Below are positions 1-64,000 of a stretch of DNA of 64,000 bases, in pieces (the first letter of the stretch is position 1; the number at the start of each line of letters is the position of its first letter). The notes below the pieces were generated by a model. That model searched no databases and was not told the DNA's origin. It saw only the letters and a program-made list of their open reading frames with translations. Both the position numbers and the translations under genes were made by a program. Source of the DNA: Stegostoma tigrinum (taxonomy: Eukaryota); NCBI RefSeq assembly GCF_030684315.1, contig NC_081372.1, positions 28,535,481-28,599,480 on the forward strand, written 5' to 3'.

Positions 1-1086
1 TTAAAAACAAGTGACCGCAGCACATTATGAGTTGGATACAAAACATTGCCTTATTACAGCAGTAAGAAGGAGAATTCCAGTTAAATTTGCACCACTTATG
101 TGTTCAGGTCAATTCTACCCAGAGATTGGCTTTTCAATTGGCTCTAGCTGTTCTGGGATCAGGAGTGCTGACCGTAGTACCAACCTCTCAATTGGTTCCT
201 GGGTAGGTGGCTACAGCCTTGAATGTGTGTAGAATAGCCTATAAGGAGAAAACATCTATCTCTTTTTATCTCCCTACTGTGTTGAGGAGTAAAAGAAAAT
301 CCCCAGCAGCTAGATATTCTCCACCACTTTTCCTCCCTGAGCCACGGTCCTCCTAAAACCCCTATTGGAAGGAAAATGAGAAAGGAAAAACAACCTACAG
401 AGACACGGAAAGGATGAATTTTCAACAATGAATGAAAGACTGAGAATCAATGTACCAACATCCAAGAATCAGAATGAATCAAAAGGAACTGAGAATGAAA
501 ACTTATTAACTTATCAAAGTCCGTGATTTGGACATCATCTGCACTATTTTCTCTCATTTTCTGTCACCCACCCCAAATCACAACACCAGTTACATGAGTC
601 CTCTACACTGTCTACTCAACCAAATCAAGAGAGACAGACTTTAGTTGGATGATTTTAGCACATTAAGTCAAGGATAGCCTCCGTTACCAGCCCAGGGACT
701 AGGACATGGTCAGTCAGCTGCTCAGAGCATTCACACTCAGGATTCTTCCCACACAAGAAGTAAGGAGCCCAATGGTGGACAGCCCACAGCCCATCTTGAC
801 TCTTTCTGCCCTATTGTGGGATGTTTTCCTCCTGGAATAACAGAGAAGTTATTAAAGGAGGTGAAATGTCATGTCATTGTTACTTTTGGTGCAGATACAG
901 TGGTGTCCTGAGTGAGTGAGTAGGTAGCACAGAGAGCATGCAGGGCTAGTGGTATCAGGTTTGGGGTAAGTGACAGTGAGCCAGGAAAGGTGTTGCAGGT
1001 ATAATGAAAATGGTGGAGCATGACCCTTGCCAGGAGATGGGTGCAGTAGGCAAGAAAGTAAGGTATTGGAGAGAAGGTAGTGGCAC

Positions 1087-1310
1087 TTACACTGGCAGAA
1101 TGGAGGTCATTAACCTTCTTCCCACAGTGCTGTGCATTTTCCAGTTGGCTTCACTGGCCTGTGTGGCAAACTCAGCCAAAGCTGGCATAGTCTAATCTCA
1201 TAGCCTCCTGTACTGGTCCTATCCGTGCAACACCACTAGCTTCCTGCCCACAAAGTACTGTGGCAAATTTCCCTGTCATTCATGTGAGGGCCAAATGTCA
1301 GGAATCTTGC
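1087..1310 (-). mobile_element. PIF/Harbinger-type Myb/SANT-like gene relic
   Basis: Minus strand gives PALAEFATQAS... and QHCGKKVNDL followed by a gtaagt donor, resembling the W.EVA..V...QCRKK.NDL motif. Confidence 0.45.
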
Positions 1311-1565
1311 AGTATAGCTCCAGAATAACAGAGCTTGTTTGGGTACACTTTTAAAGATACTCCCCTGCAGTTCTGGCGGTAAAAAGTACAACCTTAAAAA
1401 GGAGCTTCTGAAAGTTGAAAAATGCTCTGCAATTACATCTTCGTCAACTGGTATGTAATGCCTTTAAATAAAAATAGGACACCATTTTATCCTGGCAGTT
1501 TCAAGCAATGTAATAACCAATTAGAACTTTGATGCATTTTCTTGTTTAGTTGAAAACCTAAAATT

Positions 1566-1689
1566 TCTGAAGAAAGGTCCTGACTCGAAATGTCAACTTT
1601 CCTGCTCCTCTACTGCCTGGCCTGTTGTGTTCCTCCAGCTCCATACTGTGTTATCTTTGACTCCAGCACTGGCAGTTCTTACTATCTCT
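1566..1689 (+). repeat. Family A Penelope terminal-repeat copy, degenerate
   Basis: CTGAAGAaaggtcctgactcGAAAtgtc followed by the family A body. Further fragments at ~3462-3547 and ~48635-48712. Confidence 0.7.
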
Positions 1690-3049
1690 AAAATTTAAAG
1701 AGTTACATTTCTTATAAACTGGAGAAGTTTTCTCTTTCAGTATCAGTTTAGTAATTTTCAATTCAGGGTTTGATTAGATTCCAAGAAAACTTTTTCCCAA
1801 TTGCTACTGTTTGCTTTCTGAGGAATATATATATTGAGAATGTTGTATGAATGGTTATGGACGGTACATTGGAGCATAGAGTTGCCATGGATGATCTGAG
1901 AATGCATTGAGTGACATAGTACAGGGTGTAGAGTAAGGTTTAGGAAGTCTTTAGCAATGTTGGAGGCTGGGCTGCCTTGTAAAAAGCCTGCCAGTACACA
2001 CAGACTGCCCATTGTATTCCATTGTCATCAGCCAAATGCACTGAGCCCCAACATGTGCAAAAATAAAATTTCTAGACAAAGTCACACAAGAAATAGGTGC
2101 ACATTTTGAAAGATGCATAAATGGTCAGATTATTTTTTATCATTTTCAGATGAGATAATAAAACAAAATTTTGCTGTCCATTCTCAGGTGTTAATGTCCC
2201 ACAATGTTATTGAAAGTATTTTCAGTTTTGAGTTGTCCTCATCAATGTTCCACATTCACTACTTTATTAGATGAAAAAGGCATTAATTTCCTTGCTGTCT
2301 GTGGAATATAACAACTATAACAGCTGACATTTTTGACTGCATAGCAGCATTTCAAGGTAATTTATTGTATATGAAAGGGCATCAGGATATTTCTAAGAGA
2401 TTTAACCAAGTGGTACATAAGCCTTTCTAAATTATTATCAAATTCCCTGGAGGGATAATCTTAGTGCAGGTATTCAATTTGTTTTGACTTCAGCTACATA
2501 TTGACTGGAAACATTCAGCAAATGGTCAATATCAGAGGCAGATAATCTGCTTTCTCCACCTTTGCTAAACACAAACCAGTCATTGTGTGCACATTTCATT
2601 TTTCTGTTTGAATATGTTTTCTTTAGATTTACTTGATGTAATTTTGGCTGTGAGATAACATAATGTGAGCAGTATTGAATTGGCCACTCATTATAAATCT
2701 CTGTCAATTTTCATTTCCATCACCTTCAATGGAAATAATGAACAGAAAAGACGTGTAACCAGGCAGCTGATCTAATATTGCCTGTCTTACACTATCTCTC
2801 AAAGACAAACTCAAACCCCCATAGACTCTAAACTCTATCTGCCAGTTTCAGTCCATCTGACACAGATTCTTTAGAATGCTGTTTGTCACCTCATTCTCCA
2901 TTAACATGAATTTCATATTTATAGAATAGACTTTGCTGAGTTTCCTTAGTAGTATTCCATCATTGCAAGATGTACAACAATTTTACCCCCACTGAGGAAA
3001 ATGACTGTTAGTATGAAATGTTATTTCTGTCCATTGCACCAGCAGGGGA

Positions 3050-5954
3050 AATGTTTGTGAGTGCAAGTAGGAAAATAGTAACTTTTAAGCTTGTGGAAGA
3101 CCTCAGCTAAACTGAGAAGCAACACTGGAGAATCCCTTCAGAATAAGGGGTATGAGAAGCAACTGGTTCAATTGCCATTGATTGTCTTAAAAGGCTGGGC
3201 CTAAGCTTGAAAGCCTAAGCTTGATGCAGAGAAATTGGTTGAGAAATGTTCAACTTGATTGGTTCAATATTTTTCGATTAGAAAATGGCTGCCTGAGTGA
3301 AGTCCTAATTAAATACTCGGAGATTTTTCAGGAAGGTCTAGGGACTATTGAAGGAGCCAAGCCCACCTTACCTGTTGACCAGGAAGAAATTCCATGATTC
3401 TGCAAGGCCTGCTCAGTGCCATTTGTCTTATGGGGCAAAAGTAGAGGCAGAAATTAACAGACTGGGATGCTGCTTGGCCTGCTGTGTTCATCCAGCTCTA
3501 CAACTTGTTATCTCACATTCTCAGTATCTACAGTTCCTACTATCTCTAAATCATCAGAACAGTCCAATTTGCAGAACGGGTAGCACCGGGGTGTACTGAT
3601 TGTGAAACCCAATGGGTTGGCTCACCATTGTGGGGATTTGAAACAAACAACAAACTGCTTTTTGTAACTGGATAAATACCCAGTCCCTTGTATAGAAGAC
3701 ATACACAAAGCTGGCAGTGAGGCTGTCCTTCAAAAAGTTGGACATAAGTCATGCATACCTGCAATTGTAGTTAGATAAGGATTCCAAAAAGTACGCTTCA
3801 GTTAATACGCATAACGGTTTGTACCAATATATGAGACTGCCATTTGGAGTATCATCTGCCTGTGCTATTTTTCAGCAGATAATGGAGAAAATTGTACAGT
3901 ATCTACCCCAGGATACCATTTATCTGGATGATCTGCTATTAAATGTCAAGACCAATGAAGCGCATTTAGAGAACTTGGAAATGCGCTTAAATGTATCTCC
4001 AAGGCAGGTGTATGCTTTCGAAGGGGAAAATGTGTGATCCGGACACCACAAATGAGGCCAAGTTGCAACTACGGATGCCTTGAGTTGCCTCCCACTGGCA
4101 GATACATTACTAGAGTCTGTTCTGTCTTTAAACTTTCTGGGCACCCTTCTGGTAAATGCTGGCAATATCAGATAAAAACTGCAAGAACTGCAGATGCTAT
4201 AAATTAGAAACAAATGTAGACTTTGCTGGAAAAGCTCAGAACTGTTCTGAGGAAGGGTCACTAGACCCAAAACATTCACTCTGATTTCTTGTCACAGATG
4301 CTGCCAGACCTGCTGAGCTTTTTCAACAATTTCTACATTTGTTGCTGACAATATCAGATTGAGGACACAAAAAGATCTGGCCCTGGCATAACTAAAACAG
4401 TTGGTGACGATGGAAGAAATGAAAGGGCCATCACAACCAGAAGTGAAGCCTTTCTGGACCCGGCCAGAAATTGCCATACAGATCGGCATTTTATTATGGT
4501 TAGCAAAGTCAAGCAAAGATTACTGGCTGAACTCCACCAGGGTCATTCAGGATGCCCAAAATGAAGATGTTAGCGAGAATTTATGTCTGACAACTAGGAT
4601 AGGATGCAGACATAACTGCATTGTTGGGGCAGCACCCAGAGTGCCAACCAAGACAGAAATTACCACCAGCAGCTCCCCCAAATTCAGGGTATGGCTGGGT
4701 AAACCCTGGGCTCAGTTACACATCGATTATGCCAGCCCTTCATAGGTTGAACATTCTTAGTCATTATGGATGCTCACTCAAAATGGTTGGATGTGCATAG
4801 AGTTAATTTGTCAAACACAGAGATGACAATACAAAAGCTGTGAGAATCTTTTGCAATATGTAGGCTCCTGGAAGTATTTATCACAGACAGCAGGCCATCA
4901 TTTACCAGCAGGGAATTTGAGTATTTCCTAAAGTCAAATGGCATTCAGCACAGAAAGACAGCTCCATACCATCCATCATCCAATGGTCTGGTGGAAAGAG
5001 CAGTCCAAACTTTGAAGGCAGCTTAAAAGAACAGTCTACAGCCTCACTCAATACCAAACTGTTACGATTCCTATTTTATTATCAGACCTCCCCTCATCTA
5101 ACTACAAGGATAGATCCAGCACAGTTGCTAATGGGGAGAAGACTTTACACTAGGTTAAACCTGATCTTCTTGGGACCTGGTAGGTAGAGTGAAATGGCTT
5201 CAGAAATGCCAATGCCAGATACAAGACTCATCTAATTGAGGTGACAGTTCACTTCAGGAGGCAAAGTTTGGTGCCAAAATCATGGAAATGATTCTGCATG
5301 GGTAAGAGGCAATGTTAACATGATGTCAGGTCCCATGACTTACAAAGTTTGGACAGGTGAGGCAATTCTGAATAAGTGTTTGGGCCAAACAAAAGCTGCA
5401 AACCTGCAAAATGGGGCAGGGACAAAACATACCCGGCCTCTCAGAACAGCTGGAAAGGCTATCAGAACCTATGGGTTGTCCCCCTCTGTCTAGTGTCGAG
5501 GAAACATCAGAGTCTGAGAGGAACACAACAGATGTTACAGCCTCGACAACTTTCCTACCTGAAGAAGAGGATGAATACTTTCTGAGATGCTCCAGGCTCA
5601 AGAGGTGGGCTACAGTCTGGTACATGCTGCTTGGATTCAGGCTGAGTTGGAAGAACAGGATCTGGTGAAAAAATGCCTGAGAAGAGGCCACAATAAAAAG
5701 AATAGGCCTATGTTCCCAGACTTAAAGGGTAATGCGGTCAGCCATATGGACCTCATAGAATATGAGATCCCTGATTGTTCCAGGTTAACAGCCTCAATCA
5801 GAGAGCCCTGGCTGACAGATATATACAAGAGTGTCAGAGGTTCTGTTCACTCCGAGAGTTGGCTCTGAGGAAGCTGGACCACTATCAACTAATATGCACA
5901 TGTAAATAAAGGGTGAATTTGTGATGGGATACCAGCCTCTGTGGAGTTATTTGA
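3050..5954 (+). mobile_element. Degenerate Ty3/Gypsy LTR retrotransposon (RT, integrase, probable 3' LTR ~5729-5954)
   Basis: RT: YQYMRLPFGVSSACAIFQ...YLDDLL. Integrase: PWAQLHIDYA and TAPYHPSSNGLVERAVQTLK (~4960-5020). Putative LTR with TATA-like (~5820) and AATAAA (5905). Many stops and frameshifts; no 5' LTR seen. Confidence 0.88.
4174..4342. mobile_element. Family B Penelope-type hairpin nested in Gypsy pol
   Basis: Similar to 35045-35246; TSD tgctg(g/a)caatatcagat at 4157-4173 and 4343-4359. Confidence 0.8.
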
Positions 5955-6050
5955 TAGTTATCTCCTTCTTTGACCTCTAGTTTTGGGAAAACAAAAACCA
6001 AAGACCAAATCCTGAGCGGGTTATCCAACAGCCATCAGCATAGAAGCTTC

Positions 6051-7056
6051 CATAGAACATAGAACATAGAACATAGAACAGTACAGCACAGAACAGGCCC
6101 TTCAGCCCACAATGTTGTGCCGACCATTGATCCTCATGGATGCACCCTCAAATTTCTGTGACCATATGCATGTCCAGCAGTCTCTTAAATGACCCCAATG
6201 ACCTTGCTTCCACAACTGCTGCTGGCAACGCATTCCATGCTCTCACAACTCTCTGCGTAAAGAACCTGCCTCTGACATCCCCTCTATACTTTCCACCAAC
6301 CAGCTTAAAACTATGACCCCTCGTGCTAGCCATTTCTGCCCTGGGAAATAGTCTCTGGCTATCGACTCTATCTATGCCTCTCATTATCTTGTATACCTCA
6401 ATTAGGTCCCCTCTCCTCCTCCTTTTCTCCAATGAAAAGAGACCGAGCTCAGTCAACCTCTCTTCATAAGATAAGCCCTCCAGTCCAGGCAGCATCCTGG
6501 TAAACCTCCTCTGAACCCTCTCCAAAGCATCCACATCTTTCCTATAATAGGGCGCCCAGAACTGGACGCAGTATTCCAAGTGCGGTCTAACCAAAGTTTT
6601 ATAGAGCTGCAACAAGATCTCACGACTCTTAAACTCAATCCCCCTGTTAATGAAAGCCAAAACACCATATGCTTTCTTAACAACCCTGTCCACTTGGGTG
6701 GCCATTTTAAGGGATCTATGTATCTGCACACCAAGATCCCTCTGTTCCTCCACGCTGCCAAGAATCCTATCCTTAATCCTGTACTCAGCTTTCAAATTCG
6801 ACCTTCCAAAATGCATCACCTCGCATTTATCCAGGTTGAACTCCATCTGCCACCTCTCAGCCCATCTCTGCATCCTGTCAATGTCCCGCTGCAGCCTACA
6901 ACAGCCCTCTACACTGTCAACGACACCTCCGACCTTTGTGTCGTCTGCAAACTTGCTGACCCATCCTTCAATTCCCTCGTCCAAGTCATTAATAAAAATT
7001 ACAAACAGTAGAGGCCCAAGGACAGAGCCCTGTGGAACCCCACTCACCACTGACTT
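6051..7056 (-). mobile_element. Young 5'-truncated CR1 LINE (RT C-terminus, ORF 6148..7080)
   Basis: SGVPQGSVLGPLLF, KFADD, LVRPHLEYCVQFW; (TTCTATG)n tail at 6051-6080; TSD cttccatag at 6047-6055 and 7074-7082. Confidence 0.96.
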
Positions 7057-8364
7057 TCTAATCAACCCATTGACTTCCATAGTTTAGACTAAAGGCCAGC
7101 TTTTCAGCATTTAAGAAGAATAAATCTCCTTTCCTAATCACTAAAGCTTTGTTTTCTTTTCAAAAATAATCTGACTTCCTGTGATCAGCACGTGGATCAG
7201 AGCCCACATTAAACTATTGACCTCATTTTCCCCTGAACCACATTAGTTTCCTTCATGTCTTAGTTATAAAGTGGACTTTTTAATGCAGAAAGTGTCCTTA
7301 CATTTCAATACCACCAGTTATTCACATAGTCCATACGCACATTTTCCAACACGTCTCCACAGTTGGAAAATGAAATCTTATTTCAAAATGCATTTGATTA
7401 TGTTGTAGACATGAAAATATGTACAGTGTAAAACACAAAATACTAGGTTTACATTCTTGATCCTTACTCACTTATTATAGCATATTTTTCTAATCAACCC
7501 ATTGAGAGATATTACTACACACCTTTGAAGCAAGGGATTTGAATGTGCACCATCCTACTCAGAGATAGGGAAACTATCACTACACCAAAAGAACCCTTCA
7601 TTTATTCACTCATCATACAAAGCTATGCATTTTTTTATCACATTCTTAATCTCCAAATGTTCCTAATATTATTTTATTCTTGATCATACATCAACAATGA
7701 TCTAATGTTTTCTAGCAATATGAGCCATCTTTGTAAGCTGAATTAGCAAACTCACATAAAACTAAAGTGTTGATTTGCAAACATTTCCACAAAAAGACAA
7801 GATATTATAACATATCATTGTGGTTGTGATAACTATAAACTTAGAAATTCCTAAAGCCAGTAACAATCCCTGCATTTCCTTTTCTAATGTAGAATATTTC
7901 TTTTGATGCTAATTTTATTTCTTAGAGAAGGTAGTAGGGTATTTTACTAAGTTTATTTATCTTCTTGTAATGAGGCTGCACGTATCCCCGAGTAACCAGC
8001 ATCGCTACCACTTTAAAAGGTTTATTGAAATGAGGGGAGCATCAGCATCGGTTTATTTGCTATAATTGTCTTCAGTTTCTCAATAGATGCTTGGCATTCT
8101 TTTGACCGTAGTATTTTTGCCTGCTAATATAAGTCTCAGAGGGAAGCAGCTACTTTGCTGAAATTTGGCACAAATGTTCAATAGAAGCCATAACATCTTG
8201 AAAAATCTCATGATTTTCTATTAAGGCATGGAGAAATCTATGAAGTTTTTATGGTCACTGTTCCCTGGCAACACTTATCCTTATCATACAATGTGTCCCA
8301 CGCAAGTTACATGTGTTTTTATGACAAACTCTTGGCAAGATTTAACACTGTATCAGCTAACTGT

Positions 8365-9478
8365 GACCATATGAAGGTTTATAAAATCAGGAGGGGCATG
8401 GATAGGGTGAATAGTAAAGCTAGAGGGTGAAAAGCCAAAGGGCATAACTCTAAGATGAGAAGAGAAAGATTTAGAAGGGACCTGAGGGGCACCTTTTTAG
8501 ACAACAAGTGTATGTAGAAATAACTACCAGAGGAAGTGGTAGATACAGGTGCAGTTACAATATTTTTAAGACATTTGGACAAGTACATGATTGGGAAGGT
8601 TTGAAGAGATATGGGTCAAATACAGACATACAGGACTAGTTTAGCTGGGGAAACTTGGCTGGCATGGATGAGTTGGCCCAATGGATCTTTACACATGCCA
8701 TATGACTCTATGATTCGTGTTCCTAATTTTGTGACTTAGTTGAATAATATATGAATATACAACAACACTTGGGCGATTATGTAATACAGCTGGAACTAGC
8801 ATCCAAGTTGAGCAGGTAATAGGGAAGGCAATGAACTATTGGCCTTTATTTCAAAGGAATTGCAAGAGAAAAATAGAGAGGACTTGCTAAAAACACTCAT
8901 CAGACCACAACAGGAATAACCAGTCTTGGTCCCCTTATAGTTAAAGTTATACTTGCATTGGAGGCACTTAACAGAAAGTTCACTTGGGTTGATCCCGTGC
9001 ATGGAGGAACTTTTTCATTAGCAGAGACTGAGTAGGTTAGACTTGTACTTATTGGGGTTTAGAAGAATGAAAGGAGGCATTCATTACTAAAACACGTAAG
9101 ATTCTTAGAGGAGTTAATAGGATAAATGCAGAAATGTTCTTTTCACTTTGTGTCAGTCTAAGACCAAAGGGCAAAGATCATCCAATTAAAATGGAGATAA
9201 GGAAGACATTTTTTTCTCGCAGAGGGTGGAATCTGTGGAATTCTTTACCATAGAAGGCCATTGACGTTGTTTTGTGAAGTCTGTTCAAGGCTGAGACAGA
9301 CAGATTTTAAGGGACAGACAGATTTTAAGGAACAGACAGCAAGGAAATCAAGGGTTATGTGGAAAATGCAGGAAAGTAGTGTGAGGATTGTTTGATCAGC
9401 TGTGATCTCATTGAATGGCAGAGTGGACTCAGTGGGCCAAATTATCTTTTTCTGCTCCAAGTCTTGTGATCTTATGAA
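8365..9478 (+). mobile_element. Two degenerate CR1 3' fragments (~8365-8716 and ~8790-9478)
   Basis: gaaggtttataaaatcaggaggggcatggataggg...; tails tatgactctatga and tcttgtgatcttatg. Confidence 0.75.
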
Positions 9479-10419
9479 CTTCTGGTCAATGCTTATATTA
9501 CTTTATCCTTTTTGCTTTTGAAAATCTTCATGATCACAGCTAACGTTATCCAGACTCTACTGTGCAGAGGTGGCATGATTCTTTCACTGCATCTTCTTTG
9601 AGAAGTGTAACCACTTCAGACATTGTTCAAGGCTATCATAGAGATAGGAGCAGTGCTCTCTGTGGTCTCTGGGTCAGTATGGCCTCCTACAAAGAGCCCG
9701 TTGCCTCCATTCATTGAATGCAGCTCCTGCCTCTGTTGCCATGTCTCTATCTCCAACTTGTGGTGCAACTTGAGAAATTGCAACTAAACTCCCATTCCTG
9801 AAAGACTTTCCACTGACAGGCCTTCAGATTCCTCTGCCCTCCTTAAGTATCTTATAAATCCAAAGACTTTTCTGAACTCTGCCAATAATACTCAGCACCT
9901 TACACTCATACTGTGCCAGTAAACTAAAAACAATAGCAGATGACCTGAAAGTCCCATGGTGACCCTTTTAATTAAAGCTAACATTGTTGAGATAATGGGT
10001 ATGTGGCTGCCAGAAACATATGTTCAGCTAGGAATGTGTAAGAATGGTTAAAGACAAGACCAACAATCAGGAGCCCCAAGCTATTGTTCTGAGACAGGAG
10101 TTTAAATCCCACCAAGGCAGGTGGTGAAGTTTGAAGTCTGGAATAAATAATTAATCTAATGGCACTCAGTGTCAATTTTTGTAAAATTTCAACAGGTTCA
10201 CCTTTGTATTTTTGCAAGGGATATCTATTGTCCTCACTTGGTTTGGTGTACATGTGAATCCTGACCCATAGAAATGTGATTGACTCTTAATCACTCTCTG
10301 GCAATAAATGCTAGCCTAGCAATATCTCACGTATAAATAAGGATATCAGTTTGTGCCTGGAAACCGGTGTTAAATGATGGTTAAAGTGACAATTTTTCCA
10401 TTCTGTGTGGTTTCCTGCT

Positions 10420-11005
10420 GATATTCAGTGGCACTACCATCACTAAATCCTCACTACCAACATCCTAGGAAAGGGGATACTATAGACTAGAATCTGGTCA
10501 GACACCTGGCACAAGTCAGGAGAATATTCCTCGCTTGCTCGGATGAGTGGAGGTCCAACAACACACAGGAAGCTTGACGCCATCCAAGACAAAGCAGCCT
10601 ACCTGGTTGGCACACCACCCACAAACATTCACTCCCTGTATTACTAATGAGCAGTGTGTAATATCAAAGGTGCTCAGCAGAAATTCACCAGAGGTCCTCT
10701 TAAGCACCTTTCAAACCAACACCCACTTCCATCTAGAAAGACAAAGACATCATCTACATAGGAATGCTCCCATATGCAAGTGTTCCTCAAATCACTCATT
10801 GTCCTTACTTGGAAATATATGACTGTTCCTTTGGTGTTGCTGTGTCAAAATCCTAGAACTCCCACCCTGATGGCCTTTTGCGTGTATGGGCATACAGGCT
10901 GCAATGGTTCAAAAAAGCAGCTCAACATCAACTTTTCAAGAAGATTTAAGGATGAGAAATAAATGCTATGCCAGCTGTCAAAGCCCATATCCAGTGAATG
11001 AATAA
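10420..11005 (+). mobile_element. Degenerate CR1/L2-clade LINE 3' end
   Basis: Remnant PLA-MS---TT-RKLDAIQDKAA-LVG-type coding; ends ataaatgct...tgaatgaat. Related minus-strand relics at ~39810-40125, ~43405-43820 and ~54050-54720. Confidence 0.6.
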
Positions 11006-12480
11006 ACAAAACGATTCCGGTACATGTGTTACATGCCTGTGCTAAGCCCCTTTCAATAAGGATGATATAGAGGCAGTACCAGAAGTTCTGGAAGCTGTCT
11101 TCTGTTACATTGGCACCGTCTATATTATGGAATTGTCTGATCTTTTCTTTATCATGAGTTCATAGTCAGTCTTTAGCTCCCTTTTTTAACTTCTCGCTTA
11201 ATGTCGTCTTTTATTAATTATAGTGCAACTGTAAACAAAAGTGCTATACAATGTTAAATTTGTCAACTTTGTAAAATATCATTTGCTGCAATGGGGAATA
11301 TGATTTAAATAAACATTTCACCTTTTTAAAATTCCTCAAGGTCAGCTAGTGATTTAGCCTTTGGAATTAGGGTGTATTTCACGCCCCATTTCTTAGTAGA
11401 AGAAATTAAATAAAATGATTTGCATGTAACTCATCATGGAAAAGCTTTAAATCACTTCACAAATCAATTAGTTTTGCAATGCAGTGAACACTATGGAATC
11501 AAACTTAAATTATAACATGTTTATGTTGGACAGACATTAGTAGTGATGAAGGCAATTATCAATTTTTTTTAAAACTAAGAGTCCTCTTGCATCAAATTCC
11601 ATTGGAGTTTTGAGTGTCCTCTTAGAAGAAACATGGAAAATTTAGTTTATAAACTCAGTAAGGAACTATGAATATAATATGCTAGCTTTTATTCCAAGGT
11701 ATTTGGAATTGAATAGAATAACAGAGCCTTTCTACAATTGTACAGTTTTTCGTAAGACTGCAAATAAACTACATTGCAGAGTGTTAGTTCCTTAAAGAAG
11801 GATATACTTACATTTAAGCCAGTGTGATGTGTATTCACGAGATTGATCTTTGAGTTGAGATGGTTCTCCTATTATGAGGTGTAAAGTAGAATCTTCCGGT
11901 ACTCATGGGTGCTTAGAAGAATGATAGGTGATGGTCATTGGAACATGTATGATTTTTATGGACTCGACATTGTGAGATTGTTTGCATTTCACTTGTAAAG
12001 TGTTTAAGATAGTTGGACCTAAAATTTCATAGAACCATAGATTGCTACAACAGAGGTTGAGGCCATTTGAACCATCCTGCCTGTATTGGCTCGTTAGTTC
12101 CACTTGTGTCGTCTTCCCCGTAGCCCTGGAAATGCAGTTCTTGGAACTTGCAGGATTTTCATGAAAATAATTTTGGTTATATTTGCCTTTTACATGCAAG
12201 GAGAAGAGTTATTGTAATTTTATATTAATGATTGCATTATAATTTTGCCTTAAATTACACATCATCAAATTCACTATAAGGTTTTGTTTTATACTTTTCT
12301 CAATTTAAATTGGAATTTCCCAAAAATCAACCAACCAGTTTCCAAACTGAAATTCCACACTAAAACCAAATGGATTATGAAAGAATCAGTATAAACCCTC
12401 ACTAATTTGAGCACTCGATAATCCTTTAACATGATGTCCTTCAGTATTTTTTAAAAAGTCAAAACTAAAGAACTGATTGA

Positions 12481-12696
12481 GAGATAGTAGGAACTGCCAA
12501 TTCTGGAGAATCTGAGATAACAAGATGTAGAGCTGGATGAGCACAGCGGGACAGGCAGCGTCTGGGGAGCGGGAAGGCTGATGTTTCGGGTCTGTGCCCT
12601 TCTTCAGAAGGGAGCCCCAGACCCGAAGCATCGGGTTTCCTGCTCCTCGGGTGCTGCTTGGCCTGTTGTGTTCATCCGTCTCTACACCTTGTTATC
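12481..12696. mobile_element. Palindromic Penelope-repeat derivative (family A hairpin), A-to-G hypermutated
   Basis: Inverted arms centred near 12605; 15-bp TSD aaactaaagaactga at 12462-12476 and 12699-12713. Confidence 0.85.
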
Positions 12697-13067
12697 ACAA
12701 ACTAAAGAACTGAGTTCTGTCCTGGGAAAACTGGCCATGAACAGTGAGCTGTGGAGGGCTTCCAAGTTCTGATTGCCTGCCTCTTTTCTGTGGTTGTATC
12801 TTTGTCTGGTATCCTTGGAAAGGGAGCACACAGTAACCTCAGAGCTGTAAGGCCATTATCTCGTCCCCACCTCCCATCACGCACAAACACCACTTCGATT
12901 TATTCCCTTGCTTTTTGATTTTTGTTACCCCGGAGGGCTATGTTTTTAGTTTGTTCACTGTGTGATTGGTTAATTTGGTGGTGGATTTCTTTGTCAAATA
13001 AAAAAGAACTGGTTTCTTCCTAGTGGGATCTGCAAAGGGGAAGGCCCAGAGGGAAAGTCAGAAACTG

Positions 13068-13396
13068 ATAATGAGAGGCATAGATAGAGTTGATAGCCAG
13101 AGACTATTTCCCAGGGCATAAAAGGCTAACACGAGGGGTCATAGTTTTAAGCTGGTTGGAGGAAAGTATAGAGGGGATGTCAGAGGCGGGTTCTTTACAC
13201 AGAGAGTTGTGAGAGCATGGAATGCGTTGCCAGCAGCAGTTGTGGAAGCAAGGTCATTGGGGACATTTAAGAGACTGCTGGACATGCATATGGTCACAGA
13301 AATTTGAGGGTGCATACATGAGGATCAATGGTCGGCACAACATCGTGGGCTGAAGGGCCTGTTCTGTGCTGTACTGTTCTATGTTCTATGTTCTAT
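13068..13396 (+). mobile_element. CR1 3' fragment, same young subfamily
   Basis: Matches the reverse complement of 6051-6390; (TTCTATG)n tail. Confidence 0.9.
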
Positions 13397-15077
13397 CTCC
13401 AGAATCTTCCTATGTGGGAGCTACCCCATAAACTTAGTTTGATATTCCTTGTAATTATCATTCTAACATTGTTACAATTGTCTCACCTTCCAACACAAGT
13501 TGTGTTAGTCCCAGTGTCAGGGATTATGCTGATGATTAAGTATCAGTAGGCAAATGATGGAGAGTCTATTGTTGCTTTGAGATCTAAGTCAGTTTTTGTG
13601 AACGTGCCAAGAAACAAACAGAAAGCCATACTTGCTTCTGGCTAGTTTTACATTGATCCACAACTAAGTTTTTGAATGTGACACTTCATCACATCAAGTC
13701 TTATTTTGGTTTTAAAATATCAAGCAAATTTATTTTATGATAGATAAACAGTATAGATGTAATAGTCATAATATAAATCTATAATTACAGGAGACAACCT
13801 TACACATGACTCTTAGAACAGACATAATAATAAGCAGATAGCAGCTCTCTCAACTTGCTAATTCTTTGTAATTATCTTTTAGGTACAGACAGAATCCTTA
13901 ATTTCTTTCTGGAATATCAAATGCAGGTCCATTTCTATCTGGCTGGTTGCTTCCCTGAGATTTCAACTTGCTTTCTTCATAGGCTTTTTTCATATGCTTA
14001 TTTCATCCTGGAAAACAATCACTGGAGTTTCTTGGATTTTGAATATTTTCAATGTCAAGTGCAAATGAAGAGGTGTGGTAGTGTTCTTTACATGTGAAGT
14101 ACTCATTTTCCAACCTATCCTTAGTAAAACATAACATTTTATTGGGATTGTGTTAGAGTAAAATTCGAGATCAGAAGGCTGTAAAGCACCTTGGCCCAAA
14201 ATTGTTTGCCTTAATTCATGTGAGAGCATAATAAAAAGGCAGGAAAATAGTCTGGGGGCCAATATATCACTTCCCCTCAAACATACAGTGATGTGAATAG
14301 CATAAAATCAGAGTTGGGATTGGAAACTTGTTATATCGAGATTCCTAGCAATCATCACCTTGCAGAAAATTGGAGTATCTTCAGAAATTTGTATACCTCA
14401 TTGGGAAAAAGCCAAATAGCCCCACAAATGTCGGTGGGGCCCACCTTGTAGGGTCAGGCCAATTAGAAGTTACACACCAAAAGTTTTAAGGTTTTACATT
14501 TTGTTTTATTTATTTCAGAACAGCAAAAGGAATGGCCCTGACATTACCCAGAGCCACACTTTTCACCAGCCTAGGTATAATGCCTACATGTTACAGCATT
14601 GTTTGCAGGATGGCATCTGAGAGGTGCTACCAATATTTCTGAGATGTGATTGTATAGACAAACATATGTAACCAGTGAGTGCATTATCAGTCTAATTGCC
14701 AAGATCACTATCCTGAAGGACTTATGGCATCTTAAGCCTTATGACTGGACTTGAAGGGGGAGCCACCAAATCAAACCTTAACAAAGCAACTGAGTTTTTT
14801 GTCACTAATAGTATGGGATAATTGTCCAAATGTGTTCATCTGGTGACTCAATTGCCTTTACAAATGCATGAGCTCATAAAAGTAGACCCAATGAGTGGAA
14901 TCTTCCCAGCTCCTGAATGTTGTGGACCACGTTGGTAAAATATGGGGAGAACAGGAAAAATAGATTCTCAAATTTTTGGGGAAAAAAGTCTGATTTTCCT
15001 TCCAAGGCTTTAATTGTGAGTGAAAGATGGGGCTAGTAAGTGGCAAAGAGCCTATATGCATGCATTTAAAATAGCAT

Positions 15078-16115
15078 CAGAACAAAGAACATAGAACAGT
15101 AGGGAGCACAAACAAACCCTTCATTCTATCACATCTGTGTCCACCATACTGCTATTCTAAACTAAAACCATCTGCCTGCACATGGTCAGTACCTCTCCAT
15201 TCAAATGCATATCTCAAATGCCTTTTAAACTTTGTTATCGTATCTGCTTCTACAACCTCCTCTGGCAGCAGGTTCCAAACACCTACCGTCCTCTTATAAA
15301 AAAGTTTGCTCATACATCTTCTTTAAACTTTCCCTCTCACTTGAAAACTATACCCTCTTGTGTTCAACATTTTCACCCTGGGAAATAGACTCCGAACATC
15401 CAACCTATCTATGTCTCTCATAATTTTATATATGTCTATCATGTCGTCCCTCAGCCTCCGACACTCTAGCAAACGCTATCCAAGTTGATCCAACCTCTCT
15501 TTGTAGCTAATCTTTTGCATCCTCTCCAAAGCCACCACATCATTCCTACAGTGTGACAACCAGAACTGCAACACAGTATTCCCAAATATGGCCTAACCAA
15601 AGCCTTACACAGTTGCCTTACAACGTGACTTGCTAACTTTTATACGCACTGTCCGACCAATGACGGCAAGCATGCAGTATGCCTTCTTTATCACATTATC
15701 TACTTGTGTTGCCTCTTTCAGGGAACTGTGGATCTGGATGCCTAGATCCCTCTGAACATCAATTCTCCTAAGATTCCAGCTATTTATAGTATACTTTCAT
15801 CTTACATTTGACCTCCAAAATGCATCACCTCACACTTGTCCAGATTAATCTCCATTTGCCATTTCTTTGCCCAACTTTCCAGTTGATCTATATTCTCCTG
15901 CATCCTTTGATATAGAACATAGAACCATAAAGTGCAGAACAGGGCCTTCGGCCCTCGATGTTGCACCAACCTGTGAACTAATCTAAGCCCATCCTCCTAC
16001 ACTATCCCAGCATCATCCATATGCTTATCCAAGGACTGTTTAAATGTCCCTAACGTGGCTGAATTAACTACACTGGCAAGCAGGGCATTCCACACCCTTA
16101 CCACTCTGAGTAAAG
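15078..16115 (-). mobile_element. Two adjacent CR1 3' fragments (older ~15078-15910, younger ~15911-16115)
   Basis: agaacatagaac tails at ~15080 and ~15912; similarity to 6051-6900. Confidence 0.8.
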
Positions 16116-16118
16116 AAA

Positions 16119-16422
16119 GGCAACCATTTGGCCCATTAAGTCCACAACGATCCTCCGAAAAGCATCCCACCCTGACGTATCTCTTACACTAACCCCGAGA
16201 TCTACATTTCCTATGTCTAAACCACCTTGTCCTCACATCACTGGACACTACAGACAATTTAGCATGGTCAATCCACCCAGTCTGCACATCTCTGGACTGC
16301 AGAAGAAAACCAGATCAGCCGGAAGAAGCCCACACAGACATGCAAACTCAATACAGACAGTCACCTGAGGATGGAGTTGAACACTGTGACAAAACAATGC
16401 TAACCACTGAGCCACTGTACTG
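16119..16422 (-). mobile_element. HE1-type tRNA-derived SINE of elasmobranchs
   Basis: Recognisable body caatttagcatggtcaatccacc...ctgcacatctctggactg...aaactcaatacagacagtcacctgagg; head gctaaccactgagccac; CR1-like tail. Confidence 0.7.
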
Positions 16423-16623
16423 TTCCACTTTATTAGTGTCAACAGTTTGGTCAAGAGATCTGCCATAAACAACATTTAAAAGTTGAAATTGATAGGAAAT
16501 AAAGTAAATCTCACTTCAGCAAAAAAGAGTGGTAGAGTTCCATGAAGTTTCAAATGACAAGCCACCTTGGTTAGCTGTTGAATCCCATCCCAGAGTGATC
16601 AATGCTCTGCTAGTTTGGGCCAG

Positions 16624-18700
16624 AGAACATACAATAGTACAGCACAGTACAGGCCCTCCAGCCCAGGATGTTGTGCCAACCTATTACCGACTAAGATCAA
16701 TCTACCCTGCATATCCTCCATGTGCCTATCCAAGAGTCACTCAAAAGACTCAAAAGTATCTGACTCCACTACCACTGCCGGCAGCGCATTTCTCTGACAC
16801 CTACCCCATACCTTCTTCCACTCACCTTAAAAATACATCCCCCTCATAATAGTCATTTCCGCCCTGGAAAAAAGTCTCTGGTTATCCACACCTTTCATCG
16901 TCTGGTACAGCTCTACCAAGTCACCTCTAATCCTTCTTCACTCCAATGAAAAAAAGCCCTGGGTCCCTCAACCTTTCCTCGTAAGATCTGCCCTCCAGTA
17001 CAGGCAGCATCCTGGTGAATCTCCTTGGCATCCTCTCTAAAGCTTCCACACGTTTCCTACAATGAGATGACCAGAACTGAACACAATATTCCAAGTGTGG
17101 TCTAACCAGGGTTTTATACAACTGCAGCATAACCTCGTGGCTCTTAAACTCATTCCCCTGCCAATGAAAGCCAACACACCATACGCCTTCGTTACAACCC
17201 TAAATCTTTCCTCACTATCTATTTTCATGTCATCTGCAAACTTACCAATCAGTCCCATTGACATTTTCATCCAAATCATTTATGTACATTAAAAATTACA
17301 GAGGTCCCAGCACTGATCCTGCGGAATACCACTGATCATAGCCTGCAGTTAGAAAAACACCCCTCCACGACTACTGTCTATTTTCTATGAGCCAATTTTG
17401 TATTTAACTTGCCAACTCACCATGGATTCCATTTGTTTTAATCTTCTGGACCAGCCTACCACAAGACACTTTGTCAAATGCTTTAGTAAAGTCCATGTAG
17501 ACAACATCCACTTCCTTACTCTCCTCAATCATCTTTGTCACTTCCACAAAAAAACTCAATCAAGTTTGTGAAACAAGACCTCCCCTACATAAAACCATGC
17601 TGACTATCCCTAATAAGTCTATTCTCTTTCAAACGCAAGTAAATGCTGTAGTAAGAGCTTTGTCCAATAATTTCCCTCCCATTGATATAAGGTTCACTAT
17701 CCTATAACTTTCTGGATTATCCCTATTGCCCTTCTTAAACAAAGGAACAATTTTGGTTGCTCTCCAGTCTTCTGGGACCTCATATGTGGCTAAAGAGGAT
17801 ACAGAGATCTCTGTCAAGGCCCCAGCAATCCCCTCTGTTGCCTCCTTCATTATCCTGGAATAGATCTCATTTGGCCCTGGGACTTACCGACCTAAATGTT
17901 TTTCACAACACCCAACACTTCTCACCTTCTTAACATTGACATGCTTTAAAGAATCAACAAATCCCTCCCTAAATTTACTAAAATCCATGTCTTTCTCTTT
18001 AGTGAATACTAATGTGAAGTACTTACTAATGACCTGACCCACATCCTCTGGCTCCGTCAAAAATTCCCTCCTTTGTCCATGGACGGACCTACCCTTTACC
18101 ATGATAACAAAGTATGAATCTGGATGAACTCAGCAGGCCAAGCAGCATCTTGAGCTCCTAAGATGCTGCTTGGTCTGCTGTGTTCATCCAGCTTCACATT
18201 TTGTTATCTTGGATTCTCCAGCATCTGCAGTTCTCAATATCTCCTGCCCTTTATCATGTTACCTCCTTGTTTCTAACACAGGAAAAATGCCTTGTGGCTC
18301 TCCTTAATCCTACATATCAAGGGCATTTCATGACCCCCTCTAATCCTCCTAATTTTTTTGAATTTTTTTTCTGTTCCTTTATATTTGTCAGGGAGATTGT
18401 TTGATTTCTGTTTCCTGAATCTTACACGTTTCTTTTTTCTTTTTAACTAAACTTACAACATCTCAAATTTTGTAATTATTCATTTTCATCCTCACAGGAA
18501 CATGCTGGACCTGATTTCAGTCAACTGGCTTCTAAAAGATTTGCACATCAGATGTAGTTTTACCTTTAAACAGCTGCTCCCAATCCAATTTTTCCAGTTC
18601 TTGCCTCATACTGTTGTAATGAGCCTTCCCTCAGTTTAACACCAAGGACTAGTTTTAACGTTTTCCATAACTATCTGAAAACGTACAGCATTATGGATGG
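16624..18700 (-). mobile_element. Degenerate CR1 ORF2 fragment (~2 kb, with internal deletions)
   Basis: VPEDWRATKIVPLFKKGNRDNPESYR, KFADD and LVRPHLEYCVQFW in fragmented ORFs. Confidence 0.88.
18103..18243. mobile_element. Palindromic Penelope-repeat derivative (family A) nested in CR1
   Basis: Inverted arms around 18155; imperfect TSD cct(a/g)cccttta(c/t)catg. Confidence 0.8.
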
Positions 18701-20450
18701 CAAGGTTCTCTAGCTTCATTCTTGCACCTGCAGCTACAATTACAGTCATTCACAGCACTGATGGTGAAAACTGAACATATATTTAAAAGTGTGCCTTGGC
18801 CAGATTGAGGCTCAGCCTCTGTGGTGTAAACTCCTGCAGGGTTGCGGATTGCAGGCAGGGTGGAGGTGGAGGATCCAGGTACTTCTGGAGAATCCTGAGT
18901 GGAAACTTCTGGGGTGGGGTGCCTGTCAGTGGTTCATCCTCTTGTTACTCGCAGTATCCTGTCTCCTTGGGAGGAACAGCCAACTGGGGTGATGTTAGGA
19001 ACCCTTGCCACCCCCTCTCCACACCTCCCACCGCCATCACCTTGTTGTTAGAGCTGAGAATCAATGGCTACAACAATAGAGTGCAGACCTGTGCATGTAT
19101 CTAGCAGACATTGAGTGGACCTGTGTCTTCATGGTAGTTACCATCCTATCCACAGAGACAGTCAGATGCATACAGGCTTGAGCCGGCATAAGACCGACGG
19201 TAAATTAGGACTCCACCAACCTTTGATCCACTTTCCCAATGTCCCTGACAAACCAGCCTGTTGCTCCTGTGTCTATGTCTTTGAATGAAGTTATTAACAG
19301 CTGAAGATAAGGAGTCGTTTTCTGCCGAGGGCTTAATAGATGAATAGTCACTGGTAGTCCTGTGAGTGCTATCAACAAAGGGCAAATCTCCCACCACCAG
19401 CTGCAGAGATGGCCCATTGAAGTACTCACTAGAAAGTTGTTCTGACTCTAATTTAGATAAAGGACCCATGAGGTGTAAGTATCATCGGGAGTGAGCAGAT
19501 GAGTTATGGGCACCCCACCCAACATCATTGTCTGCCCTATTATGAGCTGTTTTTTAATGAAGAGAGACAAAGGGAAGGAGTGAAATGAAAGTAGCTGCAC
19601 AGTTGTTTGTGCTGGTCCAAGTGGAGAAAAGCAGTGAGATATCTTGGGTGAGTCATTAAGACAGAAGAGGGCATGAAGGGTTAGTAGTAGGATTCAAAAG
19701 AAGAGTTATATTGGATTCAAGACATTAACTCGGCTTCTGTCTCCAAAGGTACTGACAGACTTGCTGAATTTCTCCAGCATTGTCCGCATTTGCGGTACTA
19801 GTTCAGAGGTTGGTGTAACTGAGAGAAACTAAGGGAAGGTGATGCAGGCAATTGTGAGAGTCGTCGACTATGAGCCTTAGTAGGAGGTGGGTGCGGTGGC
19901 AGAGACAGAGTGATTGTGAAGTAACAGGGAAAAAAATTTGGCAATTATTCTTGCAGAGTGCAGTCAACCATTAAATGTCATCCTGCATTATTGGGTGTTC
20001 ATTTGTGATGTTGACTGTAATGAGCTGGTAGGCAACTCCTGACTGTCTGACAGAGTTTGGTGCTGTGGTCCTCTCTGAGTGTCCTGAGGATAGAGGATGG
20101 CCTTCCTCTGCACCATTATATCCACTAGGCCCTCTGGTCTATGTTGGTGAAGCAGGGTACCAACTTTCCCTTCTTGACCCTGCGCTTTGCAAATGACAGC
20201 TTCTGACTAGTCATGGTCGACTTGAAATACAGCTGCAATTTAAATATGGCATTCGCCAAACAAATCCCCAAAGGTACTAGCAGCATTAAGTACTGCCACT
20301 GCTGGTTAGCACAAAGTAGTGTGAGTGAGGCACCATAGAGGTGCAATGCACACATAATGAGGTGAACAGAGGATACTGCTTGAGACACCTTACTCGAGCT
20401 CACAAAAAGAAGCTCACCAAAATTGAATGAACTGATGTTCTGTAAAATCC
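18700..20450 (-). mobile_element. PIF/Harbinger-type non-autonomous relic with Myb/SANT-like exon (~20110-19945)
   Basis: Minus strand gives QRKAILYPQD...NTQ*CRMTFNG*LHSAR; GC-richer block than the flanks. Confidence 0.4.
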
Positions 20451-21707
20451 AGCCCCATATATTCATATAGCCATCTTTAGCATTTAATTAACATCAGATT
20501 TTATGTATATGACTGATCCCTGTGAGGACCTTTAGTTGTTGTTGGATACATTTGCACTTCCACTAACACGTAATGGCTTATTATTAGATTAATGAAGACT
20601 AAAGTAACCTGTCAATCACCTTCTAGTAAACCATTTGTTAGATTGCTGTTCTCTATTGTTGAAGCTAAACGGCATGTTGTAAAGCAGTTCACTAATGTTT
20701 GAAGTGGACTAGCTACTGATTAAAGATTCAGTAAGAAAGGGATTTTAAATATACAAGCAACCAAAATAGTAGCAGGTAGATTGTGCAGACATGTTTAGAA
20801 TGAACATAGTATCAAGTTTGACATTGAACCGAAGGTTTGTAAGTCAGCTACCCTATCTAACATGGACATTTTTTAACAAGTCATTTCACAGTCAGAAAGG
20901 TTTCATGAGCCACCTTCTTAACTTCTTTTGTGTTAAGACGCAGGACAATATTACCAGTAATGTGGTGCTGGAATATACTCAGAGCACGAGCATTTCAGGC
21001 AGATTTCAAGTGGTTTCTGGTGGACCGGAAGACAGAACACTAAAGTAGGATGAATAACAGGTACACCTTGAAGATTCACTTGAAGAAGTGCAATATGGTT
21101 CATGGCTCTTGAGGAAATCCCTAACACTTGATATAAGACAATAGTGCACTGATATAAGGAAAACACTGAAGGGTTTTATGCCAGAAAGTACACAAGCTGT
21201 GAAAGCAGCAAGGAAAGCAATGTTGAATCAATGGGAAAACTTCCCAGAAATGTAATCTGAGGTTCTAGTATCAACACCATTGCGACATGAATGGCCATCA
21301 GTACATAAAACTGCAGTAAAATTATTTCCCTTCATTGTCTTGGTAGATTCACAATCTCGGTTTTTCTTTTCTAGCTTTCAGATTATCAGATGAGATAACC
21401 ACTATCATTACAACCAAGATTTTTTAAAAAAATCAAAAATTAGTTTATCAATTCAGTTTGTTCGCGTATTAATGAACCTTTCGGAATTTCAGAACACCAT
21501 TCACAAACATTAGTAAGAGTCCCGAAATCCCTTAAAAGTAGGAAACGTTGCTTTCTATTTCTATAGCACTAAATACTTTAAAAATAAAATGAGAACTATT
21601 TATGGCATTCAAATAATCCAAGGAAAATGATTTTCAAGATCTGACACCTTTGCTGAGTTAGAAGGTTAAGGGAAACAAATACAGGAATTGATGGAAAATC
21701 TCCAGGT

Positions 21708-21845
21708 CTTCCTCAGAAAGGTTACTGGACTCGAAACATTAACTTTCCTTTGTATGAACAGATGGTGCCAAACCTGTTCAGTTTCTGCAGCAATTTCTGT
21801 TTTTATTTCTGATTTCCAAAATCTGCAGTTTTTTGGAATTTTTTT
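21708..21845 (+). repeat. Family B Penelope-type repeat immediately upstream of the PCMTD2 CpG island
   Basis: ggttactggactcgaaacattaact...aatctgcagttttttg. Other family B fragments at ~19700-19790, 25335-25428, 31265-31390, 33085-33205, 38145-38210, 38690-38805, 56648-56800 and 57985-58090. Confidence 0.65.
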
Positions 21846-21869
21846 GGTTTCTTGGGTCACTTCTGGTAA

Positions 21870-22400
21870 TTTCGCCTCCTACTGGCCGCAGGGTGCAGGC
21901 GGTGTCATTTGCATCTGATTTGCATGTGCCTGACGCACATCCGCCGCCGTCACCGCTCAGTGTTTACATGGTGAAGTGGAGTGAGTGCTGAACGGCAGTT
22001 TGACAAAAAAAAGAGGCCAGACAACACAGCGCGACTCGGTAAGCGGTGAGCCTGTGCCTGTCTTCCGCTCAACAAACGCGATGCGACATGAAGAGTAAAT
22101 TGAAAAAAATCTTTAAAAGCCTAACCGCTCCGGGGGAATTGTCGTTGCGGCAGCGGCGGCGGCCCCGGTTGTATCGGCTTGTAGCGACAGGCTCGAGACA
22201 GGCGAGGCACAGCGCCACCGACAGGCCAGACAGAGAATAGCGGCTAGTCCCGCAACAGCAACAACAATAACAACAACTTGATGTTGACAGTGCCCATGGG
22301 GTTAGAATCATGAACAAACTGTCCCAGGATCGCCAAAGGCAAAATCCCCTCCCGATTGGAGGCAGACGAGGCGGGGTTCATTACACTCATTGTGCTTCGC
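21870..22400 (+). promoter_or_regulatory. CpG island: probable PCMTD2 promoter and non-coding exon 1 (candidate donors after 22038 and 22045)
   Basis: Sharp local CpG/GC enrichment in otherwise CpG-depleted DNA, ~4 kb upstream of the ATG; donor-like CG|gtaagc and CG|gtgagc; two ATTTGCAT octamers (21907-21914, 21918-21925) and TGACG (21931). Confidence 0.7.
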
Positions 22401-25400
22401 AGCCATGTGGAAAGGTTGATCAATTTATGTTGGTTACTTTGAGGATTCTTAACGGAATGGTTAAATTGATGTCAGCAATGTGTTTGAGTTTGCAACAAAT
22501 TGCTAGACCAAGTTCAGGAGAAGGAAAGTGCATTGTTATTTTAGCTTTAGCCATTTCTCCTGCACAGTACTGAAAGAGGGGTTAGCCAGTTTCTGGTTAT
22601 ACATAGTGTAGGAGATCTTAAAGGAGATAACCATTTGAGAAAATGAATGGTTCAGCATACTGTTTAGGGACTGATTGAATGGACTGCAAAATCTATTCAG
22701 TTCCTGTATTTCCTTATGTTGTGTAATGAGATATTTGGACTTGTGTAATATGCTCATGTGGCCTTGTACTTCCAGAGAAAGGAACCAACACTCAAAAAAA
22801 ATGAATAGTTTTATAGTGACCCATGTGTTTAACTGAGGATCCAAATTATGTGGTTTTAACAGCTGACCTTTTTATTTTCTTTAATACTAATACTGAAAGT
22901 TATTCTGGTCCAAATATCTATTTACACAAAGCATTATATAATGAAAGTAGAACACAGTGTTGAGGCTTACATCATGGTACACTGCAGTTTCGAAGTTAGA
23001 GTGGCTTTAAAGTTGTTGAAATGTAGGTACTGGTGCCTGTACAAAGTGGCAAACCTAGGCAAAATGGAATCAACAGAATTCAAGCCTGTTTGTTTGACAT
23101 AATATCCTGTTCAACTGTTAGAATGCTGTTTTTGTTTGAAAAAAGCAAGATTTTGAAATGTGTAACTAAAAGACACTTAGTAACTTCAGAAGACTACAGT
23201 TTTTGCTCAAGCACTTTGATGTTGCTGACTAAATAATTTGTCAGTTAACTGATGAAAGCTTTCTCTGAGTGACCTTTTCCTGCCAGTCACAGTGGAACTT
23301 GTTTATATGCACAATGTTTTATTGTGGTAGGAGAGATCAGTAGCTTTTGGTCACTTAGTGCATTGTTGAGTGTGCTTGATCTTATTTGGAGTATAAATGT
23401 GAAAATGCAAGCACAATTGGATGTTTGCTGACTTGTGTTCGGGTGAAATAAATTGTGATTGAGTCAATCTTGTATATTCTCCAATAGCCATTTGGAGAAA
23501 TATGCTGGCAAAGGTTTAGAGCATGTTCACTTATTTATGTTTCAAGTGCATAATAATATTGGGAGATGGTGGGGAGGAGAGAGGGAGAGACATGAATTGT
23601 TTCCTACTTCAATAATAAATAATCCTGTAAATTATAAACTAATTAAAATGTGCAGTGTTAGTAAGCCTTTAAATCAGCTTACTAATACAGTTATCCGATT
23701 ATTATGTTTCAAATATTTACTTCCAACTGATTTGAAAGCTCCTAAAATTTTGGTAATTCCGCCCACATGTGGAATGTGACTACTTGCTATTTTTCCTTAT
23801 AGCCTTGATGTGATTCTTTGCTATTTGTTCCCAAGTATCAGCTACTTTGCAACTGCCTTGGCGGTTTTATGTTATGTTTTGGCAGGCACGAACGAAACTA
23901 GGGTGTAAATATTTGAATTGTATATAAAGTGACCATTCACTAGTTTGGGTTATCTTGGGTTATCCTACTGTTAAAAGCCACCTAATTGATTTGTTTCTCA
24001 AAAATACTGTTATTTTTATTGTTGCTAAATTATATCAAGTAATTCAGCTGTAGCAATAACCAAGCTCCTGTGCGAATGAGTTGTTGAAAATAATCATAAG
24101 AAATAGCGCAGAACTATTGCATGAAGTAACTGAAATAATACAATATGATGTATAGTATTTTCACAACAGCATGACAGAAAAGACCAGTTGTTGGTATGAA
24201 AAAAAGTGTTGGAACTAAGGCGGGATATCCAAGTGAAGTGACATGATGAAGTAAACATATCTATTCTAATGAGAAAGCTTAGGTAGGCAATGAGTCATAT
24301 GGCTAAAACAATCAACATATCTGGAAAGTAATGGAATGATTTTCAGTTGGAAAAGGGCCACAACAAATATGGTGAGAATGCATGTGAGAAGAACCTGACC
24401 TTGAATGGAAAAGTCACAGTAAATAGATAGTACAAGAACTGGAGGAAGAAAGATTGCCGAGGGTGCCTCTTGTCAGGCTAGCCTGATATGATGACTGACT
24501 GACTAAAACCTACCTAAACAAACGTTACAAAAGTGTGTTTTAGCCTATGAATATTTATTTTTAGGCCACAGAGGACTTCTATTTTTAATTTGGCCCCTCC
24601 TCTCTCCTGAAGGGAACTGATTGTTGGTATTGTCCCACAATCACATTTGTATTTGAGCTGAAATGGCCAGTATTGGTAGGCATTTACTTGTGAAAGAGAT
24701 CGTGAATTAGCCTAATCCTGTTGAACACTCACACAAATTTCCAATTGGAGTAAAAGCTGCAGTTCCTAGCACATTTCCTAAAGCTAGCTGACTCCTGTCA
24801 ATAGGGAGGATTGAACCTAAGGTTCTCTGAATTTTTTTCATGCAGTTTTATTGAAGAGTGCGCTTGTCTGTTGGTCTCTGAAGGCAGCAGACATTATGGT
24901 TTGAGGTCATTTATATGCTTCTCCAAGTACCTGTCAAAGTATCATATCAAGTATAATAGACCAAGGACATAATTTCTTAAACTGAAGGAATGCTACTTGC
25001 TTATATAGATTAATGCAAATTCTGTGGTTAAAATTAAAGCCTATAGTAAAACTAAGTTACCGCGTTAATAGCTGCTGGAATCAGGTGATGCAATGAATAA
25101 TGGAATCTTGAGTCCATGTAATGGTTCTCTGGTACTGACACCTGGTCAAATACCAGATCATACATTATCAATTTGTTTTTACAGCTATCACGACTTGCAT
25201 TTCATGAATATTAAGCTGTTAGGCAAAAGTTTGCATTTCAAAATTACTTGCCAATGCTTATTTAAATATTTCCCATATGTTTGTTAAGTAGTTTTAAAAC
25301 TGCAGTACCCAAACATTTTCCTAGCCACCATCAGAGCTGAGGAAGGATCTCTCAACCTGAAGCGTTAACTATGTTTTCTGACCACAGACAGTGCCAGACC

Positions 25401-25952
25401 TGAGATTTTTCAGCAATTTCTGTTTCTGAAAGCAAGCATTCTGAGATATTTCTCAACACTGACATATTTTTCCACTTCTGCCAGCATTTTTAAGCTATTC
25501 AGTGGCACTACATTTCAATTTGTTGGCATCAACTGTATGATGAATATAATGTAGTGAAATCAGTCTCAAGAATCATATATAAAAGTTGCTTAACGCCTGC
25601 AACCAAGGGAATATTATTAACTGGAAAATTTGGTAATATGAAGTTTAAATTAGCGTGGTAGATGATACAAAGTAAGACTATAGGTAAGCATTTTCACCTG
25701 CTTGCCACCATGTTGCTTTACAGGAATACAAATTAGAATGTTTCATGTGGTACAGCAATATCAACATATACTTGTAATAAAAAGAATGTACAGAGATTTT
25801 CATTTATGCAAATATAACTTCCTACAATTTGGTGGGACCTGAAGACTACATTAGCAAATGCCATTTTGAAATTAGTTATGTTTATATAAAGACTGGTGCT
25901 TTTGGAATTGCAATCCTCAACGTCCATGTGATATTCTATCAAACAACAATGA

Positions 25953-37048
<11,096 letters not shown>

Positions 37049-37678
37049 GTCTTGGAAATGACTGCTAGTAATAACTGTAATATATTGCACATAAGCTAAA
37101 GTTTGAAAAATATAGGGGACATATACTGCAATGAAAAAAAACGTGAGCACTTTTACAGACTTGGTTGATTAGCAATTTCCTTTTAATAGTTTATTACTAA
37201 CTAGACAGGTTTCTCCCATTTTAAAAATGCTCTAGCATTATCCCTGTAAAATATTTTCAAAACTTTATGCTTGACTCTGCTGTACATTACTGCATCGTTT
37301 ATGGCAAGCACTTCTTTAAGAGACAATGTACGAGATGATTAGAAAAATGTAAAATTACCATCCCTGTAAAACTGTTTTCAGTGGCTTGTATCTCGTCTGT
37401 ATAATGACATTGTAATTCGTAATAACTTAGTTCAATATTTAATACTGTTTAGTTTAAAGATGGTAAATTTTAAGCACACTTCTGTGCATTATATGCCAAA
37501 ATTGTTTTTTTGTATAGCAATTGTTAAGATGTAACTTTAGAGATTCTTTTCAGATTAGCTTCTTAATTTAAAAGTTTTTAAAAACAACATTAGTTACTGC
37601 TCTGATATTTTCATATTTTTGCAGATTGCTTAGTAGATGAACAGATGTAAGCAAGTACTTGTTTAGACATTTCTCTGC

Positions 37679-37696
37679 AATAAATAAAACAATAAA
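37679..37696 (+). terminator. Cluster of three AATAAA polyadenylation signals, probable PCMTD2 3' end
   Basis: AATAAA at 37679, 37683 and 37691, ~630 nt after the stop codon in AT-rich, repeat-free 3' UTR-like sequence. Confidence 0.6.
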
Positions 37697-39064
37697 GGTT
37701 GATACGTAGGCAACCCTTTGTCTCGTTAACATTAAAACATTTAAGTTGCACACTTCAAACCAGGAGTGTGAAATTTGATTTATGGATATTTGCAGGCTAT
37801 TTTCACCATGACTTGAAACTATTATATTCATATGGCTAGTTTGTCCCGGTTCTTGTGGCTGTTAGGAAATGGCTGTTAGTTCTGTTGCCCTATTGATAAA
37901 ATCACAAATCAAATTGCACCTATTAGTCTTCACTACTTTATGTTATATATTTAAGTTAGGAGAAACATTGATTTATACTTCATACACAGTTTTATTACTG
38001 CAGTAACTCTGAAGCCAGAATGTCTGGAGAAATCTACTTTAGCATTGGTTTTACTCAACTTTGCTGAATTTTTTTGTCCTTTATCAATCAAAGCTACTGC
38101 AGAAATTTGTTTAGCAGCCTGAGACCAAGTCTAGATTCCTGTCATACAAACAGAAAGTGCTGTAGAAAAGCAGCAGGTCTGGCAGCATCTGTAGAGAGAG
38201 AAGCAGAGTTATGTAGCCTTGAAGTACAATAGATTGACCCAATTTGAGGGAACATGATATGTGAAGAATTAGAATATTGTAATTTCTATGGTTTGTGCAA
38301 GAGGTGTCTCCCCAATATCAAGAATTACTTGCCACACCAAAGGAAGGATTTGAGGTTTAATGGGGTAAAAATGTTTTTTCATTAAGACAGATGTTTATTT
38401 CATATTGGCAGCACAGTTGCAGCTTGTCGAAAGTGCCACAGTGTGGAGTACATAGTTAATTTACATCTTCCAACACTACATCATTGGCCTGTTCCGAGTC
38501 AGTTATACGTCCTGGTATATGAAAGTAGTGCCATGCTGGACTTCTGTCATCGTTATGATTGAGCAGAAGTTCTAGGCCAGAAATACAGTTGGACCATTGC
38601 TTAAATTCTGGGTTCCTATTATAGGAACAACATTAGAGACATGGAAAGAATGCAGCAAAGATTGACCAGACTAAAAAAAACTGAACGACCAGTGGGTGCT
38701 GGAAATCAGAGACAAAACCAAATTGCTGGAAAAACTCAATAGGTCTGGCAGCATCTGTGGAGAGAAAGCAGAGTTAACATTTTGGATCCATTGACTCTTC
38801 AGAATAGGTCAGACTGTGACTAAGACTGAAGGTTTTGCTTATTATAAAAAAGAGTTTTAAATGAAACAGAGTAGTTAACATAAAATTCCACATATAAAGG
38901 ACCACGTTTATAGTAGTTGAGTTTGTTAAATTCTCAAAAACAATGGGAATAATTTTCTGCCAAAATAAGCATGGTGCTAATAATTTATGTCAATGCTGCA
39001 TGAACTTTAGGTGAGGGCTAGGGACATTACCACTGTGGTACAAGAACTCATGGTTTCCACAAAG

Positions 39065-39730
39065 TCAGAGTCATTCAGCAAAGAAACAGACCCTTCAACC
39101 CAACTCATCCGTGCTGACCAGATGCCCTAAACTGAACCAGTCCCATTTGCCTGCATTTGGTCCATATCCCTCTAAACCTTAGCTATCCATGTACCTGTCT
39201 AAATGCCTTCTAAATTGTTGTAATTGTGTCTGCCTCTACCACTTCCTCTGGTAGCTCATTCTATATATGTACACACCACCCTCTGTGTGAAAACATTCCC
39301 CTGCAGGTCCCTTTTAAATCTTTACCCTCTCACCTTAAACCTGTGCCTTCTTGTTTTGGACTCCCCTGCCTTCGGGAAAAGACCTTATCTGTGCCCCTCA
39401 TGATTTGCAAAACCTCTGTGAGGTCACCCCTCAGTCTCCTATGCTCCAGGACAAAAAACGTCCCTGCTTCTTCAGCCTCTCCTTATAACTGAAGCCCACC
39501 AGTCTCATTAGCTTCCTTGTAAATCTTTTTCGCACTCTTTTCAGTTTAAGAACATCCTTCCTAATGCAGGGGGACCAGAATTGTACACAGTACTCCAAAT
39601 GTTGCCCTACCAGTGTCTTGTACTGCTGTAACATGAATCTCAACTCCTGTACTCATTGCACTGACCAATGAAGCCAAGCTTTCCAAACGCCTTCACCACC
39701 TGTCTAACAGTGGAGCCACTTTCAAGGATG
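39065..39730 (-). mobile_element. CR1 3' fragment
   Basis: ORF 39431..39643: YKTLVGQHLEYCVQFWSP. Confidence 0.85.
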
Positions 39731-40988
39731 TGTGATAGTGTTAATTATCACCTGTCCAACTCTGGCAGCAAAGAATATTTTTTACAATTTTTTGCTTATT
39801 CATATGCACATCACTGGCTGGCCAGCATTTGTTGCTCATCTCTAGTTTCCCTTGAGAAGGTAGTGGTGAGCTGCCTTCTTGAACTGCCGCAGTCCTCCTG
39901 CTTTGAGTTGATCCTCAATGCCATTAGGGAGGGGATTTGAGGACTTTGACCCAGTGACAGTGATAGAAAATGGTGATATACTTCCAAGTTAGGACTGTGA
40001 GTGGCTTGGAGGGGAACCTGAAGGTGATGTTACCATGTATCTGTTGCCCTTGTCCTTCTAGATGGAAGTGGTTGTGGATTTGGTAGGTGCTGTCTGAAGA
40101 TCATAGGTGAATTTCTGCAGTGTAGATTTCCATATTTTCAGGTTTTAATTGTTAGGAATTCAAGCGTAAATGTTCTAACTTTATAGTTTCTCTTTCTTAT
40201 TCTTCATTTACTTTCTGTATTTGATTTGAAATTAAATTCATTCACTTCAGATTACCCCACCTCTGCCCTTACACTATTTAGTTCAGAAATCTTTCAATCT
40301 GACTATTGAAGCAGATAACCGGTGCCTCTCATACCCAAATTCCCTCACAGAAACATTATTACCTCACACCACAGCAATTTTTCATTTAAATGATTTTATA
40401 AAGATAAAAGTAAAAGATGAAGAGAAATAAATTATTAGATGCCCAATCTCAACAAATTAAACTATGCAGTATTCACTTTTTTTAAAAAGTCAATGGATTT
40501 TTGCACGTTTCTGCTACACTTTGAGGTGCTGTGTGACCTCGCCCCTGAATGACCTAGCTCTAATTTTAAAATTATACTTTTCATCAGCGGAAATAGTTTC
40601 TTTCGAACTGTCCTACTAATTCGTTTAATAATCTTAAGCACTTCAATTAAATCATCCAGTAGACCACTTCTTTCAATGTCTTGGCCAAACGTTTTTCCTT
40701 CAAACACCATCGCAAAAAAAGATTTCCCTTTCTTTTGAGAGTCAGGTTTGTGAGACGGGTCAAAAAAATGATCCGATGTATGCGACGTCTTTACATCATA
40801 ACTCTTACTTGCAAAATGTGTATCCTCATAACGCTATAAAACCTATGAGGTATACACTGAAATTTTGATTTTATAGATACATGTTTTCATTTCATTCAGT
40901 TCAATGGGCCGTAGAGTTTGGAAAATTTAGATAGGACAGGGATACTAAAAACAAACTAGTGGGAATTTTTTAAAAGGTAGAATCATTT

Positions 40989-41007
40989 TAGCCACTAGGC
41001 GGCTCCT
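40989..41007 (+). promoter_or_regulatory. Candidate CTCF-binding site
   Basis: tagCCACTAGGCGGCTCc resembles the CTCF core CCACYAGRKGGC; lies between the PCMTD2 3' end and peroxidasin-like exon 1. Confidence 0.55.
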
Positions 41008-41453
41008 TTAAGTAAAATGAGATCGGGCAGTAATTTACAAACACACGAAGTTGTTAAAATCGACCAAGTTGAAAGGAAAAAAGTACGTTTTTGAAACGCT
41101 CGGAGAAATGCGTTTATCTAAGATTCTAAATGTTAAACTTTGCAAAGTTTGCGTTTTCTGAATCTCGACATTTGAAAGGAAAGGATAGTCATGTATATTG
41201 AATTATTGGCATAGCTTAATATATTTACGTTAAGTATCGATAGTATTAATTATTATTTCATATGCATATGAAATGCATTCATGTAGTAATTCTCAGAGAC
41301 AGGATTGTGTGAGTGGCTTCTTGAAACGACCGTTTGAAATTGACTGGTTTGATACAGTACACGTGCCTCCTGCAAGCTCCTGCCTCGAAGTTTAATTGGG
41401 CTTGAATCTGATCACTGGCGTTCGGATGAAAGTACATTCGGCACCGCTTCATC

Positions 41454-41614
41454 ATGTTGCCAAAGTGGTTCCTTTTTTTAGTCACCGTTTTTTTGTTTTT
41501 CGCACCTCTGTGTTCGTCTTGCCCGAGTCGGTGCCTTTGCTTTCGGACCACAGTGCGATGCATGCATTTAATGCTAGAAAACGTCCCCGAGGTTTCCGCA
41601 CAGACAACTATTCT
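41454..41614 (+). CDS. Peroxidasin-family gene (PXDN/PXDNL-like), first coding exon: [53 protein letters not shown](L)
   Basis: Manual translation from atcATG at 41454 gives a hydrophobic signal peptide, then the peroxidasin [22 protein letters not shown]. Strong donor CT|gtaagt in phase 2 at the position where PXDN exon 1 ends (...QTSIL|DLRFN). Lies in a CpG-rich region. Too short for the ORF track. Paralog identity unresolved. Confidence 0.92.
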
Positions 41615-44600
41615 GTAAGTAGCCTGTTGTGCTCCATAAGCCATTTGATTTCGGATCAGCGGCAGATCCTGAATTGTGTGAATCAATTAAGAGGTATCCA
41701 AGGTGTGTCTTTAAAATGGTCACGAATTTAGGCTAATTTTTGTATCATTGTTTGAATTGATGTTCTTGTACGAGTTAAAAGTTTTCGAAACTTGACCGTG
41801 GGACGACTTGCACTTTTACGGTGACTTCGGAAGAGGAGACGTGTTTCCCTTTTGTCGAAGAAAACCGTAATAAGCCAAAAGATTTACCAAACTGAGTATT
41901 TCTTTGCGTTAAAGCTTATCTCCACTGAAGTACGGAGTACTGCATATTGTCTAGCGTCTAGGAAGTTAAAAGGCGGGTTAACTATGAACATTTTAACAAT
42001 ACTGAAAGTACGGAGAATATTCTTTTTCCCCACCGAGGTTTCCCAGGTATCTTTGATAAATTTTTCCCTTCCTTTGATTTGAGGTTGCTTGGGCATGTAT
42101 CCCCTTCCCCTCCTTTGGTTGAGAGATATGTAAAGCAGAGTTTTATTTGTGTGTTAGGAAATTGCTGCAACCACTGATCAGTTAACGTGCTCAGAACATT
42201 AATTTCAAGAGAACGTTAATGGCAGAAGGAATAGTGCTACATATTTGTTTTCCTTAGCAACAGATTGCATGTTTCTGGGCTTCACGAATGATTTGTGTCA
42301 CGAAGTGTGCTCCTAAAAGTTCACAGTGAGTAAATAGATTTTCATTCATTTTAGACAGGTATTGTTGATGGTGACTTGAAAGTAAGTGGTTAAGATTAGA
42401 AGTTTCTCTTGATGATCCTTGCTTATACTGAAAACACAGCTTTACTTCCTTGGCTAACAGCGACCACAAGTTAGCTTCATTTCACAAAATATCATACCAG
42501 GCTAGTGAGCAACATGTTTGGCTTTCATTTGGAATTGTATGTGATATACCATGTATTCCATTTTTCAATTAGCTCACAGGGAATTCAAGTTAAAATATCT
42601 AATTTCATGTTTGTTTTGAGAGAAAGTTATCCAAAAGTAATCAGCTGAAAATCTACTGGCATGGCATGATTTATCATGCTTAACTTTATCCCATCTGCTT
42701 CAAAGCAGTAACAGAAATTGACTGTCCCTGTAGTATTCTTCTCTGACTTTGATCCTGTGCTTGTGATGACAATTTTATGTAGTATTAAGTCCTTAGTGAG
42801 TGCCTTACTACAGTGCAATCCATTTTGGATAAGAGCAAAGTATGAAAACACTCAAGAGTAAGGGCTTGGATGTCTTCCAGCATCTTTGATGTCCAGATCA
42901 GATCAAAGAGAGGTTTGAAAAGAAACATGATAATTAATTAGAACCCGGAATTAAAACAGATTTCAGACATGGCTTTTCAAAATCTGATAAACAGTGCGCA
43001 TTACCAAGGCAAAGCAAAACATCAAGAGGCCTGTTCTGATATGTTCTGTGGCAAGCATTAGAAGAGTTATTCTAATAGTAAATTGAATTGATTAAGTATA
43101 GTAACTGGCAACTGATGTTCAATAATTTCTTCACAATACTTCTAATACTTGATGAGTGATCAACAAAGACAGCAGAAAAGCTTACTCAGCTTTCAATCTC
43201 ATACAATATTGGCATAACCATATATTCCTTTTAATGGTATGGAAGTAGATGGACTGGCAAATTAGGTTAACGGAGGTCAGTAGAGATGCAGAGGTAAACA
43301 TTTAGGAAATATTTCAAAATATGAAGAACACAACATCCCTCTGAGTCAAAAATTCCAAAGAGCAGATCAGTGGTTGACTAAAAAGATTGGGAAGTGGCAT
43401 GAAGGGGAAATTTCAGGTTGTGGTACTTTGTTGCATTTGCTGCCCTTATCCTTCTAGATGATGTCATCATGGATTTAGAAGGTGCTGTCTAAGGAGTTTT
43501 GGTGAGTTTCTGCAGTGCATTTTGTAGGTAATACACACTGCTGCTACTGAGCATCAGTGATAAAGGAAATGAATGTTTGTGGATGTGGTGCCAATCAAGA
43601 AGGCTGCTTTGTCCGGGATGGTGTCATGTTTCTTGAGTATTGTTGGAGCTGAACTCATCCAAGCAAGTTGGGTGGATATGCTATCAAAATCCTGAGTTGT
43701 ATCTTGCAGATGGTGAACAGGTTTTGGGGAATCAGGAGGTGAGTTATTTCCTTTAAGTTTCCTAGTCTCTGTCTAGCTCATGAGGTCAGATTATGTATAT
43801 GACTAATCCAGTTCGGTTTCTTATGAATGAAGGGATAGGTGAGCTCTGAGTGCTGGTGCGGTGTCTGGAAGTATATTTACATGCATTGTTATGAAGCTTT
43901 AAGAGAAAACTTGAGGTGAACAGTGCAATGCTTTAGAAAAATATAAGGTAGAAGATAGAAGAGAAGTTGGACTGTTTCCTGGAATCAAGGTTCCCTATGA
44001 CATGAAGACAGCAACAGTTTCCCATTTAGAAAGAGAGAGCCATTAAGAAGATCAGCGAATGTGCACATTTCTTTCTTGCAGGTCATTCAGGGGAAAAAAA
44101 TACATTTACGTGCAGCAGTGCAGTTTAACAGTCCCCTGATCAGGTCAGTAGAAAAACACAATCATGATTGGCATGACAGAGTTCCAGAAATAAGACTGTG
44201 GAAAAGGAGTTGAAGTAATTCATAATAAGAGATAAGTGAGCTGGGATCTGACATGTCCAGTGTTACAATTAGTTGAACTTATAACAAACAACTACAAAAG
44301 AAGTTTCAGCCACGGATGTGGAAAAATTCAATGTAATCAGGTAGAATCTACCTGGTTTTGTGAAAGGGAAATCTTGTTTAACCTATTACAGTTTTTGAAG
44401 GTGTAGCGTATTGTGGATAATGTGGAGGCAGTGAAAGTACTGTACTTAGATTTCCAAGAGGATTTTGATAAGATGTCTTTAGGTTATTATGGAAAATAAA
44501 GGCTCATTATGTATAGGGTAACATATTGTCACTTCATTTAATTCATCCATGGGATATGGTTGTTGCTGGCTAGGCCAGCATTCATTGCCTATCCCTATTT

Positions 44601-44749
44601 GCCTACAAGAAAGTTAAGGGTCAACCAAACTGTCCGGCAGTTTATCCGATGTCTATTACTGGAAGAATAGAAATTATGTTCACTAAAATATCGAGAAACC
44701 TGAAGTCTCCGTCATGATCTCCACTCCCTAGCCACTAATCCCATCCCCC

Positions 44750-45400
44750 TCCTCAGCATCTGTAATAGGTTGAACCAGGTTGTTCCTAATATTTGGTGAC
44801 ATATTTTACTGATTGGATTTCTGATCACACATCCATGCCATCATCAAGATTATATATTTCAACTTTGCAACATTGCCATCCCTTCGTTCATTTGCTGTTG
44901 AAACTCCCATCCATACCTTTTGTTACTTCCAGACTTAGCTATTTTAATCCACTTCTGTCTAGCCTCCAACAGTCTACCTTCAGTAAATTTGAAGTCATTC
45001 AAGACCCTGCCTTTGCCCTAAATCAAACTAAGTTCCATTCACCCATCACCCTGACTGACATACCTTGCCTCCCATTTGAGTAATGCCTCAGTTTGTAATT
45101 GTTTTGCTTGTTTTCAAATCTCTCCGTGGTTTGTAACATGCCTCCCCATCTCTCTAATTTCCTATGGCCTTATAAGTCACATATGTGTTCCTTTAATTCT
45201 GGCCTCTCAAGCAATCTTGAATTTACAATTGGTGGTCATGCCTTCAATTATCAAAGCCATAACCTTTGGAATTCCTTCTCTCACACTTTCCATCTCTTTA
45301 CCACTTTCTCTTCACCCCGCAAAACCTTTTTGACCTAATATTTCTGTGGCCTATCTTGACTCTTTTTACATTTATTGATGCTATCGAAATACAAATTGTT
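44750..45400 (+). mobile_element. L2-type LINE 3' fragment
   Basis: ORF 44793..45083: PFVTSRLSYFNPLLSSL...IQD...HSPIT, typical of the L2 RT C-terminus. Related fragment at ~26570-26995. Confidence 0.7.
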
Positions 45401-46804
45401 GGAAGTTTTCATTATTTGGTGAGTTTGCAAATTCATATAACTCCACCCCAATACTAATATAAGGTGTTGACATGATATCCTGTTCAAATAAGATGTGATA
45501 ACATCTTTGTCATTTTGCAGGAATTGATATTCCATAGTTTGTGCTGGTGCAATTGGAATATTAGGGAAAGTTTGTTTGGCATATGTCAGTGGATTTGTGA
45601 TTTTCTGCGTTCACAACTTCTTTTTTTCCCCAATCAAACATCAAATGAATTCAAATCACAATGTCCAACTTTAAACAAGATTCTGCAATTGGTTGCATTT
45701 ACTAAATAATCCTGTGAGTGCAAGAATTATGCTAAAATTAATTAGGGTTGTCATTCAGGCTTGCAGGATGGCACATATAGTGATTCAGGGCCCTGTACTT
45801 TGCAGACGCAAAGAACATGAACAGACACCACCTGTTTTAACTGAACAAAATAGGTGACAGTCATCCTGTAGTGCTTTTTTCAGGGCAACGTCTTTGCCAC
45901 TGAGCTGGCCTACCTGGTTTAAAATTTAAATAATGGCCTAGTGATATTATCTATTAATCCAGAAACTCAGCAGATGTTCTGGGGACCCTGGATTGGACCC
46001 TGCCACAGCAGATAATGGAATTTAAATTCAATTAAAAAGAAGTTGGAAAAATTAAGAAGGATCTACTGCCAACCATGAAATTACCATTTGCCAATTTGCC
46101 AGAAAACCCCATCTGGCTCACTAATATTGCCATCCTTACCTGGTCTGACCAACATATGACTCCAGATCCACAGCAATGTGGTTGACTCTCAACTGTCCTC
46201 TAAAATGGTCCAGCAAGCCACTCAGTTCAAAGGTAGCTAGGGATGAGCTGGCAGTGATTTTTAAAAAATAAAAATTAGCAGGAAATTGGGTTTATGTGTT
46301 TGTTTATCTGTGCCAGTTCTTTGAGCCATACAATGAGGTAAATGGTCTCTCTGTGTGGAAGGTTCTATAATATGTTGTAAATTTATGTTTGGTCCTGGCA
46401 GTATTTAAATGAAAACTAATTCTACAATTATACTAAACAGTTATGCATATCATTAAGTTACTGAAGAAGGCAGATATATACCTACCAAGGGATCCTGTAA
46501 AGAAGATGCGCAACAGTTATTTGTCAATCTTCACCTTTTTGCAGGCCAATCCTAGTTTTCAAATGTCTCCGTGGCCTAATTTTAGCTATAATCTCTTGCA
46601 GCTCAGGAACCCTTTGACAAATCTGTGCTTATCCAGCTGTATCCTCTTGAGTAGACCCAGTGGACTCAATGGGCCATGCCTTATGGTTTCGTTGACACGT
46701 AACTGCCCTCTATGGTTTAGCAAGCCTCTGCTTCAAGAGAAACTAATGATCGACAACAAGCTGGCCCTGTCAGTGATGCATATACCAAGAATAGGGCAAT
46801 TAAC

Positions 46805-47012
46805 TCTGGTGTACTGGCTAATATTTTTCCCTTGACCAACGATGTTAAAGTAATTATTCTTCATCACATTGTATGAGAACTTGTTGCATGCAAATTGGCT
46901 GCTTCATTTCCTATATTACAAAAGTGACCATACTTCAAAAACAATACTTTGGCTGTGTAAGTCTTTCCAATGTTCTGAACCTGTGAAAGATGCTGTAAAT
47001 GCAAATCCTTTT
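46805..47012 (+). mobile_element. Ancient SINE 3' half with L2-type tail (DeuSINE/SacSINE-like)
   Basis: ggtgtactggctaatattt...gcaaattggctgc...acttcaaaa...gtgaaagatgctgtaaatgcaa. More decayed relative at ~2170-2425. Confidence 0.45.
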
Positions 47013-48195
47013 TTCCTGTCTATAAGATACTACTTGAAACCTACCTCAGCTTAACTTAGTCATCTCCTATTTTAATGTCATCTTTGCATAGAAACCAAAA
47101 ACGTACTGCACAGAAAGAGGCTATTGGGCTGTCCTGTCTGAACTGACCGAAAAAGGGCTATCCAGCTAATCCCACTTTCCAGCTTTTAGGTTATGGAATT
47201 TCACTGTTCATCCAATTTTCTTTTTAATGCAATGAAAATTTCTGTGTCTGACTCCTCTATCAGATAGTGTATTTTAGATCCTGATTGACAATTGGGTGAA
47301 AGTATTTGTCAGCTTCGCTCTAATAATTTCCACCTATGTCCCTGATTGTTAATCACTTTTAGGAAGAGAAGTAGGTCTTCTCAATGCATTTTAAACAAGA
47401 CCTCTCGTAATTTTATACACCTCAATGAGATCTCTCCTCAGCCCCTTCTGTTTAATTGAAACACAGTCCAAAAGATGCTGAGGGATATGGCATGAATATA
47501 CTAGAGCCCACTGTTTAAAAATAATAGATCTCCCATTTAGCACTGAAATGAGGAGGAATTTCTTTTCTCAGAAGTTGTTAGCCTTAGCCTTTAAATATGT
47601 TATAGAATGAATTAGGCAGAATTAGCCACCTGTAAATTTTCTAAATTCCAATGAGTACAATCTTCTACATGGAATCTTGTCAAAAGCAATGCTATAATCC
47701 ATGTAAACTACATCATATTTGCTACCCTTGTTAACTTCCATTGTTATTCCTCAAAAAATTTCAAACCCATTAGACATGGCCTTTCCTTAACAAATCCATG
47801 CTGACTGTGCTTGATTAATCAGATTTATAATGCCCCTCAAAACATATTTCCAATGATTCATTCACTATTGAGGTTAGCTCACTAGTCGTAGTTACTTGGT
47901 CTATCCTCTCTTCCCTTTCTAAACAACCGTACAAAATTAGCAGTCTGTAGCCAGAGAAGATAGCAAAATTACAATCAGAGCTTTCATTATTTCCAGCGTT
48001 GTGTATTTTAGTAGTCTGAGCTTGCTGACTTGTGCACTGTGAAAATTGTATTTATACCATACGGTATTCCACATTCCATTCCTTAACCACAATATCTGCA
48101 TTGTGTCCCTTTTTCAAGATGACAGATATGAAGTATTAATAAAACAAGCACATAAGCAGTTGTTTCAATCCACTTTTGCCAAATCAAGGGGGAAG

Positions 48196-48510
48196 CATTG
48201 GCCTCGTAATTTTGTCACTAGATTATTAATTCGGAAACCCAGGTAATGTTCTGGGGACCCCTGTTTGAATCACACCATGGCTGATGGTAAAGTTTGAATT
48301 TGTAAAAACCTGGATTGAAGAATCCAATAATGACCACAAAACCACCGTTAATTTGTCAGGAAAAACTCATTTGATTCGCTGATGTCCTTTTGGGAAGGAA
48401 ACTGCCTTAGCATGGTTTACATGTGACTCCAAATCCACAGCAATGTGTTTGACTATTAACTACCCTCTGGGCAATTAGCCAGTAATATTGACATCCTGTG
48501 AATGATTTTT
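48196..48510 (+). mobile_element. tRNA-derived SINE-like family copy
   Basis: Shares ccagaaac.cag...aatgttctggggaccc and gtgactcca.atccacagcaatgtg.ttgact with copies at ~45935-46260 and ~10040-10335; degenerate B-box. Confidence 0.55.
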
Positions 48511-49068
48511 TTCTCAATCCCAACTTGATAAAGTTCATAATTTTCAAGCTGAAACTCTTATTCTGGGACTGTCATCTTTTCCTATAAGCTAAATCTAACT
48601 GTATATTTTTCCAAACCACTAAAAAAGCCCAACCATGCTTGACCTGCTATGTTCATCCAGCTCTACACCTTGTTATCTCAGATTCTCCAGCATCTGCAGT
48701 TCTTCCTATCTCTGAACGAATTTCAACCCCATGCTCCTTTCTTCCTGCCCAACTTGATTTCCTAAAACTAAGCCCAGGATTGCCTCTCTTTCACTTGGGA
48801 TTTGCCACACCCTGACAAAGTTCTCCTGAATGTTAAATAAGAATTCTGCACCTCTCTACCATTCACATTGCTTTTATTCTGGTTAATGTTAAGACAGCAA
48901 TTGAAATCATCTTGTATTACTCTTTTTGTTTCTGCACTTTTTAGCAATTTGTCTAATTGAAATAGTTACTATTAACCATTGAAAAACTGAATTGGTTTTG
49001 TTTTGAGATAATAAAATGTGAGGCTGGATGAACACAGCAGGCCAACCAGCATCTCAGGAGCACAAAAG

Positions 49069-49102
49069 CTGACGTTTCGGGCCTAGACCCTTCATCAGAG
49101 AG
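49069..49102 (-). ncRNA. Minimal hammerhead ribozyme motif (intact copy)
   Basis: Reverse complement reads ctctCTGATGAagggtctaggcccGAAACGTCag. Confidence 0.75.
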
Positions 49103-49322
49103 GGGGATGGGGAGAGGGAACTGGAATAAATAGGGAGAGAGGGGGAGGCGGACCGAAGATGGAGAGTAAAGAAGATAGGTGGAGAGAGTATAGGTGGGGA
49201 GGTAGGGAGGGAATAGGTCAGTCCAGGGAAGACGGACAAGTCAAGGAGGTGGGATGAGGTTAGTAGGTAGATGGGGGTACGGCTTGGGGTGGGAGGAAGG
49301 GATGGGTGAGAGGAAAAACTGG

Positions 49323-50534
49323 TTAGGGAGGCAGAGACAGGTTGGACTGGTATTGGGATGCAGTGGGTGGGGGGGAAGAGCTGGGCTGGTTGTGTGGTGC
49401 AGTGGGGGGAGGGGGCGAACTGGGCTGGTTGAGGGATGCAGTAGGGGAAGGGGAGATTTTGAAACTGGTGAAGTCCACATTGATACCATTAGGCTGCAGG
49501 GTTCCCAGGCGGAATATGAGTTGCTGTTCCTGCAACCTTCGGGTGGCATCATTGTGGCAGTGCAGGAGGCCCATGATGGACATGTCATCTAGAGAATAGG
49601 AGGGGGAGTGGAAATGGTTTGCGACTGGGAGGTGCAGTTGTTTTTTGCGAACTGAGCGGAGGTGTTCTGCAAAGCGGTCCCCAAGCCTCCGCTTGGTTTC
49701 CCCAATGTAGAGGAAGCCGCACCGAGTACAGTGGATGCAGTATACCACATTGGCAGATGTGCAGGTGAACCTCTGCTTAATGTGGAATGTCATCTTGGGG
49801 CCTGGGATAGGGGTGAGGGAGAAGGTGTGGGGGCAAGTGTAGCATTTCCTGCGGTTGCAGGGGAAGGTGCCGGGTGTGGTGGGGTTGGAGGGCAGTGTGG
49901 AGCGAACAAGGGAGTCACGGAGAGAGTGGTCTCTCCGGAAAGCAGACAGGGGTGGGGATGGAAAAATGTCTTGGGTGGTGGGGTCGGATTGTAAATGGCG
50001 AAAGTGTCGGAGGATGATGCGTTGTATCCGGAGGTTGGCAGGTTGGTGTGTGAGAACGAGGGGGATCCTCTTAGGGCGGTTATGGCGGTGGCGGGGTGTG
50101 AGAGAAGTGTTGCGGGAAATACGGGAGACGCGGTCAAGGGCGTTCTCGATCACTGTGGGGGGAAAGTTGCGGTCCTTAAAGAACTTGGACATCTGGGATG
50201 TGCGGGAGTGGAATGTCTTATCGTGGGAGCAGATGCGGCGGAGGCGGAGGAATTGGGAATAGGGAATGGAATTTTTGCAGGAGGGTGGGTGGGAGGAGGT
50301 GTATTCTAGGTAGCTGTGGGAGTCAGTGGGCTTGAAATGGACATCAGTTACAATCTGGTTGCCTGAGATGGAGACTGAGAGGTCCAGGAAGGTGAGGGAC
50401 GTGCTGGAGATGGCCCAGGTGAACTGAAGGTTGGGGTGGAAGGTGTTGGTGAAGTGGATGAACTGTTCAAGCTCCTCTGGGGAGCAAGAGGCGGCGCCGA
50501 TACAGTCATCAATGTACCGGAGGAAGAGGTGGGG
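49323..50534 (-). CDS. Penelope-like polyprotein fragment: RT C-terminus (FLRYIDD) + GIY-YIG endonuclease
   Basis: YIDD at 50516-50505 is in frame, with no stops, with ORF 49323..50192, which contains CNRRKCYTC and NVVYCIHCTRCGFLYIGETKRRLGDRFAEH. Confidence 0.9.
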   Translation of the reverse strand, partial: PHLFLRYIDDCIGAASCSPEELEQFIHFTNTFHPNLQFTWAISSTSLTFLDLSVSISGNQIVTDVHFKPTDSHSYLEYTSSHPPSCKNSIPYSQFLRLRRICSHDKTFHSRTSQMSKFFKDRNFPPTVIENALDRVSRISRNTSLTPRHRHNRPKRIPLVLTHQPANLRIQRIILRHFRHLQSDPTTQDIFPSPPLSAFRRDHSLRDSLVRSTLPSNPTTPGTFPCNRRKCYTCPHTFSLTPIPGPKMTFHIKQRFTCTSANVVYCIHCTRCGFLYIGETKRRLGDRFAEHLRSVRKKQLHLPVANHFHSPSYSLDDMSIMGLLHCHNDATRRLQEQQLIFRLGTLQPNGINVDFTSFKISPSPTASLNQPSSPPPPTAPHNQPSSSPPPTASQYQSNLSLPP

Positions 50535-53292
50535 TTTGGGCCTGTGTAGGTGCGGAAGAGGGACTATACTCTCTCCACCTATCTTCTTTACTCTTCATCT
50601 TCGGTCCGCCTCCCCCTCTCTCCCTATTTATTCCAGTTCCCTCTCCCCATCCCCCTCTCTGATGAAGGGTCTAGGCCCGAAACGACAGCTTTTGTGCTCC
50701 TGAGATGCTGCTTGGCCTGCTGTGTTCATCCAGCCTCACATTTTATTATCTTTGAATTCTCCAGCATCTGCAGTTCCCATTATCTTTGGTTTTGTTTTGG
50801 TCTAGTTATGCTGTAAAGCATATTGGACTGATTTGTCCCAGTAAAGGTTCTGTGTAAGTACAAGTTGCCATCTCTCTGTATGGAGGAGTAAAGAGGAGAC
50901 TAGATATTAACTCACTACCAGAAGATTTAGAAGGGTCATCAAATCAATGTTACATGTGCTCATTTGCATGTGGCTCATGGGAGAGAGAAATGAAGAACAT
51001 TAAGAAAAAGTTGTATTTTTAAGAGATCATTCTTTATGTCAATTTTTCTTACCAATTTTTTGAATTGCTGAATAGTATGTAACACATCAAGTCATGGGAT
51101 GGCCTAACTTTGATCTTGCTACAGAAGCTTATAGTGACAATTTGCTTTACATGCTTTGATAACAGCAACATCTGTAGCTCATCAAAGTATTTTGTGTTGA
51201 CTCTAGGCATGGTGAAATCTCACTACAGATCGTTGTTGAATCATCTTAAAAAGAAAATTAATGCTCAAACTACCCCAATCTACTCTTGTGTTTTTGTCTG
51301 CAAACTAGTACGAAATTAGAATCATTGAGTGGAGCTTGGAGCTTGAGATTTGAAGTATGGGAACTGTTAAGAAATAATACAATGAAGTACATCTTGCTTT
51401 CACTTGAGTTTTACCCAGCTTATGAATGCTTGGTGCAAATGCTAAACCATGAATCTTTCAGTTGGAATAATTTTGAATGGCGCACGTAACACATTTATTT
51501 TAAATTGATTAATTCCAGGTTAAAATTATACAGATGCTACATTTAAGTCTTGGATTTTTTAATGGAAATATGTTCAACTCCTGAAACTGATCTCTCACAT
51601 TATTGAGCACAAATTATATTTTTTTAAAGGAAACCTGCATGCAATAAGCTCATATTTCACTATCCTGCAATATAGTTCTTATTTCTTTGTTCTTTGTACC
51701 TGAAAAAATTTAAAGTATCATGAATGTAGTTAACTGGAGCATAATAGTTCTGATTGCCCTCTTGGAAGGCAATTCAAACTCTGTACAGGGCACCTTGAAA
51801 ATTCACTAGAACATGATGAGGAAATGGAGGTTACAGCGATAAAGAAAGGCTTAAAAAAAGGTCTATGCTTCACTGGATTAACAGAATTAAGGGCAGGATG
51901 TTTAACAGAGGCCTTCAAAAAGGAGAATGTAAATGGTGAAAGAATGTTTCCACTGGTTGGTTCAATGGCATCAAGGGCATCAGCTCAAAATGAACATGAA
52001 AAGCACAAAGAAAAATGTTGGGAGACATTTCATACCACGCGTTACTTCATCACAAGTAATTACTGAGCTGAAGACTATTAAATCATATGAAGAGAGTTGA
52101 ATAAATATTTTAAAAGAAAGGATGTGAAAGGGTAGGGGAATTTAATTGGGGTAGATAGTTTCAGTTGAACTAACACTGACACTTGCTGTGCTTTCTACGT
52201 TTAAAAAAGATTCTTAACTGCTCTGAAATGTCAAGTTTTGAAAAGCTGGTTAAATGATTGATGTGATATTTTTCCTCAAATTATTGTTAATCTATTATTT
52301 AAAGCATTGCCAGTTTTCTATTGCATATTTATTAAACAATGTTCAACATTCTAGATTTTATTTGCATAACTCTCCGATCTTGTTTTAATCTCTACTTTGA
52401 AGCTAAGTCCTGTAATTTATCTTTCCCACTTCAGTCACACTTTCTACATTGTTATGCTTAATACATGATCTATCCTTTTTTAATTATTTCGGCTTCCCTT
52501 CAATATCTCCCTTTTTAAGCCACTAGTTTTCAAAACAGGAAGTAAGCAAACCTCCAGGAGTTCACAAATACACCAGATTTTTTTTCAAAGATAGTAGGAT
52601 TTTTTCAGTTTGTCATGTAAACAAGTTATTTATTATTCAATGAAATAAGAATAAACCAAATCTTTTTCACTTGCAAGATTAATACTGCATTTCAGAAGTC
52701 AAAACAGGAAGTACTGGTGAGCATGTTCATATCTGAAAAGATACCTCACGTAAAGATCCAAATTATCATTTCTCCTGCCTTTGACGTGTTTTCTTTTTCC
52801 TCCTGTTACCCTTCTTGGTAATTGTGAATTTGTGAAACTGAACAATTTTGGACAAGGAGCAAAAGTTTTTCTGCGTTTCTAGAAACCTGCTAATAACTTC
52901 AAACCATTCAAAATAGTTTTTGCTTGCTCAATAGGACAATACTTAACTATCTGTACAGGCGAACTTCTGAAGTTGGAGTTTTAGCAGAGAGAGCGCACCT
53001 GGTTCTTGGGACTCCTTTCTAACTTAGTGGAGTTGTTACCAAAGCCTGTTAATGTTGGCTAGTCAGTGACTATAGCATATTTAATCCTGAGGGCATTCAT
53101 GTTGTACCATTCAAGATAGGAAGGTAAGCTTATAAAGACCTGATACCCTTTGAAATACAGCATTGCTGGCTCATATTTATTATACAGTTCTAAGTACCCT
53201 CGAATGGTGATAAGTTGCCTGTTGAACCCCTTCTCTCCATGTGACAAATAGCAGTGAGAGGCAACTGATTGGCTTGCTAGGCTACTTCATTG

Positions 53293-53846
53293 TCACAACT
53301 CATATTCCGCCTGGGAACCCTGCAGCCATATGGTATCAATGTGGACTTCACCAGTTTCAAAATCTCCCCTTCCCCCACTGCATCCCTAAACCAGCCCAGT
53401 TCATCCCCTCCCCCCACTGCACCACACAACCAGCCCAGCTCTTCCCCCCCACCCACTGCATCCCAAAACCAGTCCAACCTGTCTCTGCCTCCCTAACCGG
53501 TTCTTCCTCTCACCCATCCCTTCCTCCCACCCCCAGCCGCACCCCCAGCTACCTACTAACCTCATCCCACCTCCTTGACCTGTCCGTCTTCCCTGGACTG
53601 ACCTATCCCCTCCCTACCTCCCCACCTACACCCTCTCCACCTATCTTCTTTGCTCTCCATCTTCGGTCCGCCTCCCCCTCTCTCCCTATTTATTCCAGTT
53701 CCCTCCCCCCATCCCCCTCTCTGATGAAGGGTCTAGGCCCGAAACGTCAGCTTTTGTGCTCCTGGGATGCTGCTTGGCCTGCTGTGTTCATCCAGCCTCA
53801 CATTTTATTATCTTGGAGTCTCCAGCATCTGCAGTTCCCATTATCT
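53293..53846 (+). mobile_element. Penelope-like element 3' fragment (end of GIY-YIG + terminal repeat)
   Basis: QLIFRLGTLQPYGINVDF matches the C-terminus of ORF 49323..50192; near-identical to the reverse complement of 49006-49520. Confidence 0.9.
53717..53750 (+). ncRNA. Minimal type I hammerhead ribozyme motif in Penelope terminal repeat
   Basis: ctct-CTGATGA-a-gggt ctag gccc-GAAAC-GTC-ag: catalytic core, stem II, palindromic ACGU stem III and GUC cleavage triplet. Confidence 0.75.
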
Positions 53847-55399
53847 CATCCACTATTGCTATTGGTTTTGAGTCTCGCACAGGATAAGCCAGGTCATGGT
53901 GGCAGATTTCCTTCCCAAAAAGGGATTAGTGAACAGATGAGTGTTTACAACATTTTACAATAGTTTCATTATCACCATTAGAGTAGCTTTTCATTACAGG
54001 TGTATTAATTGAATTCAAACCAGTGTCTTCAGCGTTTTAGCCTGCTTCTCTGGCTTTCCAGCCCAATGATATTACCACTGCATCACTGCCCACCTCTGTA
54101 GATGTACCCACAGTACTATTAAGAAGACAGTTATAAGATTTTGACTCTGACAGTGATGGACTAATGATATAGTTGAAGTCAAGCTAATGTGTGACAGGGC
54201 CGCTAGTAGTGTTCCCATGAGACAATTGCGCAGGTCCTTCTCGGGAGTAAAGATTTTTGATTTGGAAGGTACTGTTGAAGATGTCTTGGTGCCTTGCTGT
54301 AGTACATATTGCAGTGCTGTTTGTGGATGGGGAGCTAACCAAGCAGGCTGGAGTTGAATTTCTTCAATGTTGCTGATTTTCTGGGTGCACAATTTCCAGC
54401 TTCTGATCTGCTTCTGTATTCAGAATACAGCTGGTTCAGTTGAGCTTTCATCCATATTGATCTTTGGGATGTTGTGGTTTATGATTCAATGATAGTAATG
54501 CCACTAAATGACAGGGGGATATAGTTAGGTTCTCCCTTGTTTGAAATAGTAATTGCCTTACACTTTTGTGTGGTGGGAATGTTTGTTTGTCATTTATCAA
54601 ACAAAGCAAGGATGCTTTCCAGATTGTGCTGCATGTGGCATAAACTGCTCATTGAAGGAGTTGGTGTGAACTGAATATTGTGCAGTCATCAATGAACATT
54701 GCATTTCTAACTGTACAATTGTCGGGGGCGGGGTACGGTCAAAGAAGCAGGTAATGTTCAGGCTCCTGAGCCTGTCTGCTCGCTTCTCTCTCTTTTTATC
54801 CTTTCAGTTTATCTTTTATTTTTCTTTTCATCCTCTGACATTGTGGGGAAGCTGGAGTGGTGTTGCTGGAGTGTTGGCAGCAGCAGTTGGCAGTACCATG
54901 AGTGATGACTGCTAGCTACAGTTGGCCTGGAGCTTGGAGTTGGGAACTCGGTGGTCTTCAGCTGCACAGTTGCAGTGCCCAGAAGAGGACTTTTGGCTGC
55001 GGCAGGCTCACAGCGTGGAATTGGTGAGTCTTTGGCTGCAATGGTGGTGGTGCCTGAAGCAGGGACCTCTTGAGGCCAGGATACCTTGCAGAGACACTAC
55101 AAAAGCCCTGGAGTTGTATTTGTAGACCCCTTGAACATAAGATGAACTCTACTTACATAATTTCTTTTCATGCCTTTTGTAACTCAAAATGGCACAGTAT
55201 TGTGGCGACAAAACAGTTTTCGCTATGTATTTCTAGAGTATGTGACAAATAAAATGTGGTTGAACTTAGGACAGTACGCTGAGGAGCTCCTACAGTGATG
55301 TCCTTGAACTTAAATATTTGGCAACGATAAATCTTTGTGCATGGCATTGTTCCAACTAATGGAGAGATTTCCCTGATTTCTACTGATTTGTTTTATCAA

Positions 55400-55699
55400 T
55401 TTTATTGGGGTTCTGTGTTGAATTTACCTTTTCGCCAAGGGATGCGTCTGTAGGATGTTATTATTTTGGAACAGTTGGTTCGGTTTTCCAATACTTAAGT
55501 TACTCTAAATTCTACTTCCTTTTGATTGTGTTTCAACTGTATTGTTTAAATAAATTTTGGTTTGCTTAAAGCTGGGTAGTTTGACCAGTTGCACCACACC
55601 TGGAACACCCACTGCATATCTGCCTTTAAAATACAAAAAAATTAGGGTCTGGTCTACCTCCTTGAAATATTTTGAGAGGATCTGGCCTGGTCCATAACA
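55400..55699 (+). mobile_element. Possible solo LTR fragment
   Basis: AATAAA at ~55549, then a U5-like stretch ending ...ggtccataaCA; 5' boundary unclear. Confidence 0.35.
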
Positions 55700-55851
55700 T
55701 GGGTCGTTGTTTATGGGATTGCCACATGTTGTCAAGCCGCTGAAGCCATGGATTGTTGTGCTGGTGCTCACCAGCCCGTAGATCATGTCACAGTTTCCTT
55801 CTGATGTCCAATCTTGTGTCTTCAGGATGTGAGAATCAATGGTTAGCACCT

Positions 55852-56310
55852 TCTTTTCATGTAGGCAGCCATGCTTGAAGTGCAGCTTTGGGCATCCTGC
55901 CAGTAAATTGGCTCTGGCTACATCACCCCACCTTAGCTGTGTGACCATCTTCCCTCCTGTAAATAGGCCTGAGTCAGTGAAGCCACCTCTGCTATAAATG
56001 TTTCAATCAGTGCCAACATAATTGGAAACTTTGCCTTTGAGAAGACTGAAACATTTATGGTTTTGTCCTGCCCTTAGTTGCCCAGAATGTATGGCCCTGG
56101 AGATAAAATATGCTGAGCAAGCAGATCTCAAAAACCAGCAACTTGGTTCCATTAAAGAGGACCAGATGAACAAAGAACATAGAACAATACAGTGCAGAAC
56201 AGGCCCTTCGGCCCTCGATGTTGCGCCGACCTGTGATCTAATCTAAGCCCATCCCCCTACATCTTTTCATGTAGGCAGCCATGCTTGAAGTGCAGCTTTG
56301 GGCATCCTGC
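55852..56310 (+). repeat. 49-bp exact direct repeat (55852-55900 and 56262-56310)
   Basis: tcttttcatgtaggcagccatgcttgaagtgcagctttgggcatcctgc occurs twice. Confidence 0.95.
56172..56261 (-). mobile_element. Very short CR1 3' end
   Basis: aagaacatagaacaatacagtgcagaacaggcccttcggccctcgatg matches 15911-16000. Confidence 0.8.
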
Positions 56311-58299
56311 TAATAATGAAGAGACACCTGACTAGCTTGGAAAGGTGACTTGGGAAAATGACATTTCATGTGGTGTACTGCAAGCTGATGCACCTAGGAA
56401 ACAAGTATAGCTGAACTTATATAAAAATGATTCCAGGTATGGACTCACCACAGGAATGGAATCTGTATGTAATTGTGACTAGCTCAGTGAAACCAACAGT
56501 GCGGTTTTTATTTGCTATGGGAGGCTAACTGAATCTTGGATTAGTCAAAGGAATATTGCAAAAAGAAATGATAGTTTAAACAGTGCCGTGATATTATTAC
56601 ATCCAATGTACTGTGTAAAACCTTGTAACAGACTTAAGATATTGAGGAACAAAAGCATAAATTGCTGGAAAAGCTCACCTGGCCTGGCAGTGTCTGTGGA
56701 GAGAAATCAGAATTGACCTTTTGTATCCAGTGATCCTACCTCAGAACTTTTCTAGCAATTTCTGATTTGGTTTCTGATTTCCAGCATCCTCACTTCTTTT
56801 AGTCTTTACTAAGATATTGAGGTATTAGGAGCAATGGGGAAAATAAAGGGTATCCAATGTGGTAGTGAGCTGGCAATATCTGACCTATGAAAAGAGTTTG
56901 AAAGGTCTGACACTGTGTATTCTGTGCTGGTGTGAAAATGAATCAGTTTAAATACTTTGCGCCCTGCTGCAAGAATCTGCTGGTTAAATCCTGATGGTAT
57001 GTTTTTCATTATAATTAATTGAAAGAGGATCACATTTAGAAGAGAATGAGTCAATGTAATGCTGGAGCTATGTGTGTGGAATGTATTATCCTAAGAGGGA
57101 ACTAGAAAAGAGTAAGGAAGAATTGAATAACAACAGTGAAGGAGTTTGTGGTTTAGAGATTATCTTTGGAACCAAATGAAATGCACAGTTATTTTTCTGG
57201 TCCTGTTCACTTATAAATCAAATTCTTGTTCTGAACAAAAATTAACATAGTTATATGTTATTTTGTGTGGTCAGGACTGCGGTGACGTTGCCACATTGGA
57301 GGAGATTAGTTATGAAACATAGAGGATGAGGAGGGAAACCAGTACAGTATTTTGAATGCTGGTGTAGAAATTAGAGAAACAAAAATCAAAACTGTGGAGA
57401 TAGTGTGAGAGCATCACACAGTAAGAAGGAATTGTTGAGAGTTATATTTAATATATTGAAATGGCAAAAGATGTTGTGCAAAAATATTATAAGACAAAAT
57501 GATGCTGAACCACATGGGACTATGGGAAAGACTAAAAGATTAAACAAATAGAACTGAAGCAGCAGAATTTTGATATATATGGAAGAAAACCAAGCACCAT
57601 TCATAAAATTAATGGAAAGCACGTGTTTCCGATATTTATGATGGCTTCTGCAGAAAGCTAGTTAGATAAGACAGTAATGCATATATATTTAACAAAATTC
57701 GTTTTCTATTTATTCATGTCAGCCACATTCTGAAACATAATTTCTATGCTATTTTCTTGGATACAGGCCCTAGTTACCAATGCTTTATCCATTTACTAAT
57801 GATTGAGATAAAAGTTGAAAATCTACGCCTGACTGTTTATATGTAGCTTTTTACTGCGGTTAAGAGCAGCTGGAATGATCTGGAGTACATATATAGCATT
57901 TTAATGCTTTGAAACTTCTACAATTCAAAGAGAATGTCTTGAGCATTAGCCGCAAACTGTAATAAGGAATAAAATATAAATTGTGCCAAAGCAGAGTGCT
58001 ACAGAAACTCAGCAGATCTGGTAACATCTGAGGAGAGAGAAATATGTTTCAATCCAGTGTAACTCTTCTTTGGAACTGTTCTGAAGTAGAAGTGCCTTTT
58101 GATATCAATAGGCCAAAGATGGAAAGATTTTTATTTGAAGAAATGAACAGGAGTAGCACAGAAAATAATGGAAATCTGAAACAAAAATAAAAATGCTTAA
58201 AAGCACTTCATGGAATGGGTGGCATTCACAATGAGGAAATCTGCAATGCTTCACACATAACCGCTGCTTCATAATGGAAGATATGATAGAAAACAAACT

Positions 58300-58660
58300 T
58301 CTAAGAATGGGCAGAGTGAGGATTAGTGGATGAGGAGTGATTGAGATCTGCAAATGATGAAATCAATGTCAAAGCCAAATGGATGCAAAGTACCTCTTAG
58401 AAAGGTGGTAGCATTCATCAAACTTGTATTGAGATTCACTAGAGAATTGTAAAAGATCGAGGACAAACTGTTAAAATGGAAGCGTGTTGGAGAATTGAAA
58501 TGGCAGAAAACTGCAACCAGAGGGTCATGCACAGAGGCTGAACATAGATGTACATCAAAGTGATCACTTACTCTCAACTTAGTATCCTCTACTTTGGGAC
58601 GACCACACTGTGAGTAACACACACAGTAAAATGCGTTGAAAGAAGTATTAATAAATTGCT
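58300..58660 (-). mobile_element. Old degenerate Penelope-like GIY-YIG fragment
   Basis: ORF 58323..58622 (CSQCG...DTKLRVSDHFDVHLCS...VAVFCHFNSP...LRGTLHPFGFDIDF) parallels the GIY-YIG C-terminus of ORF 49323..50192. Confidence 0.6.
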
Positions 58661-59354
58661 GTTCATATGAGGGGCTGGTTTGGTAAGTTGTGGAAATTTA
58701 TTGATTATGAGGAATAGGTTGAAATGGGCCTAGTAAATAGAAGTGTCGAATTCTTAAGCAAATGCAATAAAATTCTTCAGAATTCTATCATTGAAAAATT
58801 GAAAACGGTGTGATATGTGTTAGTATTTTACTTGAGTTACTGTTGTTTTGTTTTTAGTTATCATGACTCTTAGTCCAAGCCACTTAGTGATTAATTTTGC
58901 AGGCCTTATGATGTGTCTGAAAACTCTGGTCTGACTTCACCACATGTAAAGGTACAGAATGAGTCTGAGGGAGAAACATTGGGGTATTTGCATAATTTCT
59001 CGAAAATCTAGACTGTTGTCAAATGAAGGATGTCTGACTACGTTGACAGTGCAATCAAATTGGTCTGTGTTGTCTTTGCTGTTTTCAGCTGGCTGATATT
59101 GGGAAATTTGATAGGTTTATCTTCCTGGTACAGTTGTCCTATGTGAGATCTTTCCATCAGGAAATTGCAACACTAGTGTGGGTCTTACATGTTCCAGAAG
59201 TTGTTGAACTGTAAGAAAAACAGCCAATTTAGAGATGTATTAGGCTATCATTGTTTAACTTGATGACTTGGAAGTCTCACTACCAGTTTGTGCATAATTT
59301 TTATTTTAATTCTTCAGCTCCAAAATTTCAGATAATTTAAAGTTTAACTTCCAG

Positions 59355-59893
59355 GATGTCTGGAATACGGTGTCCAGTTCTGGTTGGCCAGTTAAAGGAA
59401 TATTATTATTAAGCTGGAGATGGTTCAGAAGAGATTTACGAGGACGTTGCTGGGCCTGAAAGGTTTGAGTTGTAAAGTAAGACTGGATTGGCTAGGAATT
59501 GTCATTGGAGGTTGAGAGACAACCTTATAGAAGTTTATAAAGTAATGAGAAGTATTGATAAAGTTAATGGTAGTTGTCTTTTCCCTGGGATGGGGGACTT
59601 CAAGACTAGAAGGCACATTTTTCAAGTGAGAGGAGAAAGCTTTTAAAAAAGGCATAAAGGACAAATATTTCACATAGAGAGTGGTTCGCATGTGTAATAA
59701 ACTTCCTGAGGAGGTGGTAGATGTGGGAACAATTACAACGTTTAAAAGGCATTTGGATATGTACATGAATAGGAAAGGTTTGGAGTGATATGGGCCAAGA
59801 CCGAGCAGGTGGGACTAGTTTAGTTTGGGATTATTTTCAGCATGGACTGAGTGGATGGATGGTCTGTTTCTGTCCTGTGTGACTCTATGACTA
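59355..59893 (+). mobile_element. CR1 3' fragment
   Basis: gaatacggtgtccagttctgg...ttcagaagagatttacgagg; gtgactctatgactat tail. Confidence 0.82.
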
Positions 59894-61287
59894 TAACATG
59901 TGTAATCAGCAGAAGTCCAGGTTTCTAAAATAACCCTTCACTGCTACATTACCTACCTCCCTATGGAAACTTTCAATCAGCAACTCAACAACTCAGCTTG
60001 TTTGCTCCTCTTCGGAAAATCACAATGAACTTCTTTTCTTTGTATCTGCTGACAAAGTAGTTTGTGGGTTAGGTAGGCTTCTGTCTAAATGTCATGAATT
60101 CTAGTTGGGTCTGAGTTTAATCTGACTCTGATCTGGCCTTTGAAAGTGGTCCATAACTTTTGGGGCTCTTTAGTTATAATGAGACCATGCAAAGCGCATT
60201 TTGGCAGCAGGAAGATGCCAATTGCATTGGTGGTACCACTCCAGACATCATAATCATTGCCAATCCTGGTATTAAAGAATTCTGTTCCTGGCATGCAGTG
60301 CAGTTTTTAAGATCAAAAGAGATTTTTTTCTTTGTATGTGTACCTTGCCTTTAAAAGAGTATTTAACGTCCATGCAGATGGCATCCTCCTGTTGAGAGTA
60401 TATTCAGCATGGTCTCATTATAACAATAACCGTCTTCTGCCAGAGTAAATACAAAATCCCACGGAAACATCCTAAATCAAAACACTGGTACTTCCCGGAT
60501 TCTGTCTAGATCACATCACAGAACTGAGATGTCTCTTCACTCAGTGCATGCAGAGGACTGATGCCAGCTGGACAGATCATGGAATTGTTGGAATTGTTCA
60601 ACTGGTAATGAGCACCCACTAAGTACCAAGGAATTGCAAGGTCCAGAGTCCAAGGGGGAGAAATCAATGCCTCAGCCTAGAGCAGTGGAATCAAGAGATG
60701 ACCTCCAAGTGTAGCTCATGGCCAATAAGGAAATATTGTCCATTTCAGTACAGTAGGAACAAATAAAGTCAATCATACTGGACACCTGGGTCCAAGTTTT
60801 GTCATCATCAGGGCTAGTTTGATGAAAACAATGCTGAAATTGGTGATCTTGACCAAAATGAACAGGCTTAATTGCCTGGTAAGATTGCAATTCAAGAAGG
60901 CAGCATCCAACAACTCAAGGCTGGTGCCCAAAGGCAAATCCAGATGATCAAGAGCATGTTGGGTAGAGAGAGATATTACTGTGCTATCATGATTTGCTGT
61001 CACTGAAGCTGTAAGTGCTATTGACAGATGAATGTCAATTGTTCGACATTCGCTTTGCGTGCAAGCTGATGTTTTTCTTCAGCCTTGTTTCAGTGCCCAG
61101 ATAATTCAACTATCTGACCAGACCCCTCCATTCCTCCATGTCAGCTTTGAAAGCTGCTGTATCATTTTGTGAGACCTCACTTTGACTAATACAATGGAGC
61201 TAAAATTTTCCAAATAAGATGTTTGTTGCACAGTAACAGTTGATCCATTCTGCTTGATTTCCAATCCAATGTACTTAAAAGACCCAG

Positions 61288-61417
61288 TGATAATGGGAAC
61301 TGCAGATGCTGGAGAATCCAAGATGACAAAGTGTGAAGCTGGATGAACACAGCAGGCCAAGCAGCATCTCAGGAGCACAAAAGCTGACGTTTCGGGCCTA
61401 GACCCTTCATCAGAGAG
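61288..61417 (-). mobile_element. Solo short Penelope terminal-repeat insertion (family A), nested in the Copia relic
   Basis: Matches 53717-53846; TSD cttaaaa(a)gacccag at 61274-61287 and 61418-61432. Confidence 0.85.
61384..61417 (-). ncRNA. Minimal hammerhead ribozyme motif (intact copy) in a solo Penelope repeat
   Basis: Reverse complement reads ctctCTGATGAagggtctaggcccGAAACGTCag. Confidence 0.72.
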
Positions 61418-62854
61418 CTTAAAAAGACCCAGAAGCCTGACTTTCAATTTGAATTCAGCTTTTAACCAATTTATGGCAATGTTTCAAAATTATTGCTTCT
61501 AATCCATGAGAAGACTCATCTGCATGTATTATAAAGATGCCTGAAAGCTGTCCCGCCATGATGCCAGGAAAATATAGCAAAAATATAGCAATGTATACTT
61601 TTAACCGAATGCAGCTTAATTTTTATAAAACAGACATTATTGATAAGTGTCAAATTCAAGACCCCTCATTTATACCATATACCCACTTATTTAACTTACT
61701 CTGTGCCCCGACTACTTATGGTGTCTCTTCTGAAGGACAAAGAAGCTCCTCCCTGTTGATCTGATACCTTTATAGAAATGCAGTTTTAATATTTAATTCT
61801 TAAGCATTTGTTTCTAAAAAATACCAAAAAAAATCAAAATTGATTTTTTCTGTCTTGATGAACTTATTCTGATAACTTGGTTGCCCAAGTCTTTTTCCTC
61901 AACTTTGTGCTGCTAGTCTTGCTTTGATCTTGTATGTTCCACGATGGCATACCTTTTTTTTCCATGCATATCCATCTATGTGATAGGACTGGTTGTATCT
62001 GGCATCTCTGTGTATACTCCCAGTTCTCTCCAGCTTTATTTATCCAGTTTCTTTATTCAAGAATATTTTATCTTTTCTTCAAGTTTGTTCATCGCCTCTA
62101 AGATGCCCAAATCACATGGTCTTCTGCTCAAGTTGGTATTCCTGATTTGTACTGTGCTTTTTTTATCTTTGTTAAACTGTGCCCTGTCTCTCATTTTCTG
62201 ACTGTTATTGTCTAATCTTTCTCTTCTATTATTTGAATTTGTTTCAATAGTTTTTGGACTCTTTCTAAGCACATGCTCATTCCCAGAGCTTACATTGAAG
62301 TTTCCAGCATTCCACCTTTGTACTTCATGTTCTCAATCCATGGACCTAGCCTTATCCTTGACATTCATCCATTTTATTTTTTCCAGTGGCTTTTCCTATT
62401 TACCAACTGAAATGTCAATCAATTTCGGCCTGAGCAATTCTGGGATTCCCTCACTTGTTGTAAATCCCAAAATCTCTTCATTTTTCAATTTTCAGTCATG
62501 TTTCTGTCATCATTTCTATCAGTTACAGTTCTCTTTTTATAGTGAACCTGCAACTTTTAACTAGGTGGACTTGTCAATTAGTTAACATTGTGTCCTCCAT
62601 TTTCTGTCATTTTGCCTATTGCGTGCTTTGTGCTACGAATGCTGCTGGACAGGAATTCTTCCTTTGGAATTTTCTATCAGTGCTTCTGATATTTCTTTGA
62701 CTCATGTGTGCCGATAAACATATTTGACTCCTGTTAAAATGAGAAATCTGCACTTATCTGATATTTTGGCATGGTCCAAGAACTTAAATGCCATCACAGG
62801 TTGGTGAATTTCCAAATGAAATTACTGCAGTCTTGCGTGCAATCTATTGAATTA

Positions 62855-63981
62855 CATAGAACATAGAACAGTACAGCACAGAACAGGCCCTTCAGCCCAC
62901 GATGTTGTGCCGATCATTGATCCTCATGTATGCACCCTCAAATTTCTGTGACCATATGCATGTCCAGCAGTCTCTTAAATGACCCCAATGACCTTGCTTC
63001 CACAACTGCTGCAGGCAACGCATTCCATGCTCTCACAACTCTCTGTGTAAAGAACCCGCATCTGACATCCCCTCTATACTTTCTTCCAACCAGCTTAAAA
63101 CAATGACCCCTCGTGTTAGCCATTTCTGCCCTGGGAAATAGTCTCTGGCTATCAACTCTATCTATGCCTCTCATTATCTTGTATACCTCAATTAGGTCCC
63201 CTCTCCTCCTCCTTTTCTCCAATGAAAAGAGTCCGAGCTCAGTCAACCTCTCTTCATAAGATAAGCCCTCCAGTCCAGGCAGCATCCTGGTAAACCTCCT
63301 CTGAACCCTCTCCAAAGCATCCACATCTTTCCTATAATAGGGCGACCAGAACTGGACGCAGTGTTCCAAGTGCGGTCTAACCAAAGTTTTATAGAGCTGC
63401 AACAAGATCTCATGACTCTTAAACTCAATCCCCCTGTTAATGAAAGCCAAAACACCATATGCTTTCTTAACAACCCTGTCCACTTGAGCGGCCATTTTAA
63501 GGGATCTATGTATCTGCACACCAAGATCCCTCTGTTCCTCCACACTGCCAAGAATCCTATCCTTAATCCTGTACTCAGCTTTCAAATTTGACCTTCCAAA
63601 ATGCATCACCTCGCATTTATCCAGGTTGAACTCCATCTGCCACCTCTCAGCCCATCTCTGCATCCTGTCAATGTCCCACTGCAGCCTACAACAGCCCTCT
63701 ATACTGTCAACGACACCTCCAACCTTTGTGTCGTCTGCAAACTTGCTGACCCATCCTTCAATTCCCTCATCCAAGTCATTAATAAAAATTACAAACAGTA
63801 GAGGCCCAAGGACAGAGCCCTGTGGAACTCCACTCACCACTGACTTCCAGGCAGAATATTTTCCTTCTACTAGCACTCGCTGTCTTCTGTTGGCCAGCCA
63901 ATTCTGTATCCAGACAGCTAAGTTCCCCTGTATCCCATTCTTCCTGACCTTCTGAATGAGCCTACCATGGGGAACCTTATC
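62855..63981 (-). mobile_element. Young 5'-truncated CR1 LINE, same subfamily (ORF 62938..63876)
   Basis: Near-identical to 6051-7056; TSD aattacat at 62850-62857 and 63982-63989. Confidence 0.96.
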
Positions 63982-64000
63982 AATTACATTATGTATTTTA

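Follow-up and report, generated by a model that had tools for sequence, protein, structure and literature searches.

A Penelope-like hairpin element lying in intergenic DNA of the 3.2-Gb genome of Stegostoma tigrinum carries a cluster of A-to-G changes that is confined to one strand, extends over both arms of the hairpin and leaves its unpaired tail untouched; judging from the sequence, these changes very probably owe their origin to ADAR. ADAR hyper-edits long double-stranded RNA and inosine is copied as G, and A-to-I editing is usually treated as a change of RNA only. Our searches of the genome also reveal a class of edited copies, some of them alignable to unedited donors, which suggests that A-to-I editing has likely been made heritable at dozens of loci; this, in turn, would imply that ADAR acts on germline RNA later used by reverse transcriptases.

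Within the window, by which we mean the whole 64,000-nt stretch of DNA that was analysed, the original prediction had placed a hairpin flanked by a target-site duplication, and its layout and coordinates proved right: the two copies of the duplication match exactly, and 12516-12594 pairs with 12618-12696 (Table 1). On the + strand the order is tail, antisense long arm, private centre and sense short arm. The element is assigned to subfamily T2, of which T1 is a closely related sister subfamily; positions prefixed S denote places in the 126-nt sense repeat end.

Table 1. Coordinates, in the window, of the edited hairpin, its parts and the copy used for comparison
Feature	Position	Strand	Remarks
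Stegostoma tigrinum hairpin element	12480-12698		inverted pair, Penelope-like pseudo-LTR ends, 34-nt tail, 15-nt target-site duplication
Target-site duplication, left copy, 15 nt	12462-12476	+	exact match to 12699-12713
Target-site duplication, right copy, 15 nt	12699-12713	+	
Pseudo-LTR tail, 34 nt, unpaired	12480-12513	-	11 A on the + strand
Long pseudo-LTR arm (antisense on the + strand)	12514-12605	-	
Centre junction/loop, private to this element	12595-12617	.	
Short pseudo-LTR arm (sense on the + strand)	12618-12698	+	
Sister hairpin, unedited, comparison copy	32804-33015	.	tail on the right on the + strand; 2 G·T and 3 A·C pairs

For Penelope-like elements, the passages of PMC8557442 available to us report insertions made of inverted truncated copies that carry a tail of 30-40 bp, the tail being described in PMC11167929 too, and the present inverted, 5'-truncated pair, with its 34-nt tail at one end, answers to that description. 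The T1 repeat lies directly downstream of open reading frames with weak reverse transcriptase and GIY-YIG matches (a finding for T1 only, the present copy being T2): GIY-YIG at E=7.5e-4 and RVT_1 at E=0.01 fall in two different frames, both under the Pfam cut-offs, and a further T1-linked GIY-YIG match has E=0.043. A hammerhead-like core, CTGA(A/T)GA followed by a short stem and GAAAC, can be made out by eye, and an Rfam scan returned no hammerhead match at E<=1, only weak miRNA-like hairpin matches; minimal hammerheads are described in Penelope-like elements in the consulted part of PMC6155905. The inverted 5'-truncated copies, the 30-40 bp tail and the frame with reverse transcriptase and C-terminal GIY-YIG in related loci are shared with elements of the Penelope/Poseidon clade, as a putative minimal hammerhead-like motif would be, whereas ADAR-type hypermutation or re-copied edited hairpins are not described in those portions of the two texts on this clade that we had at hand (PMC8557442, PMC11167929).

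For the count of changes, 112 unselected arms of the same subfamily supplied the majority sequence, and family-polymorphic sites were masked. By this measure, nine of the 40 non-polymorphic A on the + strand read G, five of them in the long arm (12541, 12548, 12560, 12565, 12571) and four in the short arm (12628, within the GAAAC motif, 12633, 12651 and 12678), while T-to-C changes on the same strand number 0 of 40. Four further G fall at sites that are polymorphic in the family: 12554 and 12576 add to the long-arm changes, 12596 possibly does so too, and 12594 stands opposite a C in the partner arm and is therefore a source variant. The T-to-G difference at 12649, which faces T at 12563, is probably an A-to-G change on a T-A variant. 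The outer long arm (12514-12540) is free of edits, as are all 11 A of the tail, in agreement with the unedited tail that had been reported. The total of about 12 A-to-G changes given by the original prediction thus agrees with our best count of 12, although its split into eight left and four right becomes seven and five, with 12596 uncertain; likewise, the stated lack of T-to-C changes holds against the family majority but not against the sister copy, from which six such differences appear in collinear alignment and two in the other orientation.

A consensus-free view of the hairpin leads to the same picture, for its 79 stem pairs comprise 62 Watson-Crick, 13 G·T, 1 A·C and 3 other pairs, and 12 of the 13 G·T pairs are best read as A-to-G changes. 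The other 52 unselected hairpins hold G·T and A·C pairs in a symmetric ratio of 105:105 (the original prediction had held that neutral decay should be strand-symmetric and CpG-driven), and the present element ranks as the most skewed of the 53. With the caveat that the locus had been pre-picked from many windows and the P values are uncorrected, a background of 3.2% per site gives P=4e-6 for at least nine changes in 40, conditioning on the 19 substitutions of the element gives P=9e-5, and the 13:1 ratio of G·T to A·C gives P=0.002.

Ordinary members of the family do not behave in this manner. About 210 pseudo-LTR arms and 37 hairpins were collected from 944 kb of unselected sequence, where neither a family-wide strand bias (59/2129 vs 39/1879, P=0.18) nor overdispersion among arms was found; outside the window, 880 kb of sequence held 201 arms, none with seven or more such changes, which means that the edited class is rare. 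Of the seven changes in one arm of a hairpin from the random sample (L124, 3455-3669), five are of the edited type (P=0.0014), and this hairpin is perhaps lightly edited. In 144 hairpins, most long arms terminate at S122-126 and most short arms at S86-99, and the centre junctions of the 87 measurable ones come in 32 lengths and are mostly unique, so that the single junction shared across copies that a unit-moving hairpin element should display is not seen. The proposal that these hairpins move as RNA units consequently finds no support as a general rule. For ordinary hairpins we infer that a new inverted pair is built at each insertion, which fits the variety of junction lengths, and re-copying as RNA is limited to some hairpins. 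The idea that the two arms derive from unrelated templates was weakened, since arms of one hairpin agree at variant sites more than shuffled partners do (16% vs 33% discordant).

To gather the class, the edited left arm served as a query and returned two arms with seven changes, and these, together with the strongest new arm, seeded further rounds. Defined as arms with at least nine changes, and with duplicate loci (L271, L287, L294) removed, the class comprises 29 arms at 26 loci with 447 A-to-G against 5 T-to-C changes on the edited strand, a ratio that both the threshold and the searches favour. Two sets of data stand further from the selection: 15 head-to-head partner arms, themselves unselected, show 64/209 A-to-G against 14/395 T-to-C on the same strand, and 19 arms with an exact edited 21-mer (21 genomic occurrences, against 0 for the control) show 131/320 A-to-G and 5/142 T-to-C outside the search pattern. 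Editing in the class is seen on both tail-first and tail-last strands, and searches with a sense-arm query found no heavily edited sense-only copies.

The neighbour preference of ADAR, depletion of a 5' G (a signature described in the available portion of PMC2873906), is present in part. Pooled antisense arms were changed at 60/199 sites with 5' G vs 355/509 with other neighbours, and the depletion persists outside the search pattern (25/85 vs 99/206, P=0.004); it is absent in the partner arms (19/59) and in nine pattern-only loci (10/39 vs 25/85), and the present copy shows no significant difference either (3/13 changed vs 9/25 unchanged A). The site profile is biased, because the class was gathered by similarity to edited queries, and its sites are non-independent. 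The recurrent sites are S20-22, 27, 43/45 and 72 in sense arms and S49-65 and 82-87 in antisense arms. All four non-polymorphic edits in the sense arm of the present copy (S22, 27, 45, 72) recur in class partner arms; its edited sites do not coincide significantly with the hottest sites of the class (P=0.25, P=0.10), and S66-91 is unedited here though hot in the class (P ~0.04). Decay of editing-made CpG to TG (4/61 and 6/88) is suggestive for dating but confounded by selection.

Several members of the class deserve individual mention. The strongest arm, at L282 (1486-1608), has 28 of 36 sites changed, and arms with 24/36 and 18/31 A-to-G lie at L291 (1481-1605) and L252 (1455-1580), respectively; neither of the latter two has an inverted partner in the surrounding 3 kb and L252 has a short duplication-like flank, so that they look like partial copies of edited RNA. 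At L277, L272, L281, L283 and L279 the G-rich changes seem to extend past the arm into the element body beside the pseudo-LTR, suggesting longer edited duplexes. Inverted double edited arms with a 40-76 nt spacer occur at L290/L350 and L351, 83 kb apart on one contig, and at L280; L290 and L351 have 435 bp in common and differ in their edits.

Evidence for an RNA route comes from donor-copy pairs. L354 and L254, which have the same hairpin junction, share at 95% identity a 3064-bp unit whose start lies in GC-rich, promoter-like DNA and whose end falls exactly on a LINE-type tandem tail; the donor L354 is unedited, and the copy L254 has A-to-G changes at 28/64 sites in the hairpin vs 6/678 elsewhere. 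In the second pair, a 1624-bp unit shared by donor L240 and copy L088 ends at the pseudo-LTR tail, and 12 of the 14 A-to-G changes of L088 lie in two antisense arms able to pair with the tail-end arm (12/67 vs 2/335 elsewhere); L088 has a 9-10 nt duplication-like flank, and its last ~50 nt differ, as after a template switch. Moreover, L271 and L273 have a 1540-bp unit in common with differing edit patterns, and at L290 one junction occurs twice, in inverted orientation, together with a short flank that is also found at another locus. The changes are thus limited to double-stranded parts, being absent from the tail of the present copy and concentrated in the hairpin in both pairs, and a copy that is faithful except for edits in its paired part fits ADAR action followed by reverse transcription, with ADAR as the enzyme that would be responsible. 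Misincorporation by reverse transcriptase under low dATP was rejected for the class since within a 3-kb copy the changes stop where the hairpin does, and GC-biased conversion was rejected on the absence of T-to-C. No donor was found for the present element: a search with its loop pattern and both flanks returned only itself, the degenerate centre-junction pattern having this element as its sole match in the genome. Most target-site duplications were read by eye, as an automatic finder succeeded at three of 12 loci and missed the present one.

We next weigh causes that would require no RNA step, which taken jointly we regard as unlikely. Hairpin-induced sequencing or assembly error is very improbable, for the same bases recur in three runs and two samples: runs X1 and X2, which represent two samples of a single study, each provide a contig that spans 12518-13050 and agrees with the assembly at every base, and a contig of run X3 matches 12586-12645 exactly, so that the call for a check of the raw bases has been answered in favour of the assembly, with the qualification that the check uses assembled contigs of one study with an unrecorded platform, that sample S1 may be the source of the assembly itself and that the other edited loci are read from the assembly. 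More perfect hairpins, such as the sister copy and donor L354, are moreover unchanged. That the G alleles merely mark an ordinary subfamily is just as hard to credit and has been largely refuted by sequence comparison; while the G at 12554, 12576, 12594 and 12596 are family variants at 17-35%, the nine others have frequencies of 1-6% in unselected copies, T is kept opposite them in the other arm even though the arms of one hairpin usually agree at variants, and the best other genomic copy of the element is only 84% identical. Quite unlikely, too, is a chance tail of ordinary substitutions or a single error-prone repair tract. It would suit the light change of this element relative to the class and its non-significant neighbour preference, and some 37 hairpins in 944 kb correspond to more than 100,000 genome-wide, among which a few with P near 1e-4 are expected; against it stand the existence of a real edited class with the same pattern, which raises the prior, other types of change at their normal level (10 vs ~10 expected), the symmetry of the flank differences to organism B, a related species, the lack of a 3' A next to changed A (0/13 vs 8/25 for unchanged A) and the absence of enrichment for the WA motif preferred by polymerase eta (5/13 vs 9/25).

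The timing of the editing is a separate matter. We are inclined to think, with some reserve, that the element was edited at or before its insertion and copied by reverse transcriptase as it inserted. The class supplies same-strand partner changes, 5'-G depletion and unedited donors with copies changed only in their paired parts; for the present element, an older hairpin elsewhere would have been read through by host or element transcription and then edited, whereupon the Penelope enzyme would have begun where the short sense arm ends and reverse-transcribed the two edited arms; at the other target end, priming would have taken place at the tail of an unedited RNA, and the cDNAs would have annealed to each other. 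Such a second, unedited priming at the tail would explain why the ends are exact, why a duplication is present and why edits are missing from the tail, the outer left arm and S66-91. Plain two-end priming on an edited sense RNA, in turn, predicts T-to-C in one arm, which is not seen, and the template must hence have held both arms on one strand. According to the accessible text of PMC11167929, the Penelope protein of an anole nicks both strands of the target and extends each, with starts at two sites bracketing the tail, and the enzyme initiates inside the pseudo-LTR. The original proposal of a hairpin transcribed, edited and then retrotransposed is accordingly sustained by the class and the donor pairs as regards ADAR-type editing copied into DNA, but editing before insertion is only putative at this locus, where the donor search brought up no source and organism B has the right end of the element and no matching edited core.

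It is indeed organism B that lends some weight to a different sequence of events, namely that the hairpin inserted unedited and that its + transcript was edited by ADAR and reverse-transcribed, the cDNA then overwriting the core (12541-12678) by gene conversion or RNA-templated repair; we consider such write-back in place possible but doubtful. In organism B, whose flanks are ~95% identical to those of the present genome with symmetric differences, a contig starting from 12680 carries the final 17 nt of the element and continues into the right flank known from the window (two runs, two studies), which suggests that the insertion predates the split. Had the edits been made at insertion, the core should assemble in B, as it does here, as a long near-identical piece, and none was found: no contig of at least 69 nt (X7) or above 85 nt (X11) at >=88% crosses the core, and no match at >=85% covers 12586-12645 in X5 and X7, blanks that can be false; the core was judged by contig matching rather than by its letters. 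Either the edits were made later in place, or B lost the centre. Write-back would also suit the single central tract of edits with original ends and duplication intact, and the single-copy flanks with no donor found; a + strand gene that we take, on sequence likeness, to be MYT1-like ends ~51 kb upstream, and the polarity of read-through would fit. The Penelope enzyme may furthermore nick its own pseudo-LTR, as the accessible text of PMC11167929 suggests. Opposed to this, each before-and-after pair in hand is a copy at a new site and in no case an in-place change, the left-flank contig of organism B departs from the window at 12432 and continues with ~1.8 kb of other sequence, meaning that the larger part of the element may be gone or rearranged in B, and the locus is intergenic with putative transcription. 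Organism C yielded one 86% piece at the core, not attributable to this locus.

Edited RNA returns to DNA via reverse transcription in A-to-G hypermutated retroviral proviruses and in retroprocessed edited organellar mRNAs, and in plant mitochondria and kinetoplasts retroprocessing can replace a gene in place; these cases differ from a germline nuclear ADAR class in being cell-culture infections or C-to-U and U-insertion editing. Hyper-editing of inverted repeats in RNA, as presented in the available passages of PMC2873906 and PMC5625713, has in common with the present class the dense A-to-G changes in both arms on one strand, the palindromes and the 5'-G depletion, but is normally transient in RNA whereas here it is fixed in the genome; an excess of A-to-G clusters in cDNA traces and not in DNA traces of human and Xenopus is also given there (PMC2873906). 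Fossils of APOBEC action on retroelements in vertebrate genomes share the strand-biased clusters of one type found by donor-copy alignment and differ in that they are G-to-A changes by cytidine deamination of cDNA rather than A-to-G in RNA-paired parts, as far as the portions of PMC4866542 and PMC2873906 at hand go. In the parts available, ADAR1 is stated to restrict L1 without editing it (PMC5224506), and a review of editing and retrotransposons presents no case of an ADAR-edited fixed retrocopy (PMC5974252); nor did literature searches, over main texts that were chiefly open-access, bring up any nuclear genome in which ADAR-edited retrocopies are described as fixed.

The class would thus parallel, for ADAR, the fossil record already known for APOBEC, and any genome rich in Penelope-like hairpins can be scanned for edited copies. 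Fossil copies keep editing patterns of single molecules, and the edits can be used to trace how Penelope elements insert, a poorly understood process with two-end priming, template switches and flank carry-over. Should the doubtful in-place reading be true, there would exist, beside a genome-wide record of edited retrocopies, a way for edited transcripts in the vertebrate germline to overwrite, after insertion, the genomic hairpins that gave rise to them, and the locus would become a test of the old question of whether edited RNA rewrites its own nuclear locus. As to consequences for the element, the change of GAAAC to GAAGC that had been assigned to the ribozyme core is real and lies at 12628, although the arm already lacked the upstream half of the core; the motif shows A-to-G changes in 15 of 20 partner arms, among which this copy and two duplicate pairs are counted, and any change of its three A is found in 9 of 255 unselected arms. 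Editing could therefore conceivably blunt the element via this motif.

The remainder of the window holds further repeats and genes. A first coding exon of a PCMT-domain (PCMTD-like) gene lies at 25953-26357 (+), its start also being put at 26027; in the flanking stretches the MYT1-like gene lies to the left and peroxidasin-like exons to the right, all on the + strand. Broken frames at 3771-5500 resemble a Ty3/Gypsy-type pol. Young LINE-type 3' fragments at 6059-7083, 13067-13396 and 62854-63687 are mutually 96-99% identical, one of them with an open RT-like frame of 311 aa. The sister hairpin is bracketed by a 194-nt direct repeat of 100% identity (31717-31910 and 33466-33659), a recent duplication or an assembly issue; a 518-nt inverted repeat, 96% complementary and 3.8 kb apart (49006-49523 and 53296-53813), looks like a longer Penelope-like insertion with inverted ends, and at 35066-35260 a second, more distant hairpin family displays the same layout.

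Follow-up and report, generated by a model that had tools for sequence, protein, structure and literature searches.

Two peroxidasins have been reported in humans (PMC3533774), and the vertebrate enzymes have been placed in two branches (Soudi et al. 2012; PMC3533774). Does a short exon of the zebra shark, Stegostoma tigrinum, lying downstream of a PCMTD gene, belong to one of these branches, or does it mark a third peroxidasin? We addressed this question in a window of 64,000 nucleotides, by which we mean the whole stretch of DNA analysed, and in the proteins related to its two genes. The gene that starts with this exon is referred to below as clade 3.

PCMTD2 and the exon behind it

The features of the window used in the analysis are the following:

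21751..22500, no strand: CpG-rich region 5' of PCMTD2, probably holding its promoter and non-coding first exon
26028..26334, + strand: PCMTD2 coding exon 1
27593..27695, + strand: PCMTD2 coding exon 2
29816..29987, + strand: PCMTD2 coding exon 3
32121..32244, + strand: PCMTD2 coding exon 4
36666..37048, + strand: last coding exon of PCMTD2 with the TAA stop (whole protein 362 aa)
37679..37696, + strand: two AATAAA hexamers between both genes, candidate PCMTD2 polyadenylation signals
40501..42250, no strand: CpG-rich region spanning clade-3 exon 1, likely an independent promoter
41454..41614, + strand: coding part of clade-3 peroxidasin exon 1 (161 nt, ends in phase 2)
41454..41519, + strand: signal peptide of 22 residues, part of clade-3 exon 1
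from 41520, + strand: LRR N-terminal cap, part of clade-3 exon 1
41615..41620, + strand: splice donor GTAAGT, directly 3' of clade-3 exon 1
41615..64000, + strand: clade-3 intron 1 (more than 22.4 kb) with retroelement fragments; exon 2 beyond the window

The five upstream exons have AG/GT ends and join into a single open frame of 362 aa. The encoded protein is identical to XP_048406381.1 at 362/362 positions, whereas six PCMTD1 proteins of sharks and rays are 59–69% identical to it. A tree of 33 rows placed it with shark PCMTD2, the split between PCMTD1 and PCMTD2 being supported at 100/100, and its forced placement as PCMTD1 was rejected (AU p = 0.0015). The identification of the upstream gene as PCMTD2, made earlier from the DNA letters, was thus borne out. 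A candidate GTAAGC donor is present near position 22039, inside the upstream CpG-rich region. PCMTD2 coding exon 4 is flanked by a 194-bp direct repeat (31717–31910 and 33466–33659; 100% identical), which is either a recent duplication or an assembly artefact.

The stop codon of PCMTD2 ends at 37048, 4405 nt before the ATG of the peroxidasin exon on the same strand. This exon begins at 41454 with an A at position −3 and comprises 53 codons plus 2 nt (...ATT CT/GTAAGT). Its translation starts with a hydrophobic leader of 22 residues, predicted to be a signal peptide from hydropathy (peak of 2.9 in an 11-residue window), and closes with QTTIL. A Pfam scan of the 54-aa exon-1 peptide gave no domain match; the exon end coincides with the IL/DLRFN junction of full-length relatives. 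A search of 5.8 billion proteins with this peptide yielded 92 matches out of 131 candidates (best E = 2.3e-21), and those with informative names were peroxidasins. The peptide shares 53 of its 54 residues with a protein of the whale shark, Rhincodon typus (XP_048464433.1; 1444 aa). Judged by this similarity, exon 1 at 41454 is not a chance match. The original prediction of a signal-peptide exon with a phase-2 donor, 4.4 kb past the PCMTD stop and on the same strand, agrees with both our reading of the DNA and the protein matches. The description of this exon as hidden holds for the open reading frame track but not for RefSeq, which contains models of this gene for related sharks and rays.

The mature part of exon 1 is identical to that of one stingray (32/32 residues), while the signal peptide varies. 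Over these 32 residues, 30–32 are shared with cartilaginous clade-3 proteins and 22–28 with those of bony vertebrates, but up to 30 are also shared with PXDN, and 22–30 across the PXDN and PXDNL rows. Since mature exon 1 discriminates weakly outside sharks, the placement of the window gene rests on the whale-shark match, signal peptide included. The window contains 54 residues of its own clade-3 gene, and all downstream features described below are taken from orthologs.

The region surrounding the exon (40501–42250) has a CpG observed/expected ratio of 0.82–1.36, compared with 0.26 for the entire window, in which CpG-rich stretches are few; its GC content is only 33–43%. Neither a splice-pattern scan nor a tblastn search with the whale-shark protein, which returned exon 1 alone, revealed further peroxidasin exons in the remaining 22.4 kb, so intron 1 extends beyond the end of the window. 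A second, out-of-frame ATG in weak context occurs at 41426–41428, 28 nt upstream of the peroxidasin start, and its frame is open up to the donor; if transcribed, it could dampen translation of the peroxidasin.

Intron 1 carries a 423-aa open frame on the − strand (49326–50594) with a weak GIY-YIG match (E 5e-4, below the cutoff), possibly a Penelope-like retroelement, and a 96% identical, inverted partial copy of this frame lies near 53296–53813. Two reverse-transcriptase fragments (6064–7056 and 62854–63846), 97.5% identical to each other, represent a young LINE family.

Three peroxidasin clades in jawed vertebrates

Phylogenetic analysis was performed with FastTree on 113 named proteins and with IQ-TREE (LG+G4) on 44 proteins chosen from those and from cluster listings; eight unnamed matches, four tandem-peroxidase or chimeric proteins, five kinases and redundant isoforms were excluded from all trees and counts. 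Both trees revealed three jawed-vertebrate clades, each extending from chimaera and sharks to bony vertebrates. In the 44-protein tree, support amounted to 100/97 for PXDN, 100/100 for PXDNL, 100/100 for clade 3 and 99/99 for clade 3 plus PXDNL, and the cartilaginous fishes split first within each of the three clades. Clade 3 contains the whale-shark match together with proteins of the coelacanth, salamanders, frogs, echidna, squamates, turtles, crocodilians and birds, while chimaera and coelacanth are each represented in all three clades. The PXDNL clade was anchored by the RefSeq-named PXDNL of alligator and marsupials, with no eutherian PXDNL in the tree. A site-heterogeneous analysis of the peroxidase region (29 proteins, LG+C20) again recovered these clades: PXDNL and clade 3 received 95/98 and 99/95, respectively, and support dropped to 91/95 for PXDN and to 81/99 for the grouping of clade 3 with PXDNL. 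The paralogs are approximately 65–75% identical to each other.

Constrained topologies were compared by AU tests. Nesting of shark clade 3 with shark PXDNL (p 1e-56) or with shark PXDN (p 1e-47) was rejected, as was nesting of bony clade 3 with bony PXDNL (p 4e-59); the same applied to the sister pairs PXDN plus PXDNL (p 0.0006) and PXDN plus clade 3 (p 0.0017). The two shark nestings had been named in advance as outcomes that would speak against a separate copy, while the other three constraints were picked after the trees had been seen. With a fully supported clade of its own and both nestings rejected, the peroxidasin stands apart from PXDN and PXDNL, as the original prediction had it. The clade-3 gene is almost certainly a third jawed-vertebrate peroxidasin paralog.

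The 44-protein tree and the peroxidase-region tree place the duplication that produced clade 3 before the split between cartilaginous and bony vertebrates. Two lamprey proteins took no firm position in the trees, and the root depends on these proteins and on one long hemichordate branch; the timing relative to the two genome doublings is for this reason an inferred one.

Best-hit classification of 283 named proteins assigned 111 to clade 3, 91 to PXDN (a count that includes three outgroups at low margin) and 81 to PXDNL, and 28 of a further 44 proteins also fell into clade 3. Full-length clade-3 models were found in at least ten cartilaginous fishes. In hand counts from the listings, a biased sample, no clade-3 protein was present among 23 therian proteins or among 56 proteins of ray-finned fishes, including gar, bowfin, bichir and sturgeon, for which PXDN and/or PXDNL only were recorded. 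Because the sample consists of top matches and partial cluster listings (the best 120 of 1957, outside which the fast-evolving frog copies fell), losses are likely rather than shown: clade 3 was likely lost in therian mammals and probably lost in ray-finned fishes. The gene had been described earlier as retained in the lineage of the window DNA; this was too narrow, since it has in fact been kept from chimaera to birds and echidna, a range that takes in cartilaginous fishes and most lobe-finned vertebrates other than therians. Among the amphibian matches listed, an incomplete sample, only PXDN and clade 3 occur and no PXDNL, and an amphibian gene named 'pxdnl' could in reality be clade 3.

Clade-3 orthologs are already present in RefSeq and GenBank, mostly as 'peroxidasin homolog' (e.g. 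whale shark XP_048464433.1, chicken XP_040544049.1 and echidna XP_038605963.1), a name that does not distinguish them from PXDN or PXDNL. The expectation that automatic annotation would label the gene PXDN or PXDNL therefore held only for some bird GenBank entries ('PXDN protein'). The table of Soudi et al. 2012 lists turkey Pxd03 and anole Pxd03/04 (PMC3533774), which may include the clade-3 gene. In the part of the open-access literature covered by our search, no paper naming a third vertebrate peroxidasin was found; subscription papers, Ensembl gene trees and the 2026 ohnolog database may contain one. As a named gene clade 3 would be new, although it is present in automatic annotation and belongs to a known enzyme family. 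Its retention and loss follow a familiar pattern, that of a general class of ohnologs which persist outside mammals but have disappeared from therians.

Synteny and origin of the third gene

Synteny was assessed from accession order, contig sizes and fused gene models rather than from genome coordinates. The accessions of clade 3 and PCMTD2 almost follow one another, on equal-sized contigs, in Hemitrygon, Hypanus, Mobula hypostoma, Heterodontus, Chiloscyllium plagiosum, Mustelus and Pristis, and their locus tags are consecutive in Pleurodeles (NDU88_001196/001197). The two genes are fused in gene models from a bird (RefSeq XP_063205756.1) and from Podarcis; such fusions may be artefacts of annotation or may stem from genuine read-through transcripts. 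A single Chelonia model spans clade 3 together with SRMS and PTK6, genes of human 20q13.33. The same accession and contig pattern was observed for PXDNL and PCMTD1 in C. punctatum, both Scyliorhinus species and Cetorhinus, and human PXDNL presumably lies in tandem behind PCMTD1 on the same strand. By these measures, the PCMTD2–clade 3 and PCMTD1–PXDNL pairs were duplicated in parallel and reside on different contigs; according to the trees, the PCMTD and peroxidasin duplications are both older than the split between sharks and bony vertebrates. Mustelus, Heterodontus and Amblyraja carry their three peroxidasins on three contigs of differing size, so that single genomes contain all three on separate contigs. 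Chicken clade 3 is located on a 14.1-Mb sequence, presumably chromosome 20 by its size.

In the window itself, no C2HC finger exon of MYT1 was detected in positions 1–26000 (motif scan, and Pfam scan of the 32 longer open reading frames there), and two C2HC motif matches in the window were dismissed as chance. ST18, MYT1 and MYT1L have been mapped to chicken chromosomes 2, 20 and 3, respectively, within a four-fold paralogon (chicken 2, 3, 20 and 23; PMC2865548). A preprint identifies the Myt1 and St18 loci as a jawed-vertebrate pair by synteny, whereas its own tree places Myt1 basal to Myt1l plus St18 (PMC13734250). In the sections covered, the supplements on the opioid paralogon list MYT1 but were not found to contain PXDN or PCMTD, and one supplement of the 2026 ohnolog database paper had no entry for PXDN, PCMTD2 or MYT1.

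Lying in tandem behind PCMTD2, clade 3 is a paralog both of PXDN in the MYT1L region and of PXDNL in the PCMTD1/ST18 region. The topology (PXDN,(PXDNL, clade 3)) agrees with two genome doublings in succession. In the first, PXDN would have split off; in the second, the PCMTD–peroxidasin pair would have been copied, giving rise to PCMTD1–PXDNL and PCMTD2–clade 3, and clade 3 would later have been lost in therians and probably in ray-finned fishes. We regard the origin of clade 3 by whole-genome duplication as a well-supported inference and highly probable. That the third paralog is real but stems from an early segmental duplication of the PCMTD–peroxidasin block appears improbable. Our analysis spans two gene families, the lamprey copies do not date the split and MYT1 does not lie within the window, all of which leave some room for such an event, but the three loci fall on the published four-fold paralogon that includes the MYT1 family (PMC2865548), and the PCMTD and peroxidasin duplications both predate the shark/bony split.

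Two readings of the exon would dispense with an intact third gene. It might be the start of an ordinary PXDN or PXDNL moved beside PCMTD2, or of a shark-specific duplicate of either; the high conservation of exon 1 across all three paralogs (22–30 of 32 mature residues) and the naming of some clade-3 proteins as 'PXDN protein' or 'peroxidasin' are compatible with this view. It is hardly credible, however, given that the AU tests reject both nestings, that chimaera, coelacanth and several sharks own all three genes, and that clade 3 is linked to PCMTD2 from chimaera to birds; the trees refute it provided that the window protein matches its 53/54-identical whale-shark relative. Nor, in all likelihood, is exon 1 the relic of a gene decayed here, or an exon used mainly in PCMTD2 read-through transcripts, even though no other exon lies within 22.4 kb, a bird and a lizard have read-through models, and a weak out-of-frame ATG is present 28 nt upstream. 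The ATG with A at −3, the open frame and the canonical donor are intact, the surrounding CpG-rich stretch is a likely promoter, and candidate polyadenylation hexamers follow PCMTD2. Moreover, the mature residues match those of a stingray at 32/32 positions while the signal peptide varies, and full-length models occur in at least ten cartilaginous fishes. Taken as a whole, the locus is very probably best explained by an intact third peroxidasin gene, the PCMTD2-linked ohnolog.

Predicted enzyme and its possible role

Domain scans of the clade-3 orthologs of whale shark, chimaera and coelacanth detected an LRR array, four Ig domains, an animal heme peroxidase domain and VWC. The shark protein thus has the same domain order (signal, LRR, four Ig, heme peroxidase, VWC) as PXDN (hsPxd01, VPO1), with which clade 3 shares the catalytic, trimer and furin-site residues and 76–81% identity in the peroxidase domain. 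It differs from PXDN in being a separate, PCMTD2-linked gene on another contig of the same shark species, in the lack of VWC in its tetrapod members and in its absence from human. From PXDNL (hsPxd02), its sister (99/99), which likewise lies in tandem behind a PCMTD gene, it is set apart by its own shark-to-amniote clade, by its neighbour (PCMTD2 instead of PCMTD1) and by the equivalents of Gln823 and Asp826, which are replaced in human PXDNL (PMC8533639). All 12 non-eutherian PXDNL rows, marsupial included, also keep this distal Gln and Asp, so the loss of PXDNL activity appears late.

The equivalents of human Q823, D826, H827, R977, E980, the proximal His, C736 and C1315 are present in 14/14 clade-3 alignment rows (human numbering from PMC8533639, PMC5377774 and PMC3533774; marsupial PXDN maps with a constant offset). 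Among 57 clade-3 proteins, the heme motifs WGQFxDHD, RxxE and the proximal Asn motif were each found in 57 and FRFGH in 56. The heme-binding residues, whose inspection had been suggested at the outset, are therefore intact in the orthologs. A strict Ca-loop pattern was matched by 43/57 proteins and a furin pattern by 44/57, the misses in the 21 proteins inspected being mostly conservative variants or alternative C-termini. Whale-shark clade 3 has both trimer cysteines (C736/C1315 equivalents) and RNKR at the proprotein-convertase site (human R1336); the furin site reads SKR in rays and coelacanth, and RRE in one frog. No solved peroxidasin structure was among 45 PDB matches, the nearest being MPO and LPO.

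VWC is absent from 7/7 tetrapod clade-3 copies scanned, and the last 80 residues contain 0–1 Cys in 30/30 tetrapod copies versus 10–11 in 6/6 fish copies. In 3/3 amphibian rows Ig4 is absent as well. Furin removes VWC from PXDN, which raises its activity, and the peroxidase and Ig domains are enough for cross-linking (PMC10657184, PMC5377774); loss of VWC thus need not impair the tetrapod enzyme.

Extrapolating from the 53/54-identical whale-shark ortholog and from the biochemistry of human PXDN (PMC10657184), we propose that the gene is driven by its own CpG-rich promoter and that the signal peptide would direct the chain (LRR, four Ig, heme peroxidase, VWC) to the ER. The chain may form a disulfide trimer through the Cys736/Cys1315 equivalents; a furin cut at RNKR would free the VWC tail, and the product would be secreted. 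The enzyme would oxidise bromide with H2O2 to HOBr, leading to sulfilimine cross-linking of collagen IV or to bromination of other matrix proteins. By analogy with PXDN, the product is very likely an active heme peroxidase, and sulfilimine cross-linking of collagen IV is, with less assurance, the favoured candidate for its main job. A main substrate other than the collagen IV NC1 domain (tyrosine bromination, dityrosine cross-linking of another matrix or a secreted antimicrobial oxidant) seems rather unlikely, although the tetrapod copies without VWC (0/7 scanned had it) and the amphibian copies without Ig4 (3/3) would accord with it, as would retention for more than 400 million years beside PXDN, which suggests a separate role. 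Against this, shark and coelacanth copies retain the full PXDN architecture, and the maturation of PXDN removes VWC in any case, peroxidase and Ig domains being sufficient for cross-linking (PMC10657184, PMC5377774). A bolder idea is that clade 3 cross-links the matrix in a non-redundant way, in a tissue and on a substrate of its own, and could harden oviduct-made egg coats (shark egg cases, eggshell membranes), the tetrapods having a hard-wired mature form by deletion of VWC. Egg-related genes have a distribution similar to that of clade 3, which occurs in cartilaginous fishes, coelacanth, amphibians, sauropsids and monotremes but was not seen in therians. However, live-bearing sharks and rays keep the gene and egg-laying ray-finned fishes seem to be without it, and we consider this role doubtful at best.

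A third peroxidasin branch, catalytically intact as judged by its residues, means that work on basement-membrane cross-linking in chick, frog, salamander, lizard and shark could be aimed at the wrong gene or measure its amount, or could meet with a redundancy absent from mammals. The natural domain deletions (no VWC in tetrapods; neither VWC nor Ig4 in amphibians) offer a test of which domains sulfilimine formation needs. Intact clade 3 and intact non-eutherian PXDNL together suggest that three active peroxidasins were present in early jawed vertebrates, and that humans, with one active and one inactive, would show a derived condition.
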